From the NCBI GenBank assembly GCA_964443565.1, contig CAYUCT010000003.1, positions 1-59,565 of the forward strand: a DNA stretch of 59,565 nt, in the 5' to 3' direction. How positions within the stretch are numbered: the stretch's first letter is position 1; the number at the start of each line of letters is the position of its first letter. Position numbers and translations under genes: made by a program. Shown one piece after another: positions 1-59,565 of this stretch. Under the pieces are notes generated by a model. It did no database searches. It was not told the origin of the DNA and worked only from the letters and a program-made list of their open reading frames with translations. The DNA comes from Candidatus Woesearchaeota archaeon (GTDB lineage: Archaea > Nanobdellota > Nanobdellia > Pacearchaeales > UBA284).

Positions 1-30
1 CAGAAATTCCGATGAATTTCTAAGCGCTCT
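1..30. repeat. Right-end fragment of a hairpin-array element, truncated by the window edge
   Basis: Hairpin AGAAATTC-cgat-GAATTTCT at 2-21. Positions 14-29 (GAATTTCTAAGCGCTC) match 15615-15630 (GAATTTCTAAGCACTC) at 15/16 nt. Confidence 0.4.
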
Positions 31-109
31 TGGGCTCGTTTAGATAATTTCCCTTTGTATTAATATCAAACATTTTTATACTTCTTTTTTAAAATAAAAA
101 TACTTTAAA

Positions 110-463
110 ATGGTAGAAAAAATAAAAAAAATATTTTATGATTTAAATGAAATAACCGAAGATATTGAAAAAAATATTGGAAAAGGAATAGTTTATGCAA
201 TAAACTTTTTTCCAGATTTAATAAAGGTAATAGAGTATAAACATAATCAAAATTTCTGTTATTCTGAAGATCATAGAGGAAGTAATGGAAAACTTTGTTG
301 TATTCATTCAAAGAATATAATTAATAAGGGGTTAGTTAAAATATTATGTCAAGAATGTTCTGATAAAAAAATTAGTATAAGTGGAATTTCTGGATTATAT
401 CATAGTTATTTATTGTGCGGAAAAAATAAAGAAGATAATTCAATTGATTCTAACAAAATTTAA
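110..463 (+). CDS. Hypothetical small Cys-containing protein
   Basis: 117-aa ORF with no recognisable motif. The opposite-strand ORF 105-311 looks spurious. Confidence 0.3.
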   Translation: MVEKIKKIFYDLNEITEDIEKNIGKGIVYAINFFPDLIKVIEYKHNQNFCYSEDHRGSNGKLCCIHSKNIINKGLVKILCQECSDKKISISGISGLYHSYLLCGKNKEDNSIDSNKI

Positions 464-510
464 AAACCCAGAAATCATTTGTTGAATATGTTTTGTAGAG
501 GTGATTGTAA

Positions 511-1791
511 ATGAAGTATTCTGATTATGTTGATTTAAGTTATACTCCAAAAAAAACAGACATTATTTGTGATTTTTCTTTTAAACCTGCAAAAGGAGTT
601 TCATTAAAAGAAGTAGCAGGAGCAGTTGCAGCAGAATCTAGTATTGGAACTTGGACAGATGTTACAGAAGCACCATCTAGAATAAATGAATTAGCAGCAA
701 AAGTTTTTTTATTATCTAATGATCATCTTAAAATTGCATACCCCATTGAACTATTTGAAAAAAATAGTGTTCCGCAAATTCTTTCAAGTGTTGCAGGGAA
801 TATTTTTGGAATGAAAGCAGTAGATGCATTAAAATTACAGGATATTGAATTTCCAAAAGAGATTGTAAATAGTTTTCTTGGTCCAAAATTTGGAATTCAA
901 GGAATCAGAAAATTATTGAATGTTCCAAAAAGACCGTTAATTGGGACGATTATAAAACCAAAACTTGGATTAAATGAATCAGAACATGCAGAAATGGCAT
1001 TTAAATCTTGGGCTGGCGGATGTGATATTGTTAAAGACGATGAAAATTTAACTTCTCAACCATTTAATAAATTTTTAACTAGAATTAGAGAAACATTAAA
1101 ACAAAGAGATAGAGCAGAAAAATTAACTGGCGAAAAAAAAATTTACATGCCAAATATTACTTCTGAAACAGAAGAAATGATTCGGAGAGCAAAATTTGTT
1201 AAGAGTCTTGGAGGAGAATATGTTATGGTAGACATTCTTTCTTGTGGATGGAGTGCAATGGAAACATTAAGAAATCATAATGAAGATTTAAATTTGGTAA
1301 TTCACGCGCACCGAGCAGGATATGCCGCATTATCTAGAACAAAAGACCACGGGATAAGTATGTTGGTAATTGCAAAATTAGCAAGATTAATTGGGGTAGA
1401 CCAATTACATATTGGAACAGTTGTAGGAAAAATGGATACTCCAAAAAAAGAAGTAATTCATATTGATCAAGAAATGGAAGAACAATTTATAAAAAAAGGC
1501 AAGCATGTCTTAGAACAAAGTTGGTATAATATTAAACCTGTTTTTGCAGTTTCTTCAGGAGGACTTTATCCAGGGCATATTCCATATTTAGTTAGAACAT
1601 TAGGAAATAATATTGTCATTCAATGTGGTGGGGGTATTCATGGACATCCATTTGGAACAATTGCAGGAGCAAGAGCAGCAAGACAAGCATTAGAAGGAAC
1701 AATGAAAGGCATATCATTAAATACTTATGCAAAAAATCGGGTTGAACTTAATACGGCATTAACTTTTTTTAGCAAAAAAACAATTAGATAA
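511..1791 (+). CDS. rbcL: Ribulose-1,5-bisphosphate carboxylase large subunit, form III-like
   Basis: RuBisCO large-chain motifs: AAESSIGTWT, IIKPKLGL, GGCDIVKDDE, HAHRAG, HIGT. Length 426 aa. SD-like GAGGTGA lies upstream. Confidence 0.93.
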   Translation: MKYSDYVDLSYTPKKTDIICDFSFKPAKGVSLKEVAGAVAAESSIGTWTDVTEAPSRINELAAKVFLLSNDHLKIAYPIELFEKNSVPQILSSVAGNIFGMKAVDALKLQDIEFPKEIVNSFLGPKFGIQGIRKLLNVPKRPLIGTIIKPKLGLNESEHAEMAFKSWAGGCDIVKDDENLTSQPFNKFLTRIRETLKQRDRAEKLTGEKKIYMPNITSETEEMIRRAKFVKSLGGEYVMVDILSCGWSAMETLRNHNEDLNLVIHAHRAGYAALSRTKDHGISMLVIAKLARLIGVDQLHIGTVVGKMDTPKKEVIHIDQEMEEQFIKKGKHVLEQSWYNIKPVFAVSSGGLYPGHIPYLVRTLGNNIVIQCGGGIHGHPFGTIAGARAARQALEGTMKGISLNTYAKNRVELNTALTFFSKKTIR

Positions 1792-1936
1792 ATAATTATT
1801 TTTTTATTAAATGGTAAAATAATAGCAAAATTTTTTAAAAATTTTAAATTTTTCACAAAAATTCCATTAGAAAGATTTATAAATCTTCTCTTGATTTCTT
1901 TGATATTAATTAAATTTACTTAACAAAACAAACAAA

Positions 1937-3223
1937 ATGGCAGGAGAAAAACCAAATTTCAACATCGTTTTTATTGGACATGTTGACCATGGGAAAAGTA
2001 CTTCAATTGGAAGATTGTTATATGAAACTGGAAAGTTTTCAGAACAAGAATTAGCAAAGATGAAGGACCTTGCTGAAAAGCTAGGTAAGAAAGGTTTCGA
2101 ATTCGCTTTCGCTATGGACAATTTGAAGGAAGAAAGAGAACGAGGAGTTACAATTGATTTATCTTATAAAAAGATTACAACAAAAAAATTCAATGTAACT
2201 ATTATCGACGCACCAGGGCACAAAGACTTCATTAAAAACATGATTACAGGTACATCTCAAGCAGATGCCGCAATTTTGACTGTAGCCGCTTCAGACGGAG
2301 TTATGGCACAGACAAAAGAGCATGTTTGGTTATGTAGAACAATGGGTGTCCAGCAAATTGCCGTTCTTATAAATAAAATGGATGTAGTTAACTATGACCA
2401 AGCAAAATATAACAAGGTCAAAGAAGATTTATCAGTTTTATTAAAAACAGCAGGTTACAAACCAGAAAGTATAAACTTTATACCTTCTAGTTCAATTGAA
2501 GGAGAAAACGTAACTAAGAGAACAGACAAATTGAAATGGTACAATGGTCCTACACTTTTGGAACAATTTGATATATTCGAAGAACCAAAAAAACCAACAC
2601 ATCTTCCAATGAGAATGCCAATCCAAGATGTTTATACCATCACAGGAGTTGGAACTGTACCAGTAGGAAAAATTGAAACAGGAATTATAAAACCTGGCGA
2701 CAAAATTATCATCTTGCCTGCAAGAACAGGAAAAGGAGTTGTCGGAGAAGTTAAGACAGTCGAAATGCATCACGAATCTTTGAAAGAAGCAATCGCAGGT
2801 GACAACGTTGGACTTAACTTGAGAGGGATAAACAAAGGAGATATTGCAAGAGGAGACGTTATTGCTCCAGTAGACAACCCACCAAGTGTTGCGGAAGAAT
2901 TTACTGCACAAATTGCAGTTATTAATCACCCAACAGTTATTGCACAAGGATATACCCCTGTTATGCATATCCACACTGCGCAAATACCAGTTCAATTTAT
3001 TGAACTTGTAAGCAAAATGGATCCAAAAACAGGACAAGTTGCTCAACAACATCCAGAATTCTTAAAGAATGGAGATGTTGCAGTTGTAAAATTAAAACCA
3101 ATCAAACCGGTTGTAATTGAAAAACAGAGCGTAAATCCACACATGGCAAGATTTGCAATAAGAGACGCAGGTTCAACAGTCGCTGCAGGAATTTGCATCG
3201 ATTTAGTTCCAAAAGCAATTTAA
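1937..3223 (+). CDS. tuf: Translation elongation factor aEF-1 alpha
   Basis: GHVDHGKST, DAPGH and NKMD GTPase motifs. Archaeal-type N-terminus (FAFAMDNLKEERERGVTID). Confidence 0.97.
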   Translation: MAGEKPNFNIVFIGHVDHGKSTSIGRLLYETGKFSEQELAKMKDLAEKLGKKGFEFAFAMDNLKEERERGVTIDLSYKKITTKKFNVTIIDAPGHKDFIKNMITGTSQADAAILTVAASDGVMAQTKEHVWLCRTMGVQQIAVLINKMDVVNYDQAKYNKVKEDLSVLLKTAGYKPESINFIPSSSIEGENVTKRTDKLKWYNGPTLLEQFDIFEEPKKPTHLPMRMPIQDVYTITGVGTVPVGKIETGIIKPGDKIIILPARTGKGVVGEVKTVEMHHESLKEAIAGDNVGLNLRGINKGDIARGDVIAPVDNPPSVAEEFTAQIAVINHPTVIAQGYTPVMHIHTAQIPVQFIELVSKMDPKTGQVAQQHPEFLKNGDVAVVKLKPIKPVVIEKQSVNPHMARFAIRDAGSTVAAGICIDLVPKAI

Positions 3224-3338
3224 TTTCTTAATTTATTTTTTTATTTTTTTATTTTTTAGTATATTTTTTCTTTTTTTTAATAACTAGTGGGAACTAAAAA
3301 AAGAAAAAATATTCTTTAGAAATGTTTAAATTTCTTTT

Positions 3339-4247
3339 ATGTTTTTTATAGAAATGAAAAAAGGTTCAAAGATGACCGAAGAGCAGAGACAAAGATTAAG
3401 CGATGCTCATAAGGGAAAATCTGCTTGGTGGAATAAAGGAAGACATCATACTGAAGAAACTAAGAAGAAAATAAGTGAAGCCAATAAAGGGAAAGACCAT
3501 TGGACCGGGAGACATCATACACTAGAAACAAAAGAAAAACTTAAGAAAAGTCATCAAGGCCCTAAACCTTGGTTACAAGGAAAAAAATTATCTGAAGAGC
3601 ATAAGAAGAAGTTAAGCGAAATTAGAAAAAAATTATTTGAAGATGGGAAAATGACTGCTTGGAATAAGGGAAAGAAAATGAATAAACCCTCTTGGATGAA
3701 AGGAAAAAATCATACACCGGAAGCAAATGAAAAAAATAGGTTGGCTCATCTCGGAAAACCGGCCTGGAATAAAGATAAAAAAACAGGAATTATTCCCTGG
3801 AATAAAGGAAAAATTGGAACTCTACATCATACTGAAGAAGTAAAAGCAAGAATAAGAGAATTTAGATTAAAACAAATCTTTCCATTAAGGGATTCTACTC
3901 CAGAAATAAAGATTCAAAATTTTTTAAAACAATTAAATTTGAAATTTCTTGCTCACAGACCAATGAGGGAGATAGAAAATAGTTATCAATCAGATATATT
4001 TATTCCTTCGATAAATTTGGTAATAGAAATTGATGGAGATTATTGGCATGGAAATACTGATAATCCAAGATTTAAAATATTAAACCAAAAACAAATAAAT
4101 ACTAAAGAAAAAGATGCTATAAGAACAAAAGAATTGCAAGAAAGAGGATTTAAGGTTTTGAGACTTTGGGAAAGCGATATTAAAAAAATGGATGTTAATA
4201 ATTTTAAAGAGAGAATAAAAGAATTTAATAAAATTCTAATTAAATAA
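3339..4247 (+). CDS. NUMOD3-repeat protein with C-terminal Vsr/DUF559-like (PD-(D/E)xK) endonuclease domain; homing-endonuclease-like
   Basis: At least 5 tandem H(H)TxExKxKxSxxxKGK units (NUMOD3-like). C-terminus reads VIEIDGDYWHGN...RGFKVLRLWESDI. The start codon is ambiguous (3339, 3354 or 3372). Confidence 0.6.
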   Translation: MFFIEMKKGSKMTEEQRQRLSDAHKGKSAWWNKGRHHTEETKKKISEANKGKDHWTGRHHTLETKEKLKKSHQGPKPWLQGKKLSEEHKKKLSEIRKKLFEDGKMTAWNKGKKMNKPSWMKGKNHTPEANEKNRLAHLGKPAWNKDKKTGIIPWNKGKIGTLHHTEEVKARIREFRLKQIFPLRDSTPEIKIQNFLKQLNLKFLAHRPMREIENSYQSDIFIPSINLVIEIDGDYWHGNTDNPRFKILNQKQINTKEKDAIRTKELQERGFKVLRLWESDIKKMDVNNFKERIKEFNKILIK

Positions 4248-4253
4248 CAAGTT

Positions 4254-5108
4254 TTATCTTCTAAAAGAAATCCCCTTTGCTTCTTTGATTATGCCTTTTT
4301 CTCCTTCTGGAATCTTTTCTTTTTTTGCAACAGAAAAATAATGTAAAAGTTTTTTTCTTTTTATGAATAAATTTTTTTCACTTAAACAAGGTCCGCCTAA
4401 ACATCCACCTTTACAAAAATTAGCATCAATAAATCTTATTTTTTTGAGATTATCTTTTTTATTCATAAATTTTTCAAATTCAATTATCCCATCTAGAATA
4501 ATTGTTTCTTTTTTTGAAATGATTCCTTTTAGATGTGCAGTTTTAGATAATCCGCCCGTGATCGGATAAATTTTGGTATAATCATTATAAAATTTATCAA
4601 AAAATAAATTTTTTTTATTTTGAATTTTTTTATTTGAATTTAAATTTTTTATAAGTTTATTCATTTCTTGATAATTTAAAATATAATTAATTTTACTTTT
4701 ATTTTTCTTTTCTTTTGCTTCTATTTTTTTAAAATTACAAGGGGATGCAAAAAGAATTTTATGCTTTGGATAATATTTCTTTATAATTTTTGCCATTGCA
4801 CTCATAGGACTATCCACCGGAATTATATTCTTTTGATATTCTGGATATTTTTGTTTTATAATGCTCACGATTCCGGGGCAAACAGATGCAATCCATAATT
4901 TGTTTTTTTCATTTTCTAAAATCTTGTGATATTCTCTGTTAATCATTTTTGCCCCAAACGTAATTTCCACTATTTTGTTAAATCCAATATTTTTAAGAAT
5001 TTGAATTATTTCAGGATAATTATATTCTGCAACAAAACTTGGAGCAAGCATGACTAAAACTTTTTCTTTTTTCTTTAAAGAATTCATCACCCTCTTTATT
5101 TCTTCCAT
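4254..5108 (-). CDS. Fe-hydrogenase large-subunit C-terminal (H-domain)-like protein, minimal form
   Basis: Three H-cluster-like motifs in the right order: ASVCPGIVSIIKQKYPEY (P1-like), SPCNFKKIEAKE (P2-like), CKGGCLGGPC (P3-like). Only 284 aa, with no ferredoxin-like N-terminal domain. Confidence 0.6.
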   Translation of the reverse strand: MEEIKRVMNSLKKKEKVLVMLAPSFVAEYNYPEIIQILKNIGFNKIVEITFGAKMINREYHKILENEKNKLWIASVCPGIVSIIKQKYPEYQKNIIPVDSPMSAMAKIIKKYYPKHKILFASPCNFKKIEAKEKKNKSKINYILNYQEMNKLIKNLNSNKKIQNKKNLFFDKFYNDYTKIYPITGGLSKTAHLKGIISKKETIILDGIIEFEKFMNKKDNLKKIRFIDANFCKGGCLGGPCLSEKNLFIKRKKLLHYFSVAKKEKIPEGEKGIIKEAKGISFRR

Positions 5109-5115
5109 TTTAAAA

Positions 5116-5397
5116 TTATTTTTTTCTTATTTTTACTTTCTCTTTTTCTAATTTGGTTATTCTTTTTTCAATTATTTTAAATTCTTCATGGTCTTCTAAA
5201 TTAAATAACCATTCTAAAAGCAATAATGTTGGAAAAATTATGGTAAAAGTTAATAAAAAACCTTCAAGAGATAATCTTTTTAATTGTGTAATGTCCGCAT
5301 CCAAAAATATTCCATGAACAATTGAAAATAGAGAAGCAATCAAAGAAAATAATATTGTTGCAATAAATTTTCTTCTTATAGATTTTAATTTTTTCAT
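5116..5397 (-). CDS. Small membrane protein, hypothetical
   Basis: 93-aa ORF with two hydrophobic segments and a Lys-rich tail. Confidence 0.4.
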   Translation of the reverse strand: MKKLKSIRRKFIATILFSLIASLFSIVHGIFLDADITQLKRLSLEGFLLTFTIIFPTLLLLEWLFNLEDHEEFKIIEKRITKLEKEKVKIRKK

Positions 5398-5451
5398 ATA
5401 ACTAATTTGTTTTAATCATTTATTAAGTTTTTTATATTTTATTAAAAATAA

Positions 5452-5700
5452 ATACTCGCTCATTCGCATTCGTTCATTCGCTGGAACTTTAAAAATCGTG
5501 TTGATATGGATTAAATTAAAGAACATTCACTCGCTATCGCTCGTTTATCGATAGGGGGTTAAGGTTAATGCACGCTCGCACGCTATCGCTAACTCGCTGG
5601 AGCCAAGGGAAATCACATCATCAATATCATGTTAAGGTTAATGCACGCTCGCACGCTATCGCTAACTCGCTGAAGTTAATGAAAATCATGTCGATAAGGG
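5452..5700. repeat. Degenerate ~73-bp tandem repeat array (3-4 units), CGCT-rich
   Basis: Perfect 42-bp copies at 5558-5599 and 5631-5672 (GTTAAGGTTAATGCACGCTCGCACGCTATCGCTAACTCGCTG). Diverged units lie at 5452-5523 and 5524-5557. Each unit ends in AAAATC(R)YRT(Y)GATA..GG. Confidence 0.85.
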
Positions 5701-6140
5701 ATAAAAAGAATAAACGTTAGCAAAGAGTAATTTAATGACTTGATGAGGGTAATTATGGGTAAATTGTTAATATATTAATGTATGAAATTTACTTATCCTC
5801 AAGGAATATGAATTATCAAGCGAAAATAATCTAATCAACATCTTGAAAGATGTAAAAAATATCAGGGGGGTTATTTAATATCAAATCCTTTGTTAAGTGT
5901 AAATTTATATCTTTTAAATCATTCAATCCAAACCTTTAAATATAATAATTTCTCCATTAAAATATCAATTTATATCAATTTAACATATCCATTAAATTTC
6001 ATTGATTATATGTTACAGGTTCATATTTAACTTTGGCAGAAGTTAGATGAATTCTCTAAATATTGATACAAATCGAAAATTAAACTAATTAAATAAATAA
6101 CTTAGAAAATTTAAAAAATAATCTAAATTGGAGGTAAAAA

Positions 6141-7463
6141 ATGGGAAAAGTAAGTCCACCATTTATTAAATATGTAATAAAAGCAAAATTTACAACTGTT
6201 GGAGTTGTTGAAAAACCCGATGTAATTGGAGCAATATTTGGGCAAACAGAAGGTCTTTTGGGGGAAGATTTAGAATTACGAGAATTGCAAAAAAAAGGAA
6301 AGATTGGAAGAATAGACGCAGAAATGGCAAATTCTGAAAATCAAACAACCGGAGTAGTTACCATTCCAACTTCAATAGACAAAGCAGAAACTACATTAAT
6401 TGCTGCGGCTGTTGAAACAATTGATAGAATAGGTCCCTGCGATGCAAAATTTGAGATAGACGAAATTGCAGATACAAGAGGAGGAAAAAGAGATTTTATT
6501 TTAGAAAGAGCAAAACAACTTATGGAAAAATTAAGTTCAGCAACTCCTGAAATTAAAGAGATGGAACAATCAGTAATTGATCATAATAGAACATCAAAAG
6601 TCAGAGAAATTGGAGATGAAAAAATTGCTGTAGGTCCGGATGTTGAAGTTAGTAATGAAATTATTATTGTTGAAGGAAGAGCAGATGTTGTAAATCTTTT
6701 AAAATGTGGAATTAAAAATGCAATTGCTATGAATGGAACAAAAGTTCCAAAGATCGTTTATGAAATGGCAAAAGAAAAAATTGCAACTTTATTTGTGGAT
6801 GGGGATAGAGGCGGAATTTTGATTGCAAAAAACGTTTTAGAGACATTAAATATCAAATATGTTGTAAAAGCACCAGACGGAAAAGAAGTTGAAGAACTTG
6901 TTGAAAAAGAAGCGGTTGCTTGTTTAAGAAATAAAATGACTGTTGAAGAGTTTAAGCAAAAATTCTTAGTAGTTGACGAAAATAAAAGATATGAAAAATC
7001 TTATGACAATAGGGAGAGAGGATATAACAATTATTCTGAAGAGAATAGATCAAGAGAAAATTCTTCAAGAGTTTCTTCAAATCTAAGAAATCGAGAAGAT
7101 TCTAGAAAATTTTCAGAATTAAGTGAAAATAAAGAGCCAAAAGAACCAAAAGAATTAGTGAAAATAACTGCTGCAGATCAAAAAGAAATTGAAAAACTTT
7201 TCAAAAGTGTAGAGAACACAAAATTAACTTTGTTAATTTCTAAAGAAGATAAGAAATTAATTGCAATAGATAAAGTTCAAACTACAAAGTTATCTAATGC
7301 AATTTATCAAATTAATCGAAGAGGAAAAAATGTAGATGTTTTAGCAATAGATGGAACAGTAACTCCAAGAATAATTGCTATGGCAGAACAAGCAGGAATT
7401 GCAGCAATTGCGGCAAAGAATTTTTCGGCTTCAAGTGAAAAAATAAAATTAATTTCAGTTTAA
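6141..7463 (+). CDS. dnaG: Archaeal DnaG-type primase (TOPRIM)
   Basis: N-terminus GVVEKPDVIGAIFGQTEGLLG...LRELQKKGKIGRI. TOPRIM motifs IIVEGRADV and FVDGDRGG. SD GGAGGT upstream. Confidence 0.9.
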   Translation: MGKVSPPFIKYVIKAKFTTVGVVEKPDVIGAIFGQTEGLLGEDLELRELQKKGKIGRIDAEMANSENQTTGVVTIPTSIDKAETTLIAAAVETIDRIGPCDAKFEIDEIADTRGGKRDFILERAKQLMEKLSSATPEIKEMEQSVIDHNRTSKVREIGDEKIAVGPDVEVSNEIIIVEGRADVVNLLKCGIKNAIAMNGTKVPKIVYEMAKEKIATLFVDGDRGGILIAKNVLETLNIKYVVKAPDGKEVEELVEKEAVACLRNKMTVEEFKQKFLVVDENKRYEKSYDNRERGYNNYSEENRSRENSSRVSSNLRNREDSRKFSELSENKEPKEPKELVKITAADQKEIEKLFKSVENTKLTLLISKEDKKLIAIDKVQTTKLSNAIYQINRRGKNVDVLAIDGTVTPRIIAMAEQAGIAAIAAKNFSASSEKIKLISV

Positions 7464-7561
7464 TTTTAATAAAATTAAACTGGTTTTTTCTTTTCTTTTA
7501 TATTTTAATTTATATTTTTTATTGTATAAATGTTTAAATATATAATTTCTTAATTTTATTT

Positions 7562-7894
7562 ATGGATGAAAATAGTTCAAATAAAAGTTTAGAAAGTAGA
7601 ATTCGAGTAAAAGGAGATTGTCCTAAATGTAAAAAGCATACCATCTTGGAAAAAACAGATAAAGAAATTGATTTAATTTTAAATAAAGATGACGAAGATC
7701 CATTGTACAATGAACATTATTTATGCACTCAATGTTATTCTATTGTAAGTTCAGAAGAGATAAAGGATTATTATAATTTTCAAGTTAATGGGAAGTATAA
7801 ACTAAAAAAAGAAAAAATAAAAAAAGATGAAGATTTTTATTCCAGAAAAAAGATTAAAGAAAAATTAAACAGAGAAACTCTTATTTTTCCTTAA
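7562..7894 (+). CDS. Zinc-ribbon protein, hypothetical
   Basis: CPKC...CTQC pairs in a 110-aa ORF. Confidence 0.4.
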   Translation: MDENSSNKSLESRIRVKGDCPKCKKHTILEKTDKEIDLILNKDDEDPLYNEHYLCTQCYSIVSSEEIKDYYNFQVNGKYKLKKEKIKKDEDFYSRKKIKEKLNRETLIFP

Positions 7895-7913
7895 GTTTTT
7901 TGTTTATTCAATT

Positions 7914-9251
7914 TTATAAAAAATCTTTTTCGCTTATTTTTGGATTATATTCATTAATTAAATTTTCTTTCATTAATTCTTTAACTTTTTCTTTATTTCT
8001 TTCAAATCCAAGAATCCAAGACAGTTTGGTAAATGCGGTTTCTGTTAGCATATCATCAAGGTATAATACTCCTAATTCGTTTATTTTTCTTCCGGTTTCA
8101 TAAACAAATGGATTTACTCTGCCAAAAATACATTGGGTTGTCATGCAAACAATTATTTCATTTTGTATGGCTTTTTTTATTTGCGTTTCCCAACTTTTCT
8201 CCCCTAAAGAAATATGCCCTAATCCTGTTCCTTCTAGAATAATTCCTTTATACTTATTTTCAATGTAATAATCAATTATTTTTGGATCAGAATTTGGATA
8301 AAATTTTAATATTGCAACTTTATTATCAAAACAAATTTTTGGATAGTTTGGTTCATTCAAGGTTTTTTTGTTTTGAATCTTTTGATTTATTATTTCTACT
8401 TTATCAGGATATGCTCGTGCGATTATTGACTCATTGATTGATTTGAAAGCGTCTCTTCTTGTTGAATGCATTTTTCTTGATTTTACTGCACGAATAATTT
8501 GGCAAAAATCATCATTAGAACTTTCGTGTCCCACTAAAACTACTTCATTTATTTTGGATAATGCTGTTTGAACAGCGCATTGCAAGTTTAATTTAGCATC
8601 ACTTGATCCCCTGTCAATACTTTTTTGAGCATAAGCAAAAACTACTGGTTTATCTAATCTTCCAAGCATGAATGCAATTGCAGAAGCAGTATAACTCATT
8701 GTATCTGTTCCATGTAAGATTATCACCCCCTTATTTTCTTTATTTTTTAAAAGCAGATTAATTTTTTCAGCAAGAATTTTCCAATGATTTGAATTTATGT
8801 TTTCGCTTAATTCTAAAAATGGTTTTTCTATCTTATTAATTTTGCAAATTTTATTTATGTCTGGTGCAACTTCTAAAATTTCAGAAATATTTTCAATTGG
8901 TTTTACCCCTCCAGATTTATAATCTGCCTTGGAAGCAATTGTTCCCCCTGTTAAAATTATAGAAATTCCCGGAAGATTTTCATTTTGTTTTAATTCTTCT
9001 TTTTTAATCTCTTTTTTTTCTGAATTTTTTAGAATCTCCATTCTTTCAATATCTTCTTTTTTTATTCCAATATTATACCCGTTTTCTAATTGTATTATTA
9101 AAATAGCATTATCATACGATTCAAGAATCTTTCCAATATATTCTTTTTTAGTTCTTTTTTCAATAACCTTTACAATTTTTCCAAAGGAAAAATCTTCTTT
9201 TGGTTCTTTTAATATTTTTTTAGATGCTCCTCTTTTTCTTTTTTCTTTCAT
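7914..9251 (-). CDS. gatD: Glutamyl-tRNA(Gln) amidotransferase subunit D
   Basis: Asparaginase-type motifs ILTGGTIASK and HGTDTM behind an N-terminal GatD-type extension. 445 aa. Confidence 0.88.
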   Translation of the reverse strand: MKEKRKRGASKKILKEPKEDFSFGKIVKVIEKRTKKEYIGKILESYDNAILIIQLENGYNIGIKKEDIERMEILKNSEKKEIKKEELKQNENLPGISIILTGGTIASKADYKSGGVKPIENISEILEVAPDINKICKINKIEKPFLELSENINSNHWKILAEKINLLLKNKENKGVIILHGTDTMSYTASAIAFMLGRLDKPVVFAYAQKSIDRGSSDAKLNLQCAVQTALSKINEVVLVGHESSNDDFCQIIRAVKSRKMHSTRRDAFKSINESIIARAYPDKVEIINQKIQNKKTLNEPNYPKICFDNKVAILKFYPNSDPKIIDYYIENKYKGIILEGTGLGHISLGEKSWETQIKKAIQNEIIVCMTTQCIFGRVNPFVYETGRKINELGVLYLDDMLTETAFTKLSWILGFERNKEKVKELMKENLINEYNPKISEKDFL

Positions 9252-9430
9252 AATTTATTTATCTTTTTTGATTATAAAAAACTTTCTAGAAAGTTTTTTT
9301 TGGGATATTAATGTGGAGGTTTAAATAAATAGAATATATACTATATCATCAAAATGTTTATAAATAAATTTAAAGAAATAATAATATAATTATATTAAAT
9401 AAATTTAAAGAAACAAAAAACGAGGTAAAA

Positions 9431-9802
9431 ATGGCATATCCCGAAAGAACACTTCCAGAAGCATCTTATCTTATGGTTTCTGTCCCGGAACTTGTTAATT
9501 TAAAAAATTGTTCTATTTATCTGCTTTATTCGGATAAATTTAAACAATGGGCACTTGACAGGGGCGGTGGAGTTTTGAATTTTGATGAGAATCCAAGAGA
9601 ATATCCTGCCGATGATATAAATACCTTTATTGGATTTATTGAATCAAAAGCATTGGATTTAAAAACAGGAGCATTTATTGCAATGGATGTCCCAATATTT
9701 AATGCAATAAAACAAGTTCAAACTCAAAGAAACATTTTTAATACTGATCCAATGCTTTGGAAACATGGTGTATTCTTGTTAAAATCGCAAAAAGAAAATT
9801 AA
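9431..9802 (+). CDS. Hypothetical protein
   Basis: 123-aa ORF with SD-like GAGGT upstream and no motif recognised. Confidence 0.4.
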   Translation: MAYPERTLPEASYLMVSVPELVNLKNCSIYLLYSDKFKQWALDRGGGVLNFDENPREYPADDINTFIGFIESKALDLKTGAFIAMDVPIFNAIKQVQTQRNIFNTDPMLWKHGVFLLKSQKEN

Positions 9803-10081
9803 TTTTTTTTATTTTTAATTTGTTTTTTTATTTTTTTATTTAAAATTGTATTTTTTTATTAGAAATTTATTAAAAAATAGATTAGAAAATTCTTAAGAAA
9901 ACTTTTTAAACTACTAAAATTTAGTTGTACTAAATAAAAGCACAACCATCGGGGGAAAATCTAGTTCTTATTGAAAAATAACGTATGTTACCTTTCTATT
10001 TAATTAAAACATATAAAATTGGTATTTAAACATTTCTAATTTTATGTGTTGAATAAAATAAAAAATTTGAGGAAAAAAAAG

Positions 10082-11158
10082 ATGGCATTAGATTTTGCAA
10101 AAGAAGCAATTGAAGGTGTTGGAAAATACGGAATTAATTTTGAAGAACTTAAAGCCGGAAAAGCCAGCATTAAAGTTATTGGTTTGGGTGGAGCAGGATG
10201 TAACGCAATTACTTGGTTATATAACAAAGGAATTACAGGAGCAACTGTTTTCGCAGCAAACACAGATGCATTACATTTAAGTGTATGTAAAGCAGATGAA
10301 AAAATTCTTATCGGAAAAGAATTAACAAGAGGTCTTGGATGTGGCGGATATCCTGAAAAAGGAAGAGAAGCTGCAAAAGAGGCAATGGTAGATTTAAAGA
10401 GAGCAGTTAGTGGAGCGGACATGGTTTTCTTAGTTGCAGGTATGGGTGGGGGAACAGGAACAGGTTCTGCACCAGTTGTTGCACAACTTGCAAAAGAAGT
10501 AGGTGCAGTAACAATCGGAGTAGTTACAATGCCTTTCGAAACAGAAAGAGCAAGAATTGATAAAGCAGAATTTGGATTGCAACAATTAAGAGAAGTAACT
10601 GATACAGTTATTGTAATAGACAACAATAGATTAGTTGATATTGCAGGAAACTTACCAGTAGAACAAGCTTTTGCTGTAGCAAACGAATTGATCTCAACTA
10701 TGATAAAAGGTATTGTAGAAACAATTACAATCCCTTCTTTGATTAACCTGGATTATGCCGATGTTTCCGCAATTATGAAAAACGGAGATGTTGCTGTAAT
10801 TGGTATTGGTGAATCAGATACACAAAACAGAGTTGAAGAAGCAGTTAAGCAAGCTTTGAGTCATCCATTATTGGATATCGACTATAAAGGAGCAACCGGT
10901 TCTTTAATCCATATAATTTGTGGTGAAGATTTGAAGTTAGAAGAATTAAACAACATTGGTCAATTAATTACTGAAAACTTAAGTCCAGATGCACAAGTTA
11001 TTATTGGAGCAAGAATTAATAGAGATTTCAAGGGAAGAGTAAGAGTTATTACAATCATAACCGGAGTTAAATCTCCTTATGTATTGGGTAATCAAAAGCA
11101 AGCTGAATCTTACACAGGTCACGCTATGTCTGATCTTGGCGTAGAATTTTATAGATAA
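10082..11158 (+). CDS. ftsZ: Cell division GTPase FtsZ
   Basis: GLGGAGCNA and GMGGGTGTG tubulin signature. I chose ATG 10082 (preceded by GAGG) over the GTG at 10046 in the ORF track. Confidence 0.95.
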   Translation: MALDFAKEAIEGVGKYGINFEELKAGKASIKVIGLGGAGCNAITWLYNKGITGATVFAANTDALHLSVCKADEKILIGKELTRGLGCGGYPEKGREAAKEAMVDLKRAVSGADMVFLVAGMGGGTGTGSAPVVAQLAKEVGAVTIGVVTMPFETERARIDKAEFGLQQLREVTDTVIVIDNNRLVDIAGNLPVEQAFAVANELISTMIKGIVETITIPSLINLDYADVSAIMKNGDVAVIGIGESDTQNRVEEAVKQALSHPLLDIDYKGATGSLIHIICGEDLKLEELNNIGQLITENLSPDAQVIIGARINRDFKGRVRVITIITGVKSPYVLGNQKQAESYTGHAMSDLGVEFYR

Positions 11159-11176
11159 ATAATTTGTTAAGCTAAG

Positions 11177-11200
11177 GGGCGCATCAGCGCCCTTTTTCTT
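11177..11200 (+). terminator. GC hairpin plus T-tract downstream of ftsZ
   Basis: GGGCGC-atca-GCGCCC followed by TTTTTCTTTT. It continues into a (CTTTT)n pyrimidine tract running to about 11240. Confidence 0.5.
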
Positions 11201-11290
11201 TTCTTTTCTTTTCTTTTTTTCTTTTCTTTTATTTTTTTTAATGTTTTTAATCACAACAATATATTTAAACAAAAAAGTATAATTTGACCT

Positions 11291-11998
11291 ATGGGCATGG
11301 ATAATATTTTATTTTTTGATGGAATAGATTATTTAACCGAAGAAGAGTTCAATGAAAGAATAAATGATATTTCTTTTTATCAAGGTATTGAATTAGCACT
11401 TTATGACGGGGGATTTCTAACATTATTTTCTAATAAAAATACTTCTGAATTTTATTCTATTTTAAAATTTTCAAAAGATAAAAAATTAATTTTAAGAGAT
11501 AAAAATAATTCGTTAAGCGGTCTTTTGCAAAATACTTCTTTGCGTTATAGACAGATTTTTAATAGTTCTATTGGAAAAAAGAAAAAAATAAATTATGAGA
11601 TAATTAATAAGAATAATAATGCAAACATAAATCGTTTTGATAAAATAAAGGATTTAAATACTCCTTGTTTAGATAAAAAACCATTAGAATTTTGGTTATT
11701 TAATATGGGGTTTATGCAGGTAAGTTTTAACAATAAAAAAATTTTTGAATTTGATATATTTCAATATTCTGCATTAAATAAAAAAAATCAAATTAATTTT
11801 CAAAAATATCTGAGAAATAAAAAATTTTGTTTTTTTTCAGAAAATTATAATTCTTTTTTTAATGGTATTAAAAATATTGATAAATCTCTTTTTAATGTTC
11901 CAAATTTAAATAAAACAGATTGGGAAAAAGAGACATTCTTAAAATATAATCAATTTTTAATTCTTGAAACTTATAAAAATTATAATATTAAAAAATAA
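11291..11998 (+). CDS. Hypothetical protein
   Basis: 235-aa Asn/Lys-rich ORF with no motif recognised. Confidence 0.4.
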   Translation: MGMDNILFFDGIDYLTEEEFNERINDISFYQGIELALYDGGFLTLFSNKNTSEFYSILKFSKDKKLILRDKNNSLSGLLQNTSLRYRQIFNSSIGKKKKINYEIINKNNNANINRFDKIKDLNTPCLDKKPLEFWLFNMGFMQVSFNNKKIFEFDIFQYSALNKKNQINFQKYLRNKKFCFFSENYNSFFNGIKNIDKSLFNVPNLNKTDWEKETFLKYNQFLILETYKNYNIKK

Positions 11999-12088
11999 TT
12001 TGAGAAAGATTTTTTTCCAATAAATTTTATACACACAAATGTGTATAAAAAACATAAGATTTATAAATTCTAAAAGACCATTTATTTT

Positions 12089-12424
12089 ATGTTATTAAGT
12101 AAAAAAGCAATAATTTCAATAAATCAAGAATTCGATAAAGGAGTTGTTGTAAATGAGAATAGCTTGGATTATGTAATTAAATTGGGTAAGAAATCAAATA
12201 ATTGGCTGAAATCTCTTGCAATGATTGTAAGAGCAATATTAATTGATCATATTTTTGAAGAAGGAAATAAAAGAACTGCCGCAGCAGTAATTATGACTTA
12301 TTTAGAAATGGAAAATTTGCATTATAATACCGATAAAATAAATCATATGATAATTAAAATTTTAAAACACAACATCACGAATATTGATGAAATAATGATA
12401 TTAATAAAAAATGTTACAGAATAA
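12089..12424 (+). CDS. doc: Doc (death-on-curing)/Fic family toxin
   Basis: Doc-type Fic motif HIFEEGNKRTA in a 111-aa ORF. Confidence 0.8.
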   Translation: MLLSKKAIISINQEFDKGVVVNENSLDYVIKLGKKSNNWLKSLAMIVRAILIDHIFEEGNKRTAAAVIMTYLEMENLHYNTDKINHMIIKILKHNITNIDEIMILIKNVTE

Positions 12425-12704
12425 AAATATCAAAAATAATACTGAAATAGGAAAAGACGATAAAAGATTCATTGAAATAGCAAGAAATTTAATTAAAAAA
12501 AATCCCGAAGTTTTTGAAGCATTGATGGATTTTGAAAGAACAAAAAAACTCCCAAAACTCTCAAGAAAGGAGAGAATTAATCTTACAATAGATTCTGCTC
12601 TCTTAAAAAAATTTAGAGATTATTGTAGAACAAATAACAAGGTTATGTCTAAGATAATTGAAGAAAAAATTAAAGAAGAACTTGGAAAAAAAGCACTAAA
12701 TTAA
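12411..12704 (+). CDS. Ribbon-helix-helix (CopG-like) protein, putative cognate antitoxin
   Basis: RINLTIDSALLKKFRDYC...MSKIIEEKIKEEL is an RHH-like pattern. It overlaps the doc 3' end by 14 nt. Confidence 0.55.
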   Translation: MLQNKNIKNNTEIGKDDKRFIEIARNLIKKNPEVFEALMDFERTKKLPKLSRKERINLTIDSALLKKFRDYCRTNNKVMSKIIEEKIKEELGKKALN

Positions 12705-12894
12705 TGAAAGGGAAAACATTTATTAATACCTGTTTGTAATAATTAATATAAAAAGAGGCAGGTGGAAGTTAATATAATTTTGAGATTATGAAACTAATTT
12801 ATTAACTATTATTAAAATATCTTCGGAGAGATTATAAAATAAAAATTTTATGTTCCCCTTAGCCTTTAAAGATATCGAATAATGAGATTTCTGG

Positions 12895-12918
12895 GGCCGG
12901 CTTCGGCCGGCCTTTATT
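12895..12918 (+). terminator. Perfect GC hairpin with UUCG loop plus T-rich tail
   Basis: GGCCGGC-ttcg-GCCGGCC followed by TTTATTT. It directly abuts hairpin-array element A. Confidence 0.45.
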
Positions 12919-12919
12919 T

Positions 12920-13216
12920 ATAATACTAAAAAACAGAAACCTAGAAAAGCTTTGCTTTTCTGGTCCAGAAAATTATCTAATTTTCTTGGAACTGTTTGCC
13001 TTTAGGTAACAGATGAATGTCCTCAAAAATATTCTATTTTTGGGACGCAGAAAATCTTTTAGATTTTCTATGCGTTTTCTGTTTTTGGTACTAGGAAAAC
13101 AATGTTTTCCTGTACATGAAATTATTCAATTTCATAGTATCCCGAAATTCAAAGCAAACCACCCATTTTAATGGGGGGTGATAGGGATTTCGTGATTTAG
13201 CAATCGCTAAATTATT
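12920..13216. repeat. Hairpin-array element, copy A (conserved scaffold plus about 9 short hairpins)
   Basis: Shares with 49608-49835: ATAATACTA.AAAACAGAAACC; (G)GTTTTCTGTTTT; TATCCCGAAAT(T)CAAA..CAAACCAC; GATTTCGTGAT. The interior holds perfect A-run/T-run hairpins with G/C clamps. Confidence 0.7.
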
Positions 13217-13245
13217 TTGTTCAAAATTTATTTTTAGAAATAAAA

Positions 13246-13461
13246 TTATTTTTTGCAAAAAAATTCTAAATTTATATGACAAGAAATTCCAAATGTTTCT
13301 TCTAAGCATTTTTGATATTTTTTTACTTTTTTTTGAGCGTCGTCTAAATTTTTTGCTTTAAATTCATAAATTTTATTTGTGCTATTGAAATTAAGATATT
13401 CTTTGTTATTCTGTTTCTGAGTAAAGTATTTGCTTATTATAAAATTTGAAATATATTCCAT
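13246..13461 (-). CDS. Hypothetical small protein
   Basis: 71-aa ORF, weakly supported. Confidence 0.3.
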   Translation of the reverse strand: MEYISNFIISKYFTQKQNNKEYLNFNSTNKIYEFKAKNLDDAQKKVKKYQKCLEETFGISCHINLEFFCKK

Positions 13462-13492
13462 TTTGATTATTAAAATAATTTTTAAGATATTA

Positions 13493-14146
13493 TTAAATAT
13501 CTAAGTCGTAGAAACCTTGTCCCCTATTTGCTGTTTTTGCTTCTTCCAATTTTTGTTTTGCTTTTGATCTTGCATCTTCTACTAGCGCTTCTTGGTTTTT
13601 TATCTGATTTCTTACTTGGTTTGCTTCAAATGGTTTTCCAATCTTATCATATAACCCGACTAACTTTTCTCTTACCCTTTGTCCTTCTTCAAATGGAAAA
13701 CCTGGAAGAGATAATAATCGATTATAAACCATAATTGCCTTTGTTTGTTTCTTTTCACTTTCGTAATTTCTTGCAATATTCAAATAAATATCAAACATTT
13801 TTCTTAATAATTCTTTTTTCTCTCTTTCTGAACAAATTACAATTGCTTTTCTAAATGCATCATCAGCACTGAAATAATCGTCTGCTTTAATAAACATCTC
13901 TCCGGTTTTAAAAAATAAAGGTTTTTTTTCAAAATCTGTCACAGTTAGATCAGAAGCAATTTGATAATGTTTTGCAGCATTATTCCACCATTTTTTTTCT
14001 TCATACATTTTTCCAATCATAATCATCGCTTCTTTCTTTACTTCAGGTAATAATCCTTTTTTTGATTCGGCTTCTAAATATTCAATTTTTCTTTCAGGAG
14101 TGTTATATTTGGTCATTCCAGAAATTAATTGTTCTTTTGTTAACAT
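13493..14146 (-). CDS. TPR-like helical repeat protein, hypothetical
   Basis: A..Y/W..A helical-repeat pattern. 217 aa. Confidence 0.45.
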   Translation of the reverse strand: MLTKEQLISGMTKYNTPERKIEYLEAESKKGLLPEVKKEAMIMIGKMYEEKKWWNNAAKHYQIASDLTVTDFEKKPLFFKTGEMFIKADDYFSADDAFRKAIVICSEREKKELLRKMFDIYLNIARNYESEKKQTKAIMVYNRLLSLPGFPFEEGQRVREKLVGLYDKIGKPFEANQVRNQIKNQEALVEDARSKAKQKLEEAKTANRGQGFYDLDI

Positions 14147-14238
14147 TTTTTTATCCCCTTATTTATTTTTATTATTATACTTATTAAATTCTAGTTTTTA
14201 AATTTTATTGTATAAAAGAATATCTTTTTTTATTAGAT

Positions 14239-14808
14239 TTATCTTCTTGCGATTATTGGTTTATCTTTTTTTCTTTCTTTTTCTCCCCAAGATTCAAAAA
14301 AGGTAATCATTTTTAAATCGGGTCTTCTTTTATCTGGAACAATTAATTTTGAATAAATATTTCCTATTGGAAGAACTGCTTCTACTTGTATTTTTTCTGG
14401 AATTTTTAGAATTCTTTTTATTTCTTCTTCTTGAAATGCACCAACCCAGCAACTTGCAAGATTTAATTCTGTAGCTTTTAATAACATATTTTCTATTGCT
14501 GCCCCTGCTTGTTGTCTTAAATAATTTTTTGCATCATTTCCATACGATTTTGTTAATAATGAGGTATCACTACAGACAATAAGTAAATATGGGGCATCTT
14601 TCAGAAAATCTTGATTTAAACAGGCATCGGATATTTGATTTATTTTATTTTTTTCATTTAGTATAATAATTCGTGTAGTAAAAATATTTGCTGCACAGGG
14701 GGCAAACATTGCAGAATTACAAATTTCTGCAATTTTATCAAAAGAAACGGTTTTAGAAGAATATTTTCTTATACTTCTTCTTTTTTTTAATAGATTGTTT
14801 AATTCCAT
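14239..14808 (-). CDS. Nitroreductase family protein
   Basis: RRSIRKYS N-terminal motif and a nitroreductase-like length and pattern (189 aa). Confidence 0.8.
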   Translation of the reverse strand: MELNNLLKKRRSIRKYSSKTVSFDKIAEICNSAMFAPCAANIFTTRIIILNEKNKINQISDACLNQDFLKDAPYLLIVCSDTSLLTKSYGNDAKNYLRQQAGAAIENMLLKATELNLASCWVGAFQEEEIKRILKIPEKIQVEAVLPIGNIYSKLIVPDKRRPDLKMITFFESWGEKERKKDKPIIARR

Positions 14809-14868
14809 AATCTTTACGAGTTTTAGTATTATAAAAAACTTTTCTTTTATTCTCTTTGATCTTTTTTA

Positions 14869-14908
14869 TATCTTTATATCTTTATATTTTTATATCTTTA
14901 TATTTTTA
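14869..14908. repeat. 8-bp tandem repeat (TATYTTTA x5) in a divergent promoter region
   Basis: TATCTTTA TATCTTTA TATTTTTA TATCTTTA TATTTTTA, lying between the nitroreductase gene (-) and hjc (+). These are TATA-box-like units. Confidence 0.7.
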
Positions 14909-14957
14909 TATATTATTATTTGAACAAATTTATAAACTAAATTAAATAAATGGGTTT

Positions 14958-15347
14958 ATGGGAAATAAAAAAAGAGGAACAGCAGCAGAAAGAGAACTTT
15001 TACATAAACTTTGGGATGAGGGATTTGCGTGTTGTAGGGTTGCGGGTTCTGGTTCGATTCCTGAACCAAGTTGTGATCTTTTAGCGGGAAATGGAATTGA
15101 AAAGATGGCTATAGAGGTTAAATTATCTAAAGATACAAAAAAATATTTTAAAAAAAATCAAATGGAAGAATTTCAACAATTTGCAAATATGTTTGGTTTA
15201 TCTGCAATTTTGGCGGTGAAGTTTATCAGAAAAGGTTGGTGGTTTATAAATCCTAAACAATTAAGAAAAACGCCAAAAGGTTTGTGCATATCTCTAGAAG
15301 AAATTCAAAAAAAAGGACTTTCTTTTGAAGAATTTTTAAATTGTTAA
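14958..15347 (+). CDS. hjc: Holliday junction resolvase Hjc
   Basis: RGTAAERELLHKLWDEGFACCRVAGSG...DLLAGNG...IEVK...ILAVKF matches the archaeal Hjc pattern. Confidence 0.88.
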   Translation: MGNKKRGTAAERELLHKLWDEGFACCRVAGSGSIPEPSCDLLAGNGIEKMAIEVKLSKDTKKYFKKNQMEEFQQFANMFGLSAILAVKFIRKGWWFINPKQLRKTPKGLCISLEEIQKKGLSFEEFLNC

Positions 15348-15422
15348 TGTGTTAATTTTTTAAACTTTAAATTGGATTAAATAAAAATACTTAAAAAGAG
15401 AAATAATCTTATTTTTCTATAG

Positions 15423-15493
15423 GGGGTCATAGTTCAACGGTAAAACTTCCGGCTCCAAACCGGCGATTGGGGGTTCAAATCCTCCTGACCCCA
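15423..15493 (+). tRNA. tRNA-Trp: tRNA-Trp (anticodon CCA), no encoded CCA tail
   Basis: Acceptor GGGGTCA/TGACCCC. Anticodon stem CCGG/CCGG with loop CTCCAAA. T-arm GGGGG-TTCAAAT-CCTCC. Confidence 0.85.
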
Positions 15494-15654
15494 TATAACG
15501 GATTTGAACCTGGTTCAAATCTCCTCGAAAATCAAAAGATTTTCGGGACACAATGAAATTAAGAAAATTTCATGTGCAGAAAATAAGAAATTTTCATGCG
15601 TCAAAAATTCAAAAGAATTTCTAAGCACTCCTGACCCCATATAACGGATTTGAA
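15482..15654 (+). mobile_element. 119-bp hairpin-array insert flanked by 27-bp direct repeats that include the tRNA-Trp 3' end
   Basis: CTCCTGACCCCATATAACGGATTTGAA occurs at 15482-15508 and again at 15628-15654. The insert 15509-15627 holds 4 short hairpins and a T-arm-like GGTTCAAATCTCC. Confidence 0.5.
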
Positions 15655-15719
15655 ATATGTTAAAACTATTAATTTTTAAGTTTAGTAAATATTAAAAAGC
15701 AAATTTGTATTATTCTTTT

Positions 15720-17465
15720 ATGTTTTTTTCAGAACTTTCAGAAACACTTGAAAAATTAGATGCTACAACCAAGAGATTGGAAATGTTTGAAATTTTAAGT
15801 TCATTTTTCAAAAAATCAAATTCTTCAGAAATTGATAAATTAGTTTATTTTTTGCAAGAAAAACTTTTACCTAATTTTTATGGCATTGAAATGGGTATTG
15901 CAGAAAAGATGGTAACAAAATCATTAAGTAAGGCATCTGGATTATCTGAAGAAAAAATTGAAATACTTTTTAAAAAGAAAGGAGATTTGGGATTAGTAGC
16001 AGAAGAAATTCTCTCAAAAAAACAACCAACTTTATTTAAAACTAAAGAACCAACAATTAATGAAGTTTATGAAGAATTATTAAAAATTGCAAAAATTTCT
16101 GGAGATGGAAGTAATTCTAGAAAGATTGATATGTTAACCGGATTAATAACTCGAGTTTCTGGAAACGACGCGAGATATATTATCAGATTTGTTCTCGGTA
16201 GTTTAAGATTGGGTGTAGGGGATCCAACAATTATGGATTCTTTGGGGAAGGTTTTTAGAGAAGATAGATCATTTAGACAAGAAATAGAAAAGGTATATAA
16301 TCTTTGTTCTGACTTGGGTTTAGTTGCAAAAACATTATTTGAAAAAGGTGAAAAAGGAATTAAAGATTTTAAAATTAAAGTTAATTCTCCAATTAGAATG
16401 GCGCTAGCTGAAAGATTGCCAAATTCAAAATCAATAATTGAAAAAATAGGGAGATGTGCCGTCGAAACAAAATATGATGGGATAAGAATTCAATGGCATT
16501 TAGAAAATGGAAATGTTAAATTATTTTCAAGAAATTTAGAAAATATGACCGCGATGTTCCCGGATTTAGTAAAGGGAATAAAAGATCAAATAAAAGCAAA
16601 ATCTGCAATTGGAGAAGGGGAAGCAGTAGCATATAACGATGAAACAGGGGAATTTTATCCATTTCAAATAACAATAACTCGAAAAAGAAAATATAACATT
16701 GAAAAACAAGCCAAAGATCATCCATTAGTTTTATTTTCATTTGATATTCTTTATATTGATGGAAAAGATTTAACTCAGGAACCTTATTTAATTCGAAGAG
16801 AAAGACTTTCTAAATTAATTAAAAAAGGATTTACAATTAGAGAAGCAGATAAAATTATTACAGATGATCCAAAAAAAGTAGAATCCTTTTTTGAAGAAAA
16901 TATTGGAAAGGGGACAGAAGGGATAATTGCAAAAAGATTAGATTCACCTTATCAAGCAGGAGCAAGAAATTTTAATTGGATAAAATTAAAGAGAAGTTAC
17001 AAGGGGGAATTAAATGATACAATTGATGTTGTTATAATTGGTTATTTTAAAGGAAAAGGAATGCGAAATAAATTTGGAATTGGTGCATTACTTGGGGCAA
17101 TTTATGATAAAGAATCAGATACATTCAAAAGTATTGCAAAAATTGGTTCTGGTTTAACCGAGGAGAATTGGGTTGAATTAAGAAAATTATTAGATAAAAT
17201 AAAAACAGATAAAAAACCATTGAGAGTAGACACATTAATTGAACCCGATGTTTATTGCATGCCCAAATATGTTTTTACTATTATGGCTGACGAGATAACT
17301 AAATCTCCAATACATACTGCAGGGAAGAAAAAAATTTCTGATGTAGGTTACGCTTTAAGATTTCCAAGAATACAAGGTTGGATAAGGGATAAAAATTCCG
17401 AAGATGCTACTGAGACAAAAGAAATTATTGAAATGTTTAAAATGCAAATTAAAATGAAAGAATAA
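15720..17465 (+). CDS. lig: ATP-dependent DNA ligase
   Basis: Adenylation motif ETKYDGIR, EGIIAK and the C-terminal OB region LRFPRI. I chose ATG 15720; the ORF track starts at TTG 15705. Confidence 0.93.
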   Translation: MFFSELSETLEKLDATTKRLEMFEILSSFFKKSNSSEIDKLVYFLQEKLLPNFYGIEMGIAEKMVTKSLSKASGLSEEKIEILFKKKGDLGLVAEEILSKKQPTLFKTKEPTINEVYEELLKIAKISGDGSNSRKIDMLTGLITRVSGNDARYIIRFVLGSLRLGVGDPTIMDSLGKVFREDRSFRQEIEKVYNLCSDLGLVAKTLFEKGEKGIKDFKIKVNSPIRMALAERLPNSKSIIEKIGRCAVETKYDGIRIQWHLENGNVKLFSRNLENMTAMFPDLVKGIKDQIKAKSAIGEGEAVAYNDETGEFYPFQITITRKRKYNIEKQAKDHPLVLFSFDILYIDGKDLTQEPYLIRRERLSKLIKKGFTIREADKIITDDPKKVESFFEENIGKGTEGIIAKRLDSPYQAGARNFNWIKLKRSYKGELNDTIDVVIIGYFKGKGMRNKFGIGALLGAIYDKESDTFKSIAKIGSGLTEENWVELRKLLDKIKTDKKPLRVDTLIEPDVYCMPKYVFTIMADEITKSPIHTAGKKKISDVGYALRFPRIQGWIRDKNSEDATETKEIIEMFKMQIKMKE

Positions 17466-17556
17466 ATGAATAGATTATTTAATTATTAATATAAAATATA
17501 ATCTAAAATATAAACTATAAATTAAAAATTAAAGAGTATAAACTAAAAATTATAAA

Positions 17557-18354
17557 ATGACAAATAAAGGGGATTTAAAATTTGGACCAGGTGGTTTTGG
17601 AATGCCTACAGATGAAGCAATTCCAAAACTGAATAAAGATGGTTTATCTGCTGCAGAAATTGAATTTACCTATGGCGTAAATATTTCTAATGATACTGCA
17701 AAAAGAATTGGAGATCTTGCAAAAAAATTTAATGTTAAATTAAGCATTCATGCTCCTTATTATATTAATTTAAATTCTGAAGATAAGCAGAAAATTTTTA
17801 TGAGCAAAAAAAGAATTTTAGATTCTTGCGAAAGAGCAAACTATTTGGGTGCAGAGTATGTTGTTTTTCATCCTGCTTTTTATTTAAAAAAAGATAAAGA
17901 AGAGGTTTATCAAATTGTTAAAAAAGAAATAATTGAAATGATGGAATACATAAATAAAAAAAATTGGAAAGTAAAACTTGCTCCTGAAACAACAGGAAAA
18001 GAAAGTCAATTTGGTTCAATAGATGAATTAATTAGATTACATAAAGAAACAGGATGTTTTTTTTGTATTGATTTTGCACATTTAAAAGCAAGGAATAATG
18101 GAAAAGTAGATTATGATAAAGTATTTGAAAAATTAAAAAAAACAGGAATAAATAAATTGCATTGTCATTTTTCTGGAATTGAATATACAAGCAAAGGAGA
18201 AAAGAGACACATTAAAACTTCTAAAGAAAATTGGAATGAAATTCTTCCACTATTTAAAAAATTTGGAATATCCGGAACAATTATTAATGAAAGTCCGGAT
18301 AATTGGAGTGATTCATTGCAAGGATTAAGAATTTGGGATTCTTTAAATAAATAG
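17557..18354 (+). CDS. Endonuclease IV-like AP endonuclease (xylose isomerase-like TIM barrel)
   Basis: IHAPYYINL, VVFHP, PETTGK, CIDFAHL and HCHFSG resemble the metal-ligand motifs of the Nfo family. Confidence 0.65.
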   Translation: MTNKGDLKFGPGGFGMPTDEAIPKLNKDGLSAAEIEFTYGVNISNDTAKRIGDLAKKFNVKLSIHAPYYINLNSEDKQKIFMSKKRILDSCERANYLGAEYVVFHPAFYLKKDKEEVYQIVKKEIIEMMEYINKKNWKVKLAPETTGKESQFGSIDELIRLHKETGCFFCIDFAHLKARNNGKVDYDKVFEKLKKTGINKLHCHFSGIEYTSKGEKRHIKTSKENWNEILPLFKKFGISGTIINESPDNWSDSLQGLRIWDSLNK

Positions 18355-18548
18355 AATAAATAAAATAAATAATCCCATTTTTTTAACAAATTTCTAATTT
18401 ACTAACACTTAGTAACAACACCGTCGATAAATGGGAAAGATTTTTAAATGGATTGAACTAAAAAGATATGACAAATTGGCTAAGGGGAAATTCTTCTGTA
18501 GCCATTTTGTTAATTTATTAAATAAATAAAATAGGTAAAATATAAAAA

Positions 18549-19877
18549 ATGAAAAACAAAATTTGGTTTTTTGCATTGACTCTTTTTGTTTTGGTTTTAG
18601 GAATAGGCAATGTTCTTGCAGATTCTTGGAATACAACTGAACAGCCAAGCATAACCCAAATGACTGTAAGTATTGAAGGCAACGACGTTTTTACAGGTAG
18701 CTGTGTAAAAGATTCAGTATTAACTTTCTGGAACTGTAACACAGACCAACTTGAAACACCTGCATTTGAAAGAAGTCAAGATGTTTCAGTAAAAGTCACT
18801 TTCATTGCTGGAGAAGACTTAGAAAATTTAGAAATAAAAGCATGGATCTCAGGATATAGCGAAGATATTGAATCTGTAACTTCAAAATTCGATGTATTCG
18901 AAGGAAATATGTACACAAGAACTTTAACATTGAATCTTCCAGAAGATTTAGATGCAAAAGACGAGTATACATTGCATGTAGAATTTCTTCAAAAAAGTAG
19001 TCTATCTGGAATTGAAAGCGCAGAAATAAACACTCTTGTTCAAAAATTATCTGACCAACTTAAAATTTTAAGTGTTGATTTATTTGGATATTACGGAGAA
19101 GTTTATTCTGGAAACACACTTTACGCAGACGTTGTTGTTAAAAATTTTGGGAATCATCAAGTTGAGGATGTATTTGTTAAAGCATCAATTAAGGAACTTG
19201 GAATAAGCAGAAATGTTTATGTCGGAGACATTGCTTCTGAAGACGATTGTTCTAATGATTGTGATGAAGAAGACGCACAAGTTGCAAGATTAATTTTAAC
19301 AATCCCTCAAGATGCAGTATCTGGAACATATCTTCTTGAAATTGAAGTAGAAGGAGACAATATTGTTGATAAGGTTGTTAAACCAATCTATATAGAAAGG
19401 ATAACAAATCCATTAACACCCTCAAATCCATCATATGGTGGTTTGGAATTATCTGCTTTCACTACAATGAATGAAGTAGAAGCCGGAGAAGGAACAGCAT
19501 TCACCGTAACCGTATCTAATACAGGTTCAAGTGCAATGATAGTATCTTTATCTGCATTAGGAATTGATGACTGGGCATCAGCACAAATAAATCCATCAGT
19601 GATTACTTTGTCACCAGGCGAATCAAAAACCGCAACAGTCTATTTGGTAGTTAAAAATTCAGACGTAGAAGGAGAACATATCTTTACAGTAAAAGCTTCT
19701 TCAGGAACAATTTCAAAACAAATGAATTTAACAGTAGATGTTAAAGAAAGCAGATCCATGAGTTTACAAACAATCTTAATGATTGTTGGTGCAATTTTAG
19801 GATTAGCAATTGTTGTATTGTTAATTGTTCTTTTAACAAAAAGAAATAGTGCAAAAGTAGAAGAAAACTACTACTAA
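18549..19877 (+). CDS. Secreted surface protein with a C-terminal transmembrane anchor
   Basis: N-terminal signal-like segment, beta-rich repeats, and a C-terminal hydrophobic helix followed by KRN. Confidence 0.6.
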   Translation: MKNKIWFFALTLFVLVLGIGNVLADSWNTTEQPSITQMTVSIEGNDVFTGSCVKDSVLTFWNCNTDQLETPAFERSQDVSVKVTFIAGEDLENLEIKAWISGYSEDIESVTSKFDVFEGNMYTRTLTLNLPEDLDAKDEYTLHVEFLQKSSLSGIESAEINTLVQKLSDQLKILSVDLFGYYGEVYSGNTLYADVVVKNFGNHQVEDVFVKASIKELGISRNVYVGDIASEDDCSNDCDEEDAQVARLILTIPQDAVSGTYLLEIEVEGDNIVDKVVKPIYIERITNPLTPSNPSYGGLELSAFTTMNEVEAGEGTAFTVTVSNTGSSAMIVSLSALGIDDWASAQINPSVITLSPGESKTATVYLVVKNSDVEGEHIFTVKASSGTISKQMNLTVDVKESRSMSLQTILMIVGAILGLAIVVLLIVLLTKRNSAKVEENYY

Positions 19878-19934
19878 GAAGATTTTTAATTTTTTTCTTT
19901 TTTTTATTTTTTCTTTTTTTTATTTTATTCTTCT

Positions 19935-21092
19935 TTATCTCTTTAAATATTCATTAAGAAGTTTTTCTTTATATTGCTCTTTTTTTGTCTGATAAACATT
20001 CTTAAGATACTTTTTCATATTTATCATCGATTCTGCTTCTTTCTTAAATCTTTCTGAATAATATAGGATGTCATTAAAATAACTGGTGGTTACTGGAAGA
20101 TATTTTGGAAGTTCAGGAACATTTTCCAAATTTCTTTCATTATAAATCCAATTTCCTGCATGATAGTTCATTATAGTTAAATATAAATTTCCATCAAATT
20201 TGTTAAATGCATCAATATCTTTTTTTATTCCAATTTCTAAACCTCTTGTAGTAAATCTTTCATCAAATTTTTTTAAATTTTCTTCTAATTGTTCTTTGTT
20301 TTTAGAACGTTTTTTTATTTGACTAATGGAATCTTTTAATTCTTCAATATATCTTCCCATGTAGAAATTCATAGAATCTTTATTCTCTTTATATCCTTTT
20401 TGAAAATCTTTTATTTCCACAGAAAAATAATCCCAACCATCTAAATTTTTTGTATTATTAAATTGTTTTTTAAAATAGGTTACTGCTTTAGAATTCAATC
20501 TTTCAGATTCTTGCGAAAATTCTCTTCCTTTAAAATAATCTTTTGTTTTAAAAACTTTTAATCCATATCCTTCTGCAGTTTCGGGCATTAATTGTATCAT
20601 TCCTGCTGCACCAACATTTGAAATAGCATATCTACTAAATTCGCTTTCACAATAAATTTGTGCTAAAATTGTAAAAGGGGAAATCCTTAAATTTTCAGAG
20701 TTGGGTATAGACGGTTTATTATTTTTATATGGGTGGCTATATTTATTATAATTTTTTATTAATGTAGAAACAATTTTTTCTTTTATTTCTTTATCTATAC
20801 TATAAGACAAAAATCCTTCAATCATTGCTAATTCTTCGGCATACTCTTCTATTTCTTTTAATTTATTCCCATCAACAATTTCATTTAAAGAATTATTTTT
20901 TAAATAATTTTCTCTTTTGATTAATTCTTGTTCTAAATTCAAATAATCTTGATACCATCCAGAAACTTCTTCTTCTTTTATTTTCTTTAATGATTTATCT
21001 TCTAGAGCAAAGTTATTATCAAAATTACAACTAAAAGCACCAACTAAACTACCAAATAATAAAGATTTAATTAAAACGTTTTTTATTTTCAT
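19935..21092 (-). CDS. SLT-domain lytic transglycosylase-like protein (secreted)
   Basis: YCESEFS (catalytic E-S) and AAGMIQLMPETA are SLT motifs. An N-terminal signal or lipobox-like segment is present (SLVGAFSC). Confidence 0.75.
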   Translation of the reverse strand: MKIKNVLIKSLLFGSLVGAFSCNFDNNFALEDKSLKKIKEEEVSGWYQDYLNLEQELIKRENYLKNNSLNEIVDGNKLKEIEEYAEELAMIEGFLSYSIDKEIKEKIVSTLIKNYNKYSHPYKNNKPSIPNSENLRISPFTILAQIYCESEFSRYAISNVGAAGMIQLMPETAEGYGLKVFKTKDYFKGREFSQESERLNSKAVTYFKKQFNNTKNLDGWDYFSVEIKDFQKGYKENKDSMNFYMGRYIEELKDSISQIKKRSKNKEQLEENLKKFDERFTTRGLEIGIKKDIDAFNKFDGNLYLTIMNYHAGNWIYNERNLENVPELPKYLPVTTSYFNDILYYSERFKKEAESMINMKKYLKNVYQTKKEQYKEKLLNEYLKR

Positions 21093-21261
21093 TTCCCTTG
21101 CCTTTCCCTATCCATTTTTAATTATTTTTTAATTTTTTATACCTTTGGTTTTTTTATTTTCGGTTTTTTAACATAACTTTTATTAAAACATCTTTTTTAA
21201 TACAATAATGTTTTTAAAATGGGTTTTTCTTTATTAAACATAAAAAAGGTAAGGGACATAA

Positions 21262-23832
21262 ATGAATTTAAAATTTAATTCAATCAAAAAAGAAAATTTT
21301 GCATTTTCGGTAATTTTAATAATCTTCTCTTTATTCTTAATTGGAAATTTGATATTTACAATTCCACAAGTAAAAGCAGATTTTTTTCTTAATACTAATT
21401 TAACAACAAATACTGTGTGCCCTTCCAGCACAATTATTTTGGCAACAGCAGTTTCTACAACAGAAGCCGGAGCATTTACAATTACCCAAGCAGGTAGCGC
21501 TTCAAATTTTGCTACAACGGTTCCAACAGGATTATATCTTGAAGCATATCAAACAGACATAGTATATACATATTTAACTCCCTCAACAAGAGTTTCACCA
21601 GGATTGTATACTCTAGAAATAAAAGTAGAAGGAAATGGTAAAATAAAAACTTCAACGCAAACAATTGTTGTTGAAAATTGTCATAATACCAATTTAATTG
21701 TAGAACCAAAAGAGCAAACAATCTGTGCATGTGAAAATAATTTGATTAAATTAACATTATTTAATAATGGAAAATATTTAGAAAATTATAATTTGGGAGC
21801 AGATGGAATTGCGGCATCATGGTTAAATTTAAGTTCTACTGCTTTAACCTTGCAAGGAAATTCTAGTCAAGATGTTTATGCTTATATCAGTACGCCTTGC
21901 AATGTTCTTGGAAAATATGAAGTAAACTTTGTAGCAAAATCTGAATCTGAATATTCTCAAACAAATGCAAAATCATCATTAAATGTTGTATTCTGTTATG
22001 ATTATTCAATTATCCCTGAAAAATATTATTATCCTATTTGTGAAAATGAAAAAATTTCTATTCCCGTAACTATTACAAACAAGGGAGTGAGAACAAACAA
22101 TTATAAAATTAATTTATATTCTGCAGATTGGATAACTGCAGATCAAAAAGAACTTTCTGTTGAAAAAAATAGTTCAAAAATATTCAATATTCTTGCACAA
22201 CCTGCATTTAAAACTCTTGGAAATTATACTGCAACAATTGAAGTATTAAGTAATGAAGGGAAAGTTATCAAGAAACAAGAAATTTTATTTGAAAGTAAAA
22301 ACTGTTATAATGTTTTAACAGACATTCAAGAGAGTAAAGACAGAATGTGCAATGCATTATCTAAAAGCTATTCTGTATTAATAAAAAATACTGGAAGTTT
22401 CAAAAATATTTATGATATTACAATTGATGGGCCAGCATGGGCAACAATTTCAGAAAAAAGATTAACATTAAATGCATCCGAAGAAAAATTATTAACCTTG
22501 GAATTAAATCCTCCTTATGAAGTAAAACCAGAAACATACGAAATAAAAGTTACAGCAATAGATAAGATAAGCAATTATAGTTATTCAGACACAATAACCT
22601 TATCTACAATTTCTGTTGAAGATTGTTATAAACCCCAAATTAGTTCTCAAAATAATGAAATTGAGATTGCAAAAGATAATACCGGGACAGTAGTTTTTGT
22701 AATTGAAAATAAAGGAATAAATGAAGCAGAATATTCCCTGGAATTATCTGGAACAGCAACGCAATTTGCAGAATTAAATCCTGGAACAGTGATAATTAAA
22801 CCAGCAAAAGCACAAACAGTTTATTTATATTTATCTCCAAGTCCAGAAGTTATGCTTGGGAATTATAGTTTAACCGTCTCTGCAAGATTAAAAGATACAA
22901 CAATTGTTTCAACAAAAACAATTAATGTTATTGTAACAAAAGAAGTAGGGCAAAAAATAACAAACGAAACAAATGTAACACAGACAGAAGTTGTAGTTCA
23001 AAAGAGCATATTCCAAAAAATTGCAGAATGGTTTTCATCTATCTTTGCAAAAAATGAAAATAAAAATAATAACGACATAACTACAAATGTAATTGAAGCA
23101 AATACAACAGATACAATCAATATAACAAATGCAACAAATATTACAAATACAACAAATCTTACTTCCAATATTCAAGAAGAAATATTGATTGAAAATAAAA
23201 CAGAAGATAATAACTCCGAAGACAATAAAACCGAGATAATTGAAGAAATAAATGTCACCAATGAAACCGTAGTAATTGAAGAAACACCGGTTGAAGAGGA
23301 AACATCGACAGAAGAACAAGTTATTCAACCAACTCCTGAAATAAAACAAACGGCTCCAATTTTAGAAAATCAAATTCCAAATGTAAATATTAAAAAGAAT
23401 GATAAAATAACTTTTGATTTATCCTACTTTTTTGAAGATCCAAACGAATTAAAATTAACTTTTGTAACAATTAAACCAGCAAATGTGGATATTGTTATAA
23501 ATAGCACACAAGCAACAGTTATTCCTAAAACCGACTATACTGGAATGGTTCAAATGACATTTTATGCATCAAATGGAAAAGAAATAACTCCAAGTAATAA
23601 ATTTAACATAACTATTTCAGATAAAGCAACAACGGTTTTATCATACGAAGAAGATTCAAAAGAAATTACTATAGATAAAGCATCATTTTCAGCAAAAACA
23701 TTTTGGAATCAATACAAATATTATCTTATTCTTTCAATATTTGTTATAATTGTTTTAGCATTGATTCTAAGCGGTGCAGCAAAGAAAGCAATTAATTTTT
23801 TCCAAGAAGATGATGAAGAGAAAGAAGATTAA
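21262..23832 (+). CDS. Large surface protein with repeated beta domains, a sequon-rich linker and a C-terminal TM anchor
   Basis: Signal-like N-terminus, repeated ~100-aa Cys-punctuated modules, an NITNATNITNTTN linker, and a C-terminal helix. Confidence 0.6.
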   Translation: MNLKFNSIKKENFAFSVILIIFSLFLIGNLIFTIPQVKADFFLNTNLTTNTVCPSSTIILATAVSTTEAGAFTITQAGSASNFATTVPTGLYLEAYQTDIVYTYLTPSTRVSPGLYTLEIKVEGNGKIKTSTQTIVVENCHNTNLIVEPKEQTICACENNLIKLTLFNNGKYLENYNLGADGIAASWLNLSSTALTLQGNSSQDVYAYISTPCNVLGKYEVNFVAKSESEYSQTNAKSSLNVVFCYDYSIIPEKYYYPICENEKISIPVTITNKGVRTNNYKINLYSADWITADQKELSVEKNSSKIFNILAQPAFKTLGNYTATIEVLSNEGKVIKKQEILFESKNCYNVLTDIQESKDRMCNALSKSYSVLIKNTGSFKNIYDITIDGPAWATISEKRLTLNASEEKLLTLELNPPYEVKPETYEIKVTAIDKISNYSYSDTITLSTISVEDCYKPQISSQNNEIEIAKDNTGTVVFVIENKGINEAEYSLELSGTATQFAELNPGTVIIKPAKAQTVYLYLSPSPEVMLGNYSLTVSARLKDTTIVSTKTINVIVTKEVGQKITNETNVTQTEVVVQKSIFQKIAEWFSSIFAKNENKNNNDITTNVIEANTTDTINITNATNITNTTNLTSNIQEEILIENKTEDNNSEDNKTEIIEEINVTNETVVIEETPVEEETSTEEQVIQPTPEIKQTAPILENQIPNVNIKKNDKITFDLSYFFEDPNELKLTFVTIKPANVDIVINSTQATVIPKTDYTGMVQMTFYASNGKEITPSNKFNITISDKATTVLSYEEDSKEITIDKASFSAKTFWNQYKYYLILSIFVIIVLALILSGAAKKAINFFQEDDEEKED

Positions 23833-23870
23833 TTTTTTTTTAATTTGTTATTTTAGGAGATTATAAAATT

Positions 23871-24893
23871 ATGGAACAAACAGAAAAAAAGAATAATGAA
23901 AAAGAATTTCTAGAAAATCTTTTTGAAGAAGTTGAATTATTAGACACATTAAAAGGAAAATTAGGATATTTAACAAAAGCAAAATGGGAGATTATTCAAA
24001 ATTCCACATCGGGGGAGATAAAAAATGAATATTACAATGCGCTTATTGGGTTAATCAAAGAATCTTTAAAAGAGAAAGTAAGTGTTTGTTGGATACAAGA
24101 GGGTTATTCAATAATTGTTGATAATATAAGCAATGATAATCTAAAATTAGAGTTAAAGAAAATCTTGATTTCTGGTTATACCCAAGAAGCAGAAAAATGG
24201 TTCACTGAAAAACATTTTGGCCGTGCCGGAAACAATTTTTTAAAAGCAGTAGAATTAAGCAGCGATAAAAAACAAAAAGATGAATTGATAAATAAAACAA
24301 TCTATTGTTATACCCAGGCTGCCGAAAATAATTGGGGGATAAGCGAGATTAATCATTATGGATCTACTACCCATGTTGCTTTTAATTATTATAGTAAAGT
24401 TATAGATTCAATAGATGACAAAAAAGATAAGCAAAAAAAGTGTATTGAAATAGGGGATAGATTTCTTCAACGCGGATCAATGCCAAGTTATGAAGAAGCA
24501 TTTGACTTTTATAAGCATGCATTGAAAATTAGTGAAGATATAAAAGAAAAAGCAGAAATTTTTATGCATATAAAAGAAATTTATGAAAAAAAATATTTTT
24601 ATGTAAAAGAAATATTCAAGATTTATCAAGAATTTAGTAACCAACAACCAAAAGAAGTTCAATTAGAAATAAATATTCTGGAGGGGGATAAAGAGTTTGA
24701 AAATAGAGATTATAACTGTGCTAGAGATTCTTATTCAAATGCACTTTCAAAATTTAATGACCTTTTAACAGATAAAAGAAAAGTATATTTATTAAAAAGA
24801 ATAAGTAGTTCTTATGAAAAAAATGGTAATTTTGAAAAAGCAATAGCAACTAAAAAAGAAGCACTAGATTTAGAATCAAGATTAAATAATTAA
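23871..24893 (+). CDS. TPR-like repeat protein, hypothetical
   Basis: Helical repeat pattern. 340 aa. Confidence 0.45.
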   Translation: MEQTEKKNNEKEFLENLFEEVELLDTLKGKLGYLTKAKWEIIQNSTSGEIKNEYYNALIGLIKESLKEKVSVCWIQEGYSIIVDNISNDNLKLELKKILISGYTQEAEKWFTEKHFGRAGNNFLKAVELSSDKKQKDELINKTIYCYTQAAENNWGISEINHYGSTTHVAFNYYSKVIDSIDDKKDKQKKCIEIGDRFLQRGSMPSYEEAFDFYKHALKISEDIKEKAEIFMHIKEIYEKKYFYVKEIFKIYQEFSNQQPKEVQLEINILEGDKEFENRDYNCARDSYSNALSKFNDLLTDKRKVYLLKRISSSYEKNGNFEKAIATKKEALDLESRLNN

Positions 24894-24907
24894 TTTTAAG
24901 AATTTAT

Positions 24908-27829
24908 TTACAATTTCATACTAACTAATTTGCTTATTCCTTCTTGCATGCTTGTTCCATATAATGTTTGTGCATGAGAAATAATATCATCATTATGCGA
25001 GATTATGATATATTGTGAGGACTTTATATTTTGTTCCATTAATTCTGCTAATCGTTCTGAATTTCTTTTGTCTAATGGCGCATCAATTTCATCAAAGATA
25101 TAAAATGAATAAGGTTTGTATTTTTGTATAGCAAAAATTAAAGCTAATGCAACAATTGTTTTTTCTCCTCCAGATAAAGATTCTGCATCCATATACTTGC
25201 CTTTAGCCAATCTTATAATAATATTTAATCCTCCTTCAAAAGTATTTTGTTTATTTTCTAAATCTAAAAAGGCTTCTCCCTTATTTGAAAGCATTATAAA
25301 ATTTCTTGAAAATGCTTCGTTTATTGCATCAAAAGTTTGCATAAATGCTCTTTTCTTTTTTCGGTCTATTTCTTCAATTAATTTTAAAATTTCTTGTTTT
25401 TCTTCATCTAATTTTTTCAAGCTTTGTGCGATTTCATCATATTCTGTTTTTATTTTATCATAAACTTCTAATGCTCTCATGTTAACAGAACCAATATTCT
25501 TTAATTCATCTTCGTGTTTAGAAATTTTTCTTTCTAATTCATCTATAGACTGTTTAATTAATTCAACACCTGCGTATTGTTTAAACTCTAAACTCAGGGT
25601 AGATAATTCGGCGTCGATTCTTGCTTTTTCTATTTTTAAATCATTAATTTCTGATTCAATTAATATCTGTTTTGATTGAATTTCTTTTGTTTTTTCTTCA
25701 TTATCATAAATTTTTTCTTGCAATTTTGATTTTTCTTCTAATTGGGATTTAAATTTTTTGTCTATCTCTTCTTGTTTTTTTTGTTTTCTCTCAAAATCTT
25801 TTTGTTTTCCTTCTAATTCTTTGATTATTTCTTGGTGTTTGGATTCAATTTCTAATTTTTCTCTTTTGCTTGATTTGATTACATTCTCAATTCTTTCAAT
25901 TTCTCTTTTTTTCATAGAAATTTCGGCATTTTTGTCTTTTTCTATGTCTGTTCTTTCAAAGTTTGTTGAATTTAACTTTAATAATTCTTCTTTTAATTTT
26001 TCTATTTTTTCATTATTCTCTAAAATTATAAAATCAATATTTTCAACATTTGGAATATTTTTCATTAAATTTTCAATTTCTGTTTTTATTACGTCTATAT
26101 CATTTGTTAAATTTGATTCAGAAGATTTTAAATTATTAAACTTATTTTCATTATTCTCTAAATCATTTTTTAATCTTTTTACTACATCTAATTCTTTTTC
26201 TTTTTGTAATAATTCTAAGATATTTTCTGCGGTTTTTTGTATTTCTTTTTCTAAAGAATCTTTATCTTTTGTTTTTATATGAATATCTTTTTCTATTGTT
26301 TCTAATATTTCTTTTAATTCTCTTTTTAGCAAATCTTTGTGTTCTTTAGTAACAATTTGATTACAAGTTGGGCATTTGTTTAATTGTAAAATCTCGTCGA
26401 TATTTTGTTTGTGAATATCTTTTCGGGTTATCAGAGAAATAATTTCTTTTTCAATCATATTCCTGTCGGTCTTTCTTTTTTCAATTATCTGTTCATGATT
26501 AATTCTATGGCTTTTTATTTCATCAGTGATCCCACGGGTTTCTATTTTTTTTATTTCTTCTTTTAAATTTACAATCAATTTCGCAAGAGAATATAATTCT
26601 TCTTTAATTCTGGAATAATTTTTTTCAGTTTCTATTAATTTTGTTTCTTTTTTAGCAATTTCAGTTTTTATTATATGATAATTATCTTTTTTACTTTCAT
26701 AGTCCATATTTTTCTTTTTTATTGATTGTATTTCTTCTGTTACTTTCTTGTATCTCTCTTTTTCTGAAGAAGAAATTTTTTCATGATAGGATTTTTCTAA
26801 ATCTTCAATTTCTTTTTTTGCTCTAGAAATAGTTTCAATTAAATTTTCTTCTCTTTGAGAAATAGAATTTATTTGGTCATTTAGATTATCTCGTTTTAAT
26901 TTTAAGGTTGTTAATTCTGTATTCAAATTAACAACTTCTTGCCGTAATATTTCTTGTTCAACACCCGTTTGTTTTTCAATTTTGTCTTCGATATCTCTTA
27001 TTTTTTGATTTATTTCAGAAACTTCAAGTTTATAACTCTCTATTTTTTCCCTTGTTTTTTCAAGAATATTTTTCTTTTCAGTAATTTCTGAATTTAATTT
27101 TGATTCATTCTTTTTTTTATCTTCTATTTTTTTTGCCAATACTGAAGCTTTTTCTTTAATAATTTCTTTTTGCAATGAATCTGCTTTTAATGCTTGTTCC
27201 CTTTCATTTTCTAGATTTTTAAGATATCCTGTTCTTGCGTCTAATACGGTTTTTATTTCTCTTGTTTTAAATTCTGTTTTTTCTAATTCATTTAATGATT
27301 TTTCTTTTCTGCTTTCATAAATTGAAATTCCGGCAATTTCTTCAATAATCTCTCGTCTTTCTTCCGGATGCATTTTAACAAAATTGTCTATTTCGGACTG
27401 CAAGATAATATTAAATCCCTCTGGATCAATTGATGCTTGGGCTAGCATTTCTAATATTTCTTGTCTTGTTTTAGTTTCTCCATTTATTTTATAGACACTC
27501 GTCCCATCTTTTTTTAGAATTCTTTTTAATTCTACTTCTCTTTGAGATATTGCAAATGCCCCATCAGAATTATCAAAGACTAAACTTACTTCTGCATTGC
27601 TTGCGGGTTTGTATTCTTTCCCCCCATTATATATTAGATTTGCGGATTTTGCTGCTCGCATACTTTTAGCACTTAATCTTCCAAGAACAAAACAAATTGC
27701 TTCACTTATATTACTTTTTCCAGAACCATTTGGACCAACAATCACGTTTAATCCTTGTTCAAATATAATCTCTGTTGGTTTTGCAAAAGACTTAAATCCA
27801 TGCATAACTAATTTTTTTATATATGGCAT
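24908..27829 (-). CDS. SMC-family ATPase lacking a recognisable hinge, with a central CxxC motif
   Basis: SMC-type head: GFKSF..VGPNGSGKSNISEAICFVLG at the N-terminus; LSGGEKTIVALALIFAIQ..FYIFDEIDAPLD at the C-terminus. Long heptad-like regions. CPTC at residues 486-489 of 973. Confidence 0.85.
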   Translation of the reverse strand: MPYIKKLVMHGFKSFAKPTEIIFEQGLNVIVGPNGSGKSNISEAICFVLGRLSAKSMRAAKSANLIYNGGKEYKPASNAEVSLVFDNSDGAFAISQREVELKRILKKDGTSVYKINGETKTRQEILEMLAQASIDPEGFNIILQSEIDNFVKMHPEERREIIEEIAGISIYESRKEKSLNELEKTEFKTREIKTVLDARTGYLKNLENEREQALKADSLQKEIIKEKASVLAKKIEDKKKNESKLNSEITEKKNILEKTREKIESYKLEVSEINQKIRDIEDKIEKQTGVEQEILRQEVVNLNTELTTLKLKRDNLNDQINSISQREENLIETISRAKKEIEDLEKSYHEKISSSEKERYKKVTEEIQSIKKKNMDYESKKDNYHIIKTEIAKKETKLIETEKNYSRIKEELYSLAKLIVNLKEEIKKIETRGITDEIKSHRINHEQIIEKRKTDRNMIEKEIISLITRKDIHKQNIDEILQLNKCPTCNQIVTKEHKDLLKRELKEILETIEKDIHIKTKDKDSLEKEIQKTAENILELLQKEKELDVVKRLKNDLENNENKFNNLKSSESNLTNDIDVIKTEIENLMKNIPNVENIDFIILENNEKIEKLKEELLKLNSTNFERTDIEKDKNAEISMKKREIERIENVIKSSKREKLEIESKHQEIIKELEGKQKDFERKQKKQEEIDKKFKSQLEEKSKLQEKIYDNEEKTKEIQSKQILIESEINDLKIEKARIDAELSTLSLEFKQYAGVELIKQSIDELERKISKHEDELKNIGSVNMRALEVYDKIKTEYDEIAQSLKKLDEEKQEILKLIEEIDRKKKRAFMQTFDAINEAFSRNFIMLSNKGEAFLDLENKQNTFEGGLNIIIRLAKGKYMDAESLSGGEKTIVALALIFAIQKYKPYSFYIFDEIDAPLDKRNSERLAELMEQNIKSSQYIIISHNDDIISHAQTLYGTSMQEGISKLVSMKL

Positions 27830-27965
27830 TTATACTTCGTTCTCCTTTTTATTAGATAATCTTAACTCTTTTTAAATAATATATTCAGCAAAATTACTTT
27901 TATAAGGTTTTTCTTTTACATTTACGAGGAGAAAAACTTTTAAGATAACCAATTGAAGCATTATT

Positions 27966-28514
27966 TTAATCTGTTGTCTTCTCAGCTAAATTTTTATTTT
28001 TATACTTAGGATTTTCAGTAACATCTAATCCTAATGGTTTAATCAAATTTGCTTCTTTTATTGAAGGAACCTCAATTTCTAGAACAATTAAATCTCTATC
28101 TGTGTAAACATCAATTTCAGATTTATAATTTTTATAAGGCAAACATAATCTAATTTTTTCAATACGCCTGCTTTTAGTTTTATTCCAAAATTTATTAAAA
28201 TCTCTTTTATCAAGTTCAATTTCTAATTCATTTCGAGAAAGAGTTCCTTCTCCTTTAACTGTAAAATAAAAATTATTTCCTTTTTTTCTAAGTCTTGCTT
28301 CAACTGGATTAAAATTTATTTTTTCTTTAAATTTACTTGAAAATTCCGGGATATAATTCAAAGATAAATATCCCTCTTGAATGGGTGTTCCATTAATCAG
28401 AACAATTTTTTTTAATTGATTTAAAGAATTTCCATAAAAAGAAATAAATTCCTTAGTGATATAATCTTTTTTATTTTCCCTCAAAAGAAATTTTTTTTCA
28501 ATTTCTTTTCCCAT
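27966..28514 (-). CDS. CYTH-domain protein (triphosphate tunnel metalloenzyme)
   Basis: N-terminal EIEKKFLL (ExExK) and later EIE motifs. 182 aa. Confidence 0.75.
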   Translation of the reverse strand: MGKEIEKKFLLRENKKDYITKEFISFYGNSLNQLKKIVLINGTPIQEGYLSLNYIPEFSSKFKEKINFNPVEARLRKKGNNFYFTVKGEGTLSRNELEIELDKRDFNKFWNKTKSRRIEKIRLCLPYKNYKSEIDVYTDRDLIVLEIEVPSIKEANLIKPLGLDVTENPKYKNKNLAEKTTD

Positions 28515-28586
28515 AAAATTTAAAGATTTTATATTCTTTATATACCTTTCTTTAAATTTACCAATATAATCTTTAATTCTAGAAAC

Positions 28587-29327
28587 CTATCTAAGCATCA
28601 AAACCAATCCCCCTCGTCCTTCTCTTGTTGATGCTTGTCTATGAGATATTTGATATCCCCTCTTCTTTTCAGATAATTTAGAAAGATTATATGTATTAAC
28701 ATTTAGATCTTTAATATTCAATGGATTTATTCCAATTTTAATTAAATCTCTTAAAATCATTTGTTTTAAATCAATAAAATAAAATCCGTCTTTCTTTGTA
28801 ATAGACTCTAATAGGGTTGCTCTTTTTAATTTTAAAGTTTTATATTTAAAATTTTCTGGGAAAATATATGGGGAAAAACCGATTTGTGTTTTGGATAAAT
28901 TATTATTTATAGAAAAAATTTTAAAAAATTTTTTAAGTATATTTTTGTCCAATGTTTTTAATGTTGCATGAACTAAACCGATTTCTTTATCTCCAACCAC
29001 CATTAATTGTGGACAATCGCCAAAACCTGTAAATAATGGAATATTTCGCATCCCGGTTATTACTCCATCATATCCATTACATTTACTAACTTGACCAGTA
29101 TATCCCGAATGTGAAAGATCCTTAAGGTATAAGATCTTTGTTTCAAAAGAATTTGCAATTACAACCCGATTATTAAAATATCTCTGAATTTTTAAATTTT
29201 TGAATAATTCTTTTTGATTTTTAATAGCATCGTTAGAATATTTAAGAAAATAATTTTTTTGAGGAATTGAAATATCAATTGTATCTAGAACATTTTGTTT
29301 AAACTTATAACTATAATATTCTCGCAT
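28587..29327 (-). CDS. Possible YfiH/DUF152 (laccase-domain/PgeF-like) protein
   Basis: GFGDCPQLMV...GLVHA resembles the Cys/His motifs of that family. The match is weak. Confidence 0.4.
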   Translation of the reverse strand: MREYYSYKFKQNVLDTIDISIPQKNYFLKYSNDAIKNQKELFKNLKIQRYFNNRVVIANSFETKILYLKDLSHSGYTGQVSKCNGYDGVITGMRNIPLFTGFGDCPQLMVVGDKEIGLVHATLKTLDKNILKKFFKIFSINNNLSKTQIGFSPYIFPENFKYKTLKLKRATLLESITKKDGFYFIDLKQMILRDLIKIGINPLNIKDLNVNTYNLSKLSEKKRGYQISHRQASTREGRGGLVLMLR

Positions 29328-29553
29328 TTACAAAAAAATGAATAATTGTTTATAAGTATTGTGCTTCCGAGAAATAAACTTCCCTTAAGCCCGATGTTAT
29401 ATTCAATAATTTCAGGGGCTAACGAAGGGGGTAATTTCCAAAAACGAAAACGAGAACGAAAAACGATGAACAAGGGAAGGGGCGATGAACTGAAAATTTT
29501 TGCAAAAGATTTAAAAACTTGGAAATATAAATCTTTTTAAGAGGTAAAATAAA

Positions 29554-30294
29554 ATGATTTGGATTTATGCAATTGGTTTGATTATCTTTCTAGCAATTTT
29601 TGGAATAAGAATACTTTATCAATATGAGCGAGGAGTTGTATTTACATTTGGAAGATTTAGTCATGTTAAAGAACCCGGTTTGAAATGGATTATTCCTATA
29701 ATTCAAACAATGAGAAAAGTCGATATTCGAATAAAGACTGCAGATGTTCCAAGACAAGAAGTTATAACTAAAGACAATATACCTCTTTTAGCAAATACTG
29801 TCGTTTATTTTAGAGTTGAGAAACCTGCTGATGCTATAATAAAAATAGAAGATTATGAGTTTGCAGTTAAACAGTATACCCAAGCAGCTTTAAGAGATGT
29901 TGTGGGAAATGCTGAATTAGATTTTGTATTAACAGAAAGAGAGAAAATAGCGGAAAGCATAAAAAAAATAGTTGATGATGAAACAGGTGGATGGGGAATA
30001 AATATAGAATCAATTAAAATTCAAGAAGTTGAATTACCTGCAGAAATGAAGAGAGCAATGGCTAAACAGGCAGAAGCTGAAAGAGAAAAAAGGGCAGTTA
30101 TAATTGCGGCAGAAGGAGAAATAAAAGCATCAGAAAACCTTAGAAAAGCTGCTGAAAATCTTTCTAAAAGTCCAGCCGCAATTCATTTAAGGACACTTCA
30201 AACTATTAGAGATATTGCAGCAGACCCATCTGAAAAGATTGTTTTATTCTTACCTTCTGATATTTCTGACATTGTTAAAAAATACTCAAAATAA
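29554..30294 (+). CDS. SPFH/band-7 (stomatin-like) membrane protein
   Basis: N-terminal TM segment, YERGVVFTFGR, and an Ala/Glu-rich coiled tail (AMAKQAEAEREKRA). Confidence 0.9.
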   Translation: MIWIYAIGLIIFLAIFGIRILYQYERGVVFTFGRFSHVKEPGLKWIIPIIQTMRKVDIRIKTADVPRQEVITKDNIPLLANTVVYFRVEKPADAIIKIEDYEFAVKQYTQAALRDVVGNAELDFVLTEREKIAESIKKIVDDETGGWGINIESIKIQEVELPAEMKRAMAKQAEAEREKRAVIIAAEGEIKASENLRKAAENLSKSPAAIHLRTLQTIRDIAADPSEKIVLFLPSDISDIVKKYSK

Positions 30295-30296
30295 AA

Positions 30297-30962
30297 ATGT
30301 TAGACAGAAAAAAAAGGTATTTGCAAATTGCATTTAATTCTGATTTGAATTCAGTTGAGAGTATTTTGCCAAATATTAAAGAAAATGAAAGAATTTTTAT
30401 TGAAGCTGGAACTCCGTTTATTAAAAAAGAGGGAATGAAAGGTATAGAAAGAATTTCTCAATTATGGAAGGGGGTTATAGTTGCAGATATAAAAACTTCT
30501 GATGGAGCAATTGGCGAAATTCAGATGATTAAAAATTCTGGAGCCAGTGCTGCGACTGTTCTTGGAAGTGCTCCCATTGAAACTTTAAACTTATTTATTA
30601 AAGAATGTAAAAAATTAGAAATTTATTCTATGATCGATATGATTGGTATAGAAGAGCCATTAAAGATTGTAAGAGAGTTAAGATTACCTCCAGATGTGGT
30701 TATACTTCATAAAGGAAGAGATGAGGAAAGCACGAAAGGCAAAGTTATTGGCTACAAAAATGTAAACAAGATAAGAAGTAAATATAATGTTTTAATTTCG
30801 GCTGCTGGGGGAGTTGATTTAAAAGAAGCGAGGAGTGCTATTTTTAATGGAGCAAATATTGTAGTTGCTAATCTTGTTGTTGAAGGACAACCTTGGAAGG
30901 GAATAAACGAGGGCGAGGATGTTGCTAAAATGGCTGAAGAATTTTTGAAAACAATAGAATAA
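30297..30962 (+). CDS. 3-hexulose-6-phosphate synthase-like (OMP decarboxylase superfamily)
   Basis: LQIAFN...IEAGTPFIKKEG...VADIKTSD resembles the HPS pattern. Confidence 0.6.
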   Translation: MLDRKKRYLQIAFNSDLNSVESILPNIKENERIFIEAGTPFIKKEGMKGIERISQLWKGVIVADIKTSDGAIGEIQMIKNSGASAATVLGSAPIETLNLFIKECKKLEIYSMIDMIGIEEPLKIVRELRLPPDVVILHKGRDEESTKGKVIGYKNVNKIRSKYNVLISAAGGVDLKEARSAIFNGANIVVANLVVEGQPWKGINEGEDVAKMAEEFLKTIE

Positions 30963-31098
30963 AAAAACTACTGTCCCCGATTCTCAGAGAGAAATAAGTA
31001 AAATAATAACAATAAAAGCCTCCCCACCTCGTACTCGCTTTGCTCGTGCGAGAACACACGAAACAAAAAGAATATTTATAAAAGAGTTACTTCATTAT

Positions 31099-31653
31099 AT
31101 GGCATACATGTTAAACAATACAAAAAATGAGGCAGGCTTAAAAATTTTATTGACTGCGATACAATTCTTTATAAGTTACGTTAAATATTTTTTTTTAACA
31201 GGATCAGTAATTTTTTCTTTAACTGTTCTGTTATTTATTATTTTGAATATTAACCCAAACTTCTCTTTTAATTTTCTTCAATATTTCTCATTTATTAACC
31301 CCCTCTATAAAACAGGGTCTTTCAGTATGGGTATAAAAGAAATAATGCAAATATTTTCAGCAGTGGCTTTTATTTTATTTGTTATTATAACTCTAATAAA
31401 ATTTACCTTGAAAAAGATATTTGGATTTAATATATCTCTTTCATTAAAATTAAAGAGTATCTTATTTTTTGTAGCCATTACTTTAGCCTACATTTTTGCT
31501 TCGGTAATTGTTGCATTTAGTGATAATTTAGATAAAGGTTTTTATCTTGTATTCATTGTTTTTTACTTTATTAATCTTGCTTCAGCCACAGGGTATTTTT
31601 TTTTAGATGCTTTGTTAAACGAAATTTCTCAAATTTATAAAAAAGAACCATAA
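31099..31653 (+). CDS. Integral membrane protein, hypothetical
   Basis: Four or five hydrophobic segments. Confidence 0.45.
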   Translation: MAYMLNNTKNEAGLKILLTAIQFFISYVKYFFLTGSVIFSLTVLLFIILNINPNFSFNFLQYFSFINPLYKTGSFSMGIKEIMQIFSAVAFILFVIITLIKFTLKKIFGFNISLSLKLKSILFFVAITLAYIFASVIVAFSDNLDKGFYLVFIVFYFINLASATGYFFLDALLNEISQIYKKEP

Positions 31654-31758
31654 ATCTAGTAATTTAATCTTGTTGATAGAAAAATTGTCCCTTGATATTT
31701 ATTCTTGATGGCTCATTGTGTTCGCTTGATTGAATACACTCCTAAAATTACTTTGATT

Positions 31759-31810
31759 CGCTCAAAAACTTTCAGTTTTTGGCGCCCAGAAAATCTTTGA
31801 TTTTCTTGGG
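31759..31810. repeat. Two adjacent hairpins of the hairpin-array family
   Basis: GCTCAAAAACT-ttc-AGTTTTTGGCG and CCCAGAAAATC-ttt-GATTTTCTTGGG. These are the same hairpin types as in copies A and E. Confidence 0.5.
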
Positions 31811-31903
31811 TTTTTCCTTCGGTATCGTTGCACTAAAAATCAATCCTATCGGAGAGTTTAATAAGGATTAAGTTCGTGCCTTAACTTTTTAGTACAACCT
31901 TTT

Positions 31904-33397
31904 TTATTCATTTCCTTTTTGTTTTTTTGAATATTCTTTTTCCCAATAAGGATCTTCAATTTCCTTAAGTTTTTCATCAAATTTGATTAATTCTTTATGG
32001 TAACCCTTATCTTTTAATGCCTTTTTAGCAGATTCATCTTCTGGAATAACATTGCATTTTTTTGCAATTTTGACAAATGTTTTATGATGATCCCGAATAA
32101 AACAAGGTCTTAATATATTTCCTAGTTTTCCATTCTGATTAAAATATTCTCCTTGCCATTGTCTTCCTTTAACAAAGAAATCAGAAAACAAAGCATCTGC
32201 TATTTTTTTTCCTTCAGAAAACAATTGGTTTACATTATGTTTGTAATATGGGACAAAAACACAGGGCATAATGTTGCCTTTCCAATCTATGTAAAAATAA
32301 CCTCCTGATCTTCCACATGATATACAACCGTCTGAGAGTATTGAGCTATTCCAAAAGTCTGCTACAAACCATTCTTTTTCACTAATCACTTGTTTCCATT
32401 TCTTAAACAATTCAAACCTTTGTTCAGGAGTAATCATTAATTTTGTTGTGAATTTTCTACCAATGGGCATATACTGGAACATCCACATATATGTAGCTCC
32501 TAATTTGTCAAAATAAAATTTATAAAATTCATCGGTTAACAAGATATTAACATTATTCTTTGTTGCGGTTACAGATGTTCCAAAAGGTACGCCAGCATTT
32601 CTTAGATTTTTCATTGCTTTTAATATTCGTTTATGAATCCCTTTTCCCCTTCGATCATCTGTTTCTTTTTCTAAACCTTCAATTGAAATAGCAGGAGTTA
32701 TGTTTCCAAGTTCTGCCATTTCCTTAGCAATTGATTCTGTGATTAATGTTCCATTTGTGTATATCAAAAAAAAACTATCTTTCCATTTTTTAGGTAAATC
32801 TAAAATTGTTTTTCCTTCACTATGATACATTAATGGCTCTCCACCAGAAATAACAAAAAATCTCATTCCCATTTCATCGTGCAATTCAGTCATTATTTTA
32901 TCAATTGTGCTCCAATTTAATGATTCAGCCGTCCTTGCTGTTGAAGAAGCATAACACCCTGTGCAATTTAAATTACACTTTTTAGTTGGACTAAGTGTAA
33001 TAAATGAAGGAGGGAATATACCATATTTTTTCTTAAATTTTAACATTACTTCTTCTTTATTATTCCCCCCAAACATAGCCGATTCAACTAAAGTCTCAAT
33101 AATTCTTTTTGTTGCTCTTTTAGAAATAAAACCTTTATCTAAATTTTTAAGAACAGAAAGATACATTGCTTTTACTCCATTAAATTTATCCAATCGTGCA
33201 TTTTTAGAAAATAATGGATCATTTGTTTTGACCATTCGTTTATAAAGAATTTTTTCAAATTGCTTAGCAGCAATATTTCTTGTTAATTTATTGCTTACAA
33301 TTGTTTTTGTTAAACTTGAAATTATTTTTTCTTTACTTAATTCCATTTTCATTTCTCTTTTTTTCATTTTATAAGTTCTTCCTCCTTCTAAGATCAT
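31904..33397 (-). CDS. Radical SAM enzyme with a C-terminal auxiliary-cluster (twitch/SPASM-like) region
   Basis: CNLNCTGC (Cx3Cx2C), VISGGEPL, and CISCGRSGGYFYIDWKGNIMPC (Gx4C). The start may be the internal Met at 33367. Confidence 0.8.
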   Translation of the reverse strand: MILEGGRTYKMKKREMKMELSKEKIISSLTKTIVSNKLTRNIAAKQFEKILYKRMVKTNDPLFSKNARLDKFNGVKAMYLSVLKNLDKGFISKRATKRIIETLVESAMFGGNNKEEVMLKFKKKYGIFPPSFITLSPTKKCNLNCTGCYASSTARTAESLNWSTIDKIMTELHDEMGMRFFVISGGEPLMYHSEGKTILDLPKKWKDSFFLIYTNGTLITESIAKEMAELGNITPAISIEGLEKETDDRRGKGIHKRILKAMKNLRNAGVPFGTSVTATKNNVNILLTDEFYKFYFDKLGATYMWMFQYMPIGRKFTTKLMITPEQRFELFKKWKQVISEKEWFVADFWNSSILSDGCISCGRSGGYFYIDWKGNIMPCVFVPYYKHNVNQLFSEGKKIADALFSDFFVKGRQWQGEYFNQNGKLGNILRPCFIRDHHKTFVKIAKKCNVIPEDESAKKALKDKGYHKELIKFDEKLKEIEDPYWEKEYSKKQKGNE

Positions 33398-33654
33398 TAA
33401 TAACTATTGCCTTTCCTTTTTTAACTTAAGTATTCCATTTTTATCTTTTAGTAAAAAGTAAAAATTCTTATTTAAATATTTTGGTTTTTTATTTCTTCTT
33501 ATCTTTCGGGTATTTACTTTTGCTTTTAGTGAGGGAGAAAAATTTCTTTTAATTGTAATCTTAGTAGAAATTTTTGATAATATCTAAAAGTTAGAGTTAA
33601 AACAAAAGAATAGGAAATAATATTTTTTTACCGCTCAATAGTAGAAATGCATTC

Positions 33655-33801
33655 TTACTTTTTTTTAGAAGTCTTTTTCTTTTTAGCTAATTTTTTAAGT
33701 TTTTCAACTTTACTTTGTTTGGTTCTTTTTCTAGGAGACCTGCCTTGATTTTTAACAGATTTCTTTTTCACTTTCTTTTTTGTTTGTTTTTTCTTCGCCA
33801 T
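33655..33801 (-). CDS. Lys-rich basic micro-protein (48 aa), hypothetical
   Basis: MAKKKQTKKK...KKKTSKKK. The longer ORF-track start (33852) runs into the G+C-rich island, so I chose the internal ATG. Confidence 0.35.
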   Translation of the reverse strand: MAKKKQTKKKVKKKSVKNQGRSPRKRTKQSKVEKLKKLAKKKKTSKKK

Positions 33802-33814
33802 TTTTATAATTATT

Positions 33815-34015
33815 AAAGGGCTCGGTGGGGAAGTGCCACAAACAAAGACCAATTCAATCTTAACCTATCAGTTTGTTTTAATGGTTATCTTCCTCGTGCT
33901 GTAAAGAAGCTTAAAGAGTACAGATTTCATATGGTGAGTTATAGCCCTTCCACCATATTAATAGCCGAATACTCAACAGAGGCTTAACAGTCACATCCTT
34001 TTCAAGGACAACCGA
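33815..34015. ncRNA. G+C-enriched structured island: candidate ncRNA or cis-regulatory leader, identity unknown
   Basis: Minus-strand reading gives GUCCUU-GAAA-AGGAU and AUAUGGUG-(14 nt)-CACCAUAU hairpins nested within GAGUA/UACUC and CUGU..AAGC/GCUU..ACAG helices. The loop AAGGGCU is complementary to AGCCCUU just upstream of the micro-ORF start. Confidence 0.3.
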
Positions 34016-34101
34016 TAATTATTAAAATATCTTCTTCTATTTAAATATATGTATTAACTTTATAATAGTTAAACTTAGAGTATGAAAGAGAAAAAGCAAG
34101 C

Positions 34102-34172
34102 GTCTCTCTAATATCTATCTCCCTTTAAAATATTATTTCATCTTTTTTTAAAAAAATAAGCAAAGAATAACG
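34102..34172 (+). promoter_or_regulatory. 71-bp conserved upstream element, copy 1
   Basis: Matches 36936-37006 at 70/71 nt. Contains the T7A7 palindrome TTTTTTTAAAAAAA. It ends 65 nt before ATG 34238, and a TATA-like TTTATAAAT lies at 34209-34217. Confidence 0.8.
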
Positions 34173-34237
34173 CACACCTAAATAATTATAAACTCAACCA
34201 CAACAAAGTTTATAAATATTAATTGTATTCCTTTTTT

Positions 34238-34468
34238 ATGGAATATAAAACTAAAATTGATTCAGAGAACTATAAACATATTATCCCTCTCTTTAGTGCT
34301 CTTGATTCGTCATATGAAGAAGGGAGCAGAGTGCATTCATCTTGTGAAAAACCTTGTGTTTGCGTATGTGTTTGTAGACATGGAAAGGCTTCTTCAATGG
34401 ATTTTTCAAAAAAGAAAGATCTTGAAAAAAATATAGAAGAACTCTTTGAAAAAGTTCTGGCAGCATAA
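34238..34468 (+). CDS. Cys-rich small ORF, candidate precursor peptide A
   Basis: MEYKTK...SYEEGSRVHSSCEKPCVCVCVCRHG.... I chose ATG 34238 because its spacing to the upstream element matches module 2. Confidence 0.4.
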   Translation: MEYKTKIDSENYKHIIPLFSALDSSYEEGSRVHSSCEKPCVCVCVCRHGKASSMDFSKKKDLEKNIEELFEKVLAA

Positions 34469-34499
34469 AGTTTTTATAAGACATAGAATTCTTTTCATA

Positions 34500-35549
34500 A
34501 TGGAAAAGGTTATTATAGATGATTTAATGAGGGTTTTAAATAAAAAATTGAATAGACTCATTCCTTTTAACAAAAGATTTGATGTTTTTCTACAAAAAGG
34601 AGGGGTTGGATGTTATGATATTAAAAGATGGGCAGTATTTGTTCCAGATTCTTTTGATAATTATATGAAAATTCATACAATTTTACATGAAGGAGCACAT
34701 TTAATCCTAAGAGAGAAAATATCAAACTTAATCTCGTCAAAAAAATTTGATAGACTCAAATGGTCTATGGAACCTTTTTTTATAGAAAATTCTATTTTTT
34801 CTTTAGACGAAGCTTTTGCAGAAATGGTTACAACCATAATAATGTCAGAACTTCCAGAAGATTTTTTTAAAAAGGGCATTGTTTTTGATAAATTTTCTGA
34901 ACCTTCTTATAAAGATTCTAATAAGAAATTAGATGTTTTCTTAGCAAAAATTTCAGAATGGAAAATCCCAATAACTCTTAAAAATAATAATCTTAACATA
35001 TCAAATACGCTTAATAATTTAACTTTTTTAGGACCTGAAAAAAGAATTCAAACAATTATTGATTCTTTATCTATTTTAAATGATTATAATTATGAAGGAT
35101 TTATAAAAAAAATAATGGAGGATCCCTTAAAAAATTCTCCGAGTATGAAATTATTATTAAATACCCTCCCTTTTAAAGTTAAGATAAATAAAGAAATCAA
35201 AAATTTTGACAAACAAATTTTTTTAGATTATTTAGAAACTCTTTCATGGGGGGATTATAATGAAAATTATTATGCCTATTCCGAATTTATTGATAAAAAA
35301 AATTTAAACAAAATAAAAAAACAAAAAATTCCAAAAATAAACACCAAAATTAAAGAAAGATTTTTGCAAATTTCAAAAAATTTAGGGGAGATTAGAGAGA
35401 AAATAATGTGTGCATGGGAAGCGAAGGATGAAAATAAATTAAAAAAATTAATTGAAAATTACAATTCAGAAAGGTGGAAATATAGGAAAAAAATAGACTT
35501 AAAAAATAATTTTAATGAATATGGTTTTGGAACATTCAAATGGGAATAA
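34500..35549 (+). CDS. HExxH protein, putative metallopeptidase
   Basis: ILHEGAHLILRE followed by LDEAFAEM. I chose the start at 34500 to avoid overlap with the small ORF. Confidence 0.5.
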   Translation: MEKVIIDDLMRVLNKKLNRLIPFNKRFDVFLQKGGVGCYDIKRWAVFVPDSFDNYMKIHTILHEGAHLILREKISNLISSKKFDRLKWSMEPFFIENSIFSLDEAFAEMVTTIIMSELPEDFFKKGIVFDKFSEPSYKDSNKKLDVFLAKISEWKIPITLKNNNLNISNTLNNLTFLGPEKRIQTIIDSLSILNDYNYEGFIKKIMEDPLKNSPSMKLLLNTLPFKVKINKEIKNFDKQIFLDYLETLSWGDYNENYYAYSEFIDKKNLNKIKKQKIPKINTKIKERFLQISKNLGEIREKIMCAWEAKDENKLKKLIENYNSERWKYRKKIDLKNNFNEYGFGTFKWE

Positions 35550-36667
35550 AAGAAAAATATAATCTTAAACAGATTAATGAAAAGTTTTTAATAGACAAAG
35601 CCTCGATGAAAACAAGAATAGAAAAAGTTTCTTGTTTGAAAATTTCTGCACCTCTATATGCTCAATATGAAATCATAGAAAATTGCAATCAAAGATGCAT
35701 TTTTTGTTATAATGTTTGGAAAAATAGAAAGAAAAATTCCTGTAAAAAAAGAGAGTTAACATTAAAACAACAATTAAAAATTATAGACAAGTTAGCAAGA
35801 ATGAAAATTTTTGGATTGATTCTCTCTGGAGGAGAGCCCCTTATCTCAAAAAATTTATTTAAAATAATTGAAAGGGCGTCAAAAAAATATGGAATTGAAG
35901 TAAGTATTATTACAAATGGAACATTATTGACAGAAGAAGTATGCAAGAGATTGAAAGAAAACGGATTATCTGATATGCAAATATCCCTTCATAGTTTTAA
36001 AGAAAGAGATAATAACAAAATTACCGGGATGAAAAATTCTTTTGGTAGAACTGTTTCTGGGATAAGAAATGCTCTTAAATATTTTTCTCCAGAAAATATA
36101 AATATCAATATGGTTCCAACAAAAAAAACATATAACCAAGTGTATGATACAGCCAAGTTTTTAAAAAATTTGGGAGTTATCAATTTTACAGTTAGTTCTT
36201 ATGTTTATACAGGAAATAAAAAGTTAGATAAAGAATTAGCACCGACTAAAAAACAATTTTTAGAGATATATAATCAAATAGTTAAAGTGAAAAAAGAACT
36301 TTTTATGAGAACATTTATTGGGGGTTGTTATCCTCTATGTTCTCTAAAAAAGAAAATAGATGATGAAGTTATTTCTTTAATTGGAAATATCTGTGATGCA
36401 GGAGTTACTCAAATAGTCATTAGCCCAAAAGGGGATTTAAGACCTTGTGTTGCTTATGAGCATATTTTAGGGAATATACTAGAAGATGATCCTTTAAAAA
36501 TATGGAAAAATTCAAAAATTCTTAAAAAAATAAGAAGAATGGAAAATATTCCTTTAATGTGTGAAAGATGTAAACATTTAGTAATTTGTCGAGGAGGTTG
36601 TAGAGCATCGGCATATAATAAATCTAAGCGACTTGACGATATTCATCAATTAATAGAAAATGACTGA
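35540..36667 (+). CDS. Radical SAM / SPASM-domain maturase-like enzyme
   Basis: CNQRCIFC, LSGGEPL, KGDLRPC (Gx4C), CERCKHLVICRGGC (Cx2Cx5Cx3C). Confidence 0.85.
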   Translation: MGIKEKYNLKQINEKFLIDKASMKTRIEKVSCLKISAPLYAQYEIIENCNQRCIFCYNVWKNRKKNSCKKRELTLKQQLKIIDKLARMKIFGLILSGGEPLISKNLFKIIERASKKYGIEVSIITNGTLLTEEVCKRLKENGLSDMQISLHSFKERDNNKITGMKNSFGRTVSGIRNALKYFSPENININMVPTKKTYNQVYDTAKFLKNLGVINFTVSSYVYTGNKKLDKELAPTKKQFLEIYNQIVKVKKELFMRTFIGGCYPLCSLKKKIDDEVISLIGNICDAGVTQIVISPKGDLRPCVAYEHILGNILEDDPLKIWKNSKILKKIRRMENIPLMCERCKHLVICRGGCRASAYNKSKRLDDIHQLIEND

Positions 36668-36929
36668 ATATATTTTATTTAAGCATCCCGATTTAAAAAT
36701 TAGAAAAGAAAAATTTGGAGGAATAATAAAAACTGTAAGAGGATTATTTTTAATAGACAAAAAAGCATATTGTTTGTTAAAGAAGATTGACAATAAAAAA
36801 ACATATTCGGAATTAACTGAAGAGAATGAATCAAAGAAAGTAATTGAAGATTTATTAAAACTTAAAATAATTTTAAAAATCGAAGTAGGGAGAGCTGAAA
36901 GAGTAAAAAATCTCAAAGATAAAAATTAA
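36660..36929 (+). CDS. PqqD-like small protein (putative RiPP recognition element)
   Basis: 89 aa. KFGGIIKTVRGLFLIDKKAYCLLKKIDNKKTYSEL resembles the PqqD family pattern. It overlaps the rSAM stop by 8 nt. Confidence 0.55.
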   Translation: MTEYILFKHPDLKIRKEKFGGIIKTVRGLFLIDKKAYCLLKKIDNKKTYSELTEENESKKVIEDLLKLKIILKIEVGRAERVKNLKDKN

Positions 36930-36935
36930 GTGTGT

Positions 36936-37006
36936 GTCTCTCTAATATCTATCTCCCTTAAAAATATTATTTCATCTTTTTTTAAAAAAATAAGCAAAGA
37001 ATAACG
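36936..37006 (+). promoter_or_regulatory. 71-bp conserved upstream element, copy 2
   Basis: Matches 34102-34172 at 70/71 nt. It ends 64 nt before ATG 37071. Confidence 0.8.
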
Positions 37007-37070
37007 ATTATGCATTAACTAAAAAGTTACAATTCAAAAACCTTAAATAGTTTTATATCTTTTAAAAATT

Positions 37071-37544
37071 ATGAAAGAAAATGACTCTAAACCAATTTAT
37101 AGGGAATTAAAATCTCCAGTTACAGCTCAAATGGCTTTGACTTACGGATGCAATAATTTATGTAGGTATTGTTATAATTCTACAAGGGGATTAGAAAATC
37201 AAGATACGGGAATGTCCATAGAAAATTCCATGAAAATAGCAAAACAGATTGTTGATAGTGAAATTTTTGAAGTTGTTCTAACAGGAGGGGAGCCATTGTT
37301 GAGAAGAGATTTATTATATCCTTTAGCAAAATATTTTTCCCAAAAAAAGACCGATGTTAAAATGGAAACCTTAGAAAAAAAGGCAGAAGATGTAGGAAAA
37401 GCATCTCTTAGAGATATCCGAGCTATGTCTATCAAGATACCTGCATACAATGCAAAAAGCGAAGAAAGCAGATTCAGTATTTATGACATGGCAGAGTATT
37501 CTTGTGATGCTGCATGCGACAATTGTCATTGTGCAACTTACTAA
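37071..37544 (+). CDS. Radical-SAM N-terminal fragment fused in frame to a Cys-rich peptide (candidate precursor B)
   Basis: CNNLCRYC and VVLTGGEPLL, then the homology stops near the A7 run at 37342-37348. An internal Met at 37362 begins a 60-aa peptide ending EYSCDAACDNCHCATY. Confidence 0.5.
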   Translation: MKENDSKPIYRELKSPVTAQMALTYGCNNLCRYCYNSTRGLENQDTGMSIENSMKIAKQIVDSEIFEVVLTGGEPLLRRDLLYPLAKYFSQKKTDVKMETLEKKAEDVGKASLRDIRAMSIKIPAYNAKSEESRFSIYDMAEYSCDAACDNCHCATY

Positions 37545-37550
37545 TTCAAA

Positions 37551-38210
37551 ATGCCAATACACTATGGAAATATGCTTACTTTGAAGTATAAAGATTTAAT
37601 TAGTGATAAGTTTAATTCTCTAATAAAATTTTTTGATTTTGAACCAGGAGATGTTTTTATAGAGATTTTGCCATTGGAAATGTTTGAAAGATTTTCCGAA
37701 TTGGAAAGAGGTAAAAAACCAGAATTTTTTGTTGTTGGTTCTGCTCTAAATAATGGAAGAGTTATCATCTTAGATAAAAAAGATTTTGAAAAAAAAGAGC
37801 ATAAAGCAGAAGAATTTGAAAGAGTAATTCTGCATGAATTGGCACATATGTTTATAAGAAGAATTCTTTGGCCAAAACAAACATTTCCCTGGATTGAGGA
37901 AGGAATTTGCGAGTATTTATCTTTTGGAGATTATCCATTAAAAGTAAAAAAATTTGTGAATTTTAAAAATTTAGAAAAAAAAGAGGACTGGAACAAACAC
38001 TATGCTTATCAACAGTCAAGGGAATTTTTTAAATTTTTAATTAAAAAATTTGGAAATAAAAAAATTGCAGATTTTATTAAAAAAATAAAAGAAAAATCAG
38101 AAGAAGAAAGTTTTAAAGAGGTGTTTGGAAAAGAACTAAATGAATTAGAAGAAGAATTCAAATCCTCTTTAAAAAATGAAAAAATTATGCCATCCAGGAA
38201 CGCCTTGTAA
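37551..38210 (+). CDS. Peptidase-MA-like HExxH protein
   Basis: ILHELAHMFIRR ... WIEEGICEYL (HExxH plus a downstream Glu; Peptidase_MA_2-like). Confidence 0.6.
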   Translation: MPIHYGNMLTLKYKDLISDKFNSLIKFFDFEPGDVFIEILPLEMFERFSELERGKKPEFFVVGSALNNGRVIILDKKDFEKKEHKAEEFERVILHELAHMFIRRILWPKQTFPWIEEGICEYLSFGDYPLKVKKFVNFKNLEKKEDWNKHYAYQQSREFFKFLIKKFGNKKIADFIKKIKEKSEEESFKEVFGKELNELEEEFKSSLKNEKIMPSRNAL

Positions 38211-39306
38211 AATCAATAATTATAGAGATTTAGATATTTCTATATTAAAAGAAGAATACAAGGAATTAGTTAATTGTTCAGATGGTTGGGCAATTTTTGG
38301 AAGAGATTCATTTTGGATAAGTAATGAAGAATTTTCAAAGATAAATTTATCAGATAATTTTAAAATATTCAAAGTTGATAGTTTTAGATTAAATGGTTGG
38401 GGGTTTTATTCTCCGATAAGTTTAGAAATTGAATTAACAAAAAAATGTAATCAAAAATGTATTCATTGCTGGAATGAGTCAGGAAATGGGTCAGTAATTA
38501 GATTGGAAAAACTCGAAGAAATTGTTGATGAATTTAGAGAGAAAGGTGGGCAGAATTTAAAATTGACTGGAGGAGAACCCTTTCTGCATCCTTCTTTTTT
38601 TAATTTTGTAGAATATTCAAAAGAAAAAGGAGTTAGGAATATTGAAATCACAACAAATGGAAGTTTAATTAACGAGGACAATGTTAAATTTTTATCAAAA
38701 TATATTAATCAATTAAATATAAGCTTGCATGGTGCAACTGAAGAAACCCATAATAAAATTACAAGAAGCCAAAATTATCAAATAGTAAGGAAAGCTATTT
38801 CATTATGTAATGATTATGGATTAAGTCCTATAATAAATTTTACAATTATGGGAAAGAACAAATCTGAAATAGAAGCAATGTTTAAATTATTCCAAAATTC
38901 AAAAAATAGGATAAGATTTAATTTACTTATGCAAAGAGGTTCTGGAGAAAAATTGGAAGACATTTCTGCAGAAATTTTTAAATTAAGAAAAGAAATAAGA
39001 TATTTTGGTTCATTGTATTCGGTAGAATTAGAAAAAAGTGGGTTGTATCCTCAAGGATATAATAAAGAAGTAGAAAGTTCTAAATTTTATGGTTGTAGTG
39101 CATTAAGAACGGGAATGTATCTTTCTTCAGAAGGATTAGTTTTTCCTTGTAATTTAGCAACCAATCCTATAGGAAATATCTATGAGAATTCTATTTCTGA
39201 CATCTGGAGAAGTGAAAATGCTAAAAAAATTAGAGAAATTATTTTATGTGAGAAATATTCTTGTGGTGTTTCTTGTGGTGGAAGATGTAAAGCAAAAGAA
39301 ATATAA
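38176..39306 (+). CDS. Radical SAM / SPASM-like enzyme with an ~85-aa N-terminal extension
   Basis: CNQKCIHC, LTGGEPF, EGLVFPC (Gx4C), CEKYSCGVSCGGRC. Confidence 0.85.
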   Translation: MKKLCHPGTPCKINNYRDLDISILKEEYKELVNCSDGWAIFGRDSFWISNEEFSKINLSDNFKIFKVDSFRLNGWGFYSPISLEIELTKKCNQKCIHCWNESGNGSVIRLEKLEEIVDEFREKGGQNLKLTGGEPFLHPSFFNFVEYSKEKGVRNIEITTNGSLINEDNVKFLSKYINQLNISLHGATEETHNKITRSQNYQIVRKAISLCNDYGLSPIINFTIMGKNKSEIEAMFKLFQNSKNRIRFNLLMQRGSGEKLEDISAEIFKLRKEIRYFGSLYSVELEKSGLYPQGYNKEVESSKFYGCSALRTGMYLSSEGLVFPCNLATNPIGNIYENSISDIWRSENAKKIREIILCEKYSCGVSCGGRCKAKEI

Positions 39307-39501
39307 TTTTCGCGAAGCGAACTATCTGTTCCGAAGGACCGGCGCGTGCATAAAATTTAATGGAATTGCTAAAATCTTACCTAAACTAAGAGAGATTTTA
39401 AAATTATTAAGAAGAGAATTAAAATTTTTTAATCGCGATGTTCAATGCAATAATTTTTAGTGGCTAAATGCAGAAGGGGGGTGATTAAAAAAATAGAAAT
39501 T

Positions 39502-39900
39502 TTAATTAATTAAAAATTCTGGAGATTTTTGAATCATTTTGTTATATTGTTCATCTGGAACAGTTCTATCAATATAATACTGTGAATCAATTCTTGCTTT
39601 TAATGAATGTTCAAGAAATATTAATTCTGTTTCGTCAAAATATTCAGTTAAAAATCTTTTTGCAAATTCAATGGTACAAGAATGAACTTCACATTTTATC
39701 CCTATTTTCATTAATAAAGCATAAAGTGAAAAATAAATAGTATAATAGGCTGTTGAAATTTTCCAATCTTTGATATTATTCACCCTCATAGATTCAAGAG
39801 CATCTTCTGCTTTTTTGATGTAGGCATTGGCTAAATTTGGATTGGAATTAATTAATTTTAATCCTTCTTTTTTTTCAATACACCATTTAATTTTATCCAT
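39502..39900 (-). CDS. HEPN-domain protein (partner of the adjacent nucleotidyltransferase)
   Basis: All-helical, about 130 aa, with ARIDSQYY near the C-terminus. With the internal start MDKIKW it overlaps the upstream MNT gene by 8 nt. Confidence 0.55.
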   Translation of the reverse strand: MDKIKWCIEKKEGLKLINSNPNLANAYIKKAEDALESMRVNNIKDWKISTAYYTIYFSLYALLMKIGIKCEVHSCTIEFAKRFLTEYFDETELIFLEHSLKARIDSQYYIDRTVPDEQYNKMIQKSPEFLIN

Positions 39901-40483
39901 CTTTAAAAATTGTTTGTATAAATTTTTCCGCATTACAAAAGATTATATGGTCTTTTAGAATTTCTTTTAAAAAAATGTCTTTATTAATATTTTTCTCAAA
40001 ATTTTTTATAGGATAACATTTAATGTTTATTTCTATATTCCAATTTTTTGAGATTTTTTCTATCTCTTTTTGATTATAACTCCCCGCAATAAAAATATCT
40101 AAATCTGAATTTTCTCTTTCTAATCCCTTAACATAGCTCCCAAATATAACCCCTATTCCATTAATCTGGGGGGATATTTTTTCTATAATCTCTTTAATCA
40201 AAAGTTTTTTTTCTAAAAAGGTTAATGTTTTATATTGTTCTGCAAAAATAAGATATCTTTTAGTAAACTCGCTTGGATTTAGTTTAAATGTTCTAATTTT
40301 TCCTCTAATCTTTGATTCTATAACCCCCTTATCTTCTAAATTTTCAAGAATAAGTTGTGCGGTTCTTGGACTTATCTTTAATAATCTTTGAACTTCTCGA
40401 ATATAGTATTCTCTATTAAAATCATAAGTGAATAGGGATAAAACCTGTAATGTATTTTCAGTTATGTTAATTTTTTTATACAT
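39893..40483 (-). CDS. wHTH plus minimal nucleotidyltransferase (MNT) domain protein
   Basis: GSYVKG...NSDLDIF (GS...DxD) follows an N-terminal winged-helix-like segment. Confidence 0.65.
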   Translation of the reverse strand: MYKKINITENTLQVLSLFTYDFNREYYIREVQRLLKISPRTAQLILENLEDKGVIESKIRGKIRTFKLNPSEFTKRYLIFAEQYKTLTFLEKKLLIKEIIEKISPQINGIGVIFGSYVKGLERENSDLDIFIAGSYNQKEIEKISKNWNIEINIKCYPIKNFEKNINKDIFLKEILKDHIIFCNAEKFIQTIFKDG

Positions 40484-40530
40484 ATGTATTATTAATAATA
40501 CCGTAATATATAAATCTTTTTATCAGAAGT

Positions 40531-40958
40531 TTATTCTTCATTAGTTATACTTATAAAAAATCTTAGAGGTTTATTCTTGCCATAATATCGATAGTAACTT
40601 GGTTTCTTTTTTAATTTTTGAATAAGTCGCTCTTTTATTATATTTTTATCTCGAATATTTGGTTTCCAATCATTAATTAGTGGTTTGTTAAATTTTTGAA
40701 GGTTTATTTTTTATTAGTTTTGAAACCACGATTTTGCATCTCTTTTTTTATTAATTCATGTCTTCTTTTTAAATATAATAACTTATTTTTAAAAAATTTA
40801 ATATGCCCTTCTCCAAAACAATATTTTTTCGGAATTTCTTCTAATTTTAAGATGGAATATTTTTTTACATATCCCAATAACATTAAAATTTCATCATATT
40901 CTGCAATCAAATGTTGGTCTGATAAATATCTTGGATTAATTAGATTTATTCTTACCAT
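40531..40958 (-). pseudogene. denV: T4 endonuclease V (DenV)-like pyrimidine-dimer DNA glycosylase, interrupted by a frameshift in an A6 run
   Basis: N-terminal part MVRINLINPRYLSDQHLIAEYDEI (40704-40958). The C-terminal part ...ERLIQKLKKKPSYYRYYGKN is in another frame (40531-40707) and matches the T4 endoV C-terminus RPTWYKYYGK. Confidence 0.65.
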
Positions 40959-40995
40959 CTTATTATGCTATATGTTTAATTAAATTTAATAAAAT

Positions 40996-41328
40996 TTAAT
41001 ATCCTTTCTCTTTTTTAAATTTATAAAATTCTTCGGGAATAATATATTTATCTTTGTTTAAATCAACCGATTCCAACATTTTTTCTATTGGGAGATTTAC
41101 ATTATCTTCAATAGTAATTCGTGCCATTAAACCAAGAACATTTGTATAGATGTCTGCATATATTTTTATTCCTGCTTCTTTTTTCCATTTGCTTTGATTT
41201 TTATAATCCTCTGGTTTTATAATTTCATAAGTGGGTGTTTTAGCACAAGAAAAAAGAATACTTGAAAATAAAATCCCAATTAATCCGATTTCTTTTATTT
41301 TTCTTTTAATTGATTTGTTTATATCCAT
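40996..41328 (-). CDS. Small secreted or lipoprotein-like protein with an EF-hand-like loop
   Basis: Signal plus Cys (LFSC). DLNKDKYIIPEE fits DxNxDxxxxxxE. Confidence 0.4.
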   Translation of the reverse strand: MDINKSIKRKIKEIGLIGILFSSILFSCAKTPTYEIIKPEDYKNQSKWKKEAGIKIYADIYTNVLGLMARITIEDNVNLPIEKMLESVDLNKDKYIIPEEFYKFKKEKGY

Positions 41329-41449
41329 TTTGTCTAATAAATGTTGTTTGAAGTTTATTCAAAGCCACCTAAAGTCTATTTAGATAGTGATTTAAATATC
41401 TTATGTTTGAAATGAAAATGCTTAAATATACCCAAAATTTATTTTAATT

Positions 41450-42349
41450 ATGTATAGAAAGCGAAGGGGAAACTATTTTGAATCTCAATCAGGAGATGAT
41501 GTAGGTATTTTAAATAATTATTTATACCAAATAAAGAAATATCCAGTATTAAGTGAAAAAGATCAAAGAGAAAATTTTAAATTATTAAAACAAGGAAATT
41601 TAAAAATAAAAGAGAAAATTTTTAATTCTAATTTAAGATTGGTTATAAGTGTTGCAAAAAATTATTTTGCTAAATATCCTGCCTCTCGAATGGATATAAT
41701 TCAAGAAGGAAATTTAGGTTTAATGCGTTCTATAGAATCTTTTGATTTATCTAAAAAAACAAGGTTTTCAACATATGCATATTTTTGGATTGAACAAAGA
41801 ATAAGAAAATATTTGGAGACCGATGGAACTTTAATTGCCTTGCCCCATAATTTGAATTTTGAAATAAAAAAATTTGAAAAGGAAAAACAAAATTTTTTTA
41901 AATTTACTGGGAGAGACGATTCTTTAGAACATCTTGCAAATACATTCAATGAAAAAGAAGAAACCATTAGGAAAACACTTGAAAAAAGAGTAGAAATATT
42001 TTCTTTAGATGCCCCCATCAATGAATTTGAAGAGGATTCTTCTTTAATGATAGATCATTTAGAATATGGGGAATTAGATTCTCCGGAAAAAAAGGTTTAT
42101 AAAGAAAAAATTAAAAAATTAATGCTTAAAAAAATTTCTTCTCTTCCCCGCAAATCTCAAGAAATTGTGTTATTACGATTTGGTCTTAAAGATGGATATG
42201 AAAGAACATTAAAAGAAGTAGGTGAAATTTTTGATTTAACCAGGGAAAGAGTGAGACAAATAATAGATAAGAGTTTAGAATTAATAAAAGAAGATAAAAA
42301 TTTTATTGATGAATTAAAGAACTTATGTAATAAACAAGAATTGAAATAA
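41450..42349 (+). CDS. Sigma-70 family RNA polymerase sigma factor (bacterial type)
   Basis: Region 2: DIIQEGNLGLMRSIESFD...FSTYAYFWIEQRIRKYL. Region 4.2: TLKEVGEIFDLTRERVRQIIDKSL. Confidence 0.85.
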   Translation: MYRKRRGNYFESQSGDDVGILNNYLYQIKKYPVLSEKDQRENFKLLKQGNLKIKEKIFNSNLRLVISVAKNYFAKYPASRMDIIQEGNLGLMRSIESFDLSKKTRFSTYAYFWIEQRIRKYLETDGTLIALPHNLNFEIKKFEKEKQNFFKFTGRDDSLEHLANTFNEKEETIRKTLEKRVEIFSLDAPINEFEEDSSLMIDHLEYGELDSPEKKVYKEKIKKLMLKKISSLPRKSQEIVLLRFGLKDGYERTLKEVGEIFDLTRERVRQIIDKSLELIKEDKNFIDELKNLCNKQELK

Positions 42350-42439
42350 TTTAGCGGTTTTTAAATATTTTATTGTATTATATAAAAATAAATTTAAATA
42401 ATAAAAATTAAAAAAGAAAAATAAAATTTTAATCTTTAT

Positions 42440-42754
42440 CTATTTCTTTGCAACTTTTTCTTCTTTCAAAACTTTTTTAGCAATTATAAATACAACCAAT
42501 GCAATAATCACAAAATTTATTGCTTCTGCTAAAAATGCTCCCCATTTCAATACGATTGGACCAAGAGTTAAGACTGCTTCTCTCCACGCCCCTCCTGGAA
42601 TAAATGGAGTTATTACTGGCATGATAATATTGTCTACTAAAGATTTAATCAAAGAAGTTGAAGCAACTCCTATGATGAATGCAATTGCTAAAGCAATTAC
42701 ATTATATTCTTTCAAAAACTGTAAAAAATCTTTTATCATAAAAAAATAAGACAT
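42440..42754 (-). CDS. mscL: Large-conductance mechanosensitive channel MscL
   Basis: KDFLQFLKEYNVIALAIAFIIG...LVDNIIMP matches the MscL pattern. The start may be 42739. Confidence 0.85.
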   Translation of the reverse strand: MSYFFMIKDFLQFLKEYNVIALAIAFIIGVASTSLIKSLVDNIIMPVITPFIPGGAWREAVLTLGPIVLKWGAFLAEAINFVIIALVVFIIAKKVLKEEKVAKK

Positions 42755-42819
42755 CTTGCTTTTTTAAATATTTTTAAAATATTGTTAAAATTTATAAAAG
42801 AAGAAATATTAAAAGACTT

Positions 42820-43365
42820 ATGAAACTAATAAACTCAAATAATGGGTTAATCTTTTTTATTTTTATAGCATTACTTGTTTTTGGAAATTTTTCTTTTGTT
42901 CTATCTCAAGAAACAGATTGTCCATTTGGAAAAATAAATGATACCTATCCCGGGGATTGTAGGTTATATACTGATGAAAATCAAGACGGAATTTGTGATT
43001 TATCTCAAGATATTCAACAAAATGAAAATACATTAAACAATTCAAATATTTTTCAAGAAAAATATCCCTTCTTATCTATCTTCTTTTTGTTAGTTTTGCT
43101 TTATATTTTAACCACAATATTATCAAAGAAGGAAAAAATTTCGCATGTCTTACACAAAAAGATATGGAACATTCTCTTAACATTAAGTTTTTTAGTTTGT
43201 GCAATTAGTTCAGTAATTTACATTTTAAATTTAAATTATGGAATATTTCAATTAAATCAAAATATTTCATTTGTCCATATTGAATCTGGAATAATTATGA
43301 TAATAATCTCTATTTTTCATATAATTTGGCACATATTCTATTATAAGAATATATTTAAGCATTAA
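42820..43365 (+). CDS. Membrane protein with an N-terminal Cys motif
   Basis: CPFGKINDTYPGDCRLYTDENQDGICD followed by three or four TM helices. Confidence 0.45.
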   Translation: MKLINSNNGLIFFIFIALLVFGNFSFVLSQETDCPFGKINDTYPGDCRLYTDENQDGICDLSQDIQQNENTLNNSNIFQEKYPFLSIFFLLVLLYILTTILSKKEKISHVLHKKIWNILLTLSFLVCAISSVIYILNLNYGIFQLNQNISFVHIESGIIMIIISIFHIIWHIFYYKNIFKH

Positions 43366-43397
43366 ATTCCAAAGATTCTTATTAGTTTAAAGATAAA

Positions 43398-43655
43398 ATG
43401 GCAAAAAAAAGAGTTACAAAAAAGAAAGCAAAAACAGTTAGTAAAAAGAAATGCTGTTTATTTGAAAAAAATGAAGGAAAGTTAGATAGAGTTTTAAGAA
43501 CAATTTTAGCAATCTTGCTTTTTGTTTGGGCAAGAACCTTAATTGGAACATGGCAAATTGTTTTTGGGATAATTTCCTTGATTTTGATTATAACCGCAAT
43601 AACTGGATTTTGTGCACTTTATAAAATTTTTAGAATAAATACCAACAAGAAATAA
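43398..43655 (+). CDS. DUF2892-like small membrane protein
   Basis: DRVLR...two TM segments...GFCALYKIFRINT resembles the DUF2892 C-terminal motif. Confidence 0.6.
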   Translation: MAKKRVTKKKAKTVSKKKCCLFEKNEGKLDRVLRTILAILLFVWARTLIGTWQIVFGIISLILIITAITGFCALYKIFRINTNKK

Positions 43656-43750
43656 TTTTTTTATTTGTCTTTAAGTAGATAAAAGAAAAGATTATTAAGT
43701 TGTTTTTAATTTTTGTATTTGTAAATTTAAAGGTTAATAATCAAATTAAT

Positions 43751-44434
43751 ATGAAACTAGGAGTTTTATTTTCAGGAGGAAAAGATTCTTGTTTAGCATT
43801 AAATGAAGTTATAAAAAAAGGAAATACTGTTTCTTGTTTAATCTCTTTAATTTCAAAAAATAAAGAAAGTTATATGTTTCATACTCCCAATATAAACATT
43901 ACCAAAATACAAGCTAAATGTTTAGATATTCCATTATTACAGCAAGAAACAGAAGGAAAAAAAGAAGAAGAATTAATGGACTTGAAAAAAGGAATTATTT
44001 TTGCAATTAAAAAATATAAAATAGAGGGAATTGTTACTGGTGCGATTCAATCAGTTTATCAATCTTCTAGAATACAAAAGATATGTGATGAATTGAATAT
44101 TAAATGTATAAATCCTCTTTGGCAAAAAGATCAACTTGAAATTTTAAATAAAATTATTGAGGAAAAAATGGAAGTTATAATCTCTGGAGTGTTTGCTTAT
44201 CCCCTAGAAAAAGAACTTCTTGGAAATAAAATTGATAATTTATTTATAAAAAAAATGAAAAAATTTAAAGAAAAATATAAAATTAATCCGGCAGGAGAAG
44301 GGGGAGAAATTGAAACAACAGTTTTAGATATGCCCATTTTTAAAAAAAGAATCAAAATAATTAATTCAGAAATTAAATATTATAATTATGCGGGAAACTT
44401 TATAATTAAAAAAGCAAAAATTCAAGATAAATAG
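43751..44434 (+). CDS. PP-loop ATPase, diphthine-ammonia ligase-like
   Basis: MKLGVLFSGGKDSCLAL (SGGKDS PP-loop) and GEGGEIET near the C-terminus. I chose ATG 43751. Confidence 0.75.
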   Translation: MKLGVLFSGGKDSCLALNEVIKKGNTVSCLISLISKNKESYMFHTPNINITKIQAKCLDIPLLQQETEGKKEEELMDLKKGIIFAIKKYKIEGIVTGAIQSVYQSSRIQKICDELNIKCINPLWQKDQLEILNKIIEEKMEVIISGVFAYPLEKELLGNKIDNLFIKKMKKFKEKYKINPAGEGGEIETTVLDMPIFKKRIKIINSEIKYYNYAGNFIIKKAKIQDK

Positions 44435-44513
44435 AAAAGATATAAAAATAAAGAAAGATAATAAATAAGATAAATAGGATAAATAATTTAAATAATATCT
44501 CAAGGAAATTAAA

Positions 44514-45095
44514 ATGAAAAAAACAATACAAAATTTAACAAAGGCATTTTTAGGAGAATGTCAAGCAAGAAATAGATATACTTTTTTTGCATCTACAGCA
44601 AGAAATGAAGGTTTTGAGCAAATTGCAGCAATTTTTTTAGAAACTGCAGATCAAGAAAAAACACATGCTAAAGAGTTATATAAACTAATTAATACATTAA
44701 AAGAAAAAGAAAGAATTAAAGAAACTTTAAAGATAGAATCAGATGTTCCAATTATATTCTCAACTACAAAGGAAAATATAAAATCTGCAATTGCTGGAGA
44801 AAATTATGAATATACTTCTATGTACCCGGAGTTTGCAGATGTTGCAGAAGAAGAAGGTTTTAATGATATTGCAAAAAAACTTAGAGCAATTGCCAAAGCA
44901 GAACAACACCATGAAGAGAGATACAAAAAATTATTAGCCCATTTAGAAGATGGGACAACATTCAAAAGGAAAGAAGAAACAGTTTGGATATGTAGAGAGT
45001 GTGGTTATATGCATATTGGAAAAGAAGCACCAAAAAAATGTCCGTCTTGCGACCATCCACAAGCATTTTATCAAGTGAAGTGTGAGGAATATTAA
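44514..45095 (+). CDS. rbr: Rubrerythrin
   Basis: Ferritin-like ExxH pairs ([16 protein letters not shown]) and a C-terminal rubredoxin CRECG...CPSC. Confidence 0.9.
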
Positions 45096-45101
45096 TTTAA
45101 A

Positions 45102-45500
45102 ATTATTATAAAATAACAAACCTCAATGAGGTATACAAATGTAATATCTGTGGGAATATTGTGGAATTAAATCATGCTGGAAAGGGGCAATTGGTTTGTT
45201 ATGGGCAACCAATGGAACTTTTAAAATAAAATTCTGTTGATGCATCTTTAGAAAAACATATTCCCTTAATTTTAAAAGAAAAAGAAAAAATTATTATAAA
45301 AGTTGGAAAAATTGAACATCCCATGGAAGAAAAATATTTTATTGAATGGATAGAATTAATTGCAGATGGGATTTCGTATAAACAATTTTTAAAATCCAAA
45401 ACAGACAAACCAATAACGGAATTTTATTTTTCAAAAATTCCCAAAAAAATTATTGCAAGAATTTATTGTAATGTTCATGGATTTTGGAAAAATAAATAAA
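45102..45500 (+). pseudogene. dfx: Desulfoferrodoxin (2Fe superoxide reductase) with no in-frame ATG and an in-frame TAA
   Basis: [62 protein letters not shown]. The stop is at 45228-45230, and the CC ligand pair reads CY. Confidence 0.7.
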
Positions 45501-45514
45501 ACAAGTTTTATAAA

Positions 45515-45949
45515 TTAAGGTAAATAAATCCAATTTTCTTTTCTTGTTTTGTTTGTTTTTAAATCTGTAATTTCTTGATATATTGGTCTTTCTTCTAACT
45601 TGGTAATTTTATCTTTTTTTAATTTTTTTTTAAAATTTTCTTTTGAAAAAACTTCAATAGTTCTGCCAACAGTATAAGTAACAATTTGTGGTGCAAAAAC
45701 AATTGGCAAGAATATTTCGGCAGGGATTACATTATACTGGCTCCCAATTATACTCATTGCCAAGGGGGTATAGATTCCGCTTTCAAATGTAATCAAGATA
45801 AATTCCATTACTGTTGGGGCTAAAAAATCTCCAGACCTATATTTGTCATCATAAATTGTTTTAATTTTTTTATTATTTTCAATTACAATAGAACATTTTT
45901 CTTTATTTTCCCAATCATTCTTTTGAACAATTTCTTCTATATCCCCCAT
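45515..45949 (-). CDS. Hypothetical protein
   Basis: 144-aa ORF with a central hydrophobic region. Confidence 0.35.
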   Translation of the reverse strand: MGDIEEIVQKNDWENKEKCSIVIENNKKIKTIYDDKYRSGDFLAPTVMEFILITFESGIYTPLAMSIIGSQYNVIPAEIFLPIVFAPQIVTYTVGRTIEVFSKENFKKKLKKDKITKLEERPIYQEITDLKTNKTRKENWIYLP

Positions 45950-46028
45950 ATAAATTATTCTTTTTAGAAGTTTATAAATAAATATCTCATCTAAGATATA
46001 TATCCCATACAGGGGATTAAATTGTTAA

Positions 46029-47924
46029 TTAAATAACTAATTTACCCCAGAAATTTGCAGATTCTAATCTAAATTCATTATCGGTATTTGTTTCAATTAA
46101 TTTTCTTTTAAAATATTCTGGGAAAGAATCATAAAAGAAAGATTTTAATCTAAAATCATATTTATATCTTGAATCCGCAAAAATTACTAATCCCTTTTTA
46201 TTTCTTGTTCTAAAAATTCTTCCGGCAGTTTGGCATGTCTTGCTCATAGTATTATTATAAATTAACTTGTAAGCCTTTTCTTCTCCATAGTTTTTTATTA
46301 AATAATCTTTTCTTTTTACAAAAAAATAATCATCCGGTTTTGGAATTTGTATTCCATAAATATAAACTCCTTCCAAGTTATGTGCTTTATTAATTCCTCG
46401 ACTATTTTTTCCTCCAAGAACAACATAATATACTTTTCCGGGTTGATTTATGCATTCTTTTACATCTTCTAAATTTTCGGCGTTAATTAAAGGTAAAATA
46501 TCTCTTGAACTAGCATACGATGGAAAAGCGAGTAATAATCCGTTACAAAGTTTAGATAAAAATAAAACATCTTTTGCGACCCGCAAAGAATTTTCTTTTC
46601 TTTTTGTATAAATTGATGAAATGTCTTTTCTTAAAATTACTTTAAAATTTTGGGTATTAAACTCTTTAGAACTAAAAAATTCAGTGTTTTCTTTATTTAA
46701 TCCTAAATTTTCTACAAATGTTTCATGATTTCCTATTGTAGCAGAAAAAAGAAATGAAGAACTAAATTCTTTTAAAATATCTTGGATTAAATATTCTCCG
46801 TTCAAATCTTTTAGAATGACCACATTTTTTAATTCATAAGGGGCAATTGCCAATACCTCTTTATTTTGTTCCTTTACCCCATAACTAAAATAGTTTTTAT
46901 TTAATTTTAACCATGATTCTAAAAATAGATTTGGTTTTGAAGATATTTTTTCAGAAACTTCTGCAACTTTATTTACTATTTTTTCTAAATCTTTAATTAA
47001 GTCATCCAACTTGCCAAATTTTTTTTCTAAATATTCAATAAATTCTTCTTTATTTATATCAAATGTTCCTTGTTCTTTTTTATTTTTAAAAAATTCCGCA
47101 AAAGCACTAGCAAATTCAGATATTAAAATAATTTCTGAATCGCTTATTCCATTCACTTTTTTAACTTGTTCTTTTAATCTAAGTAATCCCAAAAGAGACA
47201 TTTGTTTTGTTAATATTGATAAAATTCTATCTTTTAATTCATCTGCTTCATCTATAAATAAAACAGATTCATTTGGTTCAATTCCCATTTTTGTCTTTGT
47301 TAGAGTGTAAATATTACTAAATATATGGAAATAATCTAATATTACCACATCTGCTCTTTTGATTAATTGAATAATAACTTCATAAGGACAAACACCTTTT
47401 TTTAAGGATAATTCTTTAATATGTTTGTGAAGTGCAATGCCAGCCAGTGTTCTTGGATTTTTTATTATCTCTTCTTCAATAATCTTTAAAATTTCTAAGC
47501 ATTTTTGGGAGATTTTTCTTTCGCCTTTTTGTGTTTCAGATTTTTGTTTTGAAAAACATTCTTTATAATAATCGCATTCATTATTTTTTCTTAAATAATC
47601 ACAATAGTCATAACTAAAAGAATTTTCAAATGCACATAATTTTTCTTTTCCAACTAAACTAGCAACAATTAATTTTTTCCCTAATTTCTCGTTTATTTTC
47701 AAAACTTCATCAACAATAGAATTATGGGCAGAGGTATTGCATGTAACAAATACTACTTTTTTTCCTAATGTAAGTGCAGAGGAAAGCATAGAAATACTTT
47801 TACCAATACCATAGGGTGCTTCAATTACCCCTATTTTCTTATTTTTGGCTGTTTCTAAAACAAAGTTAGCAATATTGTCTTGATTTAGTCTAGGTTCATA
47901 TGGAAAAAATTCTTTCCAAGGCAT
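46029..47924 (-). CDS. XPD/Rad3-family DNA helicase
   Basis: Walker A-like APYGIGKS, DEAD-box FIDEADEL, a 4-Cys FeS-domain region (C..C..C..C in CAFENSFSYDYCDYLRKNNECDYYKEC), and QTAGRIFR. Confidence 0.8.
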   Translation of the reverse strand: MPWKEFFPYEPRLNQDNIANFVLETAKNKKIGVIEAPYGIGKSISMLSSALTLGKKVVFVTCNTSAHNSIVDEVLKINEKLGKKLIVASLVGKEKLCAFENSFSYDYCDYLRKNNECDYYKECFSKQKSETQKGERKISQKCLEILKIIEEEIIKNPRTLAGIALHKHIKELSLKKGVCPYEVIIQLIKRADVVILDYFHIFSNIYTLTKTKMGIEPNESVLFIDEADELKDRILSILTKQMSLLGLLRLKEQVKKVNGISDSEIILISEFASAFAEFFKNKKEQGTFDINKEEFIEYLEKKFGKLDDLIKDLEKIVNKVAEVSEKISSKPNLFLESWLKLNKNYFSYGVKEQNKEVLAIAPYELKNVVILKDLNGEYLIQDILKEFSSSFLFSATIGNHETFVENLGLNKENTEFFSSKEFNTQNFKVILRKDISSIYTKRKENSLRVAKDVLFLSKLCNGLLLAFPSYASSRDILPLINAENLEDVKECINQPGKVYYVVLGGKNSRGINKAHNLEGVYIYGIQIPKPDDYFFVKRKDYLIKNYGEEKAYKLIYNNTMSKTCQTAGRIFRTRNKKGLVIFADSRYKYDFRLKSFFYDSFPEYFKRKLIETNTDNEFRLESANFWGKLVI

Positions 47925-47960
47925 TTTATCCTCCTAAGGGTACATAAAAAATTTAGTTAC

Positions 47961-47990
47961 TCTAATTCATCCTAATTCATTCTAATTCAT
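47961..47990. repeat. 10-bp tandem repeat x3 (YCTAATTCAT) in a divergent intergenic region
   Basis: TCTAATTCAT CCTAATTCAT TCTAATTCAT, lying between XPD (-) and the methyltransferase (+). Confidence 0.7.
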
Positions 47991-48077
47991 TTATCCCAAT
48001 GTATATAAACTTTCATTTTTTATTTTTTATAAATACTAAGTTCATAGATGGGTATATGAATCAGTATAAATTCACCA

Positions 48078-49031
48078 ATGGAAGTTAAAGAATCTTTTAA
48101 AAAAAGAATAGAAAAACAAGTCGGAAAACAAGAAGCAAACAAGTTTTTTGAAACATTACAAAAAAGAACAAGAAAAGCATTAAGAGTAAATACTTTAAAA
48201 TCTTCTTTTAATGAAATAAAAAAAACTTTCAAAGAAAACTCTTGGAATTTCAAAGAATATCCTGAATTAAATGCTTTTGTTATTGAATCAGAATTAAATC
48301 CCGGGGAATTAGGAAAAAAAAGAGAACATCAAACAGGTAATTATTACATTCAAGAATTAACAAGTATGCTGCCGGTTTATGCTTTAAATCCAAAAGAAGA
48401 TGAATTGGTTTTAGATTTATGTGCTGCTCCTGGTTCAAAAACTACTCAATTAGCAATGTTTATGAAGAATAAAGGAACAATTTTTGCAAATGAAGTTAAA
48501 AAGGATAGGATAAATATTCTTTCTTCAAATTTAGAAAGATGTGGCGTTACAAACACAATTTTAACCCAAGAAGATGGTTTAAAATTCTGTAAGGTATTTA
48601 ATGAAGAAAAATTTCTTTTTGATAAAATATTAATTGATGCTCCTTGTTCTGGAGAAGGAACAATAATGAATGATCCCGAAGCAATGAAAATATGGAATGA
48701 AAATATGATCAAAAAATTTTCTAGAATTCAAAAAAATTTAATTGAATCTGCTTTTAAGATATTAAAACCTCAAGGAGCGTTAGTATATAGCACATGTACT
48801 TTAGATATTGAAGAAGATGAAGAAGTTATTCAATATCTACTTGAAAAATATCCTGCTCAAATTAAAATAGAAAAAGTTTCTTTTCCGTTAAAATCAAAAG
48901 AAGGGACAATTAAATATCAAAATAAAAAATTAGATAATCAAATAAAAAATTGTGCTAAATTTTGGCCACAAGACAATGGTTCAGAAGGATTTTTTGTTGC
49001 AAAAATAATTAAAATAAAAGATAAATTTTGA
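48078..49031 (+). CDS. NOL1/NOP2/Sun-family RNA cytosine-C5 methyltransferase
   Basis: DLCAAPGSKTT (SAM binding), DAPCSGEG and YSTCT catalytic Cys motifs. Confidence 0.88.
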   Translation: MEVKESFKKRIEKQVGKQEANKFFETLQKRTRKALRVNTLKSSFNEIKKTFKENSWNFKEYPELNAFVIESELNPGELGKKREHQTGNYYIQELTSMLPVYALNPKEDELVLDLCAAPGSKTTQLAMFMKNKGTIFANEVKKDRINILSSNLERCGVTNTILTQEDGLKFCKVFNEEKFLFDKILIDAPCSGEGTIMNDPEAMKIWNENMIKKFSRIQKNLIESAFKILKPQGALVYSTCTLDIEEDEEVIQYLLEKYPAQIKIEKVSFPLKSKEGTIKYQNKKLDNQIKNCAKFWPQDNGSEGFFVAKIIKIKDKF

Positions 49032-49104
49032 AAATTAAAATAAATAGAATAATTAAAATAAAAGAAAAATAGAAAAATAAAAAAACAAATTAAAAAACAA
49101 AAAA

Positions 49105-49602
49105 ATGGAATTTCAAAAATTATCAAGAAAAGAAAAAAAAGATATTCTAGACAATATTCAAAAAGAATATAATTTTGAAGAAGAAAAAATAGAAGAACTG
49201 TTAGTAGGACAATTTTTTTATTCCGGAAAAAACAAATTAAGATATTTTTCAGGGAATATTGATTTAGTAAATATTCCGTCTTTTCAGAAAAAATTAAAAG
49301 TTCAAAATATTGGAATTTATTTTTTAAATTTGGAATCAAAAAAATCAAGATTTAGTTTTGATTTTTCTACATTATTTGGAAAATATGCAAGAAAAAACTT
49401 TGTTATTTTGTCTCAAAAACAAGAAAAAAGTTGGTTTTTGGGGATAGACATCTGTTTATCTGAAGAGCAGAAAGAAAATATTAAAAATGGATTTATTATT
49501 GTAAAATCTTTAGATAATTTGGTAATTGGTATGGGGAATTATTTTGGTGAAAATTTAATAAACTTTCTTCCAAAAGATAAAAGATCAAAATATGTTGAAT
49601 AA
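49105..49602 (+). CDS. Possible NIP7-like PUA-domain protein
   Basis: The C-terminus IIVKSLDNLVIGMGNYFGENLINFLPKDKR resembles a PUA/NIP7 pattern. The match is weak. Confidence 0.35.
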   Translation: MEFQKLSRKEKKDILDNIQKEYNFEEEKIEELLVGQFFYSGKNKLRYFSGNIDLVNIPSFQKKLKVQNIGIYFLNLESKKSRFSFDFSTLFGKYARKNFVILSQKQEKSWFLGIDICLSEEQKENIKNGFIIVKSLDNLVIGMGNYFGENLINFLPKDKRSKYVE

Positions 49603-49607
49603 TTTTT

Positions 49608-49835
49608 GATAATACTAGAAAACAGAAAACCTTATCCACAATCTAAACGCTCAAAAATCTATAAGATTTTTGACGCACAGAAATTATAAATTTCTGCAGG
49701 ATTGCGGTTTTCTGTTTTCTGTATCCCGAAATCAAATACAAACCACATACTAAAGTCCTTGAAAATGTGAAACATTTTCGAGACCCAGAAAACAAAAGTT
49801 TTCTAGAGTGTATGTGGTACTAAAGATTTCGTGAT
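49608..49835. repeat. Hairpin-array element, copy E (conserved scaffold plus 4 hairpins)
   Basis: AGAAAACAGAAAACC at 49617-49631 is perfectly complementary to GGTTTTCTGTTTTCT at 49706-49720. AAACCACATAC pairs with GTATGTGGT, and ATCCCGAAATC pairs with GATTTCGTGAT. It shares its scaffold with 12920-13216. Confidence 0.7.
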
Positions 49836-49930
49836 CTTCAATAATTTTAAAAAATTTGAAAATTAATGGAGTTTAAAATTATCTTCTTTAATACAATTAA
49901 ATTTAAATATCTTATTTATCTATAATTTTG

Positions 49931-50818
49931 ATGGAACATAAAGAATTAGAAAATTTTAGAAAAGCAGGTCAAATATCTAGAGAAGTTTCAGAATATGCTC
50001 GTTCTATTATTCGACAGGGAATGTCTTTAAGAGATATTGCCGATATGATTGAATTAAAAATTAATGAATTAGGAGCAAAACCCGCATTTCCAGTTAATTT
50101 AAGCATTAATGAAACAGCCGCACATTATACTCCTTATCAAACCGATCCAAGTATTGCAGAGGGATTATTAAAAATTGACATTGGAGTGAGTTATAATGGT
50201 TATGTTGGTGATAGTGCTTTTACTTTAGATTTAACTCCAGATAATGAATTTTTAGATTTAGTCAAGGCATCTGAAAAAGCATTAGAAGAAGCAAGCAAGG
50301 TTATCAAACCAGGAGTAACGGTTTCAGAAATTGGAAAAGCAATAGAATCAAAAATAAGAGAATTTGGTTTTAAATCAATAAAAAATCTGTCTGGGCACGA
50401 AATAAAAAGATATAATTTACATGCAGGATTAACAATTCCTAATTATGATTCAAAATCAAATTCAAAATTAAAAGAAGGGATGATTATTGCAATTGAACCA
50501 TTTGCAACACCTGGAAATGGGATGGTTAAAGATGGACAGCCTTCCGGAATTTTTAAATTAATTGCAAAAAAACCAGTAAGAGATCTAGAAACAAGAAAGA
50601 TAATTGATTATATTGAAAAAAATTATTTGACTTTGCCTTTTGCAGGAAGATGGTTAGTTGATATTTTTGGAACCAGAGCAAATTTATCATTGAAATTACT
50701 TGAAGATCAAGGAATAATTTATCAATATTCTCAACTTAATGAGGTTTCTAGACAACCAGTTTCTCAAGCAGAACATACATTTTTAGTTACTGCAGATGGA
50801 TGTGAAGTTTTAACTTAA
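49931..50818 (+). CDS. map: Methionine aminopeptidase, type 2 (archaeal)
   Basis: PFPVNLSINETAAHYTP, DIGV..GY.GDSAFT, SGHEI, IEPF and AEHTF are MetAP2-like metal-ligand motifs. Confidence 0.9.
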   Translation: MEHKELENFRKAGQISREVSEYARSIIRQGMSLRDIADMIELKINELGAKPAFPVNLSINETAAHYTPYQTDPSIAEGLLKIDIGVSYNGYVGDSAFTLDLTPDNEFLDLVKASEKALEEASKVIKPGVTVSEIGKAIESKIREFGFKSIKNLSGHEIKRYNLHAGLTIPNYDSKSNSKLKEGMIIAIEPFATPGNGMVKDGQPSGIFKLIAKKPVRDLETRKIIDYIEKNYLTLPFAGRWLVDIFGTRANLSLKLLEDQGIIYQYSQLNEVSRQPVSQAEHTFLVTADGCEVLT

Positions 50819-50992
50819 ATTTTTTATAGGCAAGGGATTAAAATTGTTAAATCGTCTAAACATAAAATTTCCAGAAAAAAATTAGAAGATTCTTTATCAA
50901 TAATCAAAATCGGTTCTAAAAAGATAAAAAATTTAATAGATTCTGAGAATGGATACACTAAACTTAATGAATATTTCAAACAAGTTCCGTAT

Positions 50993-51301
50993 TTGCCTAA
51001 CAATGCCTCGAAAAAAATAGTTCTTGCAACAGTGGTAAAGGGAATAAGGATTTTGTATTATGAGCATAAAATTGAATCTATAAAAGAAATTCCAACTTAC
51101 GAAACAATTTTTAATTTTAATTCAAAAGAGATAGAAAACTTTTATAATTTGTTGCATGGAAAATATTTTCCTTCTGAAAGAGAAGGATTGGAATTAAAAT
51201 ATATCTTTAATATAAAAAAATTAAATAAAGAAGAAAAAGAGAAGTTAAAAAAATTGGGTAAGGAATTAGGGGAAAAATTGTGTAAATCTGAATATTTTTA
51301 A
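50993..51301 (+). CDS. Hypothetical protein (TTG start)
   Basis: 102-aa ORF with no in-frame ATG near the start. It lies in the same frame as the upstream map gene. Confidence 0.3.
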   Translation: MPNNASKKIVLATVVKGIRILYYEHKIESIKEIPTYETIFNFNSKEIENFYNLLHGKYFPSEREGLELKYIFNIKKLNKEEKEKLKKLGKELGEKLCKSEYF

Positions 51302-51308
51302 AAATTTA

Positions 51309-52079
51309 TTAAACATTAAATAATCCGGTAGCATGGTCTCTAGTCGAAACCGAAATTTTTGGTTTTAAATCAGATCTTTCTTTTAATAACTGTTTGCAAG
51401 TATTGAAAGCAATTTCTTCGGTATTATTATTTTCGCTTAAATGTGATAAAACAATATGGTTCAATTTTTTATCTGAATGTTCGAGTAAGCATAATGAACT
51501 TTGAAGATTTGAAAGATGTCCTTTGTCTCCGAGAATTCTATTTTTTAAAAAATAAGGATATGGACCATTTTTTAACATATTTTCATCATGATTTGATTCA
51601 AAAAAAACAAAATCCGAATCATTTATGTTTGAGATAACATTTTTGCAAGGAAATCCAATATCGGTTATAATTGAAACTTTTTTATCTTTTTCTTCAACAC
51701 AATACGAAACCGGATTTTCTGCATCATGTGATTTTGAAAAAGCATTTATTTTAAGTTTATTGATTTCTATTGTTTCATTATTCTTAATATGATTAATTAA
51801 TTCTTCATTTGAGCAAACAAATCCATTTTTTGCGGTTTCTTTTGTTAAATAAATTGGAATATTACAAGTTCTAGCAAGAACATCTACTCCTTTAATGTGG
51901 TCCGAATGTTCGTGAGTAATAAAAATAGCATTTAACTTATCCGAATTTCTTTTTATCTGTGCTAATCTATGATTTAATTCTTTAAAAGAAAGTCCGTCAT
52001 CAATTAAGATAGCCGAGTCATCATTTTCAATATAAAAAGAATTTGCTGAACTTCCAGATGATAATGCTGAAACCCTCAT
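51309..52079 (-). CDS. Metallo-beta-lactamase fold hydrolase
   Basis: THEHSDH (HxHxDH) motif. 256 aa. Confidence 0.8.
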   Translation of the reverse strand: MRVSALSSGSSANSFYIENDDSAILIDDGLSFKELNHRLAQIKRNSDKLNAIFITHEHSDHIKGVDVLARTCNIPIYLTKETAKNGFVCSNEELINHIKNNETIEINKLKINAFSKSHDAENPVSYCVEEKDKKVSIITDIGFPCKNVISNINDSDFVFFESNHDENMLKNGPYPYFLKNRILGDKGHLSNLQSSLCLLEHSDKKLNHIVLSHLSENNNTEEIAFNTCKQLLKERSDLKPKISVSTRDHATGLFNV

Positions 52080-52366
52080 TTTCTCCTCTCTTTAACTTTA
52101 TCTGATTTATTTCGACCGTACAAAAACCATCCGATAATAACTATAAAAATGTTAATTCCCCCAATAATATTTGATAAAATTACAGGAAGTTCATTTATTT
52201 CAATTCCATAAAAAATCCAAATAATTGTTCCAATAAAAAAAAGAAGATAGGTAATTACTGAAATATCTTTAGCACTTTTTCTTTTAAAAATTTTAATCCA
52301 TTGAGGAATATTTGCAAGGCCACTAACTATTCCAAAAATTGTAGCTAAGGTAGATAATAATGTCAT
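52076..52366 (-). CDS. SemiSWEET/PQ-loop small transporter
   Basis: Three TM segments in 96 aa, with the IPQWIKIFKRKSAKDIS PQ-loop motif. Confidence 0.7.
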   Translation of the reverse strand: MTLLSTLATIFGIVSGLANIPQWIKIFKRKSAKDISVITYLLFFIGTIIWIFYGIEINELPVILSNIIGGINIFIVIIGWFLYGRNKSDKVKERRK

Positions 52367-52520
52367 TCTCTTTTTTTCCTCGTATAATTCAAGAAATAAT
52401 TTGCTATTTAAAGTTTATTAATCAAAAATAAATAATTCAAATAAGAAAAATAAAAAAGAAACAAATGCCGGGAATAGAGGAAAACCGGCATTTGTTCTTG
52501 TTTTCATGAATATTTTTGAT

Positions 52521-54899
52521 TTATCCCGCATATTTGTGGTTTTTATCTAGTGCTGCTCTTGCACTTCTCAAATATTTTGTTTCAATTTCCCGATATCTTT
52601 TTATATCGTCTGGGGAAATTGAACCGCCAATTTTTTTAATTGCGTCGTCAAAAAATTTCTTTTTAACAATTTTTGCGTTAATATCTTCTCTTAACGTAAG
52701 CATTGCGGCTTCTCTGCAAACACCTTCAATGTCTGCACCACTGTATCCTTCTGTTTTTTCTGCCAAGTCTTTAATTGAAATATCTTTTGCAAGAGGCATT
52801 TTTTTTGTATGAACGTTAAAGATTGCTTCTCTTTCTTCTTTATTTGGACTTCCAACAAATACCATTCTATCAAATCTTCCTGGACGTAATAATGCTGCAT
52901 CTAGCATATCGGGACGATTTGTTGCTCCAATTATCACAACATCTTCTAAAGATTCAATTCCATCCATCTCGGCAAGAATTTGATTAAGAACTCTTTCAGT
53001 CACATTATTTCCCATTTCCATTCCTCTTCTTCCTGCTAATGCATCAATTTCATCAAAGAAAATAATGCAGGGTGCAACTTGTTTTGCTCTTTCAAATATT
53101 TTTCTTACTCCTTCTTCAGATTTTCCAACCCACATTGAAAGCAATGATGGTCCTTTTACTTGGATAAAATTTGCTTCGCTCTCGGTAGCAACTGCTTTTG
53201 CCAATAATGTTTTTCCTGTTCCTGGTGGCCCATAAATTAATATTCCCTTTGGAGGACGAATTCCTAATCGTTCAAATGATTCTGGATTTTTCATTGGCCA
53301 TTCAATTGCTTCTTTCAATTCTTGTTTTGCTTCGCCCAAACCCCCAACATCTTCCCATTTTACATTTGGACTTTCAACAAGAACTTCTCGCATTGCACTT
53401 GGTTGAACCATTTTTAATGCATCTTTAAAATCTTTATGTGTTACTTTTAATTTTTCTAAATCTTCAGTAGTTATTTCTTCATCTTTATTTAATTTTAAAG
53501 TTGGAAGAACTTTTCGTAGAACAACCATTGCTGCTTCTTTGCATAATGCAGATAAATCTGCTCCAACAAAACCGTGAGTAATAGATGCAAATTCTTCTAA
53601 ATTAACATCTTTTGTTAAAGGCATATTTCTTGTATGAATTTTTAAAACTTCTAATCTTCCTTTTTTATCAGGAACATTGATACTAATTTCTCTATCAAAT
53701 CTTCCCGGTCTTCTTAATGCAGGGTCAATTGAATTTGGAAGATTTGTTGCTCCAATGACTACAACTTTTCCTCTTGATTTTAATCCATCCATCATGGTTA
53801 ATAACTGAGAGACAACTCTTCTTTCAACTTCTCCGACGCTATCTTCTCTTTTTGGAGCAATTGCATCAATTTCATCTATAAAAATAATTGATGGCGCATT
53901 TTTTTCAGCATTGTCAAATATTTCTCTAATTTTTTTCTCTGATTCTCCATAAAACTTACTCATTATTTCTGGACCGTTTAATACAATAAAATTCGCTTCG
54001 CTTTCACTTGCTACTGCTCGAGCTAATAATGTTTTTCCTGTTCCTGGAGGACCAAATAATAAAACTCCTTTTGGAGGTTCTATTCCTAATTTGGAAAATA
54101 GTTCTGGATGTTTTAATGGAAGTTCAACCATCTCTCTAATTTTTTTAACTTCTTCATCTAATCCCCCAATATCTTCATAAGTAACTTGTGGAACTGCTTT
54201 TTTATCGTCAGAAATTTCGACTGCTTTTGGATTTAAAACTAATTCTGTATTCTCTGTAATAACACAGGGAGCATTAGGATCTAAATTTATAACTGCAAAT
54301 CTTAATTGACTCACTGGATTATTAAAATTAGATAATCCAAATCCCATTGCGCCAAGAATTTCACTAAAGTCAGCTCCTAAAAAATCATCAAAATCTTCTG
54401 GCGTTCTGTTTCTTCTACCGCCAGCTCCTCTTGCTCCTAAAACTAATAGGTCTCCTTTAACAAAAGTTCTTCCAATAAGATTTTGTTTTAATCCTTCTGG
54501 ATCTCCTTTTACCATTATACCTTGTTGTGCAGGGGCAATAGTAATCTTTTTTGCTTCTCGAATATTTGCTTTGGTTACAGTAACTATTTCTCCTACTCCT
54601 GTTTTAGCATTTTTTCTTATAATCCCATCTGCTCGGATTATATTTTCCCCATTATCGCTAGGATATGCTTTGTCTGCTATTGCTACTGTTTCTTTTTCTC
54701 CTTTGATTATAATTACATCTCCGGGTTTAATTCCCAGAATTTTCATTGTATTATTATCAATTCTTGCAATTCCCTTGTATGCATCTTCTTGAAGCGCTTC
54801 AACTACTTTTAATTTAATTATTTCATTTTTATTTTCTTTATCTTTGTTTTTGTGTTCATCATCTTTGTTGTTTTTTTCATTATCTTTTATTTTTACCAT
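52521..54899 (-). CDS. cdc48: Cdc48/VCP-type AAA+ ATPase (two AAA domains)
   Basis: Two [11 protein letters not shown] Walker A motifs, two DEID Walker B motifs, and an N-terminal double-psi barrel-like region. Confidence 0.95.
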
Positions 54900-55561
54900 T
54901 CTTTTCCTCCGTCATTTCTGACTTTTTTAAATTTTAAATTTATTTTTGGTTTTTTTATTTCTCTATTTTTATTATTATTTTTGTTTATTTCATTTTGATG
55001 GATATTTGAAATGCTTTTTACTTTTTTTCCATTTACAATGACTTCTTCAGAATATTTTATTGGATTTTCTTTATTTCTGGAATCGTTTGAGTATGCTTTA
55101 CTTATTATAATGCTTTTATTTTTTTCCGGATTTAATGAATCTCTTTGTTCTATTTTGGTTATTTCTTTTCCAAAACTTAATGAAATTCTTCCAGCATCTT
55201 CTAAGCATAATCGAACCATTTCGTTCATTTTATCTTTTAATTTATCATTATCAAAAACGTGGTGATTTGAATTGTTGGAATTTTTTTCTTCTTCATTTGA
55301 TTCTTGCATAAAATCAATTATTTCTCTTGGGATACTTACAGCATAACTATTTCCAACCATTCTTAATTTAACATCAAATGGTTTTTGTTTTAATTGTGCG
55401 AATTTTTTAAATTCTTCAATATCATTTGGATGATAAATTCTTTTTCCACATTTTGGACATTGCAGTGCTCGGATATTAAATCCATTTTTATTTACTAAAA
55501 CTCTTTTCATTTCGGTTCTGCAATCTTTGCACCAAATTAATTCATCGAACATATCAGTCAT
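54893..55561 (-). CDS. Zinc-ribbon plus AbrB/SpoVT-like domain protein
   Basis: CKDC...CPKC, then [17 protein letters not shown] (AbrB-like swapped hairpin). It overlaps the cdc48 start by 7 nt. Confidence 0.5.
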
Positions 55562-55823
55562 TTTATTTTTTGTTGTGTATACTCCTTGTGTATACGTAGA
55601 AATATGTACTTTATAAATCTTTCTATGTTTTGAATTTTACGCAAAAATTAGATTTATTTTTATTTCCAAGAGTTAAACATTTGGTAATTCTTCCTTATTT
55701 TTTTTAAGAAAATAGTGTGAATCTATCTTTTCTTGATTTATATGCAATAATTTTGTTACTGCTCATTACAAGTAATATTTTACTGAACAGAACGTTTATA
55801 AATGTTTGTTTTGATTGAAAAAT

Positions 55824-56297
55824 ATGGCGAAGGGAAAAGAAAATAATTTAGAAGAAAAAGTTAAATTAGGTATTAATAATAGCAAAAATTCTGAAGAGGA
55901 AATAATAATAGAAATTAAATCAGAAGATATTCTTGGAGATTTTCTTGGAGATATGCATGACCCATATATTCAAAAGCAAAAAGCAGAATTAGCAAAAAAA
56001 TTTGGAGAATCCTTTTTAACTGAAATTATGATTCATAAACAAGGATATAAATTTTGTTTTCATAAATCTGATGATGATAAATGGCCTTCTGATCCACATG
56101 GGCATTGCAAAGAAAAAGGATATAAAATAAATCCATATAATGGAAGAATATTTGAAATAGAAGGAAAAACACAAGTAGATAGAATAAGAAAAAAACATAT
56201 GGAATCTTTTTGGAAAGAACTTAAAGAAAAAGGTTTAGATTTAGCACAATATAACCCCCAATATAAAGAAGATTATTATAAAGAACATTATGCTTAA
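55824..56297 (+). CDS. Hypothetical protein
   Basis: About 157-aa ORF starting at ATG 55824, with no motif recognised. Confidence 0.35.
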   Translation: MAKGKENNLEEKVKLGINNSKNSEEEIIIEIKSEDILGDFLGDMHDPYIQKQKAELAKKFGESFLTEIMIHKQGYKFCFHKSDDDKWPSDPHGHCKEKGYKINPYNGRIFEIEGKTQVDRIRKKHMESFWKELKEKGLDLAQYNPQYKEDYYKEHYA

Positions 56298-56319
56298 ATT
56301 ACAAGTTGATTAATATAAT

Positions 56320-57009
56320 TTATTCTTCAATTATCCCAAGCTGTTTTTCATAGATATTTCGAATTAATCTTTCTGCAAGAGATTTAACATAATCTAGATT
56401 TTTATTATTATGTTTTGCTGGGACAAAAATTAAGAATTCATCACCCGCACTTTCATTTAGTCTATGAACAGCAATATCTTCCATCCTTATGTCTTTGTTG
56501 TAATTAGAATATAACTGGTGATGTCTAGTTCTTTTAAGAATTTCTTTTCCGATCATCTCGAGGTATTCATCAACCTTTGAATATCCTATTTTTGAATTCC
56601 AATCATGTAAATCATCAATATCAAAGAAGATGTAATATCCTTCTTCTATTCCTCTTTTTTTTAATTCTTCTAATTTAATTACAAATCCGGTTTTATTTAA
56701 AAGCCCAGTAACTGGATCATGCAAGCAAAAATTTTCCAAAATTTCTTGATATTTTGGGTCTAATTTTTTAGATAAAACAAAAAAATCTTCTGCTTTCTTT
56801 TTAAAAACTCCATGAATTTTACTTTTTAACCTAGTGCCTGAATATATTGATAGATTGTAATATTTCTTTTTTTTATTTTTCTTTGCTTTAATGACTGCTT
56901 TTGTGGCTTCTTCATAACTTCTCCCTATTCCACAAGATAGAGTAATAAGCTCTTTTTTTATTAAAGAATTTTCAAAATCTTTTTCTTTATTAAACAATCC
57001 AAGTACCAT
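56320..57009 (-). CDS. GGDEF-domain (diguanylate cyclase-like) protein
   Basis: DPVTGLLNKTGF, FFDIDDLHDWNSKIGY and SAGDEFLIFVP (AGDEF variant of GGDEF). I chose the start at the internal ATG 57009. Confidence 0.75.
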   Translation of the reverse strand: MVLGLFNKEKDFENSLIKKELITLSCGIGRSYEEATKAVIKAKKNKKKKYYNLSIYSGTRLKSKIHGVFKKKAEDFFVLSKKLDPKYQEILENFCLHDPVTGLLNKTGFVIKLEELKKRGIEEGYYIFFDIDDLHDWNSKIGYSKVDEYLEMIGKEILKRTRHHQLYSNYNKDIRMEDIAVHRLNESAGDEFLIFVPAKHNNKNLDYVKSLAERLIRNIYEKQLGIIEE

Positions 57010-57162
57010 TTTTTCCTCTTTTTTAATCAAGCAAAAATAAATCAATATAAAACAAATATAAAACCCATATCTTAATTATTAATAAAATAGTATAATATAT
57101 TATGCTTATAAATATTATCTCTTTCAAGAAAGATATTTAAATTAAAATTGTTCTCTTTAAGT

Positions 57163-59565
57163 ATGGTTATTAAAAAGAAAAAAATAAGTAATACTAAAGA
57201 AGATTATACTGAAAATCAAAAAAAAGGAATAATCAATTTTTTAGAGATAGAACAAAAATGGCAAAAAAAATGGGAATTAAAAAAGGTTTTTCAAGTAAAA
57301 GAAGATAAGAAAAAACAAAAATATTATGTTTTAGAAATGTTTCCATATCCTTCTGCTAGTTTTTTGCATATGGGGCATGTAAGAAATTATTCTATTGGAG
57401 ATACAATCGCTCGTTATAAAAGAATGCGTGGATTTAATGTTCTTTATCCAATGGGTTATGATTCTTTTGGTTTACCCGCAGAAAATGCTGCAAAAAAAGA
57501 AAAAATTCATCCAAGAGAATATACTGAAAAATCAATTGAACAGATTATGGAATATCAAAAAAAATTAGGTTTGAGTTATGATTGGGACAGAGTAATTTCG
57601 ACTCACAAACCAGATTATTATAAATGGAATCAATATTTTTTTATTAAATTTTTTGAAAAAGGATTAGTTTATCGAAAAAAATCTCCTGTAAACTTTTGTG
57701 AACATTGTAACACTGTTTTAGCTAATGAAGAAGTTGAAGAAAATAAATGTTGGAGATGTTCAAATGAGGTAATTGTAAGGGATTTAGATCAATGGTTTTT
57801 TAAAATTACAGATTATGCTGAAGAATTATTAGAAGACATAAAAAAATTGCAATGGTCTGATAAAATTAAACTTATTCAAGAAAATTGGATTGGAAAGAGT
57901 GAAGGATTAGAAGTTAAATTTAAATTAAAGGATAAGATTGTTGGATTTGATGATAATTTAAAAGTTTTTACAACAAGATGTGACACAATTTACGGGGTAA
58001 CTTTTTTAGTAATCTCTGCGAAGCATAAAAAATTAAAAGAGTTTGTAAAAAATACAAAACAAGAAAAAGAAATTTCGAAATTTATTGAAAAAGTAAACAA
58101 AGAAGGAATAAATGAAGAATTAGATAAAGAAGGGGTTTTTACAGGAAGGTATGCTATTAATCCATTCACTCAAGAAGAAGTTCCAGTTTATGCTGGGAAT
58201 TTTGTTTTACCTGATTATGGAACTGGGGTAGTAATGGCAGTTCCAGCTCATGATCAAAGAGATTTTGAATTTGCAAAAAAATATAATCTTAAAATAAAAA
58301 TTGTTATTCAACCAAGAGATAAAAAATTAGAAGAAAAAAGTTTATCTGAAGCATATGTTGGAGAAGGAATATTAATTAATTCAAAAGAATTTTCCGGATT
58401 AGAAAATTTGGAATCAATAGAAAAAATAATTGAATGTGCCGAAACCAAAAATTTTGGAATGAGAATAACTAATTATCGAATTAGAGATTGGTGTATTTCA
58501 AGGCAAAGATATTGGGGAACACCGATTCCCATGATTTTTTGCGATAAATGTGGTATTGTTCCTGTTAAAGAAAAAGATCTTCCAGTTTTACTTCCAGAAG
58601 ATGTTAAATTCTCAGACATTGGAAATCCAATTAATACTAGCAAGAAATTTCAAGAAGTTAAATGCCCAAAATGCAACGCTAAAGCAAGAAGAGAAACAGA
58701 TACCATGGGCGGATTTATGGATAGTTCTTGGTATTTCTTAAGATATTGTTCTCCCCATGAAACAAAAATACCTTTTAAAAAAGAAGCAGTAGAGTATTGG
58801 ATGCCTGTAGATCAATATATTGGGGGAATAGAACATGCAGTAGGGCATTTAATCTATTCAAGATTTTTTACAAAAGCATTGAGAGATTTAGGATTATTAG
58901 ATATTGAAGAACCATTCACCAAATTATTTAACCAGGGGATAGTGTACAAAGATGGAAAAAGAATGAGTAAAAGTCAAGGAAATGCAGTTACTCAAGAAGA
59001 AATTTCTTCTAAATATGGGATTGATACTGCCAGATTATTTTTGTTATTTGTTTCTTCACCAGAATCAGATATGGAATATACTGAAGAAGGCATAGAAGGA
59101 ACATTTAGATTCATTAATAAGGTAATAAAATTATCTCAACAAGAATTTAGCGAGAGTTCTGAAAGAGTAATTAGTGCAGAAAATCAAATTATTAAAGCAT
59201 ATACTAATGATTTAGAAAATTTCAAATTTAATTTAGGAATTATAAAACTCATGAAATTTGTAGATTATTTGATTGATCAAGAAAATATTTCTAAAGAAAC
59301 TTATGAGGTTGTTCTTAAATTGTTATCCCCTTTATGCCCCCATATTGCTGAAGAGTTATGGGAAAAAATTGAAAATAAAACATTTATTTCTTTAGAAAAA
59401 TGGCCTGAATTTAATGAAAAAAAGATAAATAAGAAATTTGAAGAAGAAGATAAAAAAACAGAGCAAACATTAAATGATATTATGAATATTTTAAATATTG
59501 TTAAATCAAAAAATGAAAATCCCAAGAATATTTATTTATATGTCATCCCTCCTGAATTGCCATTA
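57163..59565 (+). CDS. leuS: Leucyl-tRNA synthetase, bacterial type (3' end beyond the window)
   Basis: [59 protein letters not shown] and KMSKS (KRMSKSQGN). The frame stays open to the window end, which is why it is absent from the ORF track. Confidence 0.92.
   Translation, partial: [801 protein letters not shown]

Follow-up and report, generated by a model that had tools for sequence, protein, structure and literature searches.

The hairpin arrays found in several intergenic regions of an archaeal contig raise the question of whether they represent genes for a structured RNA or copies of a DNA repeat. The stretch of DNA that we analyzed, hereafter called the window, is a complete contig of 59,565 bp with about 27% G+C. 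It encodes the archaeal markers EF-1alpha, Hjc resolvase, ATP-dependent DNA ligase, GatD, diphthamide synthase and type II methionine aminopeptidase (MetAP), and the closest homologues of its MetAP and ligase are named Candidatus Pacearchaeota. Judged from these archaeal markers and best homologues, the host is a DPANN archaeon. An earlier note on this DNA had described two array copies, A and E, as a common scaffold carrying interchangeable hairpins, and had proposed that they could be either a modular noncoding RNA (ncRNA) or a REP/BIME-like or MITE-like element. The evidence presented below leads us to conclude, with a probability of roughly two in three (0.68), that the arrays are lineage-specific, REP/BIME-like or double-hairpin-like repetitive hairpin elements of a Pacearchaeota-type clade.

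The four scaffold strings reported to be common to copies A and E were all recovered by a pattern search of the window, and in identical order. They consist of ATAATACTA(A/G)AAAACAGAAA at 12920 and 49609, GTTTTCTGTTTT at 13074 and 49707 with its complement at 12930 and 49619, TATCCCGAAAT at 13138 and 49722, and GATTTCGTGAT at 13186 and 49825. When up to 3 mismatches were allowed, the first of these strings gave 3 matches versus 0.34 expected, and the 20-mer ATAATACTANAAAACAGAAA was found as an exact match at both 12920 and 49609. The 15-bp pairing of copy E is indeed perfect (49618-49632 with 49706-49720), and our hairpin counts agree with those given before, namely, 9 terminal hairpins in copy A, one of which (13193-13214) lies outside the mobile unit, and 4 in copy E. 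While both copies are thus real, their limits had to be corrected: the unit of copy E spans 49614-49835 and that of copy A, by analogy, 12925-13196. The ATAAT pentamer to the left of both copies (12920-12924, where it may be the target of copy A, and 49609-49613) is flank and not part of the element. The same hairpin types were also confirmed to recur elsewhere in the window, at 1-38, 15500-15627 and 31760-31811. Adjacent clamped hairpins occurred 4 times in the window compared to 0.03 times in dinucleotide shuffles, an approximately 100-fold excess. In RNAfold predictions, copy A reached -101.9 kcal/mol (z of -10.0 versus shuffled sequence) and copy E -77.5 kcal/mol (z of -10.3), and the minus strands were predicted to be stable to a similar degree (z of -8.2 for A and -10.2 for E).

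The basic unit of the arrays is an AT-rich imperfect palindrome of 22 to 28 nt with the consensus CC(T)AGAAAAT-loop-ATTTTCT(A)GG. It is characterized by a G/C clamp, a loop of 3 to 5 nt and, often, one bulged base beside the clamp. The 59.6-kb window contains about 20 such units, 100% of them intergenic, and each harbors a T4-T5 tract on both strands. In a MAFFT alignment of 22 units, the 5' arms aligned well and the 3' arms were shifted. The consensus of the 5' arm reads C/G, C, (T), A/C, G/A, AAAA, T/C and is followed by the 3- to 5-nt loop and the complementary arm. Such a clear 5'-arm consensus indicates that the units form a sequence family and do not merely share a shape. Close matches, loop included, were found between nonorthologous loci of different genomes: unit C2 (15522-15549 of the window) is 93% identical over 28 nt to positions 3374-3401 of the relative L051, and unit E1 is 92% identical over 24 nt to a unit of the relative L053.

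The main form in which the units occur is the doublet, an adjacent pair of 47 to 55 nt. In the window, this applies to A1-A2, A4-A5, A6-A7, C2-C3, C4-C5, D, E1-E2 and E3-E4, and further pairs are present in L049, L050, L051 and L053. A frequent order is a CTCAAAAA-type unit followed by a CAGAAAA-type unit. The bulge tends to lie in the 5' arm of the first unit and in the 3' arm of the second, so that a doublet looks alike on either strand.

The 272 bp of copy A, from ACTAAAAAACAG to GATTTCGTGAT, form a composite hairpin array; all array features, flanking pentamers and direct repeats are given on the + strand. Its outer helix, P1, is formed by a 5' arm at 12926-12940 and a 3' arm (GTTTTCTGTTTTTGG) at 13074-13088, and P1 is itself a CAGAAA(A)C...GTTTTCTG unit that holds five hairpins in its loop. 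These are the doublet A1-A2 at 12941-12990 (CTAGAAAAGC-ttt-GCTTTTCTGG, then TCCAGAAAATT-atct-AATTTTCTTGGA), the odd hairpin A3 at 12992-13012 (CTGTTTGCC-ttta-GGTAACAG) and the doublet A4-A5 at 13019-13073, in which a CTCAAAAA-type unit precedes a GCAGAAAAT-type unit, the same type order as in D and E1-E2. P1 is followed by the doublet A6-A7 at 13088-13137 (a CTAGGAAAAC unit and a CATGAAATT unit) and by domain 2 at 13138-13196 (TATCCCGAAAT...CCACCC-loop-GGGTGG...GATTTCGTGAT), which corresponds to a CGAAAT/ATTTCG unit with an inner hairpin. A scaffold resembling this domain is present in L049 at 2230-2345. The 222-bp composite copy E carries the doublet E1-E2 (49649-49696) in the loop of its own P1, the 15-bp helix mentioned above, and the doublet E3-E4 (49758-49809) within the domain 2 helix CCACATAC/GTATGTGG (49743-49750 with 49810-49817). 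Doublet D (31760-31811; a GCTCAAAAAC unit and a CCCAGAAAATC unit) stands alone, 52 nt long, between convergent genes. Array C (15508-15627) is made of hairpin C1 and units C2-C5, and array B is a fragment (1-38), since the contig starts inside its unit CAGAAATTC-cgat-GAATTTCTAAGCG (hairpin 2-21). The sequence after this first unit of array B is similar to the right junction of array C.

How such a scaffold with exchangeable hairpins could arise became apparent from comparisons with related sequences. A doublet located inside the loop of an older hairpin was observed in five separate comparisons, three of which included a sister sequence lacking the doublet. In L050, compared to L049b, the doublet lies within GTCATTGAGA...TGAC; in L051, compared to L052, it lies within ATTCGC...GCGAAT; and in L049a, compared to L051, it lies within GTC...GAC, where a CACCC/GGGTG helix has been added. 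The frame of copies A and E itself follows the same principle. Indeed, both P1 (ACAGAAA(A)CC...GGTTTTCTGT) and the closing helix of domain 2 (CGAAAT...ATTTCG) are unit-type palindromes, and their loops are filled differently in the two copies, with five hairpins in the P1 loop of A and two in that of E, and one hairpin in the domain 2 loop of A and three in that of E.

The fifth case concerns array C, which follows the tRNA-Trp gene (15423-15493). Units C2-C5 are located in the T-arm, at the T-loop position, of a duplicated 3' half of this tRNA, and hairpin C1 is an inverted copy of the tRNA T-arm. Array C is bordered by a 27-bp direct repeat, read from the sequence, whose first copy (15481-15507) corresponds to the tRNA-Trp 3' end plus trailer (CTCCTGACCCCATATAACGGATTTGAA) and whose second copy lies at 15628-15654; the repeat is explained by the position of C2-C5 in the duplicated 3' half. 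A tRNA intron was rejected, as an intact tRNA-Trp is present upstream of the duplicated half. The remnant of a tRNA-targeting integrative element was also considered for array C and would be a possible source of the 27-bp repeat, but it was rejected because the repeats are only 120 bp apart and no integrase is present. Taken together, the preferential location of units in the loop of, or directly beside, an existing palindrome indicates that arrays grow by nesting and abutting, and repeated insertion into older hairpin loops accounts for the appearance of a scaffold with interchangeable hairpins. The multibranch structure is a record of nested insertions.

The history of copy E could be followed directly because the MetAP gene lies just downstream of it. 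The MetAP homologue encoded on the JGI contig L035 is 97% identical in protein sequence, the strain is about 95% identical in DNA, and the flanks of the copy E site are 91 to 97% identical to those of the window. At this site, L035 reads TTTTTGATAAT followed immediately by CTTCAATAATTT (GATAAT/CTTCAAT), including the ATAAT pentamer, and the window has 222 additional bases in between. The limits of this block coincide with the limits of the similarity between A and E, the shared ATAAT excepted. The junction is ambiguous by 2 bp (AT), which may reflect a 2-bp duplication or chance. In relatives whose MetAP is 65 to 72% identical, the gene order (methyltransferase, a gene of about 165 aa, MetAP) is kept, the spacer measures only 50 to 70 nt, and the element is absent. 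Copy E is thus most probably a recent insertion, and not a conserved gene, as indicated by the empty site of L035, the one clean full-element empty site in our data set, and by the element-free syntenic relatives. A precise deletion in the sister strain would be a less likely origin of the polymorphism. In L036, the gene preceding MetAP ends in a single type-I unit, which overlaps its stop codon.

We then considered the turnover of the arrays in the FtsZ-to-CARDB gene region, where several relatives show synteny with the window. In L046-L048 and L053, the spacer corresponding to copy A is 30 nt long and the spacer matching the Hjc/tRNA-Trp/array C region is 85 nt long, both without hairpins. 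The same two spacers carry hairpin-bearing inserts, differing from one another, in L049, L050, L051, L052 and L054. The closest comparison is that of L051 with L052, which are 99.8 to 99.97% identical over blocks of 2.6 to 2.9 kb, with 1 to 4 substitutions, and nevertheless differ structurally at three hairpin sites. One site is a doublet located in a hairpin loop, downstream of a conserved block that encodes a putative small RNA ("RNA X"). The scaffold that separates the nitroreductase gene from the ligase gene is the second, and at the third the strains differ in the sequence flanking another doublet on the left. Some of these differences are replacements rather than clean insertions. Furthermore, L051, an 18-kb relative syntenic with positions 1 to 24 kb of the window, has six arrays (1770-1830, 3360-3575, 6650-6825, 8423-8480, 12716-12790 and 16940-17000) in spacers that are free of arrays in the window. 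The more distant relatives L036, L040, L043 and L047 contain essentially no arrays. Intergenic DNA therefore acquires and loses units and doublets at a much higher rate than point substitutions accumulate.

The family was detected in only a handful of contigs. A search of the GTDB genomes with the exact 5' scaffold gave 23 matches, and a search of the JGI metagenomes with the domain 2 string gave 9; all were chance matches to unrelated, mostly coding sequence. The doublet pattern gave 10 chance matches in IMG/VR and no hairpin doublet, and blastn returned no match for copy A against phages or for copy E against plasmids.

These observations bear on the possibility that A and E represent paralogs of a gene for a structured, modular ncRNA, in which the hairpins would be protein-binding or stabilizing modules maintained by selection on the RNA. 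The very stable predicted structures and the long-range helices common to both copies speak for such genes. So does the orientation of the window arrays, which all point in the direction of the majority of genes; copy A is positioned after RNA X and array C after tRNA-Trp, so that cotranscription is conceivable. The earlier note had also taken the stems, different in sequence yet complementary, as a sign of selection on RNA structure. This argument was not supported. Each unit is a DNA palindrome whose arms are complementary by construction and which is self-complementary on both strands, and different but complementary stems are therefore expected without any RNA selection. A strand-specific RNA function would favor G.T over A.C mismatches on the functional strand. 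We counted 7 G.T and 14 A.C mismatches, as well as 11 bulged bases in 5' arms and 11 in 3' arms, and thus found no strand bias, in line with the equal stability of the minus strands. Neither orthologous conservation nor strand-specific compensatory change, as expected of a structured ncRNA, was observed: the positions of the arrays are not conserved, copy E is missing from a strain that is about 95% identical and from all more distant syntenic relatives, and arrays differ between strains that are 99.9% identical. No conserved promoter was detected upstream, and the G+C content of the arrays is no higher than that of their surroundings, compared to 55% for tRNA-Trp. As noted before, the arrays were not recognizable as a known RNA family; tRNA-Trp was the only Rfam model that passed the gathering score in the whole window, and permissive Rfam scans of A, E, C and the relatives returned only generic hairpin matches far below threshold. 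An ncRNA origin of A and E is therefore quite unlikely. Among more specific candidates, RNase P and SRP RNA were rejected (no model match, and elements missing in relatives), as were C/D or H/ACA guide RNAs (no boxes and no pockets), CRISPR (no regular repeat-spacer units) and a replication origin (5 arrays in 60 kb and more in relatives).

A DNA-level origin without mobility also deserves consideration, since the hairpins could arise in place, and be duplicated and reshuffled, at a few unstable spacers through template-switch errors at replication forks or through slippage or gene conversion between the similar A-run and T-run arms. We regard this as unlikely, although several observations can be read in this way. 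Hairpin C1 is an inversion of the adjacent tRNA T-arm, array C is surrounded by a 27-bp duplication, the differences between L051 and L052 include replacements, instability at the same two spacers is seen in several genomes, and we found no terminal inverted repeats (TIRs), no clear target duplications and no transposase. On the other hand, the 222 bp of copy E form a clean block, and its ends match those of copy A, 36 kb away, including an identical 9-mer and an identical 10-mer. Arm and loop sequences are moreover common to units at unrelated loci and in different genomes, and the unit consensus is too specific for independent origins. Equally, the arrays might be kept as regulatory signals, that is, as bidirectional terminators, insulators or 3' mRNA stabilizers, as has been proposed for bacterial REPs. 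Oligo-T is an archaeal transcription termination signal, every unit offers such a tract on both strands, 10 of the 11 arrays examined are downstream of at least one gene 3' end, and the L036 unit overlaps a stop codon. However, one array of L051 lies between divergent genes, and most genes of the window and of the relatives are without such hairpins. Since the presence of arrays varies between near-identical strains, tolerated insertions fit better than required signals, and retention for regulation is very unlikely as the primary explanation. A regulatory role as a secondary effect is nevertheless compatible with the arrays being repetitive hairpin elements.

As repetitive elements of this kind, the arrays would consist of small noncoding palindromic DNA repeats that accumulate between genes in a selfish-like manner and pile up inside one another. 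They may move via folded single-stranded or cruciform DNA. The driving force would be either a nuclease or transposase supplied in trans from another part of the genome, or else recombination or template switching that involves arms of similar sequence. Any effect on the cell would be secondary, although the T4-T5 tracts could aid transcription termination or insulation. The 222-bp element lacks TIRs and shows a duplication of 2 bp at most, and both A and E follow ATAAT, end in GTGAT and have hairpins at both ends. By analogy, these ends and the clean empty site are what an IS200/IS605-type single-strand element would leave, with ATAAT as a putative target seen at two copies. An enzyme-driven single-strand route appears to us more likely than recombination or replication error as the submechanism. 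The latter is nevertheless a serious alternative because of the replacements between L051 and L052 and of the template-switch-like inversion of the T-arm. The RAYT/IS200-like or integrase gene suggested as a possible driver was not found: about 50 window open reading frames, analyzed with Pfam, and the genes called at the loci of the relatives included no Y1/HUH transposase, RAYT, TnpA, TnpB, integrase or other transposase.

Compared to known repeat families, the arrays combine features of several. They resemble bacterial REP, BIME and REPIN sequences in being short, bulged, imperfect palindromes that form mosaic intergenic clusters and are thought to act as folded single strands, and the units, about 20 of which are present in this contig, agree with the definition of REPs as multicopy, intergenic, imperfect palindromes of 20 to 40 nt. 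In REPs, one end of the palindrome bears a conserved tetranucleotide, GTAG or CGTC (PMC3733652). The unit consensus contains neither of these tags. Furthermore, REPs have GC-rich stems and an associated RAYT gene, whereas the stems of the units are AT rich and no RAYT is encoded in the window, and the units are tandem complete hairpins that nest in loops, unlike the regularly alternating REPs and inverted REP pairs. The reading of the arrays as REP/BIME- or MITE-like was thus supported as to kind, by the polymorphism of copy E, the turnover between 99.9% identical strains and the recurrence at nonorthologous sites, but strict membership in the REP/RAYT or TIR-MITE families was not.

Similarly, copies A and E share with PATEs, which are derived from IS200/IS605, the lack of TIRs, a duplication of at most 2 bp, hairpins near the ends, ATAAT on the 5' side (2 of 2 copies) and an apparently precise empty site. 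In contrast to typical PATEs, their interior is filled with further palindromes and no TnpA or TnpB was found in the window, and the target preference is a putative one, seen at two copies. The BOX elements of Streptococcus pneumoniae (boxA-boxB(n)-boxC) have conserved end modules, a variable number of internal modules, an intergenic location and a stable predicted fold. They are similar to A and E in their end-middle-end modular plan, but BOX modules are linear repeats of fixed sequence and not nested palindromes, and they are bacterial and unrelated in sequence. TIR-type MITEs are dense in some DPANN genomes (PMC11602168) and, like the arrays, are small, noncoding, multicopy, intergenic, lineage specific and nonautonomous. 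The two ends of the 222-bp element (ACTAGAAAAC... and ...GATTTCGTGAT), however, do not form inverted repeats, and no clear target duplication is evident. Counts of generic REP-like palindromes are available for archaea (PMC12306157), and a limited literature search yielded no account of nested double-hairpin arrays from DPANN or any other archaea.

By form, the arrays fall into the class of organelle hairpin and double-hairpin elements, as judged from the 47- to 55-nt doublets, the nesting in loops and the variation between strains. The palindromes of Volvox mitochondria and plastids have a mean length of about 50 nt and loops of 3 to 5 nt, are intergenic and often inserted into one another, and form composites of up to 633 nt; their mechanism is undecided (PMC2670323). 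The mitochondrial double-hairpin elements of Allomyces are reported to lack flanking duplications and to vary in number between sister species (as summarized in PMC2800124). Together with the sponge RHEs and the yeast GC clusters, these repeats resemble the window arrays in their size of about 50 nt, their one or two hairpins and their 3- to 5-nt loops. Like the arrays, they are intergenic in AT-rich compact genomes, limited to close relatives, variable in number between sister taxa and assembled into nested composites of up to several hundred nt, with no clear target-site duplication and no known mobilizing enzyme. Unlike them, the window arrays reside in a DPANN chromosome and have no sequence similarity to the organelle repeats, so that the class is descriptive and does not imply homology. 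We tentatively consider a more specific interpretation, which we hold to be possible rather than probable. The arrays might represent a self-nesting double-hairpin repeat that targets palindrome loops, including the T-arm of a tRNA copy, and might thereby be the first counterpart of the organelle double-hairpin elements in a cellular chromosome. Such a repeat would move as folded single strands or cruciforms, using an enzyme or a repair pathway that no repeat family has so far been linked to, and its by-products would be multihelix scaffolds of 200 to 300 nt, a possible raw material for structured RNAs.

The loop-in-loop growth described here is that of the organelle hairpin repeats, whose mechanism of spread stayed undecided for decades, and an archaeal system with many sequenced strains could open this mechanism to population comparison. 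The arrays also call for caution in the search for RNA genes, as extreme predicted stability and apparently covarying stems should not be taken as evidence for an RNA gene when the units are DNA palindromes. Finally, DPANN genomes are very small and gene dense, and a repeat that turns over faster than point mutation and marks spacers prone to recombination is therefore relevant to strain typing, to breaks in the assembly of metagenome-derived genomes (MAGs) and to genome rearrangement. Two assemblies are broken within arrays: the window begins in array B, and the Logan contig L002 stops at the position corresponding to 13087, in copy A.

Immediately upstream of copy A, the 272-bp composite hairpin array at window positions 12925-13196, we found a conserved non-coding block at 12735-12915, referred to here as RNA X. 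The same block was present in relatives, at positions 620-775 of contig L049, 915-1075 of L050 (minus strand), 8195-8355 of L051 and 2590-2770 of L052. It contains a promoter-like GGAAAACATTTATTAA followed by AAAAAGAGG...TTCCCCTTAGCCTTT, two segments that would be able to pair with each other, and its end is formed by a hairpin that is rich in G+C and capped by a TTCG loop. The stem of this terminal hairpin varies in sequence between the window and the relatives, with its pairing kept. RNA X gave no match in Rfam and may be a previously undescribed small RNA in this clade.

On the other side of RNA X, at 12089-12704, lies a 97-aa ORF overlapped by a Fic/Doc-like ORF (HIFEEGNKRTA motif). Because this pair is missing in the relatives' contigs L046-L048, where the corresponding spacer is 30 nt long, it was probably inserted with or beside the region of RNA X and copy A.

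A duplication was seen around array C, the hairpin array at 15508-15627 that follows tRNA-Trp. Within 15471-15654, the 3' part of the tRNA and 16 nt of its trailer are present twice, in identical 27-bp copies that start at 15481 and 15628; additionally, the trailer holds the T-arm in inverted form (GGATTTGAACC). Since the nitroreductase-ligase spacer of the relatives contains neither Hjc nor a tRNA, the Hjc/tRNA-Trp block must have been moved to, or inserted into, this spacer of the window.

Directly past EF-1alpha, a 302-aa ORF (3339-4247) combines a DUF559/PvuRts1I-like nuclease domain with three NUMOD3 motifs, and in this it resembles a homing endonuclease. At this site, the syntenic L051 has only a 306-nt spacer, with a hairpin doublet (two adjacent AT-rich imperfect palindromes). 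A lone type-I unit, a single palindrome of this kind (GCCAAAAAT-agat-ATTTTTGAGC), was found at 9940-9960 of L036, a contig of a relative with a 72% identical type II methionine aminopeptidase (MetAP); it overlaps the stop codon of the gene that precedes the MetAP gene. This is the spacer that holds copy E, a 222-bp composite element, in the window.

Upstream of the Toprim/primase gene, a 743-nt gene-free stretch includes a direct repeat of ~70 nt (GTTAAGGTTAATGCACGCTCGCACGCTATCGCTAACTCGCTG...) at 5555-5680. Another gene-free segment, 33800-34010 inside a 1.1-kb gap, is richer in G+C; it matched no Rfam family, and in folding predictions it did no better than shuffles (z -1.2 and -1.9).

The region 34238-39306 looks like a peptide-modification (RiPP-type) cluster, judging by its genes: a small ORF for a Cys-rich peptide (…SSCEKPCVCVCVCRHG…) comes first, and after it lie three radical SAM genes (35540-36667, 37071-37544 and 38176-39306), of which two have SPASM domains, and a metallopeptidase gene (37551-38210). 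Overlapping HEPN and nucleotidyltransferase genes form a toxin-antitoxin-type module at 39502-40483. Finally, a 299-aa ORF at 41450-42349 harbors bacterial-type sigma-70 regions 2 (E 1.8e-17) and 4 (E 2.8e-14); the rest of the contig around it is archaeal.

Follow-up and report, generated by a model that had tools for sequence, protein, structure and literature searches.

Two adjacent operons, probably radical-SAM peptide-modification cassettes, one intact and one carrying a deletion, in a Woesearchaeota-like DPANN archaeon

The window analysed here, a stretch of 59,565 nucleotides, encodes aEF1A, GatD, an ATP-dependent DNA ligase and CDC48, and the closest homologues of its proteins are found in metagenome-assembled genomes (MAGs) of Woesearchaeota, Nanoarchaeia and Nanoarchaeota. 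The DPANN-type archaeal origin proposed in an earlier, sequence-only reading is thereby confirmed. A check of the open reading frames placed nine elements, all on the plus strand, just where that reading had put them, with short gaps or overlapping junctions. The overlaps are of 10 nt (35540/35549), 8 nt (36660/36667) and 35 nt (38176/38210), and the remaining elements are separated by 6-65 nt. A third radical-SAM (rSAM) gene, rSAM0, which is unrelated, lies directly upstream of the cassettes on the minus strand (31904-33397). The features of the two gene sets, modules 1 and 2, are as follows.

34102..34172, plus strand: 71-nt repeat, copy 1, non-coding, ending about 36 nt upstream of the module 1 TATA-like box
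34209..34218, plus strand: putative module 1 TATA-like box (TTTATAAATA), ending 20 nt before the precursor ATG
34238..34468, plus strand: module 1 precursor, 76 aa, with putative leader HIIPLFSALDS, Cys-ladder core SSCEKPCVCVCVCRHGKASSMDF and putative follower ...LFEKVLAA
34500..35549, plus strand: orphan HExxH protein, 349 aa (HEGAH), presumed gluzincin-type leader/follower peptidase
35540..36667, plus strand: rSAM1, rSAM/SPASM maturase of module 1, 375 aa (PF04055 2.3e-29, PF13186 3.2e-9)
36660..36929, plus strand: 89-aa MftB/PqqD-like protein, putative discrete RRE and leader-binding partner
36936..37006, plus strand: 71-nt repeat, copy 2, starting 6 nt past the stop of the 89-aa gene and ending about 35 nt upstream of the module 2 TATA-like box
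37042..37049, plus strand: putative module 2 TATA-like box (CTTAAATA), ending 21 nt before the ATG at 37071
37071..37361, plus strand: rSAM-A remnant (residues 1-97), N-terminal part of a fusion, with a truncated radical SAM domain (CNNLCRYC, GGEPLL)
37354..37364, plus strand: deletion junction, a single copy of ATGTTAAAATG
37362..37544, plus strand: module 2 precursor, 60 aa, METLEKKA...DMAEYSCDAACDNCHCATY, core at the extreme C-terminus
37551..38210, plus strand: MA-clan (gluzincin) peptidase, 219 aa, with Peptidase_MA_2 and BSP above Pfam cut-offs
38176..39306, plus strand: rSAM-B, rSAM/SPASM enzyme, 376 aa, with a beta-rich N-terminal domain of about 85 aa (Radical_SAM 9.6e-27, SPASM 2.8e-9)

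The Pfam matches bear out the prediction of two rSAM-SPASM enzymes, the second with an N-terminal extension. rSAM1 has the motifs CNQRCIFC, CX12GX4C and CX2CX5CX3C, and about 94 clusters are related to it at E <= 1e-55. Its best PDB sequence matches are the peptide maturases SuiB (at the top), SkfB, PqqE and CteB. For rSAM-B there are 22 close homologues, in all of which the N-terminal extension is covered. Its AF2 model (pLDDT 84) has as best PDB fold match the RiPP maturase SkfB (6efn; E 1e-18, TM 0.68), followed in order by SuiB, BlsE, CteB, viperin and anSME. Curated-family tests covered both module rSAMs, the upstream rSAM0 and the intact rSAM-A of one relative. All NCBIfam matches of rSAM1 lie far under cut-off, and none of the tested enzymes reached a curated cut-off, including those for AhbD/NirJ, MftC, PqqE, MoaA and the named sacti- and ranthipeptide maturases. 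A robust place in a known non-RiPP family, which the earlier reading had named as the outcome that would count against it, was thus not found.

The names of public homologues ('AdoMet-dependent heme synthase'), the top NCBIfam matches (NirJ2 and AhbD for rSAM1, MoaA for rSAM-B) and the anSME fold match of rSAM-B could nevertheless be taken to indicate enzymes of cofactor biosynthesis (AhbD/NirJ-type heme synthases, MoaA) or anaerobic sulfatase maturases, with the small ORFs irrelevant. This is very improbable, since the scores are 3-7 fold under the curated cut-offs (AhbD 138 against 500, MoaA 110 against 325), heme, Moco and sulfatase genes are present in none of the cassettes, and synteny with the Cys-ladder peptides is strict across domains. 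In NCBIfam, anSME was listed for rSAM0 only, at 49.9 bits against a cut-off of 349.

The module 1 precursor gene is called at the same position in eight related loci (L001-L008) and falls into 17 protein clusters, each of them without a name. Its core, C-E-K/R-P-C-V-C-V-C-V-C-R/K-H-G, is essentially unchanged across 15 aligned clusters. Between genomes the 14 core codons show 2-6 synonymous against 0-2 nonsynonymous changes, and the codons of the ladder are mixed (TGT/TGC for Cys, GTT/GTA/GTC for Val). The same CERPCVCVCVCKHG core recurs in a Bacteroidales MAG, in a precursor accompanied by an rSAM and an 81-aa protein. From the invariance of the core, its synonymous changes and the Bacteroidales recurrence we infer that it is under selection as coding sequence. 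The concern that the small ORFs might not be conserved and CVCVCVC be a TGT/GTT artefact is therefore largely refuted for the precursor ORF. Neither precursor matches a Pfam or NCBIfam family, in keeping with the earlier reading, which could not assign the core motif to a named class. The motif EE(G)SR...SCx3Cx(1-2)CxC proposed to unite the two precursors holds up in part: EE(G)SR falls where both families are variable, and the conserved part is only the S-C-x3-C...C-x-C ladder. Homology between the two families is weak (hhalign P 0.007).

The two HExxH proteins differ in how well they can be placed. The 219-aa protein, earlier called Peptidase-MA-like, indeed scores above the Pfam cut-offs for PF04450 (36.7 bits, cut-off 23.8) and PF13485 (35.5 bits, cut-off 32.4). 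The pattern H95-E96-xx-H99...W114..E117-G118 is unchanged in its family, and identity to the L014 orthologue is 72%. The 349-aa protein has no match in Pfam, NCBIfam or PDB sequences and only two representative clusters among 1.84 billion proteins. Its H63-E64-x-A66-H67, E91 and D103-E104 are unchanged down to a 37%-identical homologue, and the HExxH...E motif alone points to a presumed peptidase.

The description of the 89-aa protein as PqqD-like is plausible but weak. It has no match to Pfam PqqD (PF05402), nor did PDB sequence or fold searches give one; its NCBIfam MftB match (E 0.0048, 17.2 bits) is below the cut-off of 33, and MftB is matched by three of seven family members. A single-sequence AF2 model (pLDDT 72) has the order beta-beta-beta-alpha-alpha-alpha, the motif FK..R.E.FGGI is unchanged in the family, and in every relative the gene directly follows that of the rSAM enzyme. 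The C-terminal tail of rSAM-A is co-linear with the family (hhalign P 0.004). The sub-threshold MftB matches, predicted secondary-structure order and operon position would all be compatible with a PqqD-type RRE.

The 157-aa ORF at 37071-37544, previously taken as a plain precursor, is instead a fusion in which residues 1-97 of rSAM-A precede, in frame, a precursor that makes up only the last 60 aa. It matches PF04055 (1.2e-11) over profile positions 3-84 of 166 only, and the remnant shares 78% identity with residues 1-100 of the L014 rSAM-A, a protein of 437 aa. The precursor part is 62%, 51% and 39% identical to free-standing 61-64-aa genes in L015, L014 and L017, respectively, and is found at nine more metagenomic loci; D[ML].EY[SA]CDA..(C)..CHCAT[YF]-stop is unchanged across these precursors. 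In relatives there are two copies of the ATGTTAAAATG 11-mer, exact or with one base changed, separated by about 1 kb; one is at rSAM-A codons ~94-98 and the other extends across the rSAM-A stop codon and precursor start. At the junction the window corresponds to rSAM-A left of the ATG and to the precursor right of it, and in the closest relative, L023, the rSAM-A C-terminus is intact upstream of the precursor. A deletion of about 1 kb between the two 11-nt direct repeats took out rSAM-A residues ~98-432 and joined residues 1-97 to the precursor with the reading frame kept. An artefactual origin, with the Cys ladder a simple repeat and the fusion an assembly collapse, might be entertained given the metagenome origin of the contig and its low-complexity-rich DNA (25-28% G+C). 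We consider it exceedingly improbable in the light of the mixed codons, fixed peptide and 17 conserved clusters described above. Furthermore, metagenome assembler k-mers are normally longer than the 11 nt shared at the junction, which makes collapse there unlikely.

The remnant is 92% identical to the corresponding part of L030, with 8 nonsynonymous and 18 synonymous codon changes (ratio 0.44), and the deletion therefore looks recent. Through it module 2 has lost its counterpart of rSAM1 and an RRE-like peptide-binding tail, and is probably crippled in the present genome. The module could be functional via the internal ATG if rSAM-B alone suffices. More elaborately, the precursor might be made from that ATG (37362) or cut from the fusion, with rSAM1 and the 89-aa protein replacing rSAM-A. 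The reading frames of precursor, peptidase and rSAM-B are unbroken over their full length, the fusion keeps frame, both operons have the 71-nt element upstream, and rSAM-A is the module 2 enzyme nearest to rSAM1 (128-155 bits, against 87 for rSAM-B). We doubt this, however, as rSAM1 and rSAM-A are only about 28-31% identical and the leaders of the two precursors have no sequence relationship. With a recent deletion, intact downstream frames are weak evidence of selection. Decay is also seen in other metagenomic copies of module 2 (L025, L030).

The 71-nt element was correctly reported as present in two copies, which are identical at 70 of 71 positions; its first 24 nt occur at two sites only in the window and had no matches in 100 shuffles. 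It has no stable RNA fold (z -0.6) and was not found upstream of relatives' cassettes or in JGI metagenome contigs. Just past copy 2, positions 37014-37068 match the native promoter region of L014 at 89% identity, and there the repeat is missing. The repeat, non-coding DNA specific to this genome, lies a short way upstream of each promoter and flanks module 1 on both sides; it is either an upstream regulatory site that the two operons share or a scar left by recombination. At the position homologous to the module 1 TATA-like box, L001 has AAAATTTATAAAG; the spacing of this box from the ATG suggests a leaderless transcript. The block AAAGTTAC...TTAAATA is common to the module 2 box region and the upstream regions of L014, L015 and L017.

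The order precursor, HExxH protein, rSAM, 89-aa protein is found in at least four genomic contexts (L001-4; L005; L006-8; L020), and the module 1 cassette occurs in Woesearchaeota and Nanoarchaeia MAGs at variable genomic position. A larger sister clade on archaeal contigs has precursor, Peptidase_MA_2 protein of about 220 aa, rSAM and 86-89-aa protein. Native module 2 has four genes, which encode rSAM-A (431-437 aa, with the RRE-like tail at its C-terminus), a precursor of 59-69 aa whose sequence closes with ...EYSCDAACDNCHCAT[YF], a peptidase of the MA clan and rSAM-B; it is intact in L014-L017, L024, L026, L030 and L031, while L027 and L028 have rSAM-A and precursor only before the contig ends. 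Small Cys-rich ORFs are thus kept beside the same enzymes in many relatives, the result that the neighbourhood search suggested earlier had sought. The family is rare, with four real species representatives among 185,579. The picture of duplicated, parallel modules holds in that there are two gene sets, but their rSAMs are 27% identical, their HExxH proteins align over the HExxH helix only and their native architectures differ. By these comparisons the modules are distant paralogues and do not stem from a recent duplication. The RiPP-type grammar fits the make-up of both sets and the conserved Cys-rich ORFs, except that module 2 here is without its first maturase and RRE-like tail. That such pathways are essentially uncharacterised in DPANN archaea is fair, but predicted rSAM RiPP clusters across the group have already been reported by bulk genome mining (PMC12144867).

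We therefore favour the view, which we hold to be likely, that the two adjacent operons are loosely related rSAM peptide-modification (RiPP-type) cassettes of a family without a name in the libraries searched, module 1 intact and module 2 deleted, in a Woesearchaeota-like DPANN host. In module 1 the 89-aa protein would bind the leader and offer the core to rSAM1, which, with a 5'-deoxyadenosyl radical and SPASM auxiliary clusters, may join ladder cysteines to carbons of the neighbouring conserved segment. Our best guess is that the product is cross-linked by thioethers, as in sacti- and ranthipeptides; it is probably a beta-hairpin, cross-braced about the invariant R/K-H-G turn, from which the HExxH protein would trim leader, follower or both. 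Other modifications, such as Val epimerisation, C-C cross-links or C-terminal oxidative decarboxylation, are rather unlikely. The strict C-V-C-V-C-V-C alternation would also fit regular D/L patterning (rSAM epimerases such as YydG and PoyD have Val/Ile as targets), the top PDB sequence match of rSAM1, SuiB, is a C-C cross-linker, and the two different rSAMs of intact module 2 imply two chemistries. Against this, cysteines are the sole residues invariant across the three precursor sub-families, a Cys-rich core with a SPASM maturase is the sacti-/ranthipeptide hallmark, and the best structural matches of rSAM-B include SkfB and CteB.

With the enzymology of our preferred reading unchanged, the product might act inside the cell as a peptide-derived cofactor, metal/redox carrier or signal, in the manner of mycofactocin, PQQ or SCIFF, and be no secreted antimicrobial. 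We give this some credence, though it is on balance unlikely. Rarity and variable genomic position speak against a core cofactor, MftC, MftB and PqqE score far under cut-off, and there are no conserved partner dehydrogenases or additional tailoring genes nearby. However, none of the cassettes examined contains a transporter or immunity gene, MftC and MftB are among the best NCBIfam matches, and the core is near-invariant in archaea and a Bacteroidales MAG. The cassette is also the minimal core common to PQQ and mycofactocin, in which a precursor is joined by a peptidase, a SPASM rSAM and a discrete partner of the PqqD family. The last residue of the module 2 core is always aromatic (CAT[YF]-stop), loosely reminiscent of the C-terminal Tyr of MftA. 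Finally, conservation within the precursor is highest in the core and lower in the leader, a pattern commoner in peptides with cofactor-like or housekeeping roles (PQQ, mycofactocin, SCIFF) than in antimicrobial RiPPs.

The open reading frames that the sequence-only reading had claimed for the two modules are all present in the window, on the forward strand and with the short junctions described, as is the duplicated non-coding element of 71 nt.

34102-34172: 71-nt repeat, first copy
34238-34468, + strand: module 1, 76-aa precursor
34500-35549, + strand: module 1, 349-aa HExxH protein
35540-36667, + strand: module 1, radical SAM enzyme (rSAM1)
36660-36929, + strand: module 1, 89-aa protein
36936-37006: 71-nt repeat, second copy
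37071-37544, + strand: module 2, 157-aa fusion ORF
37551-38210, + strand: module 2, MA peptidase
38176-39306, + strand: module 2, radical SAM enzyme (rSAM-B)

Neighbouring genes overlap by 10 nt (35540/35549), 8 nt (36660/36667) and 35 nt (38176/38210), the other gaps being 6-65 nt. Directly downstream of module 2, at 39502-40483 on the reverse strand, lies an overlapping, toxin-antitoxin-like pair composed of a HEPN protein and a wHTH-nucleotidyltransferase (Polbeta/NTP_transf_2; PADLOC PDC-M05A, 2.6e-17). A similar nucleotidyltransferase gene stands upstream of the module 1 cassette at L001, a homologous locus from another genome, where the overlapping 148-aa ORF has no Pfam match. Upstream of module 1, an ORF-free patch (33800-34000) has 36-38% G+C against about 22% in the adjoining intergenic DNA; Rfam gives no match, the + strand shows mild folding (z -1.6), and the patch is possibly an unannotated small RNA. 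A further radical SAM gene, rSAM0 (31904-33397, - strand), encodes 497 residues with an N-terminal extension of about 130 aa and only a partial SPASM match, and is divergent from module 1. Its best PDB sequence match is SkfB (2.9e-10), its scores of 25-63 bits against the module enzymes are those of unrelated proteins, and it was set aside as a candidate member of the cluster on these scores, its opposite strand and its absence from the cassettes of relatives.

The assignment to a DPANN host stands, both on the archaeal genes of the window, which encodes aEF1A, GatD, an ATP-dependent DNA ligase, CDC48 and RuBisCO, and on the nearest homologues of the cluster genes, which come from Woesearchaeota, Nanoarchaeia and Nanoarchaeota MAGs. 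A bacterial (CPR) contig had been suspected from a full-length sigma-70 gene (41450-42349, + strand; Sigma70_r2 and r4, around 180 bits to RpoD/RpoS models) on a contig that is otherwise archaeal, and is ruled out by the first four of those genes and the Woesearchaeota homologues. Sigma-70 genes are prevalent in Woesearchaeota, where their function is unknown, and they are documented there and in Pacearchaeota along with murein-like lytic transglycosylases and Form III-like RuBisCO (PMC8204110). The window carries a protein with an SLT lytic-transglycosylase domain (19935-21092, - strand) and a RuBisCO large-subunit gene (511-1791, + strand); each is described as typical of Woesearchaeota and Pacearchaeota that have small genomes and may live as episymbionts on bacteria (PMC8204110). 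Directly 3' of the aEF1A gene is a NUMOD3/DUF559 endonuclease-like ORF (3339-4247, + strand) that may be a free-standing homing endonuclease.

Module 1 is intact and conserved, and it is apparently a portable cassette. The exact rSAM1 sequence gave no record on look-up; its close homologues are 72-82% identical, and every contig long enough to judge has the same four genes in the same order and with the same overlaps: an ORF of 75-86 aa, an HExxH protein of 347-349 aa, a radical SAM enzyme of 372-376 aa and a protein of 89-93 aa. The flanks vary among these homologous loci, with tRNA-Cys and prolyl-tRNA synthetase at L001, RtcB and archease at L005, and an HTH/DUF2178 pair and NAD synthase at L006.

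The small Cys-rich ORFs are conserved beside the same radical SAM enzymes at the loci inspected in relatives. The module 1 precursor falls into 17 protein clusters, none of them named, and the 15 that were aligned share the core block [STP]-C-E-[KR]-P-C-V-C-[VIR]-C-V-C-[RK]-H-G-[KG], within which C-E-x-x-C-V-C-x-C-V-C-x-H-G is invariant and the Pro before the second Cys nearly so. Conservation extends to H-I-x-P-L-F-S-A-L-D-S in the leader, to a D/E-F pair and to L-F...[AL]-A-A at the C-terminus. Between genomes the 14 codons of the core differ by 2-6 synonymous and 0-2 nonsynonymous changes, and the Cys and Val codons are mixed; the core is therefore a selected coding sequence, which excludes the alternative that CVCVCVC is a TGT/GTT simple-sequence artefact. 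The motif EE(G)SR, thought to be shared by both small ORFs, lies in a variable stretch of the precursor family alignments and is not conserved. An alignment of the two precursor families is weak (P 0.007) and puts their Cys ladders in register. Both cores are unusually invariant: one type reads C-x3-C-V-C-V-C-V-C-[RK]-H-G, while the other, from module 2, reads ...CDAxCDxCHCAT[YF] and has CAT[YF] at the C-terminus in every copy.

The two enzymes bear out their description as radical SAM proteins with a SPASM domain. The core is evident from PF04055 (2.3e-29 for rSAM1, 9.6e-27 for rSAM-B) and from the CxxxCxxC motif, which is CNQRCIFC in rSAM1 and CNQKCIHC in rSAM-B; PF13186 passes its cut-off of 21.5 bits in both (3.2e-9 and 2.8e-9), with the cysteines arranged as CX12GX4C ... 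CX2CX5CX3C in rSAM1 and as the variant CX4CX3CX3C in rSAM-B. Family assignment is a different matter, since rSAM1, rSAM-B, rSAM0 and the intact rSAM-A of L014 (rSAM-A being the first radical SAM enzyme of module 2 in relatives) attain no NCBIfam cut-off.

Table. Bit scores of the radical SAM enzymes against NCBIfam models, and the cut-off of each model
AhbD (TIGR04545): 137.9, cut-off 500
NirJ2 (TIGR04055): 145.6, cut-off 500
MftC (TIGR03962): 127.4, cut-off 265
PqqE: 110, cut-off 381
MoaA: 110, cut-off 325
StsB: 92-96, cut-off 625
AlbA: 70-77, cut-off 850
PapB: 77, cut-off 340
SkfB: 63, cut-off 300
Viperin (NF038283): 83.7 and 67.7, cut-off 180

The public name 'AdoMet-dependent heme synthase' is unsupported, the AhbD and NirJ2 scores being far below cut-off, and a heme-pathway enzyme of the AhbD/NirJ kind is rejected on these scores and on the lack of any heme d1 or alternative heme gene as a neighbour at the loci inspected. 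An anaerobic sulfatase-maturating enzyme is rejected likewise, since TIGR03942 is outside the best 25 families for rSAM1 and rSAM-B and there is no sulfatase gene nearby; on rSAM0 this model scores 49.9 bits against 349. Nor is a viperin or defence system indicated, NF038283 being below cut-off and the PADLOC pVip similarity generic, confined to the radical SAM core. With no curated cut-off reached, the enzymes thus do not fall in a known non-RiPP family (sulfatase maturation, cofactor biosynthesis), the alternative raised in the sequence-only reading. The best PDB sequence matches of rSAM1 are the peptide maturases SuiB (1.5e-12), SkfB, PqqE (1.6e-8) and CteB. An AF2 model of rSAM-B (23-sequence alignment, pLDDT 84) finds SkfB as its best fold match (E 1e-18, TM 0.68), followed by SuiB, BlsE, CteB (in the top ten), viperin and anSME (mid-rank). 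The N-terminal extension of rSAM-B, of about 85 aa, is modelled as a short helix with three or four strands, unlike a textbook RRE (RiPP recognition element).

The 89-aa protein had been called PqqD-like, a view that survives in part. It has no match to PF05402; in its favour are a sub-threshold match to MftB, the only model matched (TIGR03967; E 0.0048, 17.2 bits against a cut-off of 33; three of seven family members match MftB), and a beta-beta-beta-alpha-alpha-alpha order in a single-sequence model (pLDDT 72), for which a fold search gave no convincing match. Fifteen sequences of the 89-aa family and the rSAM-A tails, when scanned, gave no convincing Pfam match, nor did a profile search find a PDB sequence match. 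The last 80 or so residues of rSAM-A align weakly and co-linearly with the 89-aa family (hhalign P 0.004), the common pattern being K-Y-R-K-E, two hydrophobic strands and then helices. Since rSAM-A is also nearer the rSAM1 clade (128-155 bits) than rSAM-B (87 bits), it looks like an rSAM1-type enzyme fused to the partner domain. The 89-aa protein is a putative and likely RRE.

The Peptidase-MA-like call on 37551-38210 is borne out by Pfam gathering scores, with 35.5 bits for PF13485 (32.4 required) and 36.7 for PF04450 (BSP; 23.8 required), and its HExxH and a downstream Glu in a W..EG motif are invariant. The 349-aa protein (34500-35549) bears an HEGAH motif and matches nothing in Pfam or NCBIfam; it does not qualify as an MA-clan gluzincin, the two HExxH proteins aligning solely over the metal-binding helix. 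HMMER, run exhaustively against 1.84 billion representatives, returned two representative clusters only, and neither this nor a PDB profile search linked it to a named peptidase family. HExAH, E91 and D103-E104 are invariant in all the family members found.

Module 2, judged by its gene order in relatives, is the remnant of a cassette different from module 1. The 22 close homologues of rSAM-B, all of about 376 aa, all have the N-terminal extension, and the native order, seen at eight homologous loci (L014-L017, L024, L026, L030, L031), is rSAM-A (431-437 aa), a precursor of 59-69 aa, an MA peptidase of 218-226 aa and rSAM-B; at L027 and L028 rSAM-A and the precursor are seen up to the contig end. 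The ORF at 37071-37544 had been taken for a plain precursor. Its residues 1-97 actually correspond to the N-terminus of rSAM-A (78% identity to L014). Residues 98-157 are the counterpart of the precursor that relatives encode as a separate gene (62% identity to L015), and the changeover falls exactly at ...TDVKM|ETLEKK. At the DNA level the window matches rSAM-A up to one ATG and the precursor gene from that ATG onward. Relatives have two copies of ATGTTAAAATG, or of a variant differing in one base, some 1 kb from each other: one at codons 94-98 or so of rSAM-A, the other across the rSAM-A stop codon and precursor start. The window retains a single copy of this 11-nt repeat (37354-37364).

On this nucleotide evidence the fusion ORF is the product of a classical deletion between short direct repeats, which took away exactly the unit of rSAM1-type enzyme and partner domain. 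An 11-nt repeat is too short to account for an assembly collapse. The deletion is private to the lineage of the window, since in L023, its closest relative (precursor 85% identical), rSAM-A keeps its C-terminus, and it is recent, the remnant being 92% identical to that of L030 with 8 nonsynonymous and 18 synonymous codon changes. It is a clean natural case of an operon decaying through slippage between direct repeats of 11 nt, and a caution against taking the 157-aa ORF for a precursor. Apparent damage of other kinds is seen at L025 (15-2002), where rSAM-A and the peptidase are each split into two ORFs, and at L030 (5001-5168), with a stop and a frameshift in the N-terminal part of the precursor; this could be real decay or low-coverage sequencing errors.

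The two copies of the 71-nt repeat are identical at 70 of 71 positions and bracket module 1 exactly. Beyond these two sites the window has no occurrence of its first 24 nt, and 100 shuffles gave none. A structured RNA or known family is rejected: the repeat has no RNA fold, an Rfam scan of 33380-34260 covering the first copy gave one sub-threshold CRISPR-DR match (E 0.83), the gathering scan of the whole window found tRNA only, and copies are absent from all the relatives' loci examined and from JGI metagenome contigs. The native promoter regions of relatives are conserved right to the edge of the repeat, with 37014-37068 of the window 89% identical to L014:136-190. The repeat ends about 35 nt upstream of TATA-like boxes that in turn stop 20-21 nt short of each operon's first ATG, a spacing which suggests that the module transcripts are leaderless; a leaderless module 2 transcript would predict translation of the whole fusion ORF.

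The repeat may be a recently copied regulatory or terminator element that both operons share upstream, or else the scar of a cassette insertion. At L006 the cassette is bracketed by a different, perfect 25-nt direct repeat (3712-3736 and 6860-6884), and the DNA just upstream of the L001 cassette (6418-6632) has a tRNA-Cys gene along with partial duplicates of it, 5' and 3'. Taken with the 71-nt repeats, these are hints that the four-gene cassette moves by recombination.

The wider family has three architectures: (i) precursor, 349-aa HExxH protein, rSAM and RRE-like protein; (ii) precursor, MA peptidase, rSAM and RRE-like protein; and (iii) rSAM-A with fused RRE-like tail, precursor, MA peptidase and rSAM-B. 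A sister clade of rSAM1, comprising proteins of about 368 aa with 43-48% identity (most of some 94 matches at E <=1e-55), was inspected at three loci, all on archaeal contigs and two of them beside ribosomal S27e/S24e, Spt4 and Rpb7 genes. The order is a precursor of 69-74 aa, a Peptidase_MA_2 protein of about 220 aa, the rSAM and a protein of 86-89 aa; the cores resemble ACK[SK]CQC[NH]CRLCIGG, and a ...LLAA C-terminus is again present. A Bacteroidales MAG has an rSAM (48% identity), an 81-aa protein and a precursor, with no peptidase at the locus, and its core, SCERPCVCVCVCKHGG, is almost identical to that of the window. The CVC[VI]CVC[RK]H precursor is rare: of 185,579 GTDB species representatives, three Woesearchaeota genomes and a single Bacteroidales genome were confirmed to carry it, and one further match, in Streptomyces, covers 14 residues only and is probably spurious. 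Neither precursor was found in IMG/VR, where viral or mobile-element carriage was looked for. In Labilibaculum sp. A4 (L012; WTCR01000004.1, 4775-6325) a 60-aa FCKCQAC peptide, an rSAM (44% identity) and a 74-aa partner sit among KAP NTPase, TIR, SLATT and TIR genes, a setting that looks like a defence island.

In the scheme we propose for module 1, the 89-aa protein would capture the leader, the rSAM would use radical chemistry to join the Cys residues of the ladder to carbon atoms in the conserved segment beside it, and the HExxH protein would trim the product. A beta-hairpin held by thioethers between its strands would, speculatively, accommodate the alternation of Cys residues, the [RK]-H-G that invariably follows the ladder, and S52, M/L54 and F56, the alternate residues conserved further on. 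In intact module 2, two rSAM chemistries would act on a core that lies at the C-terminus and ends CAT[YF].

With a core so extremely conserved, and no genes for export or immunity beside it, the Cys-ladder peptide may have a cofactor- or signal-like role. A bolder and distinctly improbable reading makes it a conserved cross-domain metal/redox cofactor or signal rather than a weapon, made by a portable symbiont-host module. It draws on a 14-residue core and an rSAM/RRE-like pair that archaea and Bacteroidales have in common, and on the murein-lytic and sigma-70 genes of these archaea, which suggest life on bacterial hosts. If it were true, the module would be used by the symbiont in dealings with its host, and the 71-nt repeat of the window and the 25-nt repeat of L006, each flanking a cassette, would mark mobility. 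If the peptides are cross-linked as proposed, they would provide a new scaffold and new enzymes for rSAM peptide chemistry and show where minimal-genome symbionts put biosynthetic capacity.

Current Pfam and NCBIfam models cover neither the precursors nor the enzymes, and searches of the literature, Pfam, NCBIfam and PADLOC did not find the precursor families, a leader-core-follower arrangement in which the ladder is central, the orphan HExxH protein or a two-rSAM variant with a C-terminally fused partner domain. Sactipeptides and ranthipeptides are similar in having a SPASM/twitch rSAM acting on a small Cys-rich precursor, a cluster-encoded leader peptidase and, putatively, a peptide-binding domain attached to the maturase (N-terminal in rSAM-B), and the rSAM-B model is closest to SkfB, with CteB in its top ten. 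However, no StsB, AlbA, PapB or SkfB maturase model is attained, the precursors match no NCBIfam model, SCIFF included, and module 1 differs in having a central core, a follower that is conserved and a separate, MftB-like partner protein; the hosts, too, are DPANN archaea. To our knowledge, the C-x3-C-x-C-x-C-x-C spacing fits no spacing of the named classes.

Mycofactocin shares the short precursor, SPASM rSAM and peptidase and, putatively, the discrete PqqD-family chaperone; the 89-aa protein matches MftB alone, MftC is in the top three NCBIfam matches of rSAM1, and module 2 has a C-terminal Tyr/Phe. Identity with it is nevertheless rejected, since MftC (127 against 265 bits) and MftB (17 against 33) are below cut-off and the precursors end ...VLAA and ...CATY, with no ...GVY as in MftA. 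The peptidase, moreover, is an HExxH zincin, whereas MftE is a creatininase-family enzyme, and MftD/MftF homologues and associated dehydrogenases are lacking. Streptide's SuiB and PqqE, the best PDB sequence matches of rSAM1, have the rSAM and SPASM architecture in common with it, but their substrates are without Cys ladders, their chemistry is C-C bond formation and PqqE scores 110 against 381 bits.

We know of no characterised RiPP from a DPANN archaeon. The grammar of precursor, RRE-like protein, SPASM rSAM and peptidase is itself established. In the available part of a bulk genome-mining study, predicted archaeal rSAM RiPP clusters, none with a characterised product, had already been counted in DPANN (PMC12144867); the earlier view of such pathways as essentially uncharacterised there is fair. 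Neither this family nor its precursors, nor the architectures with one and with two rSAMs, are defined in that part of the study. Where archaeal rSAM RiPP clusters are, as far as that source goes, known as bulk predictions (PMC12144867), the present analysis defines a concrete, testable family.

Follow-up and report, generated by a model that had tools for sequence, protein, structure and literature searches.

The 299-residue protein encoded at 41450-42349 of the window (the whole stretch of DNA analysed here, which is one complete 59.6-kb contig of a 609,593-bp genome in 44 contigs) belongs to the sigma-70 family. Our results strongly indicate that its gene is of bacterial origin and is now part of the chromosome of a Pacearchaeota-type DPANN archaeon, that it is held by purifying selection and that it evolves fast and is accessory rather than housekeeping. 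As to its role, we tentatively favour, at a probability of roughly 40%, a regulator that binds DNA on its own and acts on archaeal promoters within the cell. The locus comprises the following features.

27900..42800, no strand: species-specific variable stretch of about 15 kb, between the SMC gene and the membrane-protein/dph/XPD genes
40520..40958, minus strand: Pyr_excise, pyrimidine-dimer DNA glycosylase gene, member of the conserved block (Pfam, 1.6e-16)
40996..41328, minus strand: 110-aa ORF, divergent from the sigma gene, with an N-terminal hydrophobic, lipobox-like segment (LFSC) and an EF-hand-like loop (DLNKDKYIIPEE)
41329..41449, no strand: divergent intergenic spacer of 121 bp between the 110-aa ORF and the sigma gene
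41450..42349, plus strand: sigma-70 family gene, ATG start, 299 aa (ORF listing, Pfam, NCBIfam, AF2, Foldseek), encoding a basic disordered N-terminus (residues 1-16), region 1.2, regions 2.1-2.4, diverged regions 3.0-3.1, the region 3.2 'SLDAPI' finger and regions 4.1-4.2
42440..42754, minus strand: MscL mechanosensitive channel gene, convergent with the sigma gene, last gene of the block and found at the same place on the related contig L034 (Pfam, 9.3e-21)

A sigma-70 family protein encoded by an archaeal genome

The original prediction had read this ORF as a sigma-70 factor with regions 2 and 4.2. Both of the motifs that it quoted were found in the ORF, and Pfam, NCBIfam and Foldseek agreed with the assignment. 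The Pfam model Sigma70_r2 (PF04542) scored 63.3 bits (E 1.8e-17, cut-off 24; 66.3 bits in the genome-level search) and the Sigma70_r4 helix-turn-helix (PF04545) 52.8 bits (E 2.8e-14, cut-off 24.1). Sigma70_r3 matched weakly, at 17.7 bits (E 0.004), below its cut-off of 25.3. Helices were present at the region 3 position in the AF2 model, which was built from a 34-row alignment and had a mean pLDDT of 85.8, with values below 50 only at residues 1-14 and averages of about 60-64 in the linker around residues 181-210. The best Foldseek matches of this model were full-length SigA and sigma-S chains from holoenzyme structures.

Placement within the family was investigated with NCBIfam. The superfamily model TIGR02937 was the only one passed (96.3 bits, cut-off 42.9). 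The top-scoring models were of the RpoD/SigA and RpoS types, at about 165-183 bits (E 1e-48 to 1e-54), and all equivalog cut-offs (354-800 bits) were missed by more than 190 bits. The protein could not be assigned to the group 1 primary sigmas (168-183 bits against RpoD/SigA equivalog cut-offs of 354-572) or to the group 2, RpoS-like proteins (181.5 bits against 378.7 for TIGR02394, with Sigma70_r3 below its cut-off). Nor is it a group 4 (ECF) protein, since ECF sigmas consist of regions 2 and 4 only, in about 170-220 aa, whereas the 299 aa found here include regions 1.2, 3 and 3.2. The defence-associated sigma model MzaA scored 165 bits, no better than the RpoD models. Pfam detected no match to PF03979 or PF00140, unlike for the bacterial matches, and in the alignment with bacterial RpoD-type proteins the protein begins 16 residues ahead of region 1.2; it thus lacks region 1.1.

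In the same alignment, the region 2.2 motif DIIQEGNLGL, the region 2.3 motif FSTYAYFW, the region 3.2 finger SLDAPI and the region 4.2 recognition helix TRERVRQI were kept. We assigned these motifs by comparison with those of E. coli sigma-70, and take region 2.2 to be the core-binding element, region 3.2 the finger and region 4.2 the recognition helix. The residues that read the -35 element (TRERVRQI) are the same as in primary sigmas, and several of the positions that we take to read the -10 and extended -10 elements are changed (W433F, R436E, T440R, R451A and H455N in E. coli numbering). The motifs with which sigmas bind a bacterial core RNA polymerase (RNAP) are thus retained. It resembles the bacterial group 1 and 2 sigmas (RpoD/SigA and RpoS) in its domain order (1.2, 2, 3, 3.2, 4), its region 2.2 motif, the FSTYA melting motif, SLDxP and TRERVRQI, but it differs from them in its identity of at most 41% outside its own clade, the lack of region 1.1, the diverged regions 3.0-3.1, the substituted -10 contacts and the lack of a bacterial core RNAP in the cell.

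The genome (G000) was estimated to be 87.9% complete and 0.11% contaminated. Archaeal markers flank the sigma gene on both sides of the contig, namely, EF-1alpha, GatD, an ATP-dependent DNA ligase, CDC48, diphthamide synthase, an XPD-type helicase and a form-III-like RuBisCO large subunit, and the closest named relatives of the ligase are annotated as 'Candidatus Pacearchaeota archaeon'. TBP and archaeal Rpo1/Rpo2 are present, the archaeal RpoA1 model scoring 1098 bits on a single 1191-aa ORF. In the genome search, models of bacterial rpoB and rpoC matched only the archaeal operon, far below cut-off, and no anti-sigma domain of the zf-HC2 or HATPase_c_2 type was found. The sigma-70 protein is thus encoded on a contig and in a genome shown to be DPANN archaeal and not mis-binned; the earlier worry that the remainder of the genome might turn out to be bacterial did not materialize. 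Two further observations were made on this genome. Its largest RNAP subunit (G000:C14, L008:1486-5061), like that of 29 relatives, is a single ORF of about 1130-1220 aa; archaea usually split this subunit into an A'/A'' pair. Moreover, the leucyl-tRNA synthetase at 57148-59565 (plus strand) contains an editing domain (PF13603, 2e-66) that is characteristic of bacterial-type enzymes, and may be a further bacterial-derived gene on this archaeal contig.

The gene order around the sigma gene was repeated in two independent assemblies. The JGI contig L034 (2.6 kb) carries Pyr_excise, the 110-aa ORF, a 78%-identical sigma gene, MscL and the start of a membrane-protein gene that is 83% identical to positions 42820-43365 of the window. 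G001, a genome of the same genus, encodes this membrane protein next to dph and XPD, and L034 therefore crosses the right junction, from the sigma gene through MscL into a gene shared with a same-genus genome. The Logan contig that carries P0121, a sigma of 45% identity, repeats Pyr_excise, the 110-aa ORF and the sigma gene. This agreement makes mis-assembly or mis-binning very unlikely, and mis-assembly, which had been listed as one explanation of the locus, is effectively rejected. The view that the sigma gene sits in native archaeal surroundings held up, with archaeal markers on both sides, 0.11% contamination and conserved synteny.

Selection, distribution and bacterial origin

Comparison of the sigma gene with the 78%-identical L034 copy gave a dN of 0.126 and a dS of 0.507 (dN/dS 0.25); the neighbouring genes gave dN/dS values of 0.08 and, for MscL, 0.17. 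The motifs DIIQEGNLGL, FSTYA, SLDAP and TRERVRQI are still retained in the P0121 relative at 45% identity. Identity to this relative was 71% in region 4.2, 62% in the N-terminal 16 residues, 54% in regions 2.1-2.2 and 22% in regions 3.0-3.1. DIIQEGNLGL and a finger of the form SL(D/E)xP are kept in the whole clade and in most sigmas of the order. The sigma protein diverges far faster than the product of the 110-aa ORF, with identities of 78% and 45% versus 94% and 75% on the same two contigs.

The sigma gene was not found in the two same-genus genomes G001 and G002 (87% and 96% complete), in which the SMC gene (24908-27829 in the window) directly adjoins dph or XPD. The segment from 27.9 to 42.8 kb had no DNA match in either genome, and its flanks matched at 66-75%. 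Since this stretch is missing between matching flanks, the sigma block lies within a species-specific stretch of about 15 kb, which also holds a putative HEPN/nucleotidyltransferase pair, radical-SAM/SPASM cassettes, an SPFH gene and others. A Pfam scan of the ORFs with 120 aa or more gave no integrase match, and neither bounding direct repeats nor att-like repeats were found around the stretch. Across the order, Sigma70_r2 was detected in 103 of 301 genomes (31 of the 82 high-quality genomes) and in 53 of 122 genera, and many genomes hold two to four sigma copies, often as tandem pairs. Within the Pacearchaeota-type family of the window itself, only 4 of 23 other genomes were positive. As to the putative HEPN/nucleotidyltransferase pair, it consists of two overlapping genes at 39502-40483 (minus strand), 1 kb upstream of the sigma block: one encodes a nucleotidyltransferase (Polbeta/NTP_transf_2) and the other is a 143-aa ORF with no Pfam match at E 1e-5. 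This layout recalls HEPN/MNT toxin-antitoxin systems, the HEPN assignment being putative.

In two very large collections, the nearest proteins were the 78%- and 45%-identical relatives; all others were at most 41% identical, and the named hits among these were primary-type sigmas of many bacterial phyla. Trees were built with FastTree on 180 rows and with a quick IQ-TREE run on 64 rows. Both recovered the three-member clade with full support, on a long branch of 1.0-1.1 substitutions per site and outside the main archaeal cluster of 12-14 sequences. The sister of the clade was unstable, being the Thermoanaerobacter-like P0132 in one tree and P0235 plus P0154, both from contigs shorter than 2 kb, in the other. 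A phylogeny had been proposed as a way to find the donor lineage; with this long branch and unstable sister, no donor could be named from either tree, and a contig scan with the sigma protein alone returned one irrelevant Butyrivibrio locus. A further archaeal sigma (L041:1315-2205, from genome G297) nested with Saccharibacteria RpoD and its relatives (99% SH-aLRT), which suggests that it was acquired separately and more recently from CPR bacteria. This placement calls for at least two acquisitions of sigma genes in the order. Among the three explanations offered originally, horizontal acquisition with a putative new role is the best supported: promoter geometry, a dN/dS of 0.25, micro-synteny and a patchy but widespread order-wide family are those of a retained archaeal gene.

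Sigma versus TBP/TFB is a textbook divide between bacterial and archaeal transcription initiation, and 'complete sigma factors in Archaea' were reportedly mentioned by Rinke and colleagues in 2013. The premise that an archaeal sigma gene is in itself surprising proved out of date, since sigma-70 genes in DPANN were described as 'particularly prevalent in Woesearchaeota' (cluster fam00359) by Castelle et al. 2021 (PMC8204110), who excluded mis-binning, detected no anti-sigma factors and did not settle the mechanism. Similarly to those homologues, the present gene encodes regions 2 and 4 beside archaeal markers, in a genome with TBP and archaeal RNAP in which no anti-sigma factor was found, a likeness at the level of the sigma-70 domains. 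It differs from them in belonging to its own long-branch clade, together with two metagenomic relatives and outside the main archaeal cluster of the order, and in having a private 110-aa neighbour.

The conserved block and its divergent control region

The 110-aa ORF had only two homologues among 5.8 billion proteins, with 94% and 75% identity. Both lie beside members of the same sigma clade, each being the only other 110-aa product on the contigs with the 78%- and 45%-identical sigma relatives. None was detected in 300 other genomes of the order, and no Pfam family matched. The ORF is a conserved neighbour of this sigma clade only. Since just about 14 cytoplasmic residues precede its hydrophobic segment, its product is not classically anti-sigma-like. 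The survey for synteny suggested by the original prediction succeeded in part: the block is repeated on L034 and on the P0121 contig, but the other sigma loci of the order that were examined share none of the neighbouring genes of the window. The Pyr_excise gene stops after 84 aa at a run of A residues, and the other 58 aa of the 142-aa form found on L034 lie in another frame; the Pfam domain itself is complete despite the early stop. The break reflects either a frameshift or a sequencing error in the homopolymer.

At the DNA level, the spacer between the 110-aa ORF and the sigma gene is about 97% identical to that of L034, compared to 84% for the sigma coding sequence and 93% for the flanking genes. 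Conservation so far above that of the sigma coding sequence suggests a constrained control region. At 41422-41429, beginning 28 nt upstream of the ATG, the element TTAAATAT could serve as the archaeal TATA box of a leaderless mRNA. When 341 long ORFs from the genome were examined, TATA-like hexamers (TTTAAA, TTAAAT and TTTATA) peaked 27-29 nt before the ATG, which points to mostly leaderless transcripts; in the sigma gene, TTAAAT starts at -28. An ordinary archaeal TATA promoter that would drive the sigma gene as a leaderless mRNA is thus strongly indicated by the spacing of these elements. Canonical -35/-10 pairs were not in excess in the genome (509 versus 580±31 and 23 versus 41±5) or at the locus (14 versus 19.4±4.5). 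The lack of a genome-wide excess argues only against many canonical promoters.

Several other elements were observed. Genome-wide, (A)AGATTT at -32 to -35 precedes the TATA-like hexamers in the same set of 341 long ORFs. Within the spacer are the palindrome CTAAAgtctaTTTAG and, at 41345-41352 and 41404-41411, two copies of TGTTTGAA at a distance of 59 bp. It also contains a second GATTTAAAT box, with a putative 9-codon uORF 27 nt further on.

Possible roles of the sigma protein

Since the cell lacks a bacterial core RNAP, the sigma protein would most likely work inside the archaeon as a sequence-specific DNA-binding regulator. We favour this reading because the region 4.2 helix-turn-helix is the most conserved part of the protein, because region 1.1 is missing and because a conserved divergent control region is shared with the sole constant partner gene. 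In free sigma-70, region 1.1 masks DNA binding, and Dombroski and Gross reportedly found that sigma-70 fragments without region 1.1 bind promoter DNA without core. Without this auto-inhibitory region, the protein could bind TTGACA-like DNA alone and, once bound, could modulate TBP/TFB-dependent promoters. A candidate target would be its own highly conserved divergent promoter, common to the gene of the 110-aa membrane protein. However, the kept region 2.2 core-binding motif and region 3.2 finger count against a mere helix-turn-helix regulator, since these elements make sense only with an RNA polymerase, and they keep alive the readings in which the partner is an archaeal or a bacterial RNAP. 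Several of the -10-reading positions are also substituted, and a role in conflict would account equally well for the rapid evolution and for a distribution that is patchy and multi-copy.

The protein might engage an RNA polymerase, either the archaeon's own (at the clamp coiled-coil, where it would compete with TFB/TFE) or that of a bacterial partner. This appears unlikely overall; if it were the case, the protein would be a bacterial-style initiation factor that works with an archaeal-type RNAP, or a transcription effector that crosses domains. Binding to the archaeon's own RNAP might involve the Rpo1 clamp coiled-coil, which is the structural counterpart of the beta-prime clamp helices, and would let the protein act in initiation as an accessory factor alongside TFB/TFE or as an alternative to them. 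That DIIQEGNLGL and SL(D/E)xP are conserved both in this clade and in most of the order's sigmas would be difficult to understand if there were no RNAP partner, and the only RNAP in the genome is archaeal. Nevertheless, we consider this quite improbable: TBP and the archaeal RNAP are present, we know of no archaeal RNAP that uses a sigma, the gene is dispensable at the genus level, and the N-terminal halves of Rpo1 are 68-86% identical across relatives with or without a sigma gene, so that no co-adaptation is visible. A complex prediction of sigma residues 15-135 with the first 440 residues of the archaeon's own Rpo1 (both as alignments) gave a score of 0.00 in a run without controls, and counts neither way. 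Just as doubtful is an effector role, proposed originally for a bacterial partner: once delivered to such a partner, or to prey, the sigma would capture the core RNAP there as phage sigmas do. Such a protein would need the elements for working with a bacterial core, all of which are kept, and -35-reading residues that are canonical; SLT-type peptidoglycan lytic domains occur in the window and in 125 of 301 genomes of the order, and fast evolution and patchiness suit a conflict gene. The SLT gene (19935-21092, minus strand) and the GGDEF gene cited for this proposal are both real according to Pfam. The proposal gained no support, however, since no signal peptide or transmembrane segment was detected in the sigma sequence, whose N-terminus (MYRKRRGNY) is basic and disordered, and since SLT and sigma did not co-occur among the 301 genomes: SLT was found in 34 of 103 sigma-positive genomes (33%) versus 91 of 198 sigma-negative genomes (46%), an odds ratio of 0.58, uncorrected for kinship. 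Moreover, no secretion gene is linked to the locus and, to our knowledge, every cultivated DPANN host is an archaeon. Phage sigmas (SPO1 gp28, T4 gp55 and the sigma-70-like proteins of jumbo phages) are an analogy for the effector only, as cases of the sigma of one genome acting on the polymerase of another. They act in an infected bacterium after genome injection, whereas the present gene lies on a cellular archaeal chromosome, with no delivery route, signal or bacterial partner known.

A gene of conflicts or of a mobile island, acting as a regulator or decoy tied to viruses or mobile elements and not as a regulator of core functions, is rather less doubtful than these, and still on the unlikely side. 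It would account for the location in the species-specific 15-kb stretch, together with the putative HEPN/nucleotidyltransferase pair and RiPP-like cassettes, for the divergence of sigma at a much higher rate than its neighbours (as measured against the 110-aa ORF) and for the tandem and multi-copy sigmas of other genomes; the MzaA match also fits, although RpoD models equal it. Against this stand the lack of an integrase match and of att-like repeats in the scans described above, a composition that is the same as in the rest of the contig (GC of 0.236-0.237 around the sigma gene, at the low end of the contig range, and 0.24-0.34 elsewhere in the window) and the inheritance of the block with its chromosomal neighbours in a close relative. 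By far the least probable account is that of an artefact or a dead gene, that is, a mis-binned or mis-assembled bacterial fragment or the decaying remnant of a recent transfer. The absence of sigma from two same-genus genomes and the frameshifted Pyr_excise gene next to it would fit, but archaeal markers flank the gene on either side in the 59.6-kb contig, contamination is 0.11%, an independent assembly spans sigma, MscL and the common membrane-protein gene, the ORF is intact with a dN/dS of 0.25 and motifs kept at 45% identity, and the promoter is of the archaeal type.

A selected sigma in cells with only an archaeal polymerase is a functional puzzle, which this locus does not solve. With sigmas in DPANN already in print, the locus adds a distinct small clade that has its own block and belongs to a Pacearchaeota-type lineage in which sigmas are seldom encountered. 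It also offers a clean test case for studies of DNA binding, RNAP pull-down and in vitro transcription, namely, a single-copy 299-aa sigma without region 1.1 and with fully canonical -35-reading residues, a putative leaderless archaeal promoter, a near-invariant 121-bp control region and one private neighbour.

Two observations concern other genomes of the order. SLT domains, which are common there and not associated with sigma, often lie inside giant ORFs of 2000-3000 aa. At three loci of the main archaeal cluster (L043:788-1132, L046:867-1202 and L060:874-1167), a protein of 97-114 aa with predicted transmembrane segments is encoded directly upstream of the sigma gene on the same strand, and these proteins are possibly membrane partners of the three sigmas.
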